Shown here piece by piece: positions 1 to 64,000 of a stretch of 64,000 bases of DNA. Location of the stretch: positions 5,146,001 through 5,210,000 of the forward strand of contig JAWMAR010000025.1 of NCBI GenBank assembly GCA_036785375.1, given 5' to 3'. The notes under the pieces are model-generated. The model had not been told where the DNA came from. It saw only the letters and a list, made by a program, of their open reading frames with translations, and made no database searches. The stretch comes from Leucoraja ocellata. Lineage: Eukaryota. Within the stretch, counting starts at the first letter, position 1; the number at the start of each line of letters is the position of its first letter. Both the position numbers and the translations under genes were made by a program.

Positions 1-224
1 GCTGCACTTGGGAAGTTGATTTTAAGGGCAAACTATACTGTTAATGGCAAGGCCGTTCACAGCATTGATATGTAGAGGGATCTTCAGTTGCTAGTCCAAA
101 GCTCCCCTGAAAATGGCAACACAGGTAGACTGGTAAAGAAATCATGTGGTACTTCCAGCCAGAAATGTGCTGCTTTTCATCCTCGTGCATCTGCACTCAC
201 AGTGGGTTTGGGCTGTGCTGTGTA

Positions 225-430
225 CATCGAGAAGAAAGACCTGCAAAATCTGTTTAAGAAAGACCTGCGGATGCTGGAAAAATCGAAGGTAGACAGAAAA
301 GCTGGAGAAGCGGGTGAGGCAGCATCTATGGAGCGAAGGAATAGGCGACGTTTCGGGAGACCCTATTCCTTCGCTCCATAGATGCTGCCTCACCCGCTGA
401 GTTTCTCCAGCTTTTCTGTCTACCTGCAAT
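225..430. mobile_element. Penelope-derived fold-back mini-element
   Basis: Inverted arms (GTAGACAGAAAAGCTGGAGAA..GCGGGTGAGGCAGCATCTATGGAGCGAAGGAATAGG and its reverse complement); the same family recurs more than 20 times in the window. Confidence 0.7.
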
Positions 431-951
431 ATTTGTTTCGAACCTCCACCTCCCACTGCACTCCAATTGACTTCCTGTTCAACAGGTTGGACCTCTGCTT
501 AATGGAATTTAGACGAATGAGAAGAGCTGGTCTTGTGGAAACATGCAAGTTTCAGGGTAGATCCTGAGAGGATATTCCGCTTGTGGGAACGTCTATGGGG
601 GGCAAAGTTTCAGAATAAGAATGGAGATGAAGTGGAATTTCTTTGAAGGTCCTCAACATTTCTTCTTCGGACCTATTTAGTTTAGTTTAGAGATACAGCG
701 CGGAAACTGGCCTTTCGGCCCACCAAGTCTGCACCGACTGCCGCCGGTGGGTCCAAAATGGCAATTAAGTACCTTCAGCAAAGGATATCGGGGGTGCCGC
801 AACAATTGTAAAGTTAGAATGAGTGCTGTCTTTGGCGCATGTGTGGTTCCATGTGACTCAACAGCAATGTGAAAACCATTCGTTTTTTTTTGGAAACTTA
901 ATATGCAGAAGAGCATTTGATCCATTTCTTTGCCCCATCTCTAAGATCTTT

Positions 952-1260
952 AGGGCGGCACAGCTGGTAGAGATGCTGCCTCACAGCTCCAGAGACACAG
1001 GTTCGATCCTGCACCACGGGTACTGTCTGTGTGGAGTATACACATTCTCCCTGTGACTGTATGGGTTTCTCCGGGTGCTCTGGTTTGCTCACACATATCA
1101 AAGACTTGCGGTTAATTGGCCTCTGTAAATTCTGTAGGGAATGGATGTGAAAGTGGAATAACATTGAACTAGTGTGTACGGGTGATCGACGATTGAAATG
1201 GGCTCGGTGAGTGGAAGGGTCTGTTTCCATGCTGTACCTCTAGAACTAAGACTAAATGTA
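952..1260 (+). mobile_element. HE1-like tRNA-derived V-SINE
   Basis: tRNA head with B box GGTTCGATCC, V-domain (TGGGTTTCTCCGGGTGCTCTGGTTT) and CR1-type tail (GAAGGGTCTGTTTCCATGCTGTA..CTAAGACTAAA). Confidence 0.85.
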
Positions 1261-1949
1261 CTCCTCTGCTCTTTGCCCTGGAGCCTGCACAATGTTCCTG
1301 GTCATGATAACTCTGCTTCAAAACATTTCTCCTTCCTTCCTCTCTTAGTTGCAAGACTCTTAAATCTCAGCCTCTGGTTATATCTTCTTTAGAGTTAGCC
1401 ATAAGTTATAGTTTTACAACAAAATCAATTTAATTCCAGAAAGCTAGGTTGATGGAAACTGTTGAGATGTTATTTTGACATGGTTTGGACCTCAAATGAT
1501 TAAAAGATGATTCAGATTGTTTTTGTGAAGTACTCTTCTAAATGTTTGTTTTTCTGAGACATTGGTTGTACAGACAATGAATCACGAGTCAAATTTTGAA
1601 ATGAATGAATGATTGAAATACGGAGTGCTTCTTTTTCCTATGAGATGTCCCCTTCAGTGCCCGATAGTGTGCCATTGTTCTGTGTTTGTACAGCAAGTGT
1701 ATTGTTTCCTTCAGGGGGAAAAAATTGGCATCCGATGCCAAATACAAAACTAATTTCTTGTGAATTCCAAGAATTCAATGCAAACTCAGAAAGAAAATAT
1801 AACCAGATGGAAATCATTAATTGCATTACCAGCCTTGAGCTGTACCATGAATGAAAAAAATTATTATGTACGATCCTTATTTTTCTGTGATGTATTTCCG
1901 ATGATTAAGTCCTCCTTCAAGAATTTGTTTTGGAGGAAATTACTAAATC

Positions 1950-2350
1950 ATTCATCATCGTTGAAAACATTAGCGTCGCAGTGGTGCTGGTTTCCAACGG
2001 GAACGGTGACGGACGCACCACACATCTCTGTCCTCCAGTTCCTGCGGACCTACGCCGCTGGAAGTATAGGATTTTGGTGTGTGTGCTTTATCATCATTCT
2101 TTACAATGCTATGTACGACAGTGATCGCAACTTCTACTGAAGTGTGGATGGCCGTTGGCTCGCTAGAAGCTCATCCGTCCTTCGACAGGTCTTGTTTTTG
2201 GTCCTGCTGGGGGTCCACAGCCCCCTCCTCACCTGGAAAACCAGGTGGGGGAGACGGTTTAAGTTTCCAACTATCCGACCATGGAGCAGGTAGCACGGGA
2301 TTACATGGTACCCGTGGCGGGGGGGGGGACTCCCCCCGACCTGACCTGCG
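1950..2350 (-). mobile_element. Short non-autonomous retroelement, possibly an internally deleted RTE-clade derivative
   Basis: CpG-rich 400-bp block. The minus strand ends in CAACGATGATGA, preceded by EDRDVW (resembles the RTE C-terminal DRxxW motif). The 5' part has a strong hairpin CTCCTCACCTGG-AAAA-CCAGGTGGGGGAG. Confidence 0.4.
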
Positions 2351-2639
2351 AAATTGAGAATTGTTTCAATTACAAAATGTCTTTCCAACAGATCCCAATC
2401 CAAAAGTGCCTAATTAGCTATGAAGCACTTTGAAACATCCCAGGATGGTGGAAAGTGGTGCAAACATTATATAAGGTAAGATATGCAGATAAGAATGGCA
2501 TGGCCTTGGGGAGTGTTGTAGAGCAGAGGGATCTCGGAGTGCAGGTATATGGTTCCCTGAAAGTGGTGTCGCAGGCAGATAAGGTGGTCAAGGAGGCTTT
2601 CAGTACAACACCCTTCATCAGGTTATTGAGTAAACTAGG

Positions 2640-2850
2640 ATAGACACAAAATGTTGGAGTAACTCAGTGGGTCAGCAGCATCTCCAGAGAAAAAGTATAG
2701 GTGACGTTTCGGATCTTGACTGAAGAAGGATTGCGACCAGAAATATTACCCATCCTTTTTCTCCAGAGAAGCAGCCTAACCTGCTGAGTTACTCCAGCAC
2801 TTTGTGTCTATCTTTGGTTTAAACCAGCAACTGCAGTTCTTTGTTTCTAC
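2640..2850. mobile_element. Penelope-derived fold-back mini-element inside an old CR1
   Basis: Inverted arms around a degenerate CTGAAGAAGG..GAAA core; the CR1 RT sequence resumes on both sides. Confidence 0.7.
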
Positions 2851-4149
2851 ATTGTACAACATGTTGGTGAGGCTGCATTTGGGTATTGTGTTCAGTATTG
2901 GTCACCTTGCTGTATTGGACTGCACTCGATTGTTGGGGATCAAAAGACTTTCCATTTTATATTAATAAACAGCTGGAATGAAAAGGTCCACTCTTACAAA
3001 CAGTAGGTGAACCAGTGGCCTTAGTACAGGACAGATGCCAAAGCTTCTTACAGTTGACCGAGGCTTCTTTAAATCACAAAGTCAAGAAACCTTGTGGCTT
3101 GTCCTGTCCCAAGTCTCATTGAGCCCTCTATAATTCCAGGATTTTGGTCACCACCATTGTCCAGGAATGAATTCTCCAGAGATGCTGCCTGCCCTGCTGA
3201 GTTACTCCAGCACTTTGTGTCCTTCTTTGTTTTGAACACAGGAACCAGAAGAGTTACTCAACCCATCCGGACTAACCTCCATTCAGTTAATGCATGAATT
3301 ATCTGTATTTCAACACCCTAACCCTGGTTCTGTGTTCCATCGTACACCAACCCACCAAAAATCTATGTTATAAATTTCAACCTTACTTTCCAGTCATTAC
3401 TGATTTTAGTGGGAATGGCTCCAGACTTCTTAATGAAGAGCGCTCTGAGATTATCCTGAAAATACTCTAATTTTAAGGCTAAGGAGCGAACGTATTGAAG
3501 TGTAAAAAATCATGAGAGGCATGGATAAGATGAATGCTCAGTCTTTTTCCCAGAGTCTAGGATTCTACAATCAGAGGGCAGAGGCTGAGAGGGGAGAGAT
3601 TTATGATGGACCTCAGGGGCAATAATTTCACTCAAAAGTGTAGATCATATCTGGATAAAGTTGCCAGATGAAGCTATAGAGGTGGTATTGTTGCTAATGG
3701 AATGCAGCAAGGAGATCAAACACAATGTCACATTATATCTGCTGGCAGATGTATCCTGAAATATTGCTTTCATGACCAAAACGCAACAGATTTGTTTGGG
3801 ATTAAGCAGATTAATTTATTTTTAAATTAAGTAACTAACAACATGGACGGCATGATGGGATTCCATATTTCTCTCTGCTTATTTTTAGAAGCAAAACACT
3901 GCCACCTGGTGCTGATGCAGCATTTGGCCAATAAATCCTGTTTCAATTTTAATTATTACTACTTGACATATACGAAGCAAGGCCCAGAGTAAAGGTGACG
4001 GCTTCCTGCCGAAGCTGAAGGTGATTTTAATTTATCCATCCAGGACACGCAACAAATGGTCTCGGCTCTCCCTTCCCTTCTGGATAATACATTCTCCAGG
4101 AACGCAACATTTCCGGGGTTAGTGGGACAGTGTTTTTAAAAAATAAATA

Positions 4150-4722
4150 AGGCAGCACAGTGGCACAGCTGGTAGAGCTGCTGCCTCATAGCACCAGAGA
4201 CCCAGGCTCGATCCTGAACCTCCGATGCTGTCTGTGTGGAGTTTGCACGTTCTGCATGTGACTGCATGGGTTTTCTTCGGGTGCTTCAGTTTCCTCGCAC
4301 ATCCCAAAGATGTCCAGGTTAATAGCTTAATTGGCCACGGTACAATTGTCCCCAATGTGTTACATAGAAACATAGAAACTAGGTGCAGGAGGAGGCCATT
4401 CGGCCCTTCGAGGCAGCACCGCCATTCATTGTGATCATGGCTGATCGTCCCCTATCAATAACCCGTGCCTGCCTTCTCCCCATATCCCTTGACTCCACTA
4501 GCCCCTAGAGCTCTATCTAACTCTCTCTTAAATGCATCCAGTGACTTGGCATCCACTGCCCTCTGTGGCAGGGAATTCCATAAATTCACAACTCTCTGGG
4601 TGAAAAAGTGGATCAGAAAGTGGATCAGAAAGTGGTATGACATAGAATTAGTGTGAATGAGTGATCGATGGTTGGCCTGGACTTGGTGGACCGAAGGGCC
4701 TCTATACATGAGGTATCTCTAA
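4150..4722 (+). mobile_element. HE1-like SINE interrupted by an antisense CR1 3' fragment (~4363-4607)
   Basis: SINE head and V-domain, then (CATAGAAA)n and reverse-strand FFTQRVVNLWNSLP, then the SINE tail. Confidence 0.8.
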
Positions 4723-5559
4723 AAGCCTCGAAGGATATGGAGGTAGCCCTGGAAAATACTGCTGTCGTGGAAGATCAGCCAAGATCCTGAGGGATGTTGG
4801 AGTCGGTTTAAAGGACAGTGTAGCCTACTGCTTCTATCTCAGTTCATCCCTACTGCTACCTCTGGGGATTTAACTTCGGAACAGAAGGCTGTTCGTAATC
4901 TTCACTCTGCTCCGTCATTTTGTCAAAGCAGGGACATCTGAAACTCAGTCCTGTTTGGCGTGAGACATCGTCTTAATAACCCTTACTGATAACTGAGAGA
5001 GATAAGAATTTGGATGTTAATACTATAGTCAAAGAAAGCAAGACAGGACAGGCAGGCACACGGCAAAGGGAGGGGATAGTTTAAACTGCAATTTTTTCAA
5101 CGCTAGAAGCTTATGTCTGTATATATGCTAATGTAAATTTACAACACTATGTCTGTATATATGCTAATGTAAATATTTATTCAAGTCATATGCTATGTCG
5201 CTCTTCCAGGGAGATGCTAAATGCATTTCGTTGTCTCTGTACTGTACACTGACAATGACAATTAAAGTTGAATCTGAATCTGAATCTGAATCTGATCTTA
5301 ACAGTTAAGGTGGACAATCTCAGCATTTGGTTTGACTCGGGGCACTGGGATATTATAACCATGGCAGAAACATGGCTGGGTGAAGGACAAGACTAGGAAC
5401 TCGGTGTTCCTGGAACACGATGGAGATTCAAGGAGTGGGAAGTTTCAACTTCACTAATATTGACTGGGTCCTCCTTGCGTAAAGGACTTGGACAGAACAG
5501 TTGTTAAATAATGTATCCAAGAAAGCTTCCTCAATCAAAATACAGAGGACTTTCCTTCA

Positions 5560-6445
5560 TTGAGAAGGGTATTGAGTACAAAGCTGGGGCATTAGCTGTA
5601 TAAGGTGTATAAGGGCGGCACAGTGGTGCAGCAGTAGAGATGCTGCCTTTCAGCCCCAGAGACCTGAGTTCTATCCTGACTATGGGCGCTGTCTGCGGAG
5701 AACATACAGGCTGTGGACCGCGTGGGTTTTCTCCGGGTACTCCGGTTTCCTCCCATAGTCCAAAGACGTTCAGATTTATAAGTTAATTGGCTTCTGTAAA
5801 TTGTCCCTAGTGTGTAGGATAGAACTAGTGTCCGGGTGATCATTGGTCATGAGAATTTGGTGGGCTGAAGGGCCTGCTTCCATGCTGTGTCTCTAAACAA
5901 AACTAAACTGTTAGTGAGACCACACTTGGAGTACTGTGTGTAATTCTGGTCGCACAGCTATAGAAAGGATGACATTCAGTTTGAATGGGTGCAGAAGAGA
6001 TTCACCAGGATGTTACCTGGACTTGCAAGACTGAATTATGAGGAGAGGCTGGGACTTTTTTCTTTGGAGTAAAGGAAGCTGAGGGGCGAACGTATTGAAT
6101 TGTACAAAATCACGAGAGACATGAATAAAGTGATTACTCACAGTCTTTTTCCCAGAGTCGAGGATTCTACAACCAGTGGGCAGAGGCTGAGAGGGGAGAG
6201 ATTTATGACGGACCTCAGGGGCAATGATTTCACTCAAGAGGGAAGATCTTATCAGTAAAAAGTTGTCAGATGAGGCTATAGAAGTGAATCGAATTACTAC
6301 TTTCAAAATAATTTTGGAGAGTTATAGGGATATCAGACTTTTAGAGGGATATGGGCAAATGCAGGCAAATAGGACTAGCCCAGAAAGCCAACATGATAAG
6401 CTGGGCCAAAGGACCTGATTCCCTGCTGTAGAGTTCTATGACCCA
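5560..6445 (+). mobile_element. Old CR1 LINE 3' region with a nested HE1 SINE (5612-5910)
   Basis: Decayed LVRPHLEYCV..WSP..ERVQRRF CR1 RT motifs; SINE has GGGCGGCACAGTGGTGCAGCAG head and CTAAAC tail. Confidence 0.8.
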
Positions 6446-6927
6446 ATGATTATATGAACAGCTCTGCACTGTAATTCAACATAGGAAATGAGTCATGCTT
6501 GGGTATCTAAACTATGGTGCTGCTGTTAAAGCATAGAGTCTGGTTTACACTTTAGAAAGAGAAGAGCTTGCATGCATCTCGTCTCCACTATAAATAGTGC
6601 TCTATTAACAATGAACTATTCTTTAATGTGTGGCCTATGTTGGTACACAGGGAACACAGTAGCTCATCCACGTAGAGCAAAATGCCACCATTGATTAACT
6701 GGGACTCTGGCTGGAAATCCCCTGTTCTTCATTGAATGGTGCCACGGAACCATTTCAGTTTATATAGAAGATCCCATGGCTTTCTATTACTTATTTATTG
6801 TAATAACGAAGGATGCCATTCAACCTATCTGGTCCATGCCGGCATCCAATGGAGCAATCTCATTGGTTTCATTCCCCCCCTCCCCCCCCTTCTTTTTTAC
6901 TTGTAACCCTTCACCATAATTTCTTTC

Positions 6928-7347
6928 AATTCAAGTTCAAGTTCAAGTGAGTTTATTGTCATGTGTCCCTGATAGGACAACAAAATTCTTGTTTTGCTTC
7001 AGCATAACAGAACATAGTAGGCATTGACTACAAAACAGATCAGTGTGTCCATATACCAATATATAAATATAGACACACATGAATAAATATACTGATAAAG
7101 TGCAAATAACAGATAATGGGCTATAAATGTTCAGAGTTTTGTCCGAGCCAGGTTTAATAGCCTGATGGCTGTGGGGAAGTAGCTATTCCTGAACCTGGTT
7201 GTTGCAGTCTTCAGGCTCCTGTAACTTCTACCTGAAGGTAGCAGGGAGATGAGTGTGTGGCCAGGATGGTGTGGGTCCTTGATGATACTGCCAGCCTTTT
7301 TGTGGCAGCGACTGTGATAGATCCCCTCGATGGAAGGGAGGTCAGAT
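6928..7347 (-). mobile_element. Rex1/Babar-clade LINE 3' fragment
   Basis: Reverse complement of the 22.2-22.6 kb copy, with a (CTTGAA)n tail. Confidence 0.8.
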
Positions 7348-7619
7348 CATTTGTCTACTAACCAAACGTTTGACTTAATTTCAGTCTCAGTGCAATGTCT
7401 CCTTCCATACATCTGCACGATGATTTAGCAAACTGGTATTAACTGGCAGGCCCGGACATAAAGAGCAGCCACAGAGGGAGATGGGCTATTCTGGGATGTA
7501 ACCCCAGCAGTCAGCAGCACAATATCTCCAGGAGAGCCAAGGAGGAAACTAGGTATAAAAGCCGAAAAAGTCACACAAATGTTTGATGCAGTCGGAAGAT
7601 TCCCTCAACAACTCTGCAT

Positions 7620-7790
7620 TCATTTTAAATAAGTGCTGACTCGTCCTCTGACTGGCAGTCTGCTTTCTGGAACTTTCTACGGAATGTTCTCACATCACTC
7701 TCCCGCCCACGCCAAGACATTTCTCCCTGGCAGTTAAACACAATGGAATTCCTTTCCCTCTCTATAAATCTACAAGGCACGTGAAAACCC
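7620..7790. promoter_or_regulatory. Candidate stress-responsive promoter/enhancer (HSE + ARE-like + GC box + TATA)
   Basis: tTTCt-gGAAc-tTTCt 7664-7678 plus gGAAt-gTTCt 7681-7690; TGCTGACTC 7634; CCCGCCC 7702; TATAAAT 7763 (+) and TATTTAAA 7631-7624 (-). Confidence 0.5.
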
Positions 7791-8814
7791 AACATACAGA
7801 TTGCATCTCCATTTCTCCCCAAATTCATCCCGAAAACACAATAGTTTGTGTATATATTGTGGTCCTTCCAAAGCACATCACACACAATTCCATGATTGTA
7901 GGATGGGTGGCCAAAAGCATGAAGCTTTTCCAGTTTACATACATTGTATTGTATTGTTTCTCCCCACTACAATCATTCTGAAGAAGTCTCGGCATGAATC
8001 GTCATCTATCCATGTTCTCCAGCGATGTTGCCGGACCTGCTGAGGCACTTTGTGTCCTTTTGTGTACCAACCAGTATCTGCAGCTGTTTGTTTCTGCATT
8101 TCTGCACGATCAGAGAGATGTGTTTTAATGATTGGAAAGGTTGAGAGGAAGTGGGGTTGATGGCAGACGAGAGCTCGTATTGCTGGCTAATTCTACCTCT
8201 CATTGGTTGGAACCTCTATAATGGAATCTGATTTTGAGATCAGTCAGAGAATCAAAGAGCATGGAAACAGGTCCTTTGGCCCAATTTACCTTGTGTTGAC
8301 CAACATGCCCCATCTCAGTTAGTCCCATTAACCTGCATTTGTCCCATATTCCTCTAAACCTTTCCAATGTATTTGTGACACCAAAAAGATTTGAATTTAC
8401 TGAAAAAGGTTGGCGCATATCTGTGGAATTCACTGCCTCAGAGGGCGGTTCTCTGGATACTTTCAAGAGAGAGCTAGATAGGGCTCTTAAAGATAGTGGA
8501 GTCAGGTGGTATGCGGAGAAAGCAGGAACGGGGTATTATTGGGGATGATCAGCCATGATCACATAGAATGGCGGTGCTGGCTTGAAGGGCCAAATGACCT
8601 ACTCCTGCACCTATTGTTTATTGTCTATTGTCTACGTAATTCCTTTCATGTTAACATTCTCCTCCCCACCTTGAATGAGTAGGGAATGGCCAGTTAAAAG
8701 CAAACTGATGGTGATCGGATGATCTGTTTGGTAACATCCATTCAATATTAGCCACGAAAAAAAGGAAACTACCCTCCTCTCTTCAAAACGGTTTAATTGA
8801 CCCACTAAATGAGG

Positions 8815-9260
8815 TAATAATAATAATAATAAATTTTATTTATGGGCGCCTTTCAAGAGTCTCAAGGACACCTTACAAAAATTTAGCAAGTAGAGGAAAA
8901 ACATGTAAGCGGAATGAAATAAATAGTAGAGACATGACTAGTACACAAATTAAAGACAGAATTCAATTCAAAACACATGAGGCAATTCAAGCACAGATGA
9001 AAAGGAAGGGGGACGTGGGGCTAAGGATAGGCAGAGGTGAAGAGATGGGTCTTGAGGCGGGACTGGAAGATGGTGAGGGACACGGAATTGCAGATCAGTT
9101 GGGGGAGGGAGTTCCAGAGCCTGGGAGCTGCCCTGGAGAAGGCTCTGTCCCCAAAACTGCGGAGGTTGGATTTGTGGATGGAGAGGAGACCGGCTGATGT
9201 GGATCTGAGGGAGAGGAGGTCAGTGAGATATGGGGGGGCCAGATGGTGGAGGGCTTTGTA
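8815..9260 (-). mobile_element. L2 LINE 3' fragment
   Basis: KALHHLAPPYL..GDRAFSRAAPRLWNSLP..KTHLF and (TAT)n tail; near-identical to the 31.2-31.7 kb copy apart from a short internal deletion. Confidence 0.9.
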
Positions 9261-9547
9261 CACTTTGAAGACAAGGCCAGGCCTTAGTTTAACATCTGAT
9301 TCGAAAGAAAGGCAGTGCAGCACTTCCTCGATGGTTGGGTACAAGGGAGTGTCCACCCAGATTTCTCCAAATGGTTATTCAATAAATTGAATGAAAACAA
9401 TGAAAGAACTATGTTGAAAAGTGAGATGGAGATAAACATTTGGAAAACAATTAATTTGACCTTGTAATTTAGCATAACCTGTCATCTGTTCTCATGTTAA
9501 GAATTTTTGGTGATTTATAGACAATGCAGTGCAGATAACAATTAAAG

Positions 9548-9945
9548 AGACACACACAAACACACACAAAGACACACACCAATGCAGACACACATAGACA
9601 CAGACACAAGCACACATATACACATACATAGTCACGCAAACACAGACACACGCACACACACACACAGATATACACATAGACACACGTAAATACATACATA
9701 CAGACACGCACATGCACACATACATAGGCACACAAAACACAGACACACGCGCACACACGCAGATATACAGACACAGACACACGTAAACACACACAGACAT
9801 GCACATGCACACATACACACACGGGTTCACACTTACAGACACCGGCACACACAGACGCACAGGAAAACACATACATGCACTCACAAACAGACACACACAC
9901 ACATGCACACATACAGACACACACATACAGACATGCATACACACA
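9548..9945. repeat. Degenerate (CA)n-derived microsatellite, ~400 bp
   Basis: Alternating CA/GA/TA dinucleotides; explains the Cys/Val-rich spurious ORFs. Confidence 0.95.
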
Positions 9946-11397
9946 ATATGGCACAGATGAGCACATTGTACATGCAGTGGAACAGTGGGAACATGTTCTC
10001 CATCCGATCTGGACCTCCTCGTCACTGGTTCGAGACCTCACCCCATCATGTTAAAGGTTATCCCAAATTACAAGGCATCACAAATAGGCAACTTCCACTC
10101 TTAAATGTGAAGTTCAAGGCCTGAATCATCAGGGCTGCCATGTCGGGGTCTCACAGTGCACCATGACTGAACATCACTCCACTAAATTACTCAGGGAATT
10201 CATATGCTTTGACATTAACATTGAACCCCCCCCCCCCCCCCCCCCCCCCGCTACCAAATGATACATAATGGGTAGAGAATGGTCATCACAATTAAATAGA
10301 TAGTCTTCTGAAAAGACAAATTGGGATGAGGCCCGACATCATGAACAAGTTGAACAAGTGTTGGAGTAACTCAGCGGGTCAAGCAGCATCTCAGGAAGAC
10401 ATGGATAGGTGACGTTACATGTCGGGACCCTTGCACAGACTGATTGTAGTGAGGGGAGGGAAAAAGCTATAAAAAGAGGTGGGGGCAGAACAAAGGCCTG
10501 ACATGTGATAAATTGATTCGGGTGTGGGAGATATTGATTATTCAATGGGTGGACAAAGGTCAGAGATAAAAATCAATCAAATGTCTGTAAGATCGGGAGG
10601 GAAGAGATGTAAATAACTATTACTTACTGTGGCCATCTGCACAAAAGGCCATTCCTAGAACCTATGGAAGTGGTGATGGAGGAGACTATAGGAAAACAGG
10701 ACTAGCTCTGACGAGAGGATGAAGATGCTGGGAACTGTTCTCTAACGTAAGTGATTTGAACACCAAGGTGGAGGTGAACATAATGGAATGTGTAGGAAGG
10801 AACAGCAGACGCTGGTATATACTGAAGATGGACACAAGTGCTGGAGTAACTCAGTGGGTCTCTTTAGGGTCGGGACCCTTCTTCAGATTGAGTCCCGAAT
10901 GCATCCAATGACTCAAGTGAGTCTGAAGAAGGATCCCGACCTGAAACGTCACCCATCCTTTTTCGCCAGAGATGCTGCCTGACACGTTGTGTTACTCCAG
11001 CACTTTGTGTCTATCTTCACGAACATTATAGACTTTAACTGAGAAAGGAAGTAGCTGGTTGATGGCGTAAGAATTGGAATCAGAGGACACTGATATAAGA
11101 TAATAATCAGGAGAACTAGTGGGAAGATTGTTTGCTTAAGAGCAAATCATTAAAACCCAGTCTGATGCTTGTGAAATATGAATTTCTTTCTGCATTGCTT
11201 CCCCTCTGGCATTTATCTGAACAGAAAGCAGAACTAATTCCTAACCTCATTCTCGCATACTCAGTGTGTCTGTTTGTACATGAACTTTCCAGCGAAAGTT
11301 CGCCATGCAAGCTGTCCTAACAAAGTCTTATGAATTCAGCAGGGAGTTTCCTAGTTCCTAGCTATGGACATTTTAGCTGGCCTTCTCGCAAAACTGA

Positions 11398-11835
11398 GAG
11401 CAAAGACTAGGCTTGTATTCACTGGAGTTTAGAAGGATGAGGGGGAATCTTATAGAAACATATAGAATTATAAAAGGACTGGGCAAGCTAGATGCAGGAA
11501 AAATGTTCCCAATGTTGGGCGAGTCCAGAACCAGGGGCCACAGTCTTAGAATAAAGGGGAGGGCATTTAAGACTGAGGTGAGAAAAAACTTTTTCACCCA
11601 GAGAGTTGTGAATTTATGGAATTCCCAGCCACAGAGGGCAACGGAGGCCAAGTCACTGGATGGATTTAAGAGAGAGTTAGATAGAGCTCTCGGGGCTATT
11701 GGAGCCAAGGGATATGGGGAGAAGGCAGGCACGGGTTATTGATAGGGGACGATCAGCCATGATCGCAATGATTGGCGGTGCTGGCTCGAAGGGCCGAATG
11801 GCCTCCTCCTGCACCTATTTTCTACGTTTTTATGT
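11398..11835 (+). mobile_element. Young CR1 LINE 3' fragment
   Basis: ORF2 C-terminus YSLEFRRMRGNLIETY..FFTQRVVNLWNS and conserved 3'UTR GGCTCGAAGGGCCGAATGGCCTCCTCCTGCACCT. Confidence 0.92.
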
Positions 11836-12134
11836 TGCTATAACATGTTTCAATTGGCAAGGCATTAGTTTAAACTTCAAGAAAAAAACTTGTTTGACCA
11901 CAAATACTGATCTCCTGATCACAAAAGGGACACAGAGGCTTTGCAAACAGTGCAATTATTAATCAATAGCACGATACTAGAGTTGAGACTTTACATCTAA
12001 TGGCACCTCGCGTTTTATGTGGGGGTTGTACGCATTAAAAGTGGCACGTAAATTAAACATATAGGCGACTACGCTGTCTGCAGTAAATATGAGCGTGCTA
12101 TTACGAAAATACGAGCGCGTAAATCAAGCTTGCT

Positions 12135-12495
12135 ATTAGACTAGATTAGACTGGAGATACAGAGTGGAAACAGGGCCTTCAGCCCACCGAGAGTGCACTG
12201 ACCAGCGGTCGCCCTATACACAAGCACTATCCCACACACTAGGGACAATTTACAATTTGCAGAAGCCAATTAACCTACAAACCCGTACGGGTTTGTAGGT
12301 TAATTGGCTTCTGTAAATTGTAAATTGTCCCTGGTGTGCGTCTTTGGAGTGTGGGAGGAAACCGGAGCTGCCGGAGAAAACACACGCGATCACGGAGAAC
12401 ATACAAACTCTGCACAGAGACAACCCATAGCCGGGATTGAACACGGGTCTCTGGTGCTGTCAGGCAGCAACTCTACTGCTGCGCCACTGTGCTGC
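12135..12495 (-). mobile_element. HE1-like SINE containing an internal inverted duplication
   Basis: Reverse-strand SINE head at 12495; palindrome at 12235-12338. Confidence 0.8.
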
Positions 12496-12627
12496 CAACT
12501 TAAGGACCAAGCGCATTATTTCAAACGCACACAAACACGCATAAAACTCAAGGTGCCTGTATTTAGAAAGATGAAATAAGCTAAGGTTCCCTTTATTAAA
12601 GATGTCATTAATACAGTGGCCTTGATA

Positions 12628-12861
12628 CTGTCCCACTTTCACAACCAAATTCGTAACCTCTGCCGAGTTTGCCCTTGACTCATACTCGCAGCATGGTCGT
12701 CACGAGGTCGTAGGAGGTCGTAGGTAGTTTGTAGGTAGGTCGTGATGCTAGTCGTAGGTACTCGTGGCATCCAGTAGGTCGGGGCGTTTTTCTAGCCTGA
12801 TGAAAAATGTCCACGAGTAAAAAAGGTGCCGAATTACTTCGTGAAAATGGGACAGGGCCCT
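12628..12861. mobile_element. PIF/Harbinger-type MITE
   Basis: TIRs CTGTCCCACTTTCAC / GTGAAAATGGGACAG, internal TCGTAGG repeats; related to 13463-13862. Confidence 0.7.
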
Positions 12862-13462
12862 TTAGTAGAGAAGGAATCCAAATTCAAGCCTCTCAATATC
12901 AGATCATCTTTAATAAATCCCATTGGGAATCCAGAAGAAAGTTCTTTAATTGGGAACAATAGCTCAGGAAATAGTTGAATTGAATAACATAACTGTGTTC
13001 AATGGATTTAAAAATAAACACACAAGGAGGAAGTGGATGTTAGCCATGCAAAGCCATGGATATGTCTGCAAGCTTTCATGAAGTAGGGTGGGAGGGCGTT
13101 GTGGAACATAAACACACTTCCACAGAAAGGAAGCTATGTTGTGCAGTCAAAGACATTTCTCCAGTTTTTTTCCACCACTGTAAGGTCCATACACTTTGCT
13201 GAGGTATATACCCACAGGAGCCATTCAACCAGGCAGCATTTTCATGTGTTCCCCTTGCAATGTGAATAGTGTCAGATAGCACGTATGATTCCAAGTGTAC
13301 AGGTCCACCACCGATTTTCCGGCACCCTTGGCTCCAGAGACTTGGCGTATTATCTGTTTTGCTGGACGGTCCTGGGACGGTGGGTGAGATACTGGCCTGC
13401 AAATGCGGCCTCGGCTGTTGGCTATGGGAATGGATCTGCTGGCTCCAGCTGAGACAGACTGA

Positions 13463-13862
13463 AGGGACTGTCCCACTTTCACGAGGTAATTCACGAATTC
13501 TCCCGAGTTTTCCCCTTGATTCACACTCACAGAATGTTCGTAACGGGTCCGTAGGGAGTCGTAGGAGTTCGTAGATATATCGCAGCGGCTCGTTATGCCG
13601 GCCGTAGGTACTCGTGGTATCAGGTAAGTCGGGACGTTTTTTCCAGCCACGAGTAAATAAATGGTTGGGATGAAAGAAAATGCAACTTTTTACTCGTAAG
13701 GAGGGCATGGAAATAGTCGTGGGAATTGGTAGACATACTTATAGGAGTTCGTGAACATAGTCGTGGAAGGTCATAGGAGTTCGTAGATCTTGATTTTTTT
13801 TTTTTAGGTCCTTTAAACATGGCAGAGGTTTTGAATTAAGTCGTGACAGTGGGACAGTGCCC
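13463..13862. mobile_element. PIF/Harbinger-type MITE, 400 bp, 3-bp TSD TGA
   Basis: Left AGGGACTGTCCCACTTTCACGA, right TCGTGACAGTGGGACAGTGCCC; TGA flanks at 13460-13462 and 13863-13865. Confidence 0.8.
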
Positions 13863-14230
13863 TGACTAGCCGATTGGCCACGGGTGTCGCGATGGGGTTG
13901 AGATCGGCCGCCTCTATTTCTCTGGTCATGTTTTTCAGTCTCTGGAAATCCTGACCCTTACCATCTATAACGACAGGAAGATGTTAATGTAAAACTTTGA
14001 GATTAAAGTCTTCACAATGTCAGTTGGGTATCAGTTTGCAAAATCCTGGCCTCAGTGCCTAGAAAGTTCTGGAGTCGCATTCCACGCATTGAGCATGAAG
14101 ACCAGACTGACTGCCCTGTGTGTAGGGCTGAGGCTGTTCCACACAGCCAGCGGTACCATCCTATAGATTAGATGATAACTGGAGAACAGCTCTGGCTGTG
14201 CACTTGGAAATAAAAGATCTGATGACATTA

Positions 14231-14512
14231 GGGTGGCATGGTGGTGCAGCGGTAGAGTTGCTGCCTTACAGCGCCAGAGACCCGGGCTCTGGCTGTATAA
14301 GTTTGTACGTTCTCCCTGTGACCGCGTGGGTTTTCCCCGGGCGCTCCGATTTCCTCCCACACTCCAAAAATGTAGAGGTTTGGAGGTTAATTGGCTCCAG
14401 TAACCATTGTAAATTGTCGTTAGTGTGAAGGATAGTGCGAGTGTATGGGGATCGCTGGTCAGTGCGGACTCGATGGGCCGAAGGGCCTGTTTCTGTGCTG
14501 TATCTTTAACTA
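14231..14512 (+). mobile_element. HE1-like SINE
   Basis: A box TGGTGCAGCGG, V-domain, tail GGGCCGAAGGGCCTGTTTC. Confidence 0.85.
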
Positions 14513-14514
14513 AT

Positions 14515-14975
14515 TTTTCAGTTTTAGTTTATTGTCACGTGTACCAAGGTACAGTGAAAATATTTGGTTGCGTTCTAACCAGACAGCAGAAAGACCACAC
14601 ATGATTACAACTGAGCCATTCACAGTGTACAGATACATAAGGGAATTAAGTTTAGTGCAAGATAAAGCCAGTAAATTCTGATCAAAGATAGACCGAGGGT
14701 CACCAAACAGTGGTTCAAGACTGCTCTCTAGTTGTACGTCAAGATGGTTCAGTTGCCTGATAGCAGTTGGGAAGAAATTGCCCTTGAATCTGGGAGGTGT
14801 GCGTTTTCACACTTCTCTACCTTTTTGCCTGATAGGAGAGGGGAGGAGGGAATGACCAGGGTGTGACTCATCCTTGATTATGCTGCTGGCCTTGCCGAGG
14901 CAGCGTGAGGCATAAATAGAGTCAATGGAAGGGAGGTTGCTTTGTGTGATGGTCTGGGCTGCATCCACAATCTCT
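14515..14975 (-). mobile_element. Rex1/Babar-like LINE 3' fragment (second subfamily)
   Basis: Reverse strand gives LPSIDSIY..RCLGKASSIIKD..HPGH; tail TTTTCACTGTACC..GGTACACGTGACAATAAA(CTAAA)n. Confidence 0.7.
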
Positions 14976-15664
14976 CAAAGAATTAGTTTGTAGAAGAGGG
15001 GGGGGGGGGAGTTCTGCCTGGTGGCCTGATTAACATTCATCCCTGAAATGTTGAAACAGAGGAGAGCTGGCCATTGACTCATTGCTGCCTGTTGGACCTC
15101 GTGCACAAACTGCCCGCCTTGTTTTCTGCTTAATAATAGTGACTGCACTTCTAAAACACTTCAATGGCCGGAAAGTGTTTGTGGATGCCCTGAACTTGTG
15201 TGAGACGCTGTGGAAATGATGTCCTTTTATACCAGTAATTGCAATAGAATCAATAAAAAAAAGTTGGGCTGGGCCCAACTACAAGAAGGGGAAGTTGCCT
15301 CCACTGCAGATCAATGTGACAGGAGCAAATTAATTCCCAGCCCCCAACTCTGCCTGAGGGCTGTAAATTAATTCAAGCGATGAAGTTTACACCTCCATGG
15401 AAGACCCACACTAACTTGACGCATTGCCAGCGACATATTTCAATGCTGACAGGCCTGTAACTCGATTGCCAAGAGCTGTTACATTTGAGTCAGGACTTTT
15501 GACACAATGTGAGGGATTGTAATGGTCTTTTGGAATTCTGTTTGGGTCAGCTGTGTGATAATCCTATCTCAGTTGGAAAGAAGAATTATTTTACAGGAGT
15601 TTTGAAAGAGCCCTTTTGTTTTTGGTTTTGCAGTTCAGATTTTGCAAAGGACAAACTTGTCATT

Positions 15665-15910
15665 TGCGGTTCGCTGGACTCTTACCGTTGTCGATTATTG
15701 CTCTTAATCTTATCTTCCATGTGCGATGCGCTCTCCACTTTCCCCCACAAAGGTGCGGACTCTTACCATAGGCTCGTAGAATCATGAACGGCGGAAGTGA
15801 GGGGGTCGAAGATAGACACCTCTCTGTCCTGGGCTTGATGAAAACGACGGGGGAGAAGGGTTCACTGGTATCTATCTCAAAGACAGACAATGGTAAGATG
15901 GGCCGAATCA
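15665..15910. mobile_element. Putative small TIR element (MITE)
   Basis: TCTTACCGTTGTC at ~15680 is inverted as GACAATGGTAAGA at ~15886 (12/13 match); GGACTCTTACC is repeated at 15676 and 15757. Confidence 0.4.
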
Positions 15911-16419
15911 CTTCATGTGATCCCTTCTAAGTATTTCACCTCTGCTATTAAAAATTGTTGCTCCATGCTGAATGTTGCAACAAGCTGCAATTCTCGGTCC
16001 TGGATGGGTTAATGTAAATTCAGCACAGCCAAAGTCCACTGAAAATGATCTAGATCAGCTGGATCCTTTGAGAAACAACTTAATGTCCGTGAATGCATAA
16101 ATAGGCTGGAGTACAATGAACTGAGCCGATTTAAATAGTTTTCTGATACAGGAATCATTACAGGAATGTGCTGGTCCCATTAAATTTGGTGAAACTAATC
16201 TTCAGGTTTCTATAAAGAAAGTAAAACATGATTATCTTGAATGGAATCCCAGTTAAAGTGGTTTATGTGATCATTAACATTTCCTAGAAAAGAGCTGAGT
16301 GAATGTTCACTGCACACATCCTTCTTGGGCAGTTCTAAGGGATCTTTCCTCTACAGCTCTGTGGTTTCTGAGGTGGCTGACAGAAACCATTATAGGACCC
16401 ACAGGCTCTAGTTTGGGTT

Positions 16420-17020
16420 GAGAACACAGGTTTAAGGTGAAGGGGAAAAAATTTAAGAGGAACCTGAGGGGTAACCTTTTCACTCAAAGGGTGGTGGGTG
16501 GCTGGAACAAGTTGCCAGGGGAGGTAGTTGAGGCAGGGACTATCCCGACATTTGAGAAGCAGTTAAACAGGGACATGGTCTTAGAATAAAGGGGATGTCA
16601 TTTAAGACTGAGGTGAGAAAAAACTTTTGTGAATTTGATGATCACAGAGAGTTGTGAATTTATGGAATTATCTGCCACAGAGGGCAGTGGAGGCCAAGTC
16701 ACTGGATGGATTTAAGAGAGAGTTAGATAGAGCTCTAGGGGCTAGTGGAGTCAAGGGATATGGGGAGAAGGCAGGCACGGGTTATTGCTAGGGGACGATC
16801 AGCCATGAATGGCGATGCTGACTCGAAGGGCTGAATGGCCTCCTCCTGCACCTATTTTCTATGTTTCTATGTTTCTATAGGTAGGATAGGTTTGGAGGGA
16901 TATGGACCAAATGCTGGCAGGTGGGACTAGTGCAGCTGGGACATGTTGGCCAGTGTGGGCAAGTTTGCTGAAGGGCCAGTGGCCAGTGTGGGCCTGTTTT
17001 CACACAGTATCACTCTATGA
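16420..17020 (+). mobile_element. Young CR1 fragment (~16577-16878) nested in an older CR1 3' end
   Basis: Two CR1 3'UTRs; the inner one ends in (TTTCTATG)n. Confidence 0.8.
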
Positions 17021-17224
17021 CAAGGGGAACAGGAAGTGCTTAAATGTGCAGGTGGTGAGTGCCTGGGGAAAAGCAGGTTTGCAGGTTAATTCGCTGCTGA
17101 AAATTGCCCTAAGTGTGTTGGGGGTGGATGCAAAAGTCGATTCCATAGAACTAGCGTGTGAACGGGAGGTCAATGGTCAGCGTGGACTTGGTGGCCTGTT
17201 TCTAAGCAGTATCTCTAAACTAAG

Positions 17225-17515
17225 ACACCTTCAGATTCAGGGGCAGTTTCATCCCAGCTGTTATCAGACAACTGAACCATGCTACCACAACTAGAGAGCA
17301 GCCCTGAACTACTACTCACCCCGTTTGGAGACCCTTGGGCCATCTTTGATTGGACTTTACTGGCTTTATCTTGCACTAAACGTTATTCCTTAGCATGTGT
17401 CTGTACACTGTGGATGGCTCGATTGTAATCATGTAACCGCTGACTGGTTAGCACACAACAAAAACTTTTCACTGTACCTCGGTACACGTGACAATAAATG
17501 AAACTGAACTGAAGT
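17225..17515 (+). mobile_element. Rex1-like 3' tail fragment
   Basis: Same family as 14515-14975 and 32815-33205; ends GTGACAATAAA..ACTGAACTGAA. Confidence 0.65.
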
Positions 17516-18134
17516 AGCTCACCCATATCATGAGACTGTGACTCCTGATCCGAGACACCCCAGCCTTGGGAGACTTCCTCTCTGCATCCTCTTGTTGCTT
17601 CCATACTACAGTGAGCTGGAGAGTCATGAGATAGTCACATAAACACCATTGCACGCAGATGCCAAGTAGTGCGTTCAGCTCTGGCTGAACAATTTCTAAT
17701 CTTGTGTGTGGACTCGATAAGAAGACCAAATACACTCAGTTCCCTGGCAGTTGCTGAGATGTCAGATAGTTATTCTTGTCATTCTTCAAAACTGAATTTC
17801 GTCTTTGATGAGCAGAAGCACAAAGTCATCTTCAGTCAAAATAAAACATGTGCTTTAATTGGAAAGCATTTGACTGTACTTCAGTAGAATCATCCAGTGT
17901 GGAAACAGGCCCTTCGGCCCAACTTGCCCACACACAACCAACTAGTCCCAGCTACACTAGTCCCAGCTGATATAGGTGGCCTTAAATGGAAAGTGGTTCA
18001 CAATGAGAACAAGGCCAATCGGGCATATTTTAGGAGTGGAGTGGGAGAGGAATTGAGTGATGAGAGCAAAGTTGAGGGTCATTGAACCATCCTATTGAGG
18101 AATTGAGCTGTGGAGGGAACTGAGTGTTTATGGC

Positions 18135-18278
18135 CTTCTTCTTGTTGAGTCCACACACAAGATTAGAAATTGTTCAACACACTTCTCGGCATCTGCACAC
18201 AATGGTGTCAGTCTTGTGCTTCTTGTGTGTGGTGGTGAAAACAGGGACTCGATGTGAACGTTCTTTCCTTGACCCCAG
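18135..18278 (-). mobile_element. Unclassified short repeat with (AAG)n tail (other copies 17640-17727 +, 46983-47212 -)
   Basis: Shared core ACACCATTGT..CAGATGCCGAGAAGTGTG..TTCTAATCTTGTGTGTGGACTC..AAGAAG in three copies. Confidence 0.65.
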
Positions 18279-19246
18279 TGTTTATGGTTAAAAGACAGTT
18301 AGGAAACTGTACAAGTCTTGAAGTGCTTGTGTGGGCAGGTAAGAAATCGCTCGAAAGGAAGAGAGGACACAGTCAGAGTAGTTTCATCAGTCAGAGTATT
18401 GGCTGTAGAAGTTGGGAGGTCATGTTACAATTATGTAAGACATTGGTGAGGCCACATCTAGGGTACTGTGTTCAGTTTTGGTCACCACGTTTACAATGTA
18501 CCTTGCAAGTTCTCCTTTCAAGGCCATGTTATTTTTGAAAAATACGTTGAAAGCAAACATGTATTATTTTATGTTAAAAAATTGCATAACTCCTCCTGGG
18601 GAAAGAGAGCTTGTGGTAAAGATTCCCCAATTTGGAGTAAGTGACATGCAATTTCCTGTCCTTCTGGAATGTTTCATTACACCTTGCAGGGGAAAAAGAA
18701 ACTGACAGTAAAATATTTCCAGTCAATTTCTTTATTATATGAATTCGAGACCCAAGACAAGTTGAAGCGCATCGGAGTAAAACAACAGCTCATTAAATTC
18801 CAGGCACATCCAAACAGGGGAATTTGAAAAACAAATCGAGAAAACAAGAAGTAGATGTTGCTGGGGGGTTGGAGTGCAGGAGAGGAGGAAGTGTGACTGA
18901 ACCAAGATGTCTTGAATCTCCTTCTGCACAGGCTTGCTGAAATGAAGCCAGGGCCACTGCTTTTCAATTGAAGAGAATCCAAGTAGGGGATGAAAGAGGC
19001 TTGAGAAGACCACAGGAAAACGAGGATCAGAGTGGAGTGACGGCGTTAAGCCAACGCCCAGCAAGGACAGGCAGGATAGTGAGTGAGAGGTTTGGTAAAC
19101 ACTGATGAAGAACATGTATCCTTATGTAGCTTGACAGAGTTGAGGCTTTGTTGATACTTCCCCTGCCTGTGGTGCATCTCGAAGCAGCGGTCACGGTCTC
19201 AAAATAAGTGGCCAGCCATGCAGGACAGAGTGAAGGGGAAATTTCC

Positions 19247-19482
19247 TCATAGAAACATGGAAAATAGGTGCAGGAGTAGGCCATTCGGCCCTTCGAGCCT
19301 GTACCGCCATTCGATATGATCATGGCTGATCATCCAACTCAGTATCCCATCCCTGCCTTCTCTCCATACCCCCTGATCCCTTTAGCCACAAGGGCCACAT
19401 CTAACTCCCTCTTAAATATAGCCAATGAACTGGCCTCAACTACCTTCTGTGGCAGAGAATTCCACAGATTCACCACTCTCTC
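19247..19482 (-). mobile_element. Young CR1 3' fragment (similar copy at 20862-21155)
   Basis: RVVNLWNSLPQKVVEASSLAIFKRELD and (CATAGAAA) tail. Confidence 0.9.
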
Positions 19483-21883
19483 ATGCAGAAACACTTGGAC
19501 AGACATATAGATAGGAAATGTTTCATAGGGATATGGACCAAATGCAGACAAGTGAGACTAGTTTTGGATGATGTGGCATGGTTGGTATAGGCAAGTTGGG
19601 CCGAAGGGCCTGTTTCAATGCTGTATGGCTCTATGTCATAGATTCCACTTAAAGAATTTGTGCTGAATGACTCATGGCAGAAGGTAGTTTGTCTTTGGTT
19701 CCACCACCCACGAAGGTTTTGGAAGCAGTGAGTATATTCATGTCAGAGGTGGGTAGATTTTTCAGAGGGAATCAATGGGGTATTGTGTGTGTGCGGGGCA
19801 GAGATGCTAAAAGGATGATTTATGATCGCATTGAATGGCAGAGTAGGCTCAAGAGACAGAGTGACCTGCCTTTGATTCCCTTTCTTACATTATTATGCTC
19901 TTATAAAAGGTGACAGAAATTAGATGAAGCAATTCAGAAAGAGGAAAGAGAAAGAAAGAAGATAGTTAATATATATTTAGTTTTGTTTAGAAATACACCA
20001 TAGAAACTTTTGGCCCTTTGGTCCACCAAGTCCACTCCGCCCATCGATCACCCGTTCGCTATCGTTTTATGTTTTCCCACTTCCTCATCCACTCCCTGCA
20101 CACTTGGGGCAATTTTGAGAGGCTGATTAACTTAGAAACCAGCATGTGTTTGGGATGCGGGAGAAACCTGGAGCACCCGGAGGAAACCCACACCATCACA
20201 GGGAAAAGGTGCAAACTCTTCACAGAACAGCACCTGAGGTCAGGATCAAACCCTGCCCTCAGGCGCTGAGAAGCAGCGGCTCGACCAACTTAATGATTGA
20301 TCATTTCCATGGAAAAGCCTGAATCAAGTGTAGTTTGTGAATGTGTTCAAACATTTTTATGCTCGGTATACAGCTGTTGTTGCCCTGAGGGGAAGCTGGG
20401 TTTCCTGAACTATCACTCCTTGTGGTCATGCTAGTTACTACAATAAACACTCTGTTTGCCGGTCCTTATTATGCCCCATATCTGCTCCACTCCACCTACT
20501 GCTCAGGCCTAGTTTTTCTTTATATTTGACTAAACCTTGCATCTAAATGTACAAGAGACTTCCCTGCCAAATCAGTTTAAAACTCCCTGGTAGCACAAGC
20601 AAACTCCCCAGCAAAGTGTTCAAGAAGGAACTGCAGATGCTCGAAAATTGAAGGTAGACAAAAGTGCTGGAGAAACTCAGCGGGTGCAGCAGCATCTATG
20701 GAGCGAAGGAAATAGGCAACGTTTCGGACCGAAACTCTGCTGCACCCGCTGAGTTTCTCCAGCACATTTGTCTACCTTCAATTTTCCAGCATCTGCAGTT
20801 CCTTCTTAAACACTTTGTCTACTCCATTGCGAAATCTCCTCAAGGTATACCTACTTAGAAGAAACATAGAAACATAGAAATTAGGTGCAGGAATAGGCCA
20901 TTCGGCCCTTCAAGCCTGCACCGCCATTCAATATGATCATGGCTGATCATCCTACTCAGTATCCCGTACCTGCCTTCTCTCCATACCCTCTGATCCCCTT
21001 AGCCACAAGGGCCACATCTAACTCCCTCTTAAATATAGCCAATGAACTGGCCTCGACTACCCTCTGTGGCAGAGAGTTCCAGAGATTCACCACTCTCTGT
21101 GTGAAAAAAGTTCTTCTCATCTCGGTTTTAAAGGATTTCCCCCTTATCCTTAAGAAGTTCTCCTCTTCCCTCCGAAGACAGTTTTAGAGTCTGAAGAAGG
21201 GTTTCGGCCAGAAACGTTGCCTATTTCCTTCGCTCCATAGATGCTGCTGCACCCGCTGAGTTTCTCCAGCACTTTTGTCTACCTCCCCAGCAAGGTTACT
21301 GGAATAACACAACCTATCTGTATGTAAATTGGCTGCTGTGTTTTCTAACTTATACAACAACTTCAGTTTAAAAACTATTTTTTTGATGTTAATCGTTTTG
21401 GAATATCCTGAGGTCAAGAAAGGCATTGAATAATAAATGGAGATGTTTTCTTAATTTCTTCACTGATGCCGGAATACCATGTCTTTCCTTAAATCCTATG
21501 TGCTTACTGCCTGGAGACAGTAAATATTCTGGGATATTTGGCAAACAAGGATTCAGTTGGGTTAATCCACATTTGACAATACTTTGTGATGCCTTGTAAG
21601 ATTAGATAAAGTGCATTATAAATTGTTCAAGCGCTTTTGATTGCAACACGCGCCTTAATTTAGTTCAACAAAGAAACTGACAAGTTACTAAAAGAACCTC
21701 TTTATTTCCTTCCATTTTCCACATTGATGGATTTAATTGGCACTTTGACATCTGTGGTGCTACATTTCAGAAGCAGAGTACAAGGTGTATCCTCCAATGT
21801 GTAAGAAGGAACTGCAGATGCTGGTTTAAACCGAAGATAGACCAGGGACGATCTTCAGAGATCTGCACGCCCAGGAATTTGAA

Positions 21884-22570
21884 ATGGTCAAGAGCTTCAA
21901 ATTCCTGGGCGTGCACATCTCTGAAGATCTTTTCTGGTCCGAGAACACTGATGCAATTATTAAGAAAGCACATCAGCGCCTCTACTTCCTGAGAAGATTA
22001 CGGAGAGTCGGTTTATCAAGGAGAACTCTCTCTAACTTCTACAGGTGCACAGTAGAGAGCATGCTGACCGGTTGCATCGTGGTTTGGTTCGGCAATTTGA
22101 GCGCCCTGGAGAGGAAAAGACTACAAAAAGTAGTAAACACTGCCCACTCCATCATCGGCTCTGACCTCCCTTCCATCGAGGGGATTTATCGCAGTCGCTG
22201 CCTCAAAAAGGCTGGCAGCATCATCAAGGATCAACACCATCCTGGCCACACACTCATGTCCCCGCTACCTTCAGGTAAAAGGTACAGGAGCCTGAAGACT
22301 GCAACGACCAGGTTCAGGAATAGCTACATCCCCACAACCATCAGCTTGTTAAACTTGGCTCGGACAAAACTCTGAACATTAATAGCCCATTATCTGTTAT
22401 TTGCACTTTATCAGTTTATTTATTCATGTGTGTATATATTTATATAATGGTATATGGACACACTGATCTGTTCTGTAGTCATGCCTACTATGTTCTATTG
22501 TGCTGAAGCAAAGCAAGAATTTCATTGTCCTATCAGGGACACATGACAATAAACTCTCTTGAATCTTGAA
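21884..22570 (+). mobile_element. Rex1/Babar-clade LINE, 5'-truncated, ORF C-terminus still open (21884-22375)
   Basis: FKFLGVHISEDL.WS.NT..IIKKA.QRLYFLRRL..FYRCTVES.LT.CI..WFGN..HPGH..LPSGKRYRS: the post-RT domain typical of Rex1-type LINEs. Confidence 0.85.
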
Positions 22571-23174
22571 AATGCTGGAGTAACTCAGCGGGACAGCCTG
22601 TCCCACTGAGTTCCTCCAGCATTTTGTGTGTATCGTCCAATATTGTGTGCTTATATGACAAGTAGCTGAGGATGAATTTTGATCCAACAGTCCTTAAGAA
22701 ACAAATAACAGATAATGTTATTAAAGGAAATTATGGAAATTATAAGAAATTTGGATGTTTATAATAGGTTTAACCCAAGACCTTACATACTAGAGAGGCA
22801 TGATGGGAGAAAAGGCCAACACAGTGAAGGCACCTTAAAGTTCTTGATAGGAGAGGCAATAAATAGATTTAGGATGTGTTTAAATTGCAAGGCATATCTA
22901 AATGGAGTAAAGGTGAACATAGGATGTTGTAAACCAAATGAGGGCAACAAAAATGATCATGAGATAAAATGTCACTTCATTGCACCCATTTGTCAGACAG
23001 ATGGTGAATGCTTTTCTAAATGACAGGGAACAGAGGTTAAAAATAACTCAAGGGAAAAGAAAACAAGGAGAAAAGACTACAAATAAACGCCGATCACTGA
23101 TGAATTATTTCAAAAATGTAAAATCTTGTGTAGAATCTGGTAAAGGCTGGAATCTTGCACAGAACACCACCCTA

Positions 23175-23370
23175 GTCACATCTTCCCCTCCCCACCCATC
23201 ATCACCTCTTTCCGCTTTCCATAGGGACCCCTCCCTCTGAAACTCCTTGGTCTGTTCGACCCTTCCCACCCAAAACTGCCTCTTCCCCAGGTACTTTCCC
23301 CTGCAGCCGTAGGAGATATAAGAGATGCTGCCTGACCAGGTGAGTTCTTCGGGCACTTTGTGTCCCATGT
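23175..23370 (+). mobile_element. Penelope-like element ORF remnant fused to the fold-back family tail
   Basis: Translates with frameshifts to HIFPSPP..LSAFHRDPSL.NSLVCSTLPT..PGTFPCSRRR, the RT-to-GIY-YIG linker of PLEs; followed directly by AGAGATGCTGCCTGACC. Confidence 0.7.
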
Positions 23371-23611
23371 AACCATTGTGTTGCAGTGTACAAAAAGACT
23401 GTGATTCAATGAAACACTTTGGGTCCCAGAGTGCTTCCCAGTGTGTACAGATAAGACCTTGAATAAACCAAGTTATTTGAGAAATAACCACTGCTTTACG
23501 AGATTTTCGTGGTACACTGTCCACGATCTGAGCCATTATTAAGAGGACAACTGGCCCCACGTGAAAACCAGATACAGGGTACAGTTCAAACACACATTTC
23601 ATTCCAACATA

Positions 23612-24262
23612 CATCTCTGAAGACCTTTCCTGGACCGAGAACACTAATGCAATTATCAAGAAAGCTCATCAGCGCCTCTACTTCCTGAGAAGATTACGGA
23701 GAGTCGGTTTGTCAAGGAAGACTCTCTCTAACTTCTACCGGTGCACAGTAGAGAGCATGTTGACCGGTTGCATCGTGGCTTGGTTTGGCAATTTGAGCGC
23801 CCTGGAGAGGAAATGACTACAAAAAGTAGTAAACACTGCCCAGTCCATCATCGGTTCTGACCTTCCTTCCATCGAGGGGATTTATCACAGTCGCTGCCTC
23901 AAAAAGGCTGGCAGTATCATCAAAGACCCATCCTGGCCACACACTCATCTCCCTGCTACCTTCAGGTAGAAGGTACAGGAGCCTGAAGACTGCAACAACC
24001 AGGTTCAGGAATAGCTACTACCCCACAGCCATCAGGCTATTAAACCTGGCTCCGACAAAACTCTGATTATTAATAACCCATTTTCTGTTATTGCACTTCA
24101 TCAGTTTATTTATTCATGTGTGTATATATTTATATTATGGTATATGGACACACTTATCTGTTTTGTAGTAAATGCCTACTATGTTCTGTGTGCTGAAGCA
24201 AAGCAAGAATTACATTGTCCTATACAGGGCCACATGACAATAAACTCACTTGAACTTGAACA
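23612..24262 (+). mobile_element. Rex1/Babar-clade LINE 3' fragment (second tandem copy)
   Basis: Highly similar to 21915-22570, with an in-frame TGA and a small deletion. Confidence 0.85.
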
Positions 24263-27200
24263 GGTACAAAGCCTTCAATCTGCCAAAATCTGACATCTGA
24301 ACAATGAAAAGATAGATTCTTGATATTTTTACATTTCTGTTAGTCTTTAGGTTTGGCAAAATATTTGGATGTTTCACACTTTCTATATTTCAATAGGTTG
24401 ACATTGTTCTAAACTCATGTTTCACTCGTTAAAGTACCTTGTATTTTTGTAGATAAGAATTGTTGGAGAAACTCAGCGGGTGAGGCAGCATCTATGGAGA
24501 ATAGGAGTAGGTGACGTTTGTGGTCGACCCGAAACGTCGCCTACTCCTTTTCTCCATAGATGCTGCCTCACCCGTTGAGTTTCTCCAGCATTTTTTGTCT
24601 ACTTTGTATTTTTGTAGCATCTTTAACGTAATAAAACGCGCCATTGTGCTTCGTAGGAGAACCATTAAGTAAAGTGTTGTACTGAGTCACATGGGAAAGC
24701 TAGGGAAAGGTGACCTGAAGCTTGGACAAAGAAGCAGGGCCTTGAAGGAAAACAGGCTCCAGGAAGTTTAAGAAAGTTTAGCGGGCAGGCAAACTGAACG
24801 CATATGGAGTATAGAAATCAAGAAAGTCGAGAAGTGTTAAAATTAGAGGAGAGAGGTCTGGAGAGATGGGGAGGGGAGGGGAGTGGGAGAAGAGAGGTTT
24901 GAAAACAGAGATAACAGTTTCAAAGTAGAGATCAACACAAGACTTATAGAGTAGGAAGGAACCGCAGATGCTGGTTTAAACAAAAGGTAGTCTCAAAATG
25001 CTGGGGTAGCTCAGCAAGACAGTCCGCATCTCTAGGGAGAAGGAATGGGTGACTTTTCGGGTAGAGACGGCCTCAACCCAAAACATCACCCATTCCTTCT
25101 CTCCAGAGATGCTGCCTGTCCCGCTGAGCTACTCCAGTATTTTGTGTCTAGAATGCTTATTGAGGCATGAGTGTGACTTTGGTTCAGCTTAGAGATACAG
25201 CCGGAAACAGGCCCTTCAGCCCACCGGGTCCGCCCCAAACCAACAATCACCAATAGACTAGTTCTAACCTACACACTATATATAGAAGACAATTAACCTA
25301 CAAATCTGTACGTATTTGGAATGAGGGAGGAAACTGAAGCACCCGGAGAATACCCATGCGGACACAGGGAGAACGGACAAACACAGTACAGACAGCACCG
25401 GTAGTCAGGATTGAACCTGGGTATCTGGCACTGTGAGGCAGCAACTCTACCACTGCTCTACTGTCCAAGAGCTCCTAGGAATGTGTTTAATAGAGAGGGT
25501 CCATAGACTGTGGTATAAGATTTGGCGTTATGTTATTGATTAGAAGAGGTCATACAAATGAAACATTTATAGCAAAGGATTCTTGTAATATTTATTGCTT
25601 GGATGGATTTTTGTAGTACAATATTAGGTCTCAAGAGTTCCCAAGAATATGTTGGTAATTACAGGGATTTCCTAAGAGCATGTCATTAACTACAGCGCCT
25701 TCCAGCAGTGAATCCTTAATAATAAGTCATCTGAGTAATATGTCAATACTTACAGGCAATATGCCGGTCGTGAAATAGTCTTGCACTTCTATGTGGCTTT
25801 TGAACCCAAGTTGAAACGAAGTGCGATCTAGGCTATAAAGTACTTTTTGAAAATAGTCATTGTTTGAAACACAGGAAACAGAGGCAGGAATAATCAATTT
25901 GGTTCCCCATGTGTGCTCCTCTATTCAATAAGATCATGGCTGATCTCATGATGACATCAGTATCACTTTCCTGTACTGACTACATATTTCCTTTATATCA
26001 AAGCATCTACATTATGAGAGGATTTAAATCCAAGACTAAATATTTTCTAGAACAATTACATGGGGCCTTGATCTAACCATACATATAGTGTATTGTTTAC
26101 AGCTTTGGCCTCCCCAGCTGAAAAGAACATCCTTGCTTTAGTGAAGTCCAGCAGACCAATTGTTAGAGTGTCTGTTACATAAGGAGGGGTTGAGTAAGTC
26201 AGGGAAGTGGTATCACCGCATGGGGCCACATGAGGAGCAAGGATGTGGGGTAAAATTGTGTAAAGACCATGTAACAAAGCATTGAATGTATGCATAGTCT
26301 CTGAGAACGTTGGAAGAATTTTCGCACATTACCTGTTTTGTATATATTTTTTACTTTGAATAAAGTTTCATTTTATTTTATTTTAAAATCAGGCCACTAT
26401 TCTCTCGAGTTTAGAACAAGGAGGGTAACCTGTTGAAATGTAGAAAATTCTGAAAGGACCAAAATAATGTTGCCTTCTCCTCGCTAACAATGATCTATTC
26501 TGCGTTTTCCTTGATCTTCATTCCCTTTGTCTCGTTTTCACACCTTACACTTTCTTATCTCTGTATCTCCCTCTCCCCCAACTAGTTCCGAAGAAGGTAC
26601 ACAAAAATGCTGGAGAAACTCAGCGGGTGCAACAGCATATATGGAGCGAAGGAAATAGGTAATGTTTCGGGCCGAAACCCTTCTTCAGACTGAAGGGTTT
26701 CTGCCCGAAACATTACCTATTTCCTTTGCTCCATAGATGCTGCTGCACCCGCTGAGTTTCTCCAGCATTTTTGTGTACCTTCGATTTTCCAGCATCTGCA
26801 GTTCCTTCTTGAACAGTTCCGAAGAAGGGTCTAGACCCGAAACTTCGCCCATTCCTTCAATCCACAGATGCTCTGCCTGTCCTGCTGAGTCACTCCAGCA
26901 TTTTGTGTCTACTGAACTGAATGTTCCGCTGGTTAATAGGTTTAAAGCTAGTGGGGGCATTTCAGGCATGGAATTTGTGGTAGCACATACGATAGCAAAG
27001 TTTAAGAGGCATTTAAATGGCCACATTAACAGGCAAGGGATAGAGGGACATAAATCATATGCAGGCAAATTGGCATAATTGTTGGCACAGACATAGTGGG
27101 CAGAAGGGCCATTCCTCTACTGAACCATTCTATGTTCAGATTGACATGAAGAGAAATTGATAGGTTATTGGAAAATTGTGGAAAAATCAAAGGCAATGGG

Positions 27201-28889
27201 GAAAGGGCAGGAAATTGTTGTTTCGGACAGAAGATCAGCCATGATCTTGTTGAATGATGCGGCAAGCTTGGCAGGCTGATTAACTTACTCATGCTCCTAT
27301 TACATAAGGTATGTTAATTATCTATGATTTACTGTAAATATATCAGATGACTAAGCTTTCTTTTCTCTCTTGAGTAGGGATTGGTGCAGCTGGTGGAGCT
27401 GCAGTCTCACAGTGTCGGAGATCCGGGTTCAATCCTGACCTCGGCTGCTGTCTGTGGAGTTTGCACGTTCCCCTCTGTGACCGTGTGTGTTTCCTCTGGG
27501 TGCTCAGTTTTCCTCCCACATCCTAAAGACATGTTTAGGTTGGCTTAGTTTAGTTTATAGTCACGTGTGCCAAGGTACAGGAAAAGCTTTTTGTTGCATG
27601 CTATCCAGTCAGCGGAAAGACTATACATGATTATACATGTGGGTTTGTAGGTTAATTGGTCTCTATAAAATTGCTCTGGGTGTAGGGAGTGGATGCAAAA
27701 GTCAGATAACATAGAACTGGTGTGAATAGGTGACGTTTCAGATGGTTGGCATTGACTCAATGGGCCGAAGGGCCAGTTACCATGCTGTATCTTTCAAGTC
27801 CAAGTCATTTCCTCTGGGTGAAAAGGTTTTTGTTATTCTCTTAGATATTTGGGGACTACCTCCATCTACCTCCAAAAATCATTGCAAAAATGCAAAGCCA
27901 ATTTGTGCGCAGGAGTCTCTCATGAAAAGCGAAGTGGTAATGACCAGATAATTTAATCTATCTGAAGAGGCACAAAATGCTGAAAAGGAAAAAGAATAGG
28001 TGACGCTTCAGGTCGAGACCCTTCCTCAGCCTGATAAAGGGCCTCAATCCAAAACATCACTTATTCCTTTTCTCCAGAGGTGATGCATGACTGGCTGAGT
28101 TACTGCAGCATTTTGTGTCTCTCTTCGGTGTAAACCAGCATCTGCAGTTCCTTCTTACACATGTAATCTAGCTGAGCTGGTTCAAGGATGATTATTGGCC
28201 AGGTCAACCTAATTCCTGTTTATCCTTCAGTCGGAAGAAAGGTCTCAACCCAAAACGTCACCCATTCCTTCTCTCCAGAGACGATGCTTGTCCCGCTGAG
28301 TTACTCCAGCTTTTTGTGTCTATCCTGCTTCTCCTTCATTCGTCTTTGGATCTTTCTGCTTTCACATTTGCTGAAAGATCTCATCTCAACAACCCTGCTG
28401 TCTTAACATCTGCTGTTAAATGTGATCCTGCTCTCCAATATGATCCCATTTCCGGAGGCGCTGGCTCGAGCTGGGATGCCGTGTCTCTCTAACATTGTTT
28501 TTTTTTAATTTCAAAATAGACTTTATTCAATTGATAAATATATACAATTCATGAACCATTCGGACAAACAAAATGCATCCGACATTTTCGGAGACTATAC
28601 ACATTTTTTCAAGTACAATTTTTGTGTCTCTCCCACTACTGCCCTGTGACATGGAGAAAAACAACTGAGAGGAAACATTTGGCCCAAGAGGGGTTGTGGA
28701 CTGGCTTTATTACACAGCTGGGGCAGGCTGAACAAAGATGAGTCAAAAGTTAATTAAAAAAAAATAAAAGTTCTGCAATTTCCTGCCAGTGTAGACCTTC
28801 AATGTAAACAGAAAAGAAAACACATTTGTCTCCATGCCCCACCCCTGGCTCCCTCCACCATGGACTCTTCATTTCCTCGACTTGTTTTT

Positions 28890-29170
28890 GCAACAGGGCG
28901 GGACCACGTGGTGCGGGAAGAGGGGGGCGGGACCTCAGGCACCGCCCTGGGCGCTCTGATTGGCGAGGTGACGTAATCCCCAGGACTGTGATTGGCCGGG
29001 TCCGGTGCTTTGATGGGCGGGCTGACAGGTGAGGGGCGGGTGATTGACAGGCCGCGTCCGGGACTTGGCTAGGCGGCGCCAAGCGGAGAGTAGCAGTAGT
29101 AGCAGCGCCGTAGTACCGTGCCAGTCGCGCCCTGGCTGCTCCAAGCATCACACAGCTATTAAATGCAAGA
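28890..29170 (+). promoter_or_regulatory. CpG-island promoter, probably of paqr7
   Basis: Five GC boxes, CACGTG 28905, two ATTGG (28959, 28991), TGACGTAA 28969, TGATTGACAG 29041; non-repetitive and CpG-dense. Confidence 0.75.
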
Positions 29171-29385
29171 GTTAAGAGCCATCTTTTCAATTTCAAATAC
29201 CTGTTCAAAAGTTTAAACCCAGTGTTGCCCATTTGGAAGTGCATGCATGGTTCCCCCCCCCTCCCATTTGTGGAAGGATATTACTAACTGTTGCATAATT
29301 GCATCTGTCATTAACATTAGATAGACACAAAAAAAAGCTGGAGTGCATTAACCATTGACTGGTTTCTTTCGGGAACATTTTCCAG

Positions 29386-29569
29386 GTGGATGCATTTGGA
29401 ATCATATCTCTTTTGGTCACCGACGATGTGCGCCTGCAAATCTGCCTTTACGAAGTGAACCAGCTTGCAAGGAACTGGTGGGTGTTCAAGAGATGCCTCC
29501 TAATTGCAGGCAACTGCTCGTCGGAAGTGAGCGAGGGATTGTGAAAGGACTGTCTCCTTCGGCGAAATT
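29386..29569 (+). other. Candidate 5'UTR exon of paqr7
   Basis: Acceptor TTTCTTTC..CATTTTCCAG|29386 and donor ATT|GTGAGT at 29570, just downstream of the CpG island. Linkage to paqr7 is inferred. Confidence 0.5.
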
Positions 29570-30957
29570 GTGAGTACTTGGGTGGATGGATCTCAGCGCC
29601 GGGCTGTCGCTCTCCTTGGATCCATCTCGATTCTCCAGAATAATTTACAGCTAAATGTCCAGCTCCTTCGCTGCGAAGAGTTTAAAGGGAATGAAAGTTT
29701 GTGTGTTTTGCTTTCTCGTTTATCTTGGAATAAGGATTGCATGGGGTTGGGCGCTGAATTAATCTGGTTAATTCAGAGGCCAGATTAACCGCTCAAGTTC
29801 CAACAGGGGCAGAATTAAAAGATGAGAGAAGATCTTGCGTTTTGGTTTCATGTGTTTCCCCACGGCTTTTTTTGCGGCTAAAGTTTGCCTTGTATGAAGG
29901 GTAGGTAGTCAGGAAGTGTGGCATCCGAGATGGAATTTTTTTGGTAGGAAACGTGAAAAACGTACTACTTTTTGGAAAGTGCCAGTCTACGCAAAGATCT
30001 TGGAGCTGGCAGACTCGTAGGTCAAGACCCCCCTGGTTTATTCCAGTCTGTCTGTGAGTGTTACTCCTGTTCTCACTGTGGTTATGTAGTTTCCTCCCAC
30101 AACCCAAAGACTTGTAAGTTGGTAGGTTAATTATCTAATGTATATTTTATCCCAGTGTGGCTAAGGGTCAAATCCAGTTTTTTTTTTTTTTTAATATATA
30201 TTTTATTCATTTGAATATATATTGTATCGTATTTTTTTCTGTATCTCTCTATATCACTGTCTATATCTCTCGTTTTCCTTTCCCCTGACTCTCAGTCTAA
30301 AGAAGGGTCTCGACCTGAAACGTTACATATTTTTCTCCAGAGACGCTGTCTGGCCTGCTGAGTTACTCCAGCTTTTTTTTGTGTCTATCCAGTTTCTTCT
30401 CATATACACATAAGATAGTGAGGCTCAGCTTGAAGAGTATGAGAGAAGGTCTCCCTCAAATTGAGTGGAGCAGGTTATTTGAGGGGGGAGGAACTTCGAC
30501 CAAGTCTGATGTTTTTAAATGTGTGCTGATGAAAGCCCAGGATATGTACGTCCCCGTTAGAGTGAAGGGCAAAGCAGGCAAACGCAAGGAAGCTTGGCTG
30601 ACGAGGGAAAATGAGGCGTTGGTCAAAAACCAGAAGGATGCATGGGACAGGTAGGTATAGGCAGCTGGGATCAAGTGCATCCCTGGAGTTTCAGGAATTA
30701 AGGAGTAAACTGAAAAAAAGAGATCAGACGGTCAAACAGGGGCCAGGGGATAGCTCTGGCGGGTAGCATTACGGACAATCACAAAATATTTTATAAATAC
30801 ATAAGGGGGGGAAAGGGTAACTAGAGAGAGAAAGTGGGACCTCTCAGGAATCAAAGAGGTTGCCTCTGTGTAGAGCCACAGGAGATGGGCAAAGTTCACT
30901 GTTACTATTTCTCCTCTGTATTTACCGAGAAGAAAGACAGTTCTAAGAGTGCTGGAC

Positions 30958-31698
30958 TTTCACCTCCGCAACATTGCCAAACTCAGACCCTCTCTCACAC
31001 CTCCCGCTGCTGAAAGACTCATCCATGCCTTCATTTCCTCCCGACTGGACTACTGCAACTCACTTCTCCTTGGCATCAGCTCCACCTACATCAACCGACT
31101 CCAACTGGTCCAGAACGCAGCCGCCCGACTCATCACCCACACCAAATCCTGGCATCACATCACTCCAGTCCTCAAACAACTTCACTGGCTTCCCATCTCC
31201 CACCGGATCACCTACAAAATCCTGATCCTCGCCTACAAAGCCCTCCACCATTTGCCCCCCCCATATCTCACTGACCTCTCCCCCTACCAACCCTCACGGT
31301 CCCTCAGATCCACATCAGCCGGTCTCCTCTCCATCCACAAGTTCAACCTCCGCAGTTTTGGGGACAGAGCCTTCTCCAGGGCAGCTCTCAGGCTCTGGAA
31401 CTCCCTCCCCCAACTGATCCGCAATTCCGTGTCCCTCACCATCTTCCAGTCCCGCCTCAAGACCCATCTCTTCACCTCTGCCTATCCTTAGCCCCACGTC
31501 CCCCTCCCTTTTCATCTGTGCTTGAATTGCCTCATATTGTGTTTTGAATTGAATTCTGTCTTTAATTTGTGTACTAGTCATGTCTCTACTATTTATTTCA
31601 TTCCCCTTACATGTTTTTCCTCTACTTGCTAAATTTTTGTAAGGTGTCCTTGAGACTCTTGAAAGGCGCCCATAAATAAAATGTATTATTATTATTAT
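30958..31698 (+). mobile_element. L2 LINE 3' fragment with open ORF2 C-terminus (adjoins older CR1 at ~30420-30945)
   Basis: FHLRNIAKLRP.L...AE.LIHAFISSRLDYCNSLL.G..LQLVQNAAARL..HITPVL.QLHWLP; tail GAAAGGCGCCCATAAATAAAATG(TAT)n. Confidence 0.92.
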
Positions 31699-34122
31699 TG
31701 GAATGTTATAGTGGTCACTAAAAGGTGTAGTGGGGAATTAAAAAAACAAACTTATTTGTTAACAAAGTGATGAAAATATGGAACTGATGACCACATGGGA
31801 ATGATTGAAGCAACAAGTATACATGTACTTAAAAGGAGGGGAAAAAAAACAAATAAAGGGTTGCACTGAAAGTTTTAGATGAGGACTGATGACAGGAGAC
31901 TTGACCGAAAAGTAATGTAAAAACAAGGAACTGCTGATGCTGGTTTACACCAAAGGACAAAGTGTCAGAGTAACTCAGGGGGTCAGGCAGCATCTCTGAA
32001 GGACATGGCTACATGACGTTTTTGGGTCGGGACCTTTCTTCAGACTGATTGTGGGGGGAAGGGTGAGGACCACAATCAGTTTGAAGATGGGTCCCAATCC
32101 AAAACGTCACCTATCCACGTTCACCAGGGATGCTGCAAACTAAACGGGGCTCCAATGAGTTTAATAGGAGCATGGGAAATGTGGCATCACGGGGCTAGAA
32201 GGAGCTCTGGAATGGGGACCCATGTGGTTAGAGGGAGTGTGAGCAAGCTACATGCAACTCGGGAAATGGGGTGTTGATGAGGTTAAAGGGAAACAGATCT
32301 GGGTGCACAGATGCCATAACGATTGGGATTTCCAAACAATAGGCTAGCAGATTATCGACGTTGCTGTGCCTCGTGTTGATGGATTTTCATTATGATCTTT
32401 TCTCGAAGTGGAAATAATTTCCCTGACTCCATTCCTTCAAAACCCGCTTCATCATTTTAAACGTGCTTTGCGTGGCTTCACAACCCTCTTTTATCATGTG
32501 AAGAAGAGAGACAGTCTGTGTATTTCACGTTACGTCCATGTAAATCATCTCTGGATCCTTTCTGTTGTTTCCATATTCTTTCTCCAGGGTGGTGATTAGA
32601 ACAATACGCAGAACTGTTCGGTGTGGCCTAGTCATGGTTCGAAACATGTTTAGCACGCTCAATCTTCTTTCAAATTCAATCCCTTTGGAAATAAACTGCA
32701 GTGCATGCTGTGGTTCCATCCACCTTGGCTAAACTGCCGGGTGTAACCCTCATTGAATGGTTATGAGTACTCCAAGATCCCATTTGTCACACCCCACTCT
32801 CCCACCCTTGGGCAATTGAACCATCCTACCACAATGATAGAGCAGTCCTGAACTACTGTGCAAGAAGGAACTGCAGATGCTGGTTTAAACCAAAGATAGA
32901 CACAAAAAGCTGGAGTAACTCAGCGGGACAGGCAGCATCTCTGGAGTGACGGAATGGGTGACGTTTCGGGTCGAGACCCTTCTTCACTAGAACCTACTAT
33001 CTACCTCATTGATGACCCTCAGACTATCTTTGATTGGACTTTACAGGCTTTACCTTTCACTAAACGTTAATCCTTTATGTACCTGTACACTGTAAATGGT
33101 TTGATTGTAATCATGTATTGTCTTTCCACTGATTGGTTAGCACGCAACCAAAGCTTTTCACTGCACCTCGGTACCTGTGACAATAAACTAACCTGAACTG
33201 AAACTAAACACCACCCTATCTCCACTGCAGGTTTAAAGTTCTTAATAACCTCTCAGTTCTTCCATTCAAAATATATTCCCTTGCATTGGTCTGTGTTGAA
33301 CTTTACAGGGCTCTCACTTAACTATTTTTCCCTGTTGCCAGCCAGGCAACCTTGACAGCATTTTAGGTTGCCAAATGGCAGTTTAGGTTGTCATTTAAGA
33401 CGGTTTGCATGACGCATGCGATAATGTGCTCGGACGAAGTGCGTGGTTACCATTCGGAATTGTGCTCAATGAAGCATTTGCATATTATGTTCAAGAAGGA
33501 ACTGCAGATGCTGGAAAATCGAAGGTAGACAAAAGTCCTGGAGAAACTCAGCGGGTGCGGCAGCATCTATGGAGCAAAGGAAATAGGCAACGTTTCAGGC
33601 CGAAACCCATCAGTCTGAAGAAGGGGTTCTCCAGCACTTTTGTCTACATTCACATATTATTTCTGCTTCAAATATTGAATTGAATTGCATTGAATTGAAT
33701 TCCTTTATTGTCATTCAGACCTTACGGTCTGAACGAAATTTCGTGCCTGCAGTCATACATACAATAATACAATAATAAACAACAATAAACACAAATTAAC
33801 ATCCACCACAGTGAGTCCTCCAACCACCTCCTCACTGTGGTGGAGGCAAAAATCTTAGGGCTGCAGTCTCTTCCCTCCTCTTCTCCCTCTGCGCTGAGGC
33901 GATTCCCCACCGGGCGATGGTACAAACAGTCCCGCAGCTCACCGAACCCCGCGAACGGGCCGGTTCAAACACTGCGGCCCGGGGTGGTCGAAGCCGCCAC
34001 ACCTCCAGTCCAGCACACGCAGCCGCCGGCCCGCGCCTGAACCCAGGACTCTGGACACCGCTGCCAGAACGTCGTCCCAGCCACCCGAGCACCGTCCCAA
34101 CCCCCGGACCGGATCGCCCTCA

Positions 34123-34350
34123 CGTGAGTACCGTTCCACCCTCGGTCTGGGCCACTCCAGCGGGAGTGCCGTTCCTCCCTCGGGCTGGGCCACTCCGACG
34201 GGAGTGCCGTTCCTCCCTCGGGCTGGGCCACTCCAGCGGGAGTGCCGTTCCTCCCTCGGGCTGGGCCACTCCCACGGGAGTGCCGTTCCTCCCTCGGGCT
34301 GGGCCACTCCAGCGGGAGTGCCGTTCCTCCCTCGGGCTGGGCCACTCCAG
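34123..34350. repeat. 38-bp GC-rich minisatellite, 6 copies
   Basis: Unit CGGGAGTGCCGTTCCTCCCTCGGGCTGGGCCACTCCAG at 34123 (diverged), 34161, 34199, 34237, 34275, 34313; degenerate partial copy at ~34372. Confidence 0.95.
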
Positions 34351-34596
34351 CCCCTCACCAGGCCGCTCTCACGGGAGCACCGTTCCATCCCGGGCTGGGC
34401 CGGGAGCGAGCCCAGGACGAGTCCTGTCGGCTGCCTCCTGAGTCCCGAGGTCGCCGGCTCCGCTAGGCCTCAGCGTAGACGGAGGCAGAGAAGGGGGATA
34501 CGACAAAAAGGTCGTATTCCCCCGAAGGGAGTGACAGCAGCCCCCGTTTCACCCCCCACCCCCCTCCCCACATAAACACAGCCTAAAAACCAAAAA

Positions 34597-35137
34597 CATA
34601 GACATAGAAACATAGAAATTAGGTGCAGGAGTAGGCCATTCGGCCCTTCGAGCCTGCACCACCATTCAATATGATCATGGCTGATCATCCAACTCAGTAT
34701 CCCGTACCTGCCTTCTCTCCATACCCCCTGATCCCCTTAGCCACAAGGGCCACATCTAACTCCCTCTTAAATATAGCCAATGAACTGGCCTCAACTACCC
34801 TCTGTGGCAGAGAGTTCCAGAGATTCACCACTCTCTGCGTGAAAAAAGTTCTTCTCATCTCGGTTTTAAAGGATTTCCCCTTTATCCTTAAGCTGTGACC
34901 CCTTGTCCTGGACTTCCCTAACATCGGGAACAATCTTCCTGCATCTAGCCTGTCCAACCCCTTAAGAATTTTGTAAGTTTCTATAAGATCCCCTCTCAAT
35001 CTTCTAAATTCTAGAGAGTATAAACCAAGTCTATCCAGTCTTTCTTCATAAGACAGTCCTGACATCCCAGGAATCAGTCTGGTGAACCGTCTCTGCACTC
35101 CCTCTATGGCAATAATGTCCTTCCTCAGATTTGGATA
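34597..35137 (-). mobile_element. Young CR1 LINE 3' fragment
   Basis: Open frame PNLRKDIIAIEGVQRRFTRLIPGM..LWNSLP..GEKAGTGY and (CATAGAAA)n tail. Confidence 0.93.
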
Positions 35138-36104
35138 ACTAGACAAAACGAAAAAAAACAACACAAAAAAGTAAAAGACAAACGGACTGCAGGCGAGCCG
35201 CAGCCGTTCCCAACGCCGCCACTTCCGGTTATGTGGGAAATAACTCACAAACTAACCATATTCACCAATCAAGACATGATATATACCACAATGACACGCA
35301 GCAAAATTATAATGCAATATCTCAACTCTTTTTACACAATGCAATTAATGCAAATTCTATTAGTTCTTTCCACTTCCAAACAAAAATGTGGTTGGATTGT
35401 TCAGCATATGATCAACCTGTGTCAATAAATCCTGGACCATGGTAACATATATACTTAACCATGCACACTACAGATTGATGCAAGCATGTTTTTTGTGGGA
35501 TCGAAAATTATCATGAAATGGCCATAGCATGGGGTCGTTATTGCTATTGGCACAGAAACACTCTCGCTTCCAACATAATTTATCCATAACAAAATATACA
35601 GGTTGCAAGGAAATTTCTACAGGCATTTTATGATGAAAGCTGTTCAAACCGATTATACCCATCTGACATTACACTGACTGACAAGAGATGGCCAAAGGAC
35701 ATAACTGCAGCAAATGTTCTTTTGGTAATATGTTTAAAGGAGGAGTCGGTGGAGCCGCTGTTCAGGGCCCGTCATTCACTCCGGCCCTTCGTCACCATGC
35801 ACCTAGTACCTTTGCCCCAGCTGCAGCCGCCACAAAACGTCACGTTCCTATTCTCCAGAGATGCTGCCTGACCTGCTGAGTTACTCCAGTTGTTTGTGCC
35901 TATCGGTATAAACCAGTATCTATAGTGCCATGCTGGGCAAAATGACTCGGCGTTTAGGTTGCCCGGCGACACTTTGGGTGGTCAATGGCACCCGGGCAAC
36001 CGCTAATTTCGAGTCCTGCTTTATCTGCCAGTTATTTGTCCATTGTCCAAGCTTAGCCATGTCCTATACTTCATTGCAGTGATCCTCAGTGTTGACTGTT
36101 TCCT

Positions 36105-36142
<38 letters not shown>

Positions 36143-38247
36143 GCACACACACACTCGCACATATTCTCACTCATCCACAACTTTAGAAATTGTGTTCTTG
36201 GCTCCAGAGTTTAAACCATCAGTGTAGATTGTGAATAGCACTGATCACAGTGGCATTCTCTGCTTTCTGTCTTAAAACAGCCAGTACAGCAATCCGGTTT
36301 GCTCTTTTATTTTCCCTTGAATTGTCTGGTGTTCAGCAATCCATTTTGTGGGTCCTTTCTAGAGGACTTCCAAGGTCTAGTATTAAATCATCAATGTCAG
36401 TACGCTCTCCCTGTTATCTATTCGATAATTAACAAAGATTAGTCAAGCAAGATATTTCCCTTTAATGTCCCTGCTGACTTCATTACAATTCTTTTGTTTC
36501 TTGATATTCATCTCTCTTTAGTGGGGAATCTATTATTTTTCCAAACACTGGCTCTGTAATGTCCTGGGCCTGTTCCAACTGTCTTCTTCTGCCAATGGTT
36601 CAATGGTGCTTTATTGTCACTTGTTTCTCGAGTCCAACACACGCGCTAAGCCTCGGGCTTCTGCAGGGCCTTTGTCTGGATTGTTCAATGAACTGACCGT
36701 CCTCTCCTCGATCGGGCACCTTTGTGCCCCGGCGGTGCCTACCACAGTTAACCTTGAGGGCGGGTCACTTCTCACTGACCGACCTTGTTCCTCGTGGCCG
36801 TTTTCGCCGGCTCCCCTCTCTTTGGTTCTCCGGCCTTCATGGGACGAGCAGGGGCCGGGCTCCCCACCCCCCCCCCCCCCCTTACAGGCCACAGCCCACC
36901 CAGCCTCTCTGCGTCTGGCCTCTCTGCGTCTGGGTTCCCGGTTCCATGGTGGACGAGCCTGACTGCTGCCTGGTATGGCAGCGGTTCACCGGGATCCTTC
37001 TCGTCCAGATTTACCGAAGCTGTCTACATTCTGTGGCACGCGCTTTTTCCTGGTGATTTATTATTATATTTATATTTGGAAAGACAGCAAGAGGAAGGTC
37101 GCGTACAAGATGAGTAGGCGGAATGCGCAGGAAGGAACTGCAGATGCCGGTTTACACCGAAGATAGACACAAAATGCTGGAGTGCTGCCTGTCCTGCTGA
37201 GTTACTCTAGCATTTTGTGTCTATCTTCGGATAAGTAGGCGGATTGATTTGGTTGTATATAGTGACATTTTATTTGTTGTGCATCCTATGCAATATATGT
37301 GCACAGTGGGCTCAACAACAGAAGGTAGAATGAATACAACATAACTCTTTAGTGATGTTGTTGAGGGCTAAATATTGACTGCGGACCACTGAGGAAAACT
37401 TCCTTTCTCGTCTTAAATAGTGGCATTGAATCCTGACGCCCTGCAGGGGGGGATGAATGTGAGGATGAGAATTTTCAAACGGAGGCATTGATCGATTTTG
37501 CAGGCTTGAACACTTGTGGTAGAACAGTTGGTTTCTGCAGTAGGGCAGTGTTCTTCCAGAAAGCTGAGTTCTTCTGGATTGAATTCCCTTGATTACCTAG
37601 ACTTCATGAAAGTAGTTTCCCTTTTAAGAAGTGGGAGGGTGACTAAAGGAGTTTGGAGTTGTCTCTATTCCTGCTGATTCTAGTGGAATTTAGTGACATT
37701 ACTTCTAAGATACTTAAATTTAATCCCAAAGAGTTGAAGCGCCTGCTCTTTGAGTCTGGAAAAGTTGAGGAATAGTAATTTTCCACTCATTTGCATGTGA
37801 CTCTTTGAAGAAACTACCCATGTCAGACACTTTCCTGAGATTTCTATTTCAATTTTAAAACTGTTTCTGTTTGAACAGTTATTTTAAATTTCCTTTTAAA
37901 TCTGTTGTCATCAGATTTTCAGGCTATATCATTGCATCTCGTTGCTTTTTCTTAAATCAAACGAAATGTCTCCATTTTTTTAGCCAAAAAACTGATTGCG
38001 ATTTGATGCTGTTTCTCCTTCTTTCCTCGCAAATCTTCAACATCTCCAACAAATGTCCCGTCAGCATTTTCAATTCCCAAGATAACTGTTCCACTTCTCC
38101 ATTTCTTCACATTATTGCAGTCGTCTAAAACGTTGGTACGGTCACATTTGTGGTATTGTGTGCCAGTTCTCGTTGCTTCATTACAGCAGGAAGACTGTGG
38201 AGGCTTTGGAGAGGGTGATGAGGTTTACCAGAATGCTGCCGAGATTA

Positions 38248-38810
38248 GTCAAGTCAAGAGTGTTTTATTGTCATATGTCCCAGACGGGACAATGAAATTC
38301 TTACTTGCTGCAGCACAACAGAATATGTGAATATGTACACATTGTGTATAAAGGGAGTTCAATAAATAAATAACAAATATAGTGCAAATGACATATAATA
38401 ATATAGTCTTTTGCAGTTCAGAGCTCATAAGCTTATTCGTTGTGTTTAATAGCCTGATGGCTGTGGGGAAGAAGCTGTTCCTGAATCTGGATGTTACCGT
38501 TTTCAGGCTCCTGCACCTTCTTCCTGATGGCAGTGGTGAGATACATGTGTGGCCAGGATGGTGTGGGTCCTTGATGATGTTGGCTGCCTTTTTGAGGCAG
38601 CGACTACGATAGATCCCTTCGGCGGTGGGGAGGTCAAAGCCGGTGATGGACTGGGCAGTGGTCACAACTTTTTGTAATCTTTTTTCGCTCCTGGACGTTC
38701 AAGTTGCCGAACCAGGCCACGATGCAACCAGTCAGAATGCTCTCTACCGTGCACCTGTAGAAGTTTAGGAGAATCCTCTTCAATATGCCGAGTCGCTGTA
38801 ATCTTAGCTA
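38248..38810 (-). mobile_element. Rex1/Babar-clade LINE 3' fragment
   Basis: TAQSITG.DLPT.EGIYRSRCLKKAANIIKDPHHPGH..LPSGRR; (CTTGA)n tail. Confidence 0.85.
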
Positions 38811-39716
38811 GAAGGTATTAGCTATAAAAATACGTTGGACAAACTTGGATTGTTTTGTCTGGAGCGTTGGAGTTTGAGTCGAGTCCTGATAGAAGTTGAT
38901 AAAATTATCAGAAACTTAGATAATGGTCATATAACAGAGAGAGTCATTGTCTTTTTCCCAGGATGGAGATTTCAAATACTACACCACAAAACTATAAGAT
39001 GAGACGGAGAAAGTTTAAAGAAAAGAGAAGTTCCTTGCAAAGTGCTTGGGACACATTGCTGGGGGGGGGGGGGGGGGGCAGTTATAATCAATGCATTTAA
39101 GAGGAATTTGGGCATATAAACATGTTGGGAGTGGAAGATAGACACAAAATGCTGGAGTAACTCAGCGGGACAGGCAGTAATGGAAGATATGGATCACGAG
39201 CAGGCAGAAAGGATTAGTTTAATTTAGCATTATTTTCAGCAGACATTGTCGACCGTAAGGGCTTGTTCCTGTGTTCTGCTGCTCTATATTCGAAGTGAAG
39301 TCGTTCATCCCTGCTTTGATGCATCAGTCATATTAGACATTTAGTGGCGAGTTGATTGAATATGTGGTGGTGGTTTATGAACATGGCAACTGGTGACTTT
39401 GCATCTGCTGACCATGCAGTGATAAGGAATTGATTAGGATTGTTATCTTTTGTTGCAAGGGGAACTGAAGGCAAAAGTAGTGCTGTTTATTAGTGAAACC
39501 ACGTCTGGTGTGCTGTGTTAAGTGTAATGCTCCGTTATGGAGAGAAGGCAGGTACAGGATACTGAGTTGGATGATCAGCCATGATCATATTGAATGGCGG
39601 TACAGGCTCGAAGGGCCGAATGGCCTCCTCCTGCACCTATTTTCTATGTTTATTTATGCTAAGGATATTAACAGTTTGGAAACGGTATAAAGATGTTTTA
39701 CAAGGTTTGATGCTGC

Positions 39717-40398
39717 CTTCTTCTTCTTGCGTATGTCATGCACAGCCGAAAGTTGGAGATCAAGGGCAGACATCCAGGCCAGGACAGAATCAGTTACTGG
39801 GCTTAGATGCCCCTAGGGAAAAGCCTCAGTGAGCAGTCATTCACGATGTGTGGGATGGCCTGGTCTGGATGTCCGCAGTCATAAGCAGGGCTTTCTGTCA
39901 TCCCCCACTTATGCAGGTGATGGGCTGTTCTTGCATGGAGGGTGCGGATTCTGTTCGGCGTCAGCCATTGCTTGCGATGGAGGTCAAAGCCCAGTGGTTT
40001 CACAGTGGGATCTGTGATGCCCTCTCCGTTGTTGGTGTTGGCATCTTTCCAGGCTCTGCGCCACTCAGTCTTGGAGTCAAAGTCTTCCAGGGATTTAACG
40101 GAAGACCACAAGGGTTTGCGGGACTTCAGGCGCACGTTGGGCAGATTGTTCAAGTCAGCGTGGATGAGAAGGCCAGGGTTATTCTCGATGATGCACCAAC
40201 CTTTCAACATCCTCTCCCTTCTGCGTATGCTGGGAGGGGCGATATGAGAGAGGACAGGGAGCCACTGCAAAGGTGTTGACTTTAGCGTCCCTGTGATGAC
40301 CCACTTGCAGAGTCAAGGACAGTGTCAACTCGGTTGGTGTGGCAGCTATTAGCCCGGCTGTTGAGTAGACTAGGGCTAAGCTTGCCTTACCGAGGGTA
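39717..40398 (-). mobile_element. Vingi/Ingi-like non-LTR retrotransposon 3' fragment
   Basis: LALVYSTA..WLPVLSHIAPP.IRR..RLKSRKP..GFDL.R..W...NRIRT..KWG..SP..DCG..Q...HIV.DC (degenerate CCHC finger) and CATACGC(AAG)n tail. Confidence 0.65.
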
Positions 40399-41008
40399 AG
40401 AAACATAGAAAATAGGTGCAGGAGTAGGCCATTTGGCCCCTCGAGCCTGCACCGCCATTCAATATGATCATGGCTGATCATCCAACTCAGTATCCTGTAC
40501 GTGTCTTCTCTCCATATCCCCTGATCCCTTTAGGCACAAGGGCCACACCTAACTCCCTCTTAAATAAAGCCAATGAACTGGCCTCAACTAGCTTCTGTGG
40601 CAGAGAATTCCACAAATTCACCACTCTCTGTGTGAAAAATGTTTTTCTCATCTCGGTCCTAAAAGACTTCCCCTTTATCCTTAAACTGTGACCCCTAGTT
40701 CTGGACTTCCCCAACATCGGGAACAATCTTCCTGCATCTAGCCTGTCCAACCCCTTAAGAATTTTGTAAGTTTCTATAAGATCCTCCTCAATCTTCTAAA
40801 TTCTAGTGAGCATAAGCTGACTCTATCCAGTCTTTCTTCATATGAAAGTCCTGCCATCCCAGGAATCAGTCTGGTGAACCTTCTCTGTACTCCCTCTATG
40901 GCAAGAATGTATTTCCTCAGATTAGGAGACCAAAACGGTACACAATACTCCAGTTGTGGTCTCACCAAGGCCGTGTACAACTGCAGTAGAACCTCCCTGC
41001 TCCTATAC
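40399..41008 (-). mobile_element. Young CR1 LINE 3' fragment
   Basis: YTALVRPQLEYCVPFWSPNLRK..; frameshifted. Confidence 0.92.
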
Positions 41009-41838
41009 TATAAGTGCATTGAATCCCCAGCTGTTGCCTGGAATGGCTGGATGTCTTGTGTAAAAGTTGGCACATGCTAGGTTTTATTTCGGGACCCTTC
41101 TTCAGACTGGTCCCTTTCCCCTGACTCTCAGTCTGAAGGTGGGTCTCGACCCTAAACGTCCCCTATTCTTCTTCCCCAGAGCTGCTGTCTGACCCGCTGA
41201 GTTACTCCAGCTTTTTGTGGCTATCTTCAGTTTAAACCAGCATCTGCACCTGCAGTACACTATGCTTTTATTTGTTGTTTAGGAATGAACCATATAAGAC
41301 ATCTGGGTCTTAACAGGATGGATGCAGAAAGGATGTATCACCTGGGACAATGTAGAATTGGGGTCAATTAACATGCATATAAAACAGAAGCGAGCATTTT
41401 TCTCTGGGGGTCTTGATTCTTAGCAACTTTTCCTCAAAGGGTGATGGTAGCAGAGTTTTTTTAATCTTTTTAGGTCAGAATTACATGGTTGCTTGATTAA
41501 TAATGGAATCAATAGTTATTGGGGATTGACAGATGTGTAGGGACTGATAATCTATCAACGATGACGTTAGCATCATTGGGTGGTGTAGCACAGAAATGGA
41601 TACTTTGGCACAATGCCTCCATGCCAAGCAAGATCTTTTGTTGTGTGGTAACTAGTCAGCTGAAAGACAATACATGATTACAATCACATCATCCACAGTG
41701 TATGGATACATGATAAAGGGAATAATGTTTAGTACGATATAAAGTTGAGTAGAGTCTTCTATTAATGCATTTGTCCAAAATGTCTTGTAAATGTTGTAAT
41801 TGTAATCTTTCAAACACTCTCTGGCTACTTATTCCATA

Positions 41839-42798
41839 GTGTGGGCGCCATCTTGGGGCTGTCCGTCTTTTTCACTCTTTTCCTTAATTTTTAGTGAGTT
41901 TTGTGTTTTGTTTTTAGGCGGTCTAGACTTTTTTATGTGGGGGGAGGGGGGAACTATTTTCTAGGTCCCTACCTGGTCGGAGAGGCAGCTTTTCTCCGGG
42001 CTGCACCGTTGACCCGTCCTCGCGGCCTACCAGCGGGTTTGGAGCGGCGTTTTCCTGTGGGACCGCCCAGCACCTTCGGCTTCGGTGGCGGCACAGCGCT
42101 GGAACGCTACCGCGGAGCGGGCGATGTCTTGCCTAGGTCGCCGCGCTGGAGCTCCAGTGAGCTGAGACCGCCGAGAATAACATCGCGGAGCTGCGGGTCT
42201 GTGGAGCGGGCAGCTGCGGGTGGCGGCTCTGTCTTTAACATCTGGAGCCTGGGATCTCTCGATGAGATCGCCAGTGGTGGAGCTCCAACCCGTCGCGGCC
42301 TTGTCGGCTTCAGAAGCTGCGGTCTCCGGTAAGGAAGCGGCCGTTCCAGGTGTCCCAAGCCGCTGTGAGGACTCTCCCGACGCCGGAGCAACATCACACG
42401 GCGAGAACGGCCTGGAACATCAGGTCTCCGTAGTGGCAACTGTGGAGGCCTCAATAGGCCCGACTATAGGTGAACTGGGGATGGGGACTGGACATTGTGC
42501 CTTCCCTCATAATGGAAACCATTGTGGGGGGATGTTTCTTATGTTAAAGATTCTTATTGTTCCATTTCCAAGATGGCTGCCGGAAGGGAGAGTGAACGCT
42601 GGCGTGATTAGCTGCCGCTGCTCTCTCTTTGAATTGTGTATTGTTGATGTCTTTACTATTTATTTTTTATTTTTTGTTGTTGTTATTTTTTTGTTTTGTT
42701 TCATTCCGCTTACATGTTTTGTAATCTGTTTACTAAATTTTGTAAGGTGTCCTTGAGAGTCCTTGAAAGGCGCCCATAAGTATAATGTAGTATTATTA
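41839..42798 (+). mobile_element. Complete 960-bp GC-rich non-coding retroelement with L2 tail and 10-bp TSD
   Basis: TSD TTATTCCATA at 41829-41838 and 42799-42808; 3' end TTGTAAGGTGTCCTTGAG..GAAAGGCGCCCATAA..(TAT)n matches the L2 tail at 31.6-31.7 kb. Confidence 0.75.
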
Positions 42799-43070
42799 TT
42801 ATTCCATACAGCCTCCACCCGCTCTGTGGAAAAAGTTGATCCTCTGGTTCCCTTTTAAATCTTTCCCTTCTCACCATAAATATATGCCCCCTAGTTCTTG
42901 ATTCCCAACCTTTGGAAACAAACTGTGTACAATCACCTTATCTATGCCTGGTATAATTTTAGACATATCTGTGAGATCACCCACTGAGTTTCCTAGGCTC
43001 CAAGTAATAAAGTCCCAACCTGCACAATCTATCTCTGCAACTCAATCCCTTGAGTCCTGGCAACATCCTC

Positions 43071-43198
43071 AGTCTGAAGAAGGGTTTCGGCCCGAAACGT
43101 TGCCTATTTCCTTCGCTCCATAGATGTTGCTGCATCCGCTGAGTTTCCCCAGCACTTTTGTCTACCTTCGATTTTCCAGCATCTGCAGTTCCTTCTTG
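43071..43198 (+). ncRNA. Minimal type I hammerhead-like motif at the start of a Penelope-derived repeat
   Basis: CTGAAGA(43074)-A-GGGT-TTCG-GCCC-GAAAC-GTT; has the CUGANGA and GAAA boxes, stem II and the palindromic ACGT. Confidence 0.55.
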
Positions 43199-44981
43199 AG
43201 CAACATCTCATAAATCTTTTCTGCACTCTTTCCAGCTTAATGGCGTCTCTCCTAAAGCATGGTGATCAAAACTGAACGCACAACTCCCAAGTGTGCCCTC
43301 ACCAATGCCTTGTACTGCTGCGACATACAACATCTTTTCAAATGGTAGAGCAGACCTGAGGGTGTGAATGATCTACTCCTCATTTGTGTGTGTGTGTGTG
43401 TGTGTGTAAATATTTTCATAAAATAATACAGAACCTAATCCAATAAAACAAACAATTCCAGCGTGTTCATACTCTGCATAATTTGCTGACATCATCAATG
43501 TGACCTTTCCTGTTCTTATCTAACTTTTCCTTAAATGCATACAATATAAATGTTGCTGTGATACGTATCAGTGCTGAAGCATTGGTTGGGAGGAGGCACG
43601 AGGAACTCAGCGGGTCAGGTAGCATCTCTGGAGAACATGGTTAGGTAACGTTTTGTGTCGGGGACCCTGCTTCAGACAGGCATTGTGATCAGATCAACCA
43701 TATCCTGAGATTTGGAGGGGTAAGTGACGGGTTGGAAGTGGTTCAGTCTTGTATTTTCTTGGAGTGCTCCATGATGATAATTTCCTGGTTGTTTGATGTT
43801 ACTCTTGAAGTCCAGCCTGACATTTTCAGGAGTAACATGTGTGTGGATTGCAATTCATCAAACAGTACTGGCTTTGGGCATTGCTGGACAACATTTATTT
43901 GTAGAGGGTTCATAACTGGGAACAACTGAGCACAACCTGACCTTCCTGGGGAAGGTAGACACAGAATGCTGGAGTAACTCAGCGGGACAGGCAGCACCTC
44001 CAAAGAGAAGGAATGGGTGATGTTTTGGATTGAGACCCTTCTTCAAGACTGAAGGTCCCAATCCTTAATGTTCAGACCTTCAGACTGAAGAAGGGTCTCG
44101 ACCCGAAACATCACCCATTCCTTCTCTCCAGAGATGCTGCCTGCCCCGTTGAGTTACTCTGGCATTATGTGTCTTATCTTCGGTTTAAACCAGCATTTGC
44201 AGTTCCTTCCTGGTGCAGGGCTGGACTTGACCCTTGTAGGGTGAGTCCTTCCTCCCCTGAAATCTGATTGAAGCAGCAAGGTACTGGCTCTTTCCCCGAG
44301 CAACAAGGTTCCAATGCCTTCCTTACCCCCGCTCTTCCCCTCCCCCCCCCCCCCCCCAAACCCACAGCACAGACACAGCTGGCTGCTGGCCAGCATAGAC
44401 AGACCATTCACCCTCCCCAACATGTGCAACACCTATTCATCCACTTCTAAGACCTCTGATATTTACAGTGGGAGCCCAGCGACCAGAATAACTGTTGGAT
44501 GTCCACTGCAGATCTTTTTATCTGTACTGAAAGCACTGGGTCAGGAAGTAATAAACAGTACAGATTGGATAAACCCAGTCAGCAACTTGGTGATGAAAAC
44601 ACAGCTAATCTCAAAACAACGACACATTCACTCAAAGCTGGGATAGATTTCAAAAGCAAAGTCAGCTGTGCAGGAGAATTCGGCATACGGTTTCAAGAGC
44701 CATACAAGGAGGCAGGGCATGTTTGAGAAGGATCGTTTCATTTATTAGGGACCCAGGTTAAAGACACTGACGCCAAAGGGCAAATGAACGGCAACTCTTT
44801 TTAGTGGTGATAGGGTTAGTAACAAGAGGACAAAGAATTAAGGCGACTGGCAAAAGAACAAGAGGCAAAATTTAACATGGACAGTGATTTTGATTTTGAC
44901 TGCAGCACCAAGCAAGGTTGTGGCTGACAATTGGGTGCTGGGTGAACACGTAGTAAAAATTGTCAAGTAAGGAGACTTTAT

Positions 44982-45650
44982 TGTCATGTGTCCCAGATAG
45001 GACAATGAAATTCTTGCTTGCTGCAGCACAACAGAATATTGTAGGCATAAATACAGAACAGATCCGTGTGNNNNNNNNNNNNNNNNNNNNNNNNNNNNNN
45101 NNNNNNNNNNNNNNNNNNNNNNNNNNNNNNNNNNNNNNNNNNNNNNNNNNNNNNNNNNNNNNNNNNNNNNNNNNNNNNNNNNNNNNNNNNNNNNNNNNNN
45201 NNNTTTGTTTGAAGTTGTCTTTAATAGTCTTATGACTGTGCGGAAGCAGCTGTTCCTGAACTTGGATGTTGCAGATTTCAGGCTCCTGTACCTTCTACCT
45301 GATGGCAGCGGAGAGATGAGTGTGTGGAAAGGATGGTGTGGGTCCTTGATAATGCTGGCAGCCTTTTTGAGGCAGCGACTGCGATAGATCCCCTTCGATG
45401 GTAGGGAGGTCAGAGCCAATGATGGACTGGGCAGTGTTTACTACTTTTTGTAGTCTTTTCCGCTCCTGGCCGCTCAAGTTGCCGAACCAAGCCACGATGC
45501 AATCGGCCAGCATGCTCTCTACTGTGCACCTGTAAAAGTTAGAGAGAGTCCTCCTTGACATACCGACTCTCCGTAACCTTCTCAGGAAATAGAGGCGCTG
45601 ATGTGCTTTCTTTATAATTGCATCGGTGTTCTGTTACCAGGAGAGATCTT
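44982..45650 (-). mobile_element. Rex1/Babar-clade LINE 3' fragment spanning the assembly gap
   Basis: SRRTLSNFYRCTVESML..; tail at 44982-45070. Confidence 0.85.
45071..45203. other. Assembly gap (133 N)
   Basis: Run of n. Confidence 1.
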
Positions 45651-48600
45651 TGGAAATTAGCATTGAAGTGAAAGAAAGGGGTGTAAGATTGACTGATTGC
45701 TCCTGTTGGCCAACTGAGACAATGGCTCAGTTGGCCAACAGATTCTGCAACAGTGGGTGGTGGATTTAGGTGGGCATCCAATGGGGGAATGTTGGTCGTA
45801 CAGTTATACGCACCATGTGTGATGTGGGATTTTTTTGTTGCAAATACAGACAGGATTCCATCAGAGGTCTCACCTTCCTTTTAATAAACATGGGAAGAAT
45901 GAGGGTATGGGGGCATTGTTATTGTTTTAACCGCCTGTATACTAAGTATTATGTGCTGTAAACAGTCTTGTAACCATGGTAACAAAGATCTTTTTTCCCC
46001 CCCATGATGGATTCTGTATTGTATGGCCCTTAATAGACTGAGACACGGTGCAAATACACAAGCGGAGAATGTGGGAAAAAATACACAGAAGCATAATAGA
46101 CTTTGCATCTATATTGCGCTCACATTCAATGAATAACTTGCCAGCACTGATTACGTGGAGGGATTAATTAAAAACTGAGAATGATGGAACTGGCCAAGGG
46201 AAGCATTGATGGAAGGGAAACGAGAGTTAATGTTTCAGGCCTTCCACAGATACTGACAGTTTGCAGCTATGATTTCATATTTCCAGCAGCGTTAGTTTTT
46301 TGATTTCCAGATACTTACTGGGGTTGACTGGGTTTAGAAAAATGGTGGATTTTTGTTTGTACTCTGTTCCCTCTCGTCCCGGCACACCATGAAATAATCT
46401 GCTTGTTTGACCAAATGCCCAATAGACCGGCAGGTCATTGCACCATGCTGTGCTTCTAGTGTTGATTTGCTCGATGAGTGGATTTCAGGACTGGTTCAAA
46501 CTAGGCCAAGGTTCGTGCTCTACCTATTTTTGCTGAGCACCGTTAGTCTCATTTATTTTATTGATTCAATGGATGTGGGCTTCTGGCATTTAGTTGCCCA
46601 TCCCTTGTTGCTGTTAGTCAGAGCATGAAAGCAGGCCCAACTTGTCCACGCTGACCAAGATGCCCCATCTACCTGCCTGCGTTTGGCCAATATCTTTCGA
46701 AAATATATCCCTGTCGAAATATCATTTAAATGGTGCTATAGTACCTGCTTCAAATACCTCCTCTGGCAGCTCCTTCCAGATACACACCACCCTGTGGAAA
46801 AATCTGTCCGCCCAGTTTCTATTAGTTCTTCCCTCTCTCACCTTAAACCGATATCCCTTGGTTCCCGATTCCCCTACTCTGGGTAAAAGACTGTGCATTA
46901 ATTTTATCACACTATTCCTATAGCAGGGTGACCAAAACTGAACACAATACTCCAAATGCAGCCTCACCAATGTGTCCTTATTATCGAGTCCACACACAAG
47001 ACTAGAAACATAGAAATTAAGTGCAGGCGTAGGCCATTCGGCCCTTCGAGCCTGCACGGCCATTCAATATGATCATGGCTGATCATCCAACTTCAGCCAG
47101 AGCTGAACACACTTCTCGGCATCTGCATACAATGGTGTCTGTTTGGCGCTTCTAGTGCGTGGTGGTGGAAAGATTGGCGGAAACTGGGCCGCGACGTGAA
47201 CGCTCTTTCCACCAATGTGTTGTACAACAATAACAGTGTCACAATCTCCAGCAAAACCTCCATTCCCTGACCTTTGAAGGCCAATATACCGAAAGCATTT
47301 TTGACCATCCTATCCACTTTCATGGAACTATGTACCTGTTCCTAGTTTCTCCCCTTGCTGTATACCATTCCCCAAGGCGCGACCATTCACTGAAGGCCCT
47401 GCCCTGGCTTGACTCTTCAAAATGCAACACTTTGCACTTATCTGCATTAGCCACTTCTCAGCCCACCTGATCAAGATCCTGCTACAATTTATGATAACGA
47501 TCTTCATTATACACCCAGTTTCATTCCGTGTCATCTGCAAACTTGCTAACCATGCAGTTTACAAGATCGTTGATATAAACCACAGACCGCAATGGGCCGA
47601 GCAGTCACATCACTAGTCACAGGCCTCCTGTCTTAACTAAAACAATCATCCACCATCTCTCCATGAAGCCAACTCATTGTATTCTCTTGCACTGCAATGT
47701 GATGTTGCATAAGGAGAACATTGGTTTGAGTGCTCAATTAGCTCGTCAATTGGAGATTAGTAAAGTAGATGAAGTACACTGCCTGAATCTGGAAGCACAC
47801 TTTTGTACCAGTCCAGACATCATTTTGGAAAGTGTATGGCAAAGAAAATTACCACAGCGCTTAATAACTTTCTGGTACTTTCATCTTGAATGGAATGTAC
47901 CATCATTTTTCAAGGATGTACCATCATTTTTAGTTTAGAGATACAGGGTGGAAACAGGCTCCTCAACCCACTGAGTCCGCACCAACTAGCGATCCCTGCA
48001 CAATCACGCATGAGGGACAATTTACAATGGCACCAAGCCAATTAGCCTACAAACCTGTATTTCTTTGGAGTGTGGGAGGAAACCGAAGATCTCGGAGAAA
48101 ACCCACGCGGGTCACGGGGAGAACGTACAAACAGAACCCGTAGTCGGGATCGAACCCGGGTCCCTGGCGCTGTAAGGCAGCAACTCTGAGAGGAGGACAA
48201 TCATTTGGTAAATTGAAGATGAACTTCAGCAAACATCAACCTTGGTAAAAGTCCAGTTTCCCCTGAATTATGCTGTGAACACCGACATCCCTGATCAGAT
48301 ATGTCCCTGTGATTCTCTCGCATGCTACCAGTATCAGTTATCGGGCTTGATAGACCTTGAATGCATTGTGTGTTGTATGGGTGAGGATCTGTTTCAACTA
48401 ATTTTGTTTTCTTAGCTGTCAAGCATGATGATCAAAGGACTGAACTGGATTTAAATGAACTGTAAGAATTAATAATGACCTAAAGATCCAAATGCCCTTC
48501 AGTCAGGGAAGCGAGCAGTGGGGAGATGTTTTGGGGACAGCAGCTGTAGGCAGTAGAATAACTCCTTCTGTTCTGCTGCTGCTGTGTTGAATTTTGTTAG

Positions 48601-48669
48601 AGTTGTCTATTTGGGACCACTCTTGCCCCTCATTCAGAGAGCAGAGCATCTAAAGTTATAGTTGATCCT

Positions 48670-48830
48670 TAACACAGCACCAAAGCAGTGCTGGACTGTC
48701 CGAGGTTCTATCGTTTGGAAAAGCCAATAGTCCAAGGCCGCATCCGTAGCCTCAAATGGACACAAAAGATCCAGTGGCAACTTTTTTTAGAGAAGAACGG
48801 GCGTGTTTGTGGCCAATATTCAACCTTTCG
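48670..48830 (+). mobile_element. Ancient Deu-domain SINE remnant (AmnSINE1/SacSINE1-like)
   Basis: GTGCTGGACTGTCCGAGG..TGGACACAAAAGATCCAGTGGCA..GAAGAA..GGCCAATATTCAACC matches my recollection of the Deu core; similar remnants at ~2400, 6560, 14120, 15090, 37350, 54050. Confidence 0.55.
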
Positions 48831-50749
48831 ATGTTTCTAAAGTATCTGACCAGTTCTTTATCGTGATAGACACAAAAAGCTGGAGTAACTCAGCGGGACA
48901 GGCAGCATCTCTCTGAAGTTGCTCCAGCTTTTTGTGTCTATCTTGGCTTTAAATTAACATCTGCCGTTCCTTCCTACACAGTTCTTTATCGTTCTCTGCA
49001 TGTGCAAAAAAATGCATGTTCTTTATTGTGGGGGTGACGGTGAATGACAAAGTTACCCCGCTCGTTTGTAATGTTTTGAAAAGCATTTGCCTTTCCTTGA
49101 TCTCAGAAGACACATATTCTGAAAACACATTTATTTGACATTATTGAGTAAAAATTGTGCTTTCCTGCATTGCAGAGCGTTTTTAGTGGCCATGATTCTA
49201 GTTTTTCAGATAAAATACAGACTGTTGTAGATTCTAAGGGCTTCCTGCACTTTTTGTTGTAGTGAAGTTAAATGAAACTCCACTCGCCAACCTAATATTT
49301 CTCAGTCATTTTCTTTTCTCCCATCCACAGTCCCATGCACAGCCTTTAAACAAGTTGAACCAGTCTGATATTCACAACTTGGACAAAGAGAGAGACCATC
49401 TTCCCTGTGCCCCGCCTGCCCCTCTTTCCCTTCCCACTCTCCTCCACCCGTCCCATCTATATCCTTTCCTCTAACTTCACACTTCTCTTTATCTGACAAC
49501 CTTTTTGCTCCTTTTAATCTCAAGAGTCAAGAGTGCTTTATTGTCCTATGTCCCAGATAGAATAATGCAATTCTCACTTGCTGCCTGTTTCCAGCCTTTA
49601 TCTCTCGCCTTTGTCCACCCGTCTGCTCATCAAAAACACCCCTCGCCTGTATCCACTGGCCAGGCTTTGTCCCATCCCCATCTCTTTTCCAGCCTTCTCC
49701 CCTCGACGGCAATCAGTCTGAATAAGAGTCCTGACCCAAAATATCACCTATCCATGTCCTCCAGAGATGCCGCCTGGCAAGACACCACACAGGAGATTAT
49801 TAAACAAAATCAGAGGCATGGTATTTAGAGTAACATGCTTTTCCACTTCTGGAGGAGTTGGAACAGTCTAAACTCTCATTCAGATACCTGCAAAGCACAC
49901 GTCCCTACCCCAATCCCCACTGCTTTTCCTGACAATTAGATTTAGCCCACGTCAGCAGTTTCCAAATGAGATATTCGCAGGTTGGAGTGGTATTGCTGCA
50001 TTCAGTATTGGTCTCTACTGAAATCCTTATTCATGCCAGTTGCCAGCCATCAATAAGTTCCACAGAAGAGAGATTCCAATGCTCAGTAATAGGAGTTGCA
50101 CATTAATATGGTGTAATGTGGATGGATTGGCTAATGAATGGGGAAGAGAGCAGGAATTAGCAAGCCCTTTTCGGGGTGGGAGACCATGACTGGTGGACTG
50201 CTGCTAGGATCCAACTCTTCAAGTTCATGTCAGTAATTTTGAAGAGGGGGATCAAATGTAATATGTATTCCAGCCTGTGAGCAGTGTGGATGCATCGAGG
50301 CTTCGGGGGATATAGATGGGTTAAGTGTATGAACAAGCACAGGCAGGTGGAAAAATAGAAACATGGGCTATTCATTTAAACGGTGTGAGATTGGAAGGTT
50401 TGGTGTTCAAAGATCCTTGAGTGTTCTTCTCAATGTCCTGGGGGCATTTAACCTTTTAACCAGTCTCAGTAAAAACATATCTAGTCATTACTGCTGTTGG
50501 CAAGACCTTGGTGCACTCAGCAATCAGGGATGAGCAATAAATGTAGAACTTACCAGCGATCCTGCATCAGTAATACCAGTAATACCAAATGCAGATTGTA
50601 CATTATGTAAGGACCAAGCCTTTAAAGAAGGGCATCGGCGATGTACTGCTTTGGGATATCCTCTGCTGACGTAAGGAGCACTATCAACACGAGTGCTTTG
50701 CTCAACTCACCACAAATTAAGTTACAATACTACGACCTCCCAAGGTTGA

Positions 50750-51283
50750 AAATATAAGCCACATTTATAGTATTGTGTTCAGCTTTGGACACATGTTATG
50801 GGAATGATGTCGTCAAGCTGGAAAGGGCGCAGAGAAGATTTATGAGGATGTTGCCAGGGCTTGATCCAAAGGGAGAGGTTGAATGGGGTAGGGTTCTATT
50901 CCTTGGCGGGCAGGCGGATGAGGGGTGATCTTATAGAGGTGTACAATAGATTGGGTAAGCAGTCTCTTGCCCAGAGTAGGGGACTCAAGAACCAGAGGTC
51001 ATAGATTTAAACTGAAGGAGGAAAGATTTATTAGGAAACTGAGGGGTAACGTTTTCACGCAAAGGGTGGTGGGTGTATGGAACCAGCTGCCAGAGGAGGT
51101 AGCTGAGGCTGGGACTATTGCAGCGTTGAATAAACATTTAGACAGGTACATGGAAAGGAGAGGTTTAGAGGTATATGGGCCAAATGCAGGCAGGTGGGAC
51201 CAGTGTTGATGGGACATATTGGCTGGTGTGGGCAAGTTGGGCCGAGCGGCCTGTTTCCACGTTATAAGACTTTATGACTATAA
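50750..51283 (+). mobile_element. Older CR1 LINE 3' end immediately upstream of the paqr7 acceptor
   Basis: SRTRGHRFK..FTQRVVGVWNQLP..YGPNAGRWD and tail CCTGTTTCC..TATGACTAT. Confidence 0.88.
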
Positions 51284-51321
51284 CCTAATAAGTTTTTTTT
51301 TTTTTTTTTCTCAAATTGCAG
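51282..51321 (+). other. Branch point, polypyrimidine tract and 3' splice site of the paqr7 coding exon
   Basis: ACCTAAT, T-run, CTCAAATTGCAG|51322, 37 nt before the ATG. Confidence 0.8.
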
Positions 51322-51358
51322 AAACCAGTATTTGTGAGATCTCCAGCATTACGTTGAG

Positions 51359-52417
51359 ATGGCAACGGTTGTGATGGAGCAGATTGGCAGACTCTTCATC
51401 AACATCCAGCAGATCCGTCAGATCCCCAGCCTGGTGGAGCAGTCCATTCCCAGCCTGCCGTGCACGGTGAAGGACTGCGAGGTGCCGCAGATATTCCGGG
51501 AGCCCTACATCCACTCTGGCTACCGGCCCGTTAAGCAGAGCTGGCGCTACTACTTCTTCACCCTGTTCCTGCGGCACAACGAGTCCGTCAACGTCTGGTC
51601 CCACCTCTTCGCCGCGCTGATCGTCCTCCTCAAGCTGCAGGAGTTCTCCCAGACGGTGGACTTCTGGTCAGATCGGCACGCGCTGCCGCTGCTGATCCTC
51701 CTCCTGACCGCCTTCACCTACCTGGCCTGTAGCTCTCTGGCCCACCTTTTGCACGCTCGCTCCGAGCTTGCCCATTACTCCTTTTTCTTCGTGGACTATG
51801 TCGGCGTGGCTATCTATCAGTATGGCAGTGCGTTGGTCCACTACTACTATTCTGCCGAAGAGGAATGGTACCACTTCATCAAGACCTTCTACCTCCCCGC
51901 AGCCACCCTGCTGGCTTGGTTGTCATGTGTCGGATGCTGCTATGCAAAATCCAACGCTAAGCAGCTTCGCCCCATGTCTCGCAAACTCTACCAGGTAGTC
52001 CCGGCAGCACTGGCCTACATGCTGGACATTAGTCCCGTGCTGCACCGGATATACAGCTGCTATTCCTCCAGTTGCACTGACTCTTCCATTTGGTACCATG
52101 AATGCCAGGTCATCTTCTTCCTCATAAGTGCCCACTTCTTCTCTTGTCCCCACCCGGAGAAGTGGCTCCCTGGAAAGTGCGACATTTTCCTGCAGGGGCA
52201 TCAGATTTTCCACGCCTTCATGGTCCTCTGTACCCTGGCCCAGCTGGAAGCCATTCATTTGGACTTTAAGCACAGGCAGCATTTCTATCAGACTTGGCAC
52301 AGCAACTCCACCTGGACTGTGTTGGGCTGTTTTGCCGTGGTCATCTCCTCCAGTGTTATTACGGTGGCTTACATGAGGCACCTCGTCAGAGTCAAACTTG
52401 GCCTCAAGGAGAAATGA
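51359..52417 (+). CDS. paqr7: Membrane progestin receptor alpha (PAQR family member 7), 352 aa, single coding exon
   Basis: N-terminus MATVVMEQIGRLFIN as in fish mPRalpha; PAQR motifs PYIHSGYR, HNESVNVWSH, SSLAH, DYVG, PEKW.PG.CD, HQIFH; multiple TM segments; strong Kozak GAGATGG. Confidence 0.95.
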   Translation: MATVVMEQIGRLFINIQQIRQIPSLVEQSIPSLPCTVKDCEVPQIFREPYIHSGYRPVKQSWRYYFFTLFLRHNESVNVWSHLFAALIVLLKLQEFSQTVDFWSDRHALPLLILLLTAFTYLACSSLAHLLHARSELAHYSFFFVDYVGVAIYQYGSALVHYYYSAEEEWYHFIKTFYLPAATLLAWLSCVGCCYAKSNAKQLRPMSRKLYQVVPAALAYMLDISPVLHRIYSCYSSSCTDSSIWYHECQVIFFLISAHFFSCPHPEKWLPGKCDIFLQGHQIFHAFMVLCTLAQLEAIHLDFKHRQHFYQTWHSNSTWTVLGCFAVVISSSVITVAYMRHLVRVKLGLKEK

Positions 52418-54504
52418 GAATGTAAAGCATCATGGCTGTGCAAGGAATTGTCAACGTAATGCTGAACACCTTACTTCTTTGCATAACATTTAAATTGTAC
52501 ATGGCAAATGTGTGCGGTTAGCACTGGTTCATGCAAAGCAGACCAATTAAGGTCATGGCCCACTGCAGAATACAGTTTGGGTGCTGGTCGACTGTTAACT
52601 TTGGGTATCTTTCTCCATCTCTCTTCTGTTCTGATTTGGATGGAAATGGTAACTTTTTTCTCTTTACACACATGCTGGTCGACCAGCTACCGTTTCCAGC
52701 ATTTATCTCTTTTTGTTTGGGTATTTCTCATTTGCCTTGTTCTCAAACTACCTGCAGTGGGCCAAGACTGGCCATTGGTCGCACCATGACCGGCAACCAA
52801 CCTTAACTATTACCTGTTCATGTAATTTGTCCATATCCACTTGAACCTCACTAATATATATTTTTAATAATATTCACAGTTTACATTGCGATGGTTCTAA
52901 ACTCGAGTGTTGGCTGATGCTGACTATATCATTCACCTTGTGTGCATCAAAAGCTAACATTTTGAAGTGTCGGGACATGACATAGTCACGTTACTATTGC
53001 TGATGTGGAGAGAATACGTGCTATCCACCTGTTTATGGTGGAAATGAAGTACAGCAGCAAAGCTGTTCAGCGAGAATTAATGCATCCAGCAGCCAGAACA
53101 TTTTTAATTATAAGTTCCATTCTGGCGTTTCCTACTCCTCACTGATCAACTAAATAGCATTTGGCTGTTTTCCGTACGTCCACATTTCCTTCTGACAAAT
53201 ATAGAAACCATTTGACCCATCGAGTCCATGTTGACTCTCGGAATAATTCCATTCACCAACAATTTTCTTTTCTCCTGTGAGCTATCCTCGCTTGTCCCCA
53301 TCACGTTCCCCCCCCCCCCCCCCCTTTTTATTACGCACACACACACACACTGGGGGCAGATTACACTGGCCAGGTGACCCACTAACCCTCCTGTTTCAGG
53401 CTGTGGGAATGAATTGGAGCATCCGGTAGAAACTCACGTGGTTACAGGGAAAGCACGCAAACTCCACATCAGCTGGGTCGTTTGACTTGTTTTGGCTGTC
53501 GTGTGTCTTCATTAAGGGCAGGTGGGGTGGAATTGCAAATTTTCAGACTGGACATTTTTAAAGAACTCCCCTGCCCTGCAAATGGTGCCATAGTATATAT
53601 TTTAAATCTGGACAATTCTGACATTCCCCAACACCTCTCTGGTTTGAGAGAGCTGCTGCCTGTCCTGTCTCAATGTTACATATTGCTGTGACAGGTGGTT
53701 GCTGCACGAGAATTCTTGTGCTTTCACGGCCCCAAACTTTCTGGAAGTGAAGGAACACGTGTAATGTTGTGTTTCCCGACTTCAGTTTGTTTTGTGGGAA
53801 TTTGTATGTTTTAGCGACATGCCGTGATTTAAATGCCCCCTGTATAATTTTGGCCATTTGGTGCTCTTCCTCCCGCTGGGGGTGAACTACCTGAAGCACG
53901 CGCCACCTGTCCCATCTGTAACACCGACTGATAAATGGTTGCTTCTAAATGAATGCATCTAGCCAATGAAGGAAAGCTAGACGTTGCAAAATAGGATAAC
54001 AGAAACCTGTGTATGTGCATGGCAGTGTAACAGCTAGCTAGATAATCTAATAACATGGGTTGAGAGATACTTTGACATCAATATCATGGAATCCTTTACA
54101 TCCACCTGAGTTTGCATCACAACCAGAAGATGATGCCCTCAAAAGTCTAGGGTGTCATCCACGTGTGTTTGATGTAATGGGACTTATGATTTCTTGGCTC
54201 AAATAAGAGTGCTACTCACTAAGCCAAGAATGATGAGGTCAGCCTACGATCGGCCAGTGAAGCAGTCTGAAGCCCTATGCTGGATGCACTGCGTTTATTG
54301 ACCACTTGAGATCATTGTTGATGAGGAGTGAGAAGTTACAACTGAATGTCCCCTCATTTCTTCCTCATTGCGTTGCTTTGCAGTAATCCCTCAATGATGT
54401 TGGAAAATGAAGTATGTGGCTGCTCCCCATTTCTTAATCAAGTGGTGTTCTCTCGGGTGGGGTGGACTAAGCCAGCAGAGTTTGTGGAGAAGCATTTTCA
54501 ACAC

Positions 54505-54650
54505 ATGTACCACACAAATAAAATTGTATCCAACGTCTGTCTACGGATCTGTTGTGAAGATTTCTTGTGCTTCATTGAATGTACATCACAGCAACTAGTT
54601 GTGATTAAAATTCTAATGACTTGCTATCTGTTTCTCTGTCCTTGAGTTTG
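54505..54650 (+). terminator. Tandem polyadenylation signals of paqr7 (3'UTR ~2.1 kb)
   Basis: AATAAA 54517-54522 and ATTAAA 54604-54609, each with upstream TGTA and a downstream GT/T-rich tract. Confidence 0.6.
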
Positions 54651-54871
54651 TAGATCGGCTCAAGCCAATAGTACCATAGTTGGGATCAAACCTGGCGCAG
54701 TTATGCAGCAAGTCTACAGCTGCACCACCGTGCCCCCCTCTCATAGAACACTTTCCCCAGGGATGATTATTGGAGAGGTAGAACAGCAATATTTACACTA
54801 ATTTCCACTGCTGCTGCCTGGCCCACTTTGTTCCTCCAGCACTTTTACTCAAGATTCCAGCATCTGCAGTT

Positions 54872-55372
54872 ACATAGAAAATAGGTGCAGGAGTAGGCCA
54901 TTCGACCCTTCGAGCCTGCACCGCCATTCAATATGATCATGGCTGATCATCCAACTCAGTATCCTATACCTTGCCTTCTCTCCATACCCCCTGATCCCTT
55001 TAGCCACAAGGGCCACATCTAACTTCCTCTTAAATATAGCCAATGAATTGCCCTCAACTACCTTCTGTGGTAAAGAATTCCAGAGATTCACCACACTCTG
55101 TGTGACAAATGTTTTTCTCATCTCGGTCTTAAAGGATTTCCCCCTTATCCTTAAACTGTGACCCCTTGTCCTGGACTTCCCCAACATCGGGAACAATCTT
55201 CCTGCATCTAGCCTGTCCAACCCCTTAAGAATTTTGTAAGTTTCTATAAGATCCCCCCTCAATCTTCTAAATTCTAGCGAGTGCAAGCCGAGTTTATCCT
55301 GTCTTTCTTCATATGAAAGTCCTGACATCCTTGGAATCAGTCTGGCGAACCTTCTCTGTACTCCCTCTATGG
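54872..55372 (-). mobile_element. Young CR1 LINE 3' fragment
   Basis: MSGLSYEER..SLEFRRLRGDLIETYKIL..LWNSLP. Confidence 0.92.
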
Positions 55373-55809
55373 CTTATGTCTCCATCTTACTGCTCCACTA
55401 CAAAACCTCTTCAAAGTATGCCTACATTGAATACGTTCTCGCTCTGATGGTAGTTCTGTGAGACTTCTCTCACTGCTTCCCCCTCTGTGATTCCTTCTTC
55501 CCTCCTGCTTTTTAACATATCTGAAGAAGGGTCCTGACTGAAACATTGTCGATCCATTCTGTCCACAGATGCTGCCTGACCAGCAGAGATCTTCCAGTAC
55601 TCTGTGTTCAGCTTTAATCTATCGTGGCTGCACTGATCCTGTTGGACAATGTACAAGGAACATGATGAACGAAAGTAATGAGAACTCAGCACGTGTGGGA
55701 TTATGGTGGATCTTTAGCTGGAGTGTGAACTTCATAATGGCTGCCACATTCCCATACACCAATCCCAACCCACTTGTTATACATTTTGATCAATAATCCC
55801 TTCTGCATA

Positions 55810-56180
55810 GTGTAGGAACGAACTGCAGATGCTCGTTTAACCTGGAGATAGACACAAAAAGCTGGAGTAACTCAGTGGGTCAGACAGCATCTCTGGAGAA
55901 AATGAATAGTTATTGATTTGGGTCAAGACCCTTCTTCAGACTGAAGAAGGTTTTTCTTTAGAAGAGTCTCGATCCGAAACGGCACCCATTCCTTCTCTCC
56001 AGAGATGCTGCCTGTCCCGCTGAGTTACTCCAGCTTTTTGTGTCTGTCTTTGGTTTAAACCAGCATCTGCAGTTCTGAAGAAGAGTTTTGGCTTGAAACG
56101 TTGCCTATTTCCTTCGCTCCATAAATGCTGCTGCACCCGCTGAGTTTCTCCAGCACTTTTGTCTACTTTCTGCAGTTCTC
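55810..56180. mobile_element. Composite Penelope-derived fold-back plus a tandem second unit
   Basis: Inverted arms 55815-56073 followed by CTGAAGAAGAG..GAAACGTT unit of the second subfamily. Confidence 0.7.
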
Positions 56181-58629
56181 TCCTCCACGAGGATTATCCA
56201 TTCATACCACACTGGAATTGGAAATTCTGACTACTGCAATGTAAACACTTTAAAAATCCTGTTTTACAATCCTGTGAAGGGTGGAGTAGCAAATGACAAG
56301 AGAACATGTCACAGAGACATCACAGGAGGTGCGAGTATGACTTCCAGTGACATACCTAACTTAATACACTTTTTTCTTTTCCCACTTATGAATATGATGT
56401 GCAAGTATGTGTTTAGATTGGAGGCTGAAATGAGTTGATTTTCTCAACTGTAGGGTCACACAGACAGGCACACACACACACGCACACAGACAGACAGACA
56501 CACACACACACACACCCATCTGGCCCATGTGCTGATTTGAGTTAAGAGTTGTGTGAGAAAGAAGAAGGAATTGACTGGATATAAAAACTGAACATCCGTC
56601 GGGAAAAAACACAGTTAAACTTAAAGTCTAAGTCCATTTGTCAGAACTGGAAAAGATAATAAAACAAGTTTTAAGTTGCAATGTGGGTGGTGGAGGGAAG
56701 GGCAGGATAAAAGGAATGACTGGTTAGGGTGAGGCTTCTGTAACCATGGCGACAAGGTGTGATAAAGCTATTTGGTTGATAGATTAATGAGGGTGATTAC
56801 AAGGAGGGAATATAAGAAAAGGACATGTCAAATGGTGCCACGCAGGGCTGTAGGTGAACTTCACACAACAGACTATAAGTAGGCATAAATAAATACAGAA
56901 CAGAACAGGTCAGTGTGACCATATACCAATGAATATATATTTACACACATGAATAAACAGATAAAGTGCAAGGAACTGCAGATGCTTGTCACAAACAAAT
57001 AGACAAAGTGTGCACCTGCTGAGTGACTCCAGCACTTTGTGTGTCTGGGTTGTGGGTTCATTGGCTTCTGGACATTGCCCCTAGTATGTCGAAAGCCAGT
57101 GGGATAAAGTAGATCCAATGGGAACAGGTGATCAATTTTCTCCATGGACGAGGTGGGCCGAATGTCCCATTTCCGTGCTGTATGTCTAGGACCAAATACT
57201 TAATCACAAAACCTTATGCCTAAAAATATTTCATCACTGGCATTACTTCACCATTATAAACTGAGGAAACAGGCTTGGCAGAAAGGCATGTATAGTTTTC
57301 ATTGTCTGATGATACCTTTCATCACCTGTATGGTCCTGTGCCGGAATGGACCTGCCACGTGACCGTGCGTATGCCTGAGGTGTTCAATCTTCACCTGACC
57401 TCCTGACACTTGTGCAAATCCCTGCTAGATTTATTCCACCTTGCTCCCCTCCAGGCTTCTATGCACCTCCCACATGCTCACCTATTGTGTTGCATCAGCT
57501 CCCGTTCTAACAAAGTCTCAAGTTCAGAATCCTCACCTGGTTTTCAAGTGCTTCTCTGGCCTTTCTTGAAAGGTATGAGTCACCGGTTTAGCATGGAGTA
57601 TTATTTGCCTCCATGGGTGCAGGGTGACTGCCAAGGCTTGGTAATTGAATGATATTTGCAGTTGCTTGCAAAGGAATGAGAGATGATCTCATTCCATTCC
57701 ATCGAAACAATGTGGTTGAGTTTTTAAATTCCAATGAAACCCCAATCATTTGGCACTACCACAATGTTTAATACTATCACAATGTTTAATAAACATTTGG
57801 TACTATGACAATGTTTCAAAAACATTTGGACAAGTACATGGATAGGATGGGTTTAGAAGGATATGGGTTGAACAGGCAGGTGAGACTAGTGTAGATGGGG
57901 TATGTTGGTCGGTGTGGGCAAGTTGAGCCGAAGGGCCTGTTTCCATGCAGTATGACTGTCAGAGTATAACACACAATGGATTAAAGAACCATGAGCTTAT
58001 CATGGAGAAGGCAAGAGAATGGGGTTGAGCGGGAAAGATAGATCGGCCGTGATTTAATGGTGGAGTATACTTGATGGGAAGAATGGCCTAATTCTGCTCC
58101 TATAACATGAACTATAAACTATATGTTAACAAAAGCAAAGTTAAAATGATTTGTGTTAAGTTTTGTTTTAATTATTTGAGCACTATAGCTGGGCAAGTGG
58201 CTCATGACCATCACTGAAAGACGTCTTGCTTTTGTTGGAGCTACACAAAGAAGACACAGGCTTACATGCTGAAGATAGACACAAAATACTCTAGTAACTT
58301 AGCTGGTCAGGCAGCATCTCTGGAGAAAAGGAATAGATGACGTTTCGGGTTGAGACTAAGTCTGAAGAAAGCAGTCTAAAGAAGTGTCTTGATCCGAAAC
58401 ACCACTTATTCATTTTCTCCACAAATGCTGCCTGTCCCGCTGAGTTACTCCAGCATTTTGTGTCTATTTTTGGTGTAAACCAGCATCTGCAGTTCCTTCC
58501 TGACCCGAATTTAATTAACTGATCTCATCTATGCAATAGTTGGGCAGAATCATTCATTATAATTAAAACAGGAATGTTTTCAGCATTTTCTGTTTTTAAT
58601 TTAGATTTTCATTACAGTAATTTTGGATT

Positions 58630-58925
58630 CAGGTAGAGCTGCCGCCTCCCACTGCCAGACACCCGGCTTCAATTCTGATCTCGGCTGCTGTCTGTGTAGT
58701 TTGCACTTTATTTCTGTAATCACGTGGGTTGCCTCCGGGTGCTCCAGTTCTCCCCCCCCCCCCCCCATCCCAAAAATGTGCATTTTTGTATATTAATTGG
58801 CCTCTGTAAATTGCCCCTGACATGTAGGGAGTGGATGCAACTGTGGATAACATAGTGAACGTGATCGATGGTCAGCATGGACTCAGTGGGACGAAGGGCC
58901 TGTTTCTATGCTGTACTAAACTAAA
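58630..58925 (+). mobile_element. HE1-like SINE (others: 19975-20285 -, 25180-25465 -, 27380-27800 +, 47925-48188 -, 61170-61435 -)
   Basis: tRNA-like head, V-domain, GAAGGGCCTGTTTC..(CTAAA)n tail. Confidence 0.8.
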
Positions 58926-59134
58926 TAATTAATTGAAGTATCATTTGCTTAATGTCAGATATTATACTATTATAACATTAGAATATCATTTTAATGTCAA
59001 TTTCAAATTGCTGGGAGGTGTTGGGGTAAATGGGTTATTCACAGATTGACAAGCAGCAACTGCTGTAGTGCCACAAGGATTAGTGCTGGACCTCAACTAA
59101 TTACACTCTATATTAATGACATAGGTGAATGGGC

Positions 59135-59530
59135 CTCACACCCTTGTAATGGACTGTTCGAACTACTTCCCTCCGGCAGACGTTACAAGGCCTTCTACGC
59201 CCGCACCTCCAGACTCAGGAACAGCTTCATTCCCAGAGCTATAGCGGCTCTGAACTGGCCCTGCTGAGTGCCCCCCCACCCCCACCCCCTGGACTGTCTC
59301 CCTCGGATAGTCACGTCGCACAGACACATCTTCACTTTAGTCTGTTTGAACTGTTTTGACTATTTTACTGTTGCAATGTTCTTTTTACAAACCATGTTCT
59401 CAGGGTATCTAAATCTAAATTTTATTAGTTATATTAGTTATGACATCGGGTGGAAGCTGCATACCAAATCTCGTTGCGCTTATGTGCAATGACAATAAAA
59501 TATATTATTATTATTATTATTATTATTAAT
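59135..59530 (+). mobile_element. Rex1-like LINE 3' fragment (third subfamily)
   Basis: SHPCNGLFELLPSGRRYKAFYARTSRLRNSFIPRAI; tail TCGTTGC..GCAATGACAATAAA(TAT)n. Confidence 0.75.
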
Positions 59531-59567
59531 GTAACCAGGGTGTTGAAGAGACAAAGATAGATTAGAT

Positions 59568-59726
59568 ACAAAATGCTGGAGGAACTCAGCGGGTGAGGCA
59601 GCATCTCTGGAGAAAAGAAATGGGTGACGTTTCGGGTCGAGACCCGAAGGGTCTCGACCCGAAACGTCACCCATTCCTTTTCTCCAGAGATGCTGCTTCA
59701 CTCGCTGAGTTACTCCAGCATTTTGT
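59568..59726. repeat. Near-perfect Penelope-derived hairpin, 78-bp arms, GAA loop
   Basis: Ungapped inverted arms 59568-59645 and 59649-59726. Confidence 0.85.
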
Positions 59727-60317
59727 GACTACCTTTGATTTAAACAGGCACCTGCAGTTCTTTCCTACACAAGATAGATTAGATAAACAGTACATAAGGC
59801 AAATATAAACTATGAGCAGTAAAGTGGAAACGCAAAAGACTGTAAGGCATCTGGACAGGCAACATCTGTGGCGGCAGTATTTCTCTGCACAGAATTTGAT
59901 CAAAGTACACGCAACACCCCATAGTATTGTGCTATTGATACCAACCCATATTTGCCTTTTGTTAATGACTAGTTGGTTATCTGTTACCCTCCCTTCTCTC
60001 TCAAGTCCTGCCTTGTTACAGATCTGAGGGTGGCCACTCCTCGTACAAACTCAAAGCAACCAGCATGCTGCCTGGTGAGACTACTATATTCGCTGAGACT
60101 ACATTGTAGACACATTTTTCTAATGATGTGGTGGGTGTGTTACTGCATATTGATCAACCACAGGAACCTGTTTTAATTGTAGGCTGCCTCTGTCCCATCC
60201 TAACCTCTGCTTACGCATGAAGCCGCTCTCCTGTCAGTGTGGCTCGGGTTAGTTAGTTTGGTGGATAGCTGGAAAAGTCCACTATGCCCAGTAATACGAT
60301 GGTAAGTCCAGTAAGTG

Positions 60318-60541
60318 TGCCCCTGTCCCACTTAGGAAACCTGAACGGAAACCTCTGGAGACTTTGCGCCCCACCCAAGGTTTCCGTGCGGTTCCCGGAG
60401 GTTGCAGGTGGTTGCCGGAGGTTGCAGGTAGTGGAAGCAGGTAGGGAGACTGACAAAAACCTCTGGGAACCGCACGGAAACCTTGGGTGGGGCACAAAGT
60501 CTTCAGAGGTTTCCGTTCAGGTTTCCTAAGTGGGACGGGCA
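60318..60541. mobile_element. Harbinger-type fold-back MITE with ~85-bp TIR arms
   Basis: GCCCCTGTCCCACTTAGGAAACCTGAACGGAAACC.. mirrored at the right end. Confidence 0.8.
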
Positions 60542-61435
60542 TTTACAGTCATGTGGGTAACTGCAAGTAGGACATAGAGCAGTACACATCACAGAAACAG
60601 GCTCGTCAGCCCACAATGTCCCTGCCAACATGATACCAGGTTGAACTTGTCTCCTCTGCCTGCATGTGATCCATATACCTCCATTCCCTCCATCCTCCAT
60701 ATCCACGCACCATTCTAAAACATGCCCCTCTTGTATCTGCTTCCACCACCACCACCACAATCCCTCCTGGCAGCCTAAATAAATGGTGCAAATCCATTGT
60801 ACAATAGCACGCGTCTTGGTTTGTTCAGTGCACGTTGCAGCCCATGAATTTTTTTAAACAGTGGTCACTGTAGTCATTTGTAAGAGCCTTAAAAAAAAAA
60901 GCTATGAAGTAGGAGCTTTGTGATGCAGTTTTACTGCTAGTAGGATTGGTAACCAGGGGACACCGATTTAAGACAATGTGTGAAAAAATTGATTAGAGAA
61001 AAGGAGAATTGTTTCAAGGCACCAAGTTGCTATTATCTACAATAAGCTTTCACAAGCAGATGCGAGTACTTGAGGTAATTAAACCCGGCTAATTGCCAAG
61101 TGCAGAGTGTTCAATAGTTAACAGTTAACGCCCTCCAGTGGCCATTGCCGGCTGAAGCCCTGAGACTAGTTTAGTTTAGTCTTTTAGTTTAGAGATAGTG
61201 TAAAAACAGGCCTTTCGACCCACCAAGTCCACATCGATCAGCGATCCCTGCACACTAACACTATCCTACACACACACACACACACGCACTCTCACACACT
61301 CTCTCACACACACACAGGGCAATTTCCATTTCTACAAAGCCAATTAATCTACAAACTTGTACGTCTTTGGAGTGTGGGTGGAAACATGAGCACCCGGAGA
61401 AAACCCACACAGGTCACAGGGAGAACGTACAAACA

Positions 61436-62262
61436 AACATAGAAAATAGGTGCACGAGTAGGCCATTCGGCCCTTCGAGCCAGCACCGCCTTTCAATATC
61501 ATGGCTGGTCATCCAAAATCAGTACCCCGTCTGGCTTTTTCCCCCTTGATTCCCTTAGCTCTAAGAGCTAAATCTAACTCTTTTGAAAACATCAAATGAA
61601 TTGGCCTCCACGGCCTTATGTGGCAGAGAATTCCACAGATTCACAACTCTCTGGGAGAAAAAGCTTTTCCTCATCTCAGTCCTAAATGGGCGACCCCTTA
61701 TTCTTAAACTGTGATCCCTGGTCCTGGACTCCACCAATATCGGGAACATTTTTTCTGTATCTACCCTGTCCAATCCTCTAAGAATTTTATATGTTTCTAT
61801 AAGATACCCTCTCATCCTTCTAAATTCCAGCGAATACAAGCCCTGTCGACCCTTCTTTCATCATATGTCAGTCCCGCCATCCCGGGAATTAACCTACGCT
61901 GCACTCCCTCAATAGCAATATGTCCTTCCTCAAATTAGGAGACCAAAATTGCACACAATACTCCGGGTGTGGTCTCACCAAGGTCCTGTACAACTGCAGT
62001 AGGACCTCCTTGCACATAAACTCAAATCCTCTCGCAATGAAGGCCAACATGCCATTAGATTTTTTCACTGCCTGCTGTACCTGCATGCTTACTTTCAGTG
62101 ACTGATGTACAAGCACACCTTGTTGCACCGCCCCTTCTCCTAATCTGACACCATTCAGATAATAAGCTGCCTTCCTGTTCTTGCCACCAAAGTGGATAAC
62201 CTCACATTTATCCACATTATACTGTATCTGCCATGCTTCTGCCCACTGACCCAACCTATCCG
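61436..62262 (-). mobile_element. CR1 LINE 3' fragment (~830 bp)
   Basis: WAEAWQIQYNVDKCEVIHFG..QVQQAVKKSNGML.FI..LYRTLVRPH.EYCVQFWSP. Confidence 0.92.
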
Positions 62263-62318
62263 TCTGTGCCACCGTGCTGCCCAAGTTAAAGTCACCACTG
62301 TTGGAAAGGGGAAAGCAA

Positions 62319-62709
62319 AGGGCCTGTCCCACTTAGGCTATTTTTAGGTGACTGCCAGCGACTGTCATAGTCGTAGCAGGTCGGTGAAAAAACGGCGACT
62401 GGATCCCCCTTCAGCCTATAATTTGAAATAGAATAATTACTTTAACAAAAAAACAAAGTCAGCACCGGTGACAGCTACATTAACCTGGCGACAACTACGA
62501 CAGCGCCTACGTCAGGAGAAGTCAAGCTACACTCATTGGCATCAAACCCACTATCGCCGACTGTCTCCGAAAATGTTGCAACGTTGAAAATCCAGCGGTG
62601 ACCAAAAAGACGTCACGACTCTTTGGGCGACTGAGGAGACGACTAACGACCGTACAGGCGACACCCTGGCGACCAGATGGCGACAGCCTAGTCGCCTGTA
62701 GTCGCCTAA
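62319..62709. mobile_element. Harbinger-type MITE, left TIR only, interrupted at a TAA
   Basis: AGGGCCTGTCCCACTTAGGC start, GGCGAC/GTCGCC repeats; no right TIR in the window. Confidence 0.65.
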
Positions 62710-63084
62710 TGGCTAGATCTCACGGTGCGACCTGATGCAAGATCTCTCCCGAGTGAAGTGGTCGTGGTCCAGTAAGAGTTCCACAAGAGTTCCGCACGAT
62801 ATAGCGGGAGGTAGATAAAGAGTTCCCACGGTACTCTGCAATTCTGTCATTTTTGCGAGTGACTTGTCCGTCTCCCGATCTTTCCCAGTAATCGTGAATG
62901 AACATCGTGGAATGTAGTGTAGTTCATCACGTGGCACAAATGATGCCACTTTTTTTTCACACACTATAAATATAACCTCCGTTCTTAGAATTTGCTCGTT
63001 TGCAGACATGCCTATACAAAGTATGTTCGAGTACAGGCTGGTTGTTATTTTCATGGAAGTGCTGTATGCATTAGCGCTGCATAT

Positions 63085-63669
63085 GCATCAAAAACGCTTG
63101 GAAAGAGAATGGAAGGTGGAACAGCAGGCATGCCTGATCCAGAGCCTCTGTCAGGAGAAGACAGCCCGGACATCCCATATGCGATGGTTGCTGATGACGC
63201 CTTTGCACTACGGCCCTGGATTATGAAGCCATATCCACAGAGGAATCTAACTAGGGAACAGAGGATCTTCAATTACAGGCTGTCAAGGGCCAGGAGGGTA
63301 GTAGAAAATTATTTTGGCATCTTGGCAAACAGATTTAGATGCTTGCTCAAGACAATGGAGCAGAGGCCCAAGAATGTGGAGAGTATAGTATATGCAGCAT
63401 GTGTTCTGCACAACCTGATCCGAATGAGAGGTGCACCTGCTGGATCAGCAACATTCATCCAGGACGGTGACATAGTGGACAGTGACACAGGGGAAATAAC
63501 ACTAGGTGCTTGGAGAAGTGGTGCGAACAAGTTGAAAATGGTCTCACTGCAGCGTTTCAGAGGTAACTGGGGCACAGCCAGTGTGAAAGAGCAAAGAGAC
63601 CATCTCTGCGCTTACTACAATTCACAATTGGGGAGTGTGCCGTGGCAGGACAGCTATATTGATGGGTAG
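63085..63669 (+). pseudogene. PIF/Harbinger transposase (DDE_Tnp_4/HARBI1-like) C-terminal half
   Basis: PYAMVADDAFAL.PWIMKPYP..LT.EQRIFNYRLSRARRVVENYFGILANRFRCL..IVYAACVLHN; second D and E present, N-terminal half with first D absent; AATAAA at ~63968. Confidence 0.85.
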
Positions 63670-64000
63670 CCGACCACAGGAACACTACTGCATGTTATAA
63701 GATGACTTCCTAGTGTGGTTCTCTGAAAAGTATTTCCTATAATTTGTTCGTCAGCAAAACCTGCCGTTTAGAACATTGCATTGTCCCTTTAAATGCCTGA
63801 GTTCACGCGTGTAGTGGAGGTTGATGGATATAATGTGTGTTAAATAATCTTGCGTGCCTCAATTGTTGTATTTCGTGTTTGCGAGGCCCTTTTACAGACA
63901 AATGTTTTGTGTGATGCATCTCCTCTCAATATGTGACAGAATTCGTCTTCTTATATTGTCAAATAGGAATAAAGACTGTATCACATTTACCGTGCTGATT

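Follow-up and report, generated by a model that had tools for sequence, protein, structure and literature searches.

An abundant, transcribed 1-kb skate retroelement family with an L2-derived tail and, likely, a Rex1-type tail on the same body

Short interspersed elements (SINEs) are defined, in the available portion of the SINEBase description (PMC3531059), by at least 60% identity to tRNA, 5S rRNA, or 7SL over 60 nt and by a Pol III internal promoter; they are also interspersed, shorter than 1 kb (the other limit given is 700), and present in at least 100 copies. Exchange of the 3' tail is known for SINEs with tRNA or 5S heads, both in cartilaginous fish including chimaera (HE1-HER1, SacSINE1, and CmiSINE-L2-2_CM) and in salmonids (SmaI/FokI-SalL2 and SlmI/HpaI-RSg-1), according to the accessible text of PMC5499810 and PMC3747384. 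That Pol III SINEs borrow and swap the tails of LINEs is well established, and by 2018 no more than four LINE clades had been reported to yield ORF-less derivatives transcribed by Pol II. Both rules would be broadened by an abundant, transcribed ~1-kb element that lacks a small-RNA head and carries L2 and likely Rex1 tails. A structured tail held in common is how stringent LINEs, eel L2 among them, select their passengers (Kajikawa and Okada 2002, as cited in PMC5786205).

The window analyzed here is a 64,000-nucleotide stretch of vertebrate DNA crowded with LINE ends of CR1, L2, and Rex1 type and with SINE-like repeats; these clade names, which we take to hold for the LINE fragments of the window, come from protein motifs. 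An earlier note had proposed that two elements of the window, here called E1 and E2, form one family of non-coding retroelements with swappable LINE tails (Table 1). In the accessible part of PMC13343379, elasmobranchs have a CR1-group content of 22-34%, and rays are among those with the highest Rex1 coverage. On this ground, and from the types of repeat present, we take the window to come from a ray or skate. The Rex1-type frame listed in Table 1 is the only one among the LINE fragments with a Pfam match; other Rex1-type copies lie near 7, 24, 45, and 49.5 kb, and a 133-base run of N (45071-45203) falls within a Rex1-type fragment. The window also holds an intact single-exon frame of 359 codons (51338-52417, PF03006), likely a membrane progestin receptor gene of the PAQR7/8 type; a CpG island (28880-29140) that contains several ATTGG and GC boxes and is likely a host promoter; and a Harbinger-type transposase fragment (62989-63669; DDE_Tnp_4, E 1e-19). 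Long near-perfect inverted repeats at 309-398, 12235-12338, 59598-59696, and 60322-60539 comprise stems of 37-50 bp and a 220-bp palindromic region, most of them being abundant short repeats placed head-to-head. A GC-rich, CpG-rich, strand-skewed segment with a G-tract (36520-37000) matches neither E1 nor E2 and has no second copy in the window.

Table 1. Features of E1, E2, and the LINE copies compared with them (window coordinates)
Feature	Position	Strand
5' target-site duplication of E1, TTATTCCATA	41829..41838	+
E1 5' tip: YY1-like motif (41847), GTCCGT; low family depth	41839..41866	+
E1 T-rich tract, GTTTTTAGGC, TTATGT, G-tract; length and sequence differ between copies	41867..41951	+
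E1 GC-rich, CpG-island-like body with four AACATC motifs	41952..42500	+
Second stem, 13-bp, 5' of the main E1 hairpin	42422..42451	+
E1 14-bp hairpin flanked by GCC / TGTT; retained in P0001, echoed in E2	42502..42532	+
E1 U-rich spacer; a different spacer precedes 42567 in other copies	42533..42566	+
55-nt cassette opening with YY1-like AAGATGGC and CCGGAAG	42567..42621	+
Distal L2 3' UTR: stem-loop, (TAT)n end, 36-nt T-rich insertion	42622..42798	+
3' target-site duplication of E1, TTATTCCATA	42799..42808	+
Old CR1 ORF2 remnant, split by antisense E1	41755..42956 (41755-41838 + 42809-42956)	-
E2 head: ETS-like CCGGAAGTG, GTCCGT, T-rich tract	35136..35230	-
Nested CR1 3' fragment within the E2 T-rich tract	34597..35135	-
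E2 5' hairpin after G-tract, z -5.5	34493..34523	-
GC-rich 38-bp tandem array, 5.9 copies, 94% matches	34126..34351	-
E2 14-bp hairpin, 15-nt loop, GCC / TGTT flanks	33802..33844	-
E2 Rex1-type tail: stem-loop, ATGACAATAAA, (ATTCA)n	33675..33770	-
5'-truncated L2 LINE with 3' UTR matching E1	30952..31699	+
Second L2 copy	9260-8816	-
Rex1-type LINE 3' end, tail reference; PF09004 frame	21830..22570	+

E1 (41839-42798, 960 bases) is bounded by the 10-bp target-site duplication that the earlier note had described, and both copies of TTATTCCATA are present. A direct repeat of at least 10 bases at this spacing was found in 40 of 5000 random window pairs. When E1 and one repeat were removed, the modeled empty site aligned without a gap across the junction to all four CR1 remnants tried. 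Moreover, paralogous copies of the old CR1 repeat in public-run contigs join 41804 directly to 42815-42851. Thus, head, body, hairpin, cassette, and tail of E1 were inserted together. CpG decay accounts for 8 of the 28 listed differences between E1 and its family within the element, which marks E1 as an aged copy. Self-comparison of the window gave no third copy of the E1 or E2 body.

The last 177 bases of E1 derive from an L2 3' UTR. They are 86.7% identical over 105 columns to 31592-31694 and to 8923-8821, and the match reaches back to 42622 around a 36-base T-rich insertion; the L2 tail claimed for E1 was thereby matched to both L2 copies of the window. The cassette upstream might have been a duplicated E2-like head, an idea that was dropped as not significant (143/2000 shuffles). 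The hairpins of E1 and E2 lie where the earlier note had placed them, each with GCC on the 5' and TGTT on the 3' side. Uninterrupted stems of at least 13 bp occur at 15 places in the window, and only these two hairpins have both flanks. Among the 40 of 337 variants that were listed, one falls in the E1 hairpin, in its loop (42516). It is also correct that the E1 stem has three G-U pairs and folds in the sense but not in the antisense orientation (z -2.9 vs -0.3), but the argument drawn from these pairs is weak: G-U pairing confined to the sense strand is expected by chance in one of eight cases of three transitions, two of the three positions are C-G in E2, and a G-U pair of the neighboring stem (42425) is C-G in 99% of the family depth.

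Public sequencing runs revealed how common the element is. The stretch or part of it was contained in 20 of the 24 runs listed (9 studies), and four runs were aligned to 41541-43040 at 80% likeness, three of DNA (X1, X3, and X8) and one of polyA RNA from organism C (X22). Across the DNA runs, individual bins of the E1 body had summed depths between 61,000 and 2.1 million; in X1, the body bins reached 84,000-986,000 compared with ~36-40 in the unique flank, and X3 and X8 gave the same profile. Summed depth is no copy number and was used for its order of magnitude only, by which the E1 family is abundant and many-copy, roughly thousands-fold over unique flank; depth ratios along E1 also vary with the drift of this copy from its family. 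X1 may be the source of the window itself, and the flanks of X3 and X8 are near-identical, so the runs come from the same or a close species and are not independent evidence of range. In X22, RNA coverage was continuous over 41891-42790 with a ratio of 10.9:1 for one orientation, which is the element sense in most stranded libraries, as compared to 0.99 in the flanking repeat. The E1 family is transcribed in sense. Several indels segregate in its RNA, which implies many source loci, and the run alignments displayed no transcription start site. A very high-depth repeat in the left flank of E1 (41635-41750, minus strand) is transcribed equally on both strands, and its loose ends read as another Rex1-type tail. 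A pattern written for the hairpin matched no viral locus and nine metagenome loci without similarity to the window; three prokaryote-genome loci were taken as chance, going by their titles. Scans of viral contigs with the L2-tail pattern and three protein-guided scans returned nothing.

The earlier note had stated that both elements lack tRNA A/B boxes; ARAGORN reported 0 genes, and neither a small-RNA family of Rfam nor a simple B-box pattern gave a match. Over 31000-43300, Rfam had no tRNA, 5S, or 7SL match up to E 5, with five chance matches only. A Pol III head was rejected, given the missing small-RNA head and B box and eight runs of at least four T in the first 150 bases of E1 that would stop Pol III. 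So was a ribozyme head, as Rfam had no HDV-like or hammerhead match and our own descriptors found none in E1; one loose hammerhead-core pattern lies inside the nested CR1 only. The E1 body has a GC content of 0.63 and a CpG o/e of 0.89 (0.45 and 0.45 in the window) and is likely an internal Pol II promoter region. The motifs near both 5' ends, which we presume to be YY1-like and ETS-like, are present as reported, that of E2 near 35228. The one at 41847 is present in E1 and may not be common to its family, since the tip has ~29x the flank depth as compared to ~10,000x for the body; either the tip is not shared, or the T-rich tract blocks alignment. Loose read ends occur in the E1 head at 41929, 41957, and 41964. 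The CpG-rich body, the YY1/ETS-like motifs, the T runs, the lack of a small-RNA head, and the polyA RNA together point to Pol II, and we infer that this polymerase transcribes the family.

Several further observations concern the E1 head and body. The tip (41840-41857) is complementary to the cassette start (42568-42581; 13/14, reached in 2/2000 shuffles) and to the L2 tail stem (42769-42778; 32/2000 shuffles), which could reflect either a long-range closure of the RNA or simply two oppositely oriented YY1-like sites. The AACATC motifs of the body (42179, 42237, 42390, and 42416) are the complement of GATGTT downstream of the hairpin. Joints in public contigs that skip 69-76 bases of the body hint at a degenerate internal repeat. 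The T-rich tract followed by TTTTAG-GC resembles a 3' splice acceptor in E1 (41910-41919) and E2 (34590-34581), through which the body might be joined to host exons. None of the 15 of 84 joints listed corresponds to a mini-intron running from GTCCGT to TTTTAG in E1, and this reading is disfavored because an efficiently spliced intron would vanish on copying.

E2 spans 35230-33675 and comes to ~1,017 bases once a nested CR1 piece is removed. This piece (35135-34602) is 91.5% identical to 40927-40399 and lies within a 185-codon open frame; it and the 38-bp array had been overlooked when E2 was first delimited. The claim that neither element has a credible ORF therefore needs qualification: E2 as delimited contains the frame of the nested CR1, and E1 has two long stop-free sense frames. 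We found no target-site duplication of at least 6 bases around E2. The E1 counterpart of the E2 5' hairpin is weaker (z -2.3 alone and -0.5 in context). The GC-rich VNTR of E2 is absent from E1 by TRF, with only weak internal periodicity there. The tail of E2 aligns by motif, as judged by eye, to five of the seven putative Rex1-type ends tried, among which the 38-kb and 56-kb stretches do not contain the tail. In a window-wide scan with the E2 tail, Rex1-type tails ranked 2 and 3, after a (TAT)n repeat. The Rex1-type tail claimed for E2 is thus borne out by motif alignment to Rex1-type 3' ends of the window.

Evidence that the E1 body also occurs with another 3' end came from a protein search with the 191-codon frame of E1, which gave one match among 243 candidates (P0001, E 8e-16). 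P0001 is encoded by a single 235-codon frame of a 3.1-kb contig and is likely a chance translation of another E1-family copy. A wider search added a second head (P0002), and P0003, an unrelated repeat protein, was dropped. P0001 matches E1 along the stretch between G-tract and hairpin, both included, and the single amino-acid change in the hairpin stem is compatible with pairing; it then diverges and has neither the cassette, which is absent from the L2 3' UTR of the window as well, nor the L2 tail. Read back into nucleotides, its end scored z 2.6 against the E2 tail and 3.5 and 5.0 against two Rex1-type tails; three further Rex1-type tails, three of six, gave 0.4-1.6, within noise, and the E1 3' part, both L2 tails, and a CR1 tail gave -0.5 to -1.0. 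The last eight residues allow a stem-loop of -11.7 kcal, which 0/100 residue shuffles matched and which has the shape of a Rex1-type tail found as a loose end in the run alignments. The P0001 tail is thus likely of Rex1 type, judging from one contig at the protein level. Protein searches with the P0001 end (shorter proteins) and with an E2 frame returned nothing.

The read depths bear on the same point. In the DNA runs, the depth of the hairpin exceeded that of the cassette by factors of 5.0, 5.9, and 5.9, which suggests that most hairpin-bearing copies likely end otherwise. In X22 RNA, this ratio was 0.95, which may reflect 3' bias, and cassette depth was near that of the L2 tail. The cassette is entered at 42567 by 558 RNA reads coming from a different U-rich spacer, indicating a likely break point there. 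Thus, Rex1 and L2 tails have likely been swapped within the E1 family, with the swap point at the 3' end of the U-rich spacer, near 42567. The modular family with exchangeable LINE tails of the earlier note survives in that E1 is multi-copy, its hairpin is kept, and P0001 is an other-tailed copy; it does not survive for the pair of E1 and E2, which by sequence are not one family.

Other readings of these data have to be weighed. In X1, the spacer has a depth of ~2,900-3,800 compared with 92,000-145,000 for the cassette, so the E1 junction is minor there, as it would be if E1 were a one-off chimera from a single insertion. We give this almost no credence, since the spacer is still ~80-100x deeper than the flank and ~1,240-1,300 sense RNA reads of organism C cover it (42538-42564). 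It is also very improbable, to our judgment, that the family encodes a protein of ~235-285 residues in the manner of ORF1-only non-autonomous LINEs (HAL1, HeT-A, and Ag-Sponge). The two overlapping sense frames of E1 (144 and 191 codons) are of a length rare in local shuffles (P 0.002-0.005) and share the register of the P0001 frame, and 11 of 24 listed variants are synonymous; however, this share has p 0.14, the frames were chosen post hoc, and the 24 belong to the 40 of 337 variants listed. Three copies differ in frame locally, P0002 ends at 92 residues, and one-base indels are common in the RNA (973/1901 reads at 41956 and 283/740 at 42289). Neither six E1/E2 frames nor P0001 or P0002 had a Pfam match, a search of the Atlas produced nothing usable for P0001 and, for the L2 frame, eukaryote clusters only, and P0001 was found owing to its long frame in the first place. 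E1 is likely non-coding.

A further question is whether E1 and E2 are related at all. The ordered head motifs described earlier are all present in both, and the head alignment has z 7.0 against full shuffles; against shuffles that keep local composition, it drops to 1.6-1.7 (reached by 30 and 35 of 500), so the similarity is borderline, and the GC bodies show no alignable similarity (z 0.2-0.5). With E-values of 0.06-0.08, this is what convergent or low-complexity look-alikes would give, and the pattern that fits both hairpins had been derived from these very sequences, which makes its zero chance count circular. Yet, among ~2,500 windows, the 5' domain of each element has its best match in that of the other (nhmmer E 0.063), by the thin margins of 46 vs 40 and 42 vs 39, and a covariance model built from the E1 hairpin alone placed that of E2, in sense orientation, at the top of 27 non-self matches (E 0.081). 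Eight pairs are unchanged, three changed on both sides, two on one side, none broken, and one gapped, with the caveat that any two stems fitted to one model appear compensatory; by sequence alone, neither hairpin retrieves the other, and the alignment is misplaced. Across the 64 kb, head and hairpin each have their best match in the other element, with order and strand preserved, the whole alignment (z 3.4, 0/100 shuffles; z 2.4, 3/100) exceeds 100/100 20-base shuffles, and P0001 shares the E2 layout of hairpin, spacer, and Rex1-type tail. We therefore consider unrelated elements unlikely and distant sister families the likely relation, at most, as sequence does not support one family; were they unrelated, the tail swap within the E1 family could still stand. 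Head and body might instead be the 5' UTR of an autonomous Rex1 (or L2) LINE, the elements being bipartite internal-deletion derivatives and E1 the product of a later tail exchange, an origin that we find possible and yet doubtful and that would leave the copying mechanism unchanged. A CpG-rich leader with YY1/ETS sites is what a LINE promoter typically looks like. ORF1 is missing from Rex1 and from chondrichthyan L2, and repeating subunits occur near the 5' UTR of some elements without ORF1 (accessible part of PMC13343379); bipartite LINEs are, moreover, expected to be Pol II transcripts (PMC5786205). Nevertheless, a body that occurs with two 3' ends cannot have arisen by simple deletion from both LINEs, read depth along the body is flat and above that of the L2 tail, unlike in 5'-truncated LINE copies, and ORF-less bipartite forms were known as of 2018 from RTE, Ingi, Vingi, and R2 only (PMC5786205).

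The scheme that we favor, a family of tail-swapping retroposons, would run as follows. The ancestral form likely consisted of head, GC body, hairpin, U-rich spacer, and Rex1-type tail, the arrangement of P0001 and E2; because both have such a tail after hairpin and spacer, Rex1 was likely the ancestral partner and the L2 cassette a later graft. In a minority branch that includes E1, the tail near 42567 would have been replaced, probably by template switching or recombination, with the 55-nt cassette and the distal L2 3' UTR, and this branch would then have spread with the L2 enzyme. The hairpin lies 35-60 bases 5' of the tail module whichever tail follows; such a constant position suggests a role independent of the tail, e.g., in RNA stability or delivery to LINE proteins. 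As a whole, with ancestral Rex1 tail, L2 graft, hairpin role, and E2 as a sister, we hold this model to be fairly probable. The unit insertion, the L2 tail, the abundance, the sense transcription, and the presence of the same body with another 3' end are observed; the Rex1 identity of the P0001 tail, the polymerase, the direction of the swap, the role of the hairpin, and the kinship of E1 and E2 are its conjectural parts. A bolder version is tentative and, in our estimate, rather improbable: rays and skates would have a superfamily of long, Pol II-driven non-coding retroposons originating neither from a small-RNA head nor from a LINE 5' UTR, in which the hairpin is the tail-independent module that allowed one body to be refitted from Rex1 to L2, and the L2-tailed RNA would make up most L2-tail transcripts, out-competing the LINE that it parasitizes.

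Compared with described systems, E1 and E2 resemble SINEs in having a 3' end in common with a partner LINE (86.7% for L2; the Rex1-type motif in E2). By the SINEBase definition as far as available (PMC3531059), E1 lacks the required head and promoter; at 960 bases, it is below 1 kb and above 700, with many copies by the depth proxy. Like tRNA/5S SINEs, the E1 family is non-autonomous and modular, borrows a LINE 3' end, and changes partner by tail swap; unlike them, it is ~1 kb long, has no tRNA/5S/7SL head, no B box, and many T runs, and gives polyA RNA. No such element is described in the accessible portions of PMC6274825, 10.1101/788562, 10.64898/2026.10.27.761883, and PMC3287187, and the limited literature searched contained no description of the family or of tail switching without a small-RNA head. 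So abundant a repeat is probably in automated repeat libraries under some label. In large numbers, the family spreads CpG-island-like sequence through the genome.

The GC-rich head on a LINE-derived tail recalls the bird elements BuceSINE and ManaSINE2, whose tail is of the bipartite AviRTE type and which carry a GGCCCCGG motif; the available text describes no exchange of tails across LINE clades for them (PMC4844689). In contrast, the tails of E1 and E2 match L2 and Rex1-type ends, and GGCCCCGG has 0 matches in the window. SVA ends in a poly(A) tail. Like SVA/LAVA, E1 and E2 are composite and non-autonomous with a GC-rich body, and E2 has a VNTR; unlike these L1-using elements, as described in the accessible part of PMC3287187, they carry structured tails of the CR1 group, and no shared sequence is implied. 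With bipartite ORF-less LINEs (RIME, NARTc, RTESINE, Bov-A, and R2 derivatives; PMC5786205), the family shares a likely Pol II origin of its transcripts, a likely non-coding character, and a LINE 3' UTR end. If the head proved to be a Rex1 5' UTR, this would still be the first bipartite case for Rex1 in the literature searched, and a less surprising one. The same body with two tails is a natural swap experiment, in which recognition by the LINE enzyme can be separated from the other needs of a passenger RNA. Unlike in the bipartite LINEs, the tails of the E1 family, L2 and likely Rex1, sit on one body, so at least one of the two forms is not a simple deletion product.

Follow-up and report, generated by a model that had tools for sequence, protein, structure and literature searches.

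What is the short repeat that recurs throughout this part of the Leucoraja ocellata genome, and does the hammerhead-like motif that it carries still act as a ribozyme? We addressed this within a single 64-kb window, the whole stretch of 64,000 nucleotides analysed, from which all statistics given here are drawn. The commonest repeat of the window is a Penelope-like retrotransposon end of ~100–135 bases, present in 56 copies that make up 7.6% of the bases at a density of about one per 1.1 kb. We are fairly confident that these copies are 5′-truncated pLTR ends of an EN+ Penelope-like element (PLE), mostly arranged head-to-head, with a hammerhead that is broken in nearly all of them and is likely inert.

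The first-pass annotation of this DNA had reported an abundant repeat with a hammerhead-like core, and such a repeat is clearly present. The pattern CTGANGA-N(4-16)-GAAAC occurs seven times in the window where 0.5 are expected, a number reached in none of 100 shuffles (0/100), and the self-BLAST depth of the repeat, up to 44, is the greatest in the window, with other families at 14 or less. The same pattern search recovers the sites reported at 10923, 21191, 43074 and 44085, as well as one on the minus strand at 26664–26688; a further motif reported at 56074 is present, although its start is corrected to 56075. A profile built from 12 copies was searched against the window at E≤1 and gave 60 matches, 54 of them at E<1e-3, with one weak match (E 0.48) in the reversed-window control. 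We retained 56 of the 60, leaving out those at 27743 and 29344 (E>0.2) and at 52642 and 59876 (E ∼0.02, judged unconvincing); the retained matches at 33624 and 41109 (E ∼0.1) are absent from the 54-row alignment. The consensus pattern originally put forward is exact at 43074, but this is just one of ten matches found at three or fewer mismatches. The 44085 and 26661 copies have ACAT where the ACGT palindrome is expected, C3 is changed to G in the copy at 32960–32987, one stem II pair is broken at 21191, and the 10923 copy carries three changes. The two proposed subfamilies both exist, A with a stem II and loop of GGGT-TTCG-GCCC and B with GGGT-CTCG-ACCC, although there are at least four subfamily groups rather than two; the labels used here are rough, and B* lumps several groups. 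Subfamily A is young, its copies showing a mean divergence of 5% from their own majority.

The focal copy at 43068–43199 (plus strand) is a solo subfamily A pLTR with the longer, tailed 3′ end. It is flanked by an exact 8-bp target-site duplication (TSD), GCAACATC, flush with its ends at 43060–43067 and 43200–43207 on the plus strand; a TSD score of at least 8 was obtained with 10 of 300 random position pairs. Its minimal type I hammerhead motif lies at 43072–43103 on the plus strand when read against the Fig S3 consensus in the available part of PMC4209133, according to which PLE minimal hammerheads have CUGANGA followed by one extra base, a G10.1-C11.1 pair, GAAA-C-G-U-H, and a palindrome that replaces helix III. 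Each of these features can be recognised. Positions 43074–43080 read CUGAAGA with an extra A at 43081; stem II pairs 43082–43085 with 43090–43093 (4 bp, closed by G10.1-C11.1) around a UUCG loop, and 87.9% of its cells are paired across 23 copies; GAAA at 43094–43097 runs into an ACGU palindrome at 43097–43100, with the cut predicted after U43101. Helix III is missing, positions 15.2/16.2 are palindromic, and the UH site is kept, with GAAA-C-G-U-U in subfamily A and GAAA-C-G-U-C in B. Stem I (43072–43073 with 43102–43103) has only 2 bp, one of them G-U, and 71.7% of helix I cells are paired; the native upstream context of subfamily A is seen just once, at 21188. The proposed Penelope origin, the assignment to minimal type I hammerheads in which a palindrome replaces stem III, and the description of stem I as weak are all supported.

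The difference between U-A and U-G in the two subfamilies had been taken to preserve stem II, but this is a one-sided change, and covariation in the stem (0.226) does not exceed that of column shuffles (0.230). A covariance-model search for hammerheads had also been suggested; an Rfam scan at E≤1 yielded nine matches in the window, with no hammerhead family among them. The published PLE hammerheads are mostly dispersed single motifs, as they are here, and nearby motifs on opposite strands are noted there too (PMC4209133, available part). Helix I of 2 bp, with its G-U in subfamily A, is shorter than the 3–5 bp of most examples in Fig S3, of which a few (D. virilis, Culex and Oikopleura) have a helix I of two G-C pairs; no cartilaginous fish is among the Fig S3 rows examined. 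Directly before the hammerhead, in a number of unlike upstream settings, there is a pyrimidine-rich run plus YAG, resembling a 3′ splice site (30277–30296, 41113–41132, 10439–10465, 49690–49717, 21160–21190, 28210–28231 and 26560–26586). An intron of the D. virilis Penelope ends at helix I (PMC4209133, available part), and judged by sequence these runs could represent a conserved acceptor site of an intron.

Core, stem II and palindrome are all intact in only two of the 29 copies that span the core (43070 and 56075). A core no more conserved than its flanks had been named as evidence against the ribozyme reading, and copy by copy this is what is found, with non-CpG mismatches at 24/316 core positions versus 248/2637 downstream (p 0.35). 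CpG decay is 9/33 in the core versus 19/94 downstream, and G12 decays like any CpG. The comparison between subfamilies gives a different picture: the A and B majorities differ at 0/13 fixed hammerhead positions versus 12/61 downstream (p 0.11), and the changes that separate their hammerheads affect positions that tolerate substitution (U/C at 17, an A/G change opposite U, and the loop). This pattern fits selection in the source elements, although other downstream blocks are equally constant.

In 13/13 copies folded the hammerhead-compatible fold lies 0.8–17 kcal/mol above the best fold, and all but one of the 13 have a stem II probability of 0.06 or less; for copy 43070 it is 0.01, with the hammerhead fold costing 6.3 kcal/mol. 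The focal copy folds no better than its shuffles (z 0.15), and RNAalifold finds no consensus structure for 23 copies. An alternative rod that pairs the core with the downstream pyrimidine tract in several copies was considered and set aside, having no alignment support. Where two copies stand as inverted pairs, the arms are predicted to form hairpins of −95 to −171 kcal/mol (eight pairs folded) in which the motif pairs with its own antisense. The hammerhead motif is likely inactive at these sites, and the doubt originally expressed about catalytic activity is supported, with two of 29 copies intact and a competing structure predicted in all 13 copies folded. Sub-threshold Rfam matches (E≤1) to miRNA-like families at 301–405 and 26639–26737 and to a plastid RNA at 20670–20759 coincide with inverted pairs, and such pairs are likely to give rise to spurious miRNA calls in the genome.

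These results bear directly on the idea that a PAQR pre-mRNA is cut by these copies, acting from an intron as active or co-opted ribozymes. The host gene is a single-exon PAQR-family CDS at 51359–52417 (plus strand; PF03006, E 8e-55, with matches to adiponectin-receptor chains), presumably paqr7, with an acceptor-like site near 51322 ahead of the CDS. Several sense-strand copies had been placed in its presumed intron; 25 plus-strand copies do lie upstream of the CDS, but so do 20 on the minus strand, so that there is no strand bias. The 43074 copy is in the sense orientation upstream of the CDS, and both it and 56075 keep all core positions. Against this, 27 of the 29 cores are broken, the low stem II probability and folding cost given above apply to this very copy (43070), the hairpins of paired copies sequester the motif with its antisense, and a minimal hammerhead described in the available part of PMC4209133 showed no activity as a monomer and only weak activity as a dimer. 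We regard a ribozyme role in PAQR expression as very improbable.

The arrangement of the copies is more informative about their origin. Thirty-eight of the 56 form 19 head-to-head pairs, tail-to-tail neighbours number 0 (p 4e-6), and the remaining 18 are single arms. Their 3′ ends are bimodal, falling at model positions 83–110 or 121–132 (∼35 nt apart, with none at 111–120 and four shorter), and the two sites bound a 'tail' of ∼30–35 nt that in the focal copy occupies approximately 43168–43199 on the plus strand. Long and short ends are combined in 14 of 17 classifiable pairs (p 0.006) after two composites, 20618–21284 and 27966–28160, were re-read by eye through their TSDs; the raw count is 12/16 (p 0.038). 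The other three of the 17 are long/long or short/short. TSDs range from 8 to 18 bp; a score of at least 9 is seen at 7/19 pair loci versus 6/300 random position pairs, and two further pair-locus TSDs emerge on re-reading under a looser rule. In the available parts of PMC8557442 and PMC3846280, EN+ PLE insertions are described as carrying an inverted, 5′-truncated pLTR, a tail of 30–40 bp that is often at one end, and TSDs of 8–10 bp. All of these elements are found here: inverted head-to-head pLTRs (19 versus 0), 5′ truncation, TSDs, and a tail that is often at one end (bimodal 3′ ends, 14/17 long/short). The head-to-head pairing, the two 3′ end sites and the TSDs had been missed in the first-pass annotation.

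Pairs are distributed across the window, and those with recognisable TSDs include 256–431 (long/short; 11 bp, one mismatch), 24451–24611 (short/short; 18 bp, one mismatch), 27966–28160 (an internally deleted short arm and a long arm; 15 bp, two mismatches), 37128–37232 (long/short, the tail-less arm reaching ∼25 nt further 5′; 14 bp, one mismatch), 43951–44212 (B type, a short minus arm and a long plus arm with the 44085 motif; 11 bp, one mismatch), 48865–48975 (short/long, without a hammerhead; exact 14 bp) and 59563–59766 (short/long; 17 bp, one mismatch). Long/short pairs also occur at 10794–11018, which holds the 10923 motif, 24953–25150, 33492–33651 (subfamily A) and, without a hammerhead, 56969–57044; short/long pairs at 2631–2844 and 58260–58502; and a short/short pair lacking the hammerhead at 22569–22636. 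At 31922–32137 both arms of a D-type pair reach upstream of the hammerhead, and at 41078–41248 the plus arm includes 20 nt of upstream sequence also present at 30277–30296. Solo B copies lie at 28228–28324 (plus, short end) and 32861–32987 (minus, long end, C3 changed), a solo D-type copy at 43597–43678 (minus) and a divergent copy at 55521–55621 (plus, short end). Reading 10356–11018 and 54803–55621 as single composite insertions was rejected for weak or no TSD.

Same-strand neighbours are few (n=3): two are nested insertions with TSDs of their own and one is a copy 72 nt away. A subfamily A pair at 26593–26811 (short/long, exact 14-bp TSD) has inserted into the hammerhead of an older copy, whose sequence continues at 26815–26912, and at 55814–56185 the right tail of a long/long B pair holds a nested A copy (56075–56168) with an intact core and an 11-bp TSD. 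These young A copies inside older pLTRs (26584–26828, in the hammerhead, and 56066–56179, in the tail) suggest some preference for pLTR targets.

Short non-coding units with inverted repeats and TSDs could be mistaken for MITEs with long terminal inverted repeats, in which case the resemblance to a hammerhead would be incidental. The outer ends are unequal, though, the junctions vary, TSDs run from 8 to 18 bp, 18/56 copies are single arms, and the motif agrees with the PLE consensus of PMC4209133 (available part) down to the extra base after A9, and we give this reading practically no weight. As for a tRNA-derived SINE head, ARAGORN finds 0 genes in the window (decayed heads would escape it), and no common head lies upstream of the copies.

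Is there a direct link to a PLE coding region? The same tail had been described as fused to a Penelope ORF remnant at 23175–23370; a pLTR piece (model 51–94) is indeed joined to the remnant at 23321–23364 on the plus strand, but it lacks the hammerhead because it starts at model position 51. The remnant itself (23175–23320, plus) is broken by one stop and by frameshifts, and contains GTFPC, which resembles the start of the Neptune rows in the available part of PMC8557442 Fig S2; it stops after GTFPC, before the Neptune CX2-5CxxC linker motif is complete. Read through with X it has no database homologue and no Pfam family. From its sequence it is likely to be the RT-endonuclease linker of a PLE. 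Recovery of an autonomous PLE with the same pLTR had been proposed as a check, and the 64-kb window contains no intact PLE ORF.

Further evidence comes from copies that extend upstream. A plus-strand copy at 30217–30389 and D-type copies at 10356–10570 (minus, with ∼130 nt of upstream sequence) and 49597–49778 (plus) all include 3′UTR-like sequence, and its pyrimidine-rich parts are held in common between 30277–30296 and 41113–41132, and between 10547–10570 and 49597–49620. Such extension into common 3′UTR-like sequence is expected of truncated PLE ends. In a B-type unit at 32856–32987 (minus) one frame of 44 aa is free of stops from end to end; a search with such a B-copy frame matched three database records, whose spurious gene calls use it, and one of these led to a record designated P0005. 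This matches window positions 30217–30375, upstream sequence and pLTR together (tblastn E 1e-10, 64%), with its residues 156–210 covering the UTR-pLTR junction of the 30217–30389 copy. In a shifted frame P0005 fits 9/10 positions of the Neptune GIY-YIG C-terminal motif (3/1000 shuffles), taken from the available part of PMC8557442 Fig S2; an earlier frame test, whose motif was picked once the sequences were known, is not counted. Its order is thus a GIY-YIG-compatible segment, then the UTR as at 30217–30296, then a B-type pLTR. Two further records, P0004 and P0007, show the same motif fit (7/1000 shuffles each), whereas P0006, a homologue of the same stretch, fails it (6 and 5 of 10); none of P0004–P0007 has a Pfam family. 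The GIY-YIG link is one of frame-compatibility in a spurious translation and not of DNA. Because P0005 both spans the UTR-pLTR junction and has a GIY-YIG-compatible frame, the repeat unit is likely the 3′ pLTR of a PLE. Residues 42–160 of P0004 cover pLTR and tail, followed ∼15 residues on by the shifted-frame endonuclease end, an order suggestive of an internally deleted PLE.

An internally deleted PLE is also the likely nature of one insertion in the window, 20618–21284 (16-bp TSD, two mismatches), which has two direct pLTRs and one inverted pLTR. The inverted one (20621–20747, minus) has the long end; the first direct pLTR continues into unique sequence, a later unrelated repeat lies at ∼20864–21152, and the second direct pLTR (21188–21285) has the short end. 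The unique sequence between the direct pLTRs, split by the later repeat into 20808–20863 and 21153–21187, contains a short broken frame and is the only place that shows subfamily A's own upstream context. The broken frame may resemble the start of elasmobranch PLE ORFs.

This locus is also pertinent to the proposal that the repeat is a non-autonomous, retrozyme-like family. By definition, non-LTR retrozymes consist of tandemly repeated units, each with its own hammerhead (PMC7229834; bioRxiv 10.64898/2026.07.22.740005; available parts), and those of metazoans resemble the present repeat in being short, non-coding, equipped with a type I hammerhead and related to PLE pLTRs, but differ in that the window has no arrays, a minimal rather than canonical hammerhead, and an inverted orientation. 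No head-to-tail array of the pLTR unit is present in the window, nor is one among 27 Tandem Repeats Finder rows, same-strand neighbours are mostly nested insertions, and pairs are inverted; a canonical hammerhead is likewise lacking, given the absence of helix III, the 2-bp helix I and the absence of an Rfam hammerhead match. As a description of the window the proposal is not supported. In a modified form, tandem sources elsewhere would have self-cleaved and circularised and been copied by a PLE, the window holding only their monomeric offspring. The A copies are young (5%) and, apart from those cut at a junction, begin either at the hammerhead or within it, 20618–21284 has two direct pLTRs ∼200 nt apart once the later insertion is removed, the core is unchanged between the A and B majorities (0/13), and in the available part of bioRxiv 10.64898/2026.07.22.740005 retrozymes occur in the single chondrichthyan sampled (1/1), with monomers common in some families. 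The same source reports that 8/9 Xenopus dimer elements gave no cleavage; here stem I has 2 bp, no tandem array is seen, same-strand neighbours are nested, and other groups run into 3′UTR-like sequence. We consider the modified proposal unlikely, though it has more to recommend it than the two alternatives discussed above.

For truncated PLE ends, we envisage that the PLE protein would nick both target strands, with the stagger setting the TSD length (8–18 bp), and that each nick would prime one cDNA, reverse transcription starting at two internal sites, with and without the tail. Uncut RNA would be copied for ∼100–135 nt, often stopping in the hammerhead region, and the two cDNAs would join head-to-head where the hammerhead or its vicinity offers short palindromes or microhomologies; alternatively, one cDNA would join the target, giving a solo copy such as 43068–43199. 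The inserted copies would decay afterwards. An Anolis PLE in vitro cuts and extends both strands, with two internal start sites that define the tail, and inserts mainly unprocessed RNA; its protein is predicted to be a dimer, and its hammerhead cleaves only when protein is present (PMC11167929, available part). In the source element of the present family, any activity of the motif would probably be that of a slow dimeric ribozyme assisted by protein. A template of cleaved RNA should produce an excess of 5′ ends at the cut, yet 40/56 copies start upstream of the predicted cut and just 1/56 falls within 3 nt of it; insertion can probably proceed without cleavage. Circularisation after cleavage would leave the same 5′ ends, however, and hide the signal. 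Other points against this account are that most copies of subfamilies A and B start directly at the hammerhead, as would also be expected of short non-autonomous masters, and that deletions arising later at the centres of palindromes may obscure which arm had extended further.

The joining step itself we attribute, with some preference, to two priming events. Both arms of a pair appear to come from one source, because they belong to the same subfamily group in 17/17 pairs tested (chance 0.47 per pair) and share eight rare variants versus 3.6 expected (p 0.03). The junctions coincide with palindromes, TCAG-N-CTGA and GTCGAC among them; only clear junction cases were used, because automatic junction mapping is noisy and over-extended the arms. 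Palindromic junctions, concordant arms and common rare variants would equally follow from self-priming fold-back on one template, perhaps antisense RNA, with the tail asymmetry arising from staggered endonuclease resolution, as proposed in PMC3846280 and PMC8557442 (available parts). This concerns the joining step only, and we think it the less probable course, if a serious one. In at least three pairs (37128–37232, 48865–48975 and 20618–21284, read by eye) the tail-less arm extends further 5′ and the other carries the tail, so that neither contains the other, although later central deletions could mimic this; moreover, the two 3′ ends match the reverse-transcription starts of another PLE in vitro (PMC11167929, available part).

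A more speculative extension of two priming events, which we rate as doubtful, is that the hammerhead has been retained chiefly for its role in RNA pairing and as a stop signal, rather than for catalysis. The ACGU palindrome would join two pLTRs, a dimeric PLE protein would prime one strand at the tail site and the other at the tail-less site, and both cDNAs would end and join in the motif. The 5′ ends of 39/56 copies lie at model positions 2–19 and just two at 20–44, where 15 of the 39 are at the model's edge and some of these 15 extend further upstream. Were this so, the dense mini-inversions would be a large natural record of PLE twin priming, and introns would bear a load of ∼100-bp double-stranded RNA hairpins.

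A close parallel is the Poseidon PLE of Anolis carolinensis, PAc (Frangieh et al. 2024, PMC11167929, available part), which likewise has two 3′ ends defining a 30–40-nt tail, a hammerhead upstream of the start sites, and copies made from uncut RNA, the last being inferred for the present family. The start codon of the PAc ORF is located within the hammerhead, whereas the family in the window reads AAG at that position, and the ORF remnant here appears from its sequence to be Neptune-like. Head-to-head orientation, palindromic junctions, a tail at one end and TSDs are shared with inverted-pLTR EN+ PLE insertions (PMC3846280; PMC8557442 Fig 2; available parts), but almost all the copies here consist of the last 40–135 nt, and TSDs are as long as 14–18 bp. 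We found no published description of this pLTR family among the matches listed for the hammerhead/Penelope and chondrichthyan transposable-element literature, as far as available. On sequence criteria the repeat qualifies as a PLE pLTR that carries a minimal hammerhead, a motif class already described. Since the literature already covers this class, its weak activity as a dimer and its presence in large numbers in the genomes of vertebrates, the repeat has little importance as a ribozyme finding. Its value is as a dataset: 64 kb yield ∼19 intact inverted junctions, for which end classes, TSD lengths and subfamily markers can be measured. Counting across the whole genome could separate twin priming from fold-back and show whether the hammerhead ever serves as a cut site. 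Inverted pairs are also predicted to form long hairpins in pre-mRNA that spans them, which could matter for RNA editing and small-RNA annotation.

Other features of the window include a second commonest repeat (depth 11–14; 34602–35110, 40399–40902, 54872–55373, 20864–21154, 4362–4607 and 61317–61924), which is likely to be the 3′ end of a CR1-type LINE, and a GC-rich 38-bp minisatellite at 34126–34351 (5.9 copies, 94% matches) inside a GC-rich insert. An assembly gap lies at ∼45070–45205, and the window has 133 N bases. At 62989–63669 (plus) there is a 226-aa open frame with a DDE_Tnp_4 match (E 1e-19), which may encode a Harbinger-like transposase or a gene derived from one.
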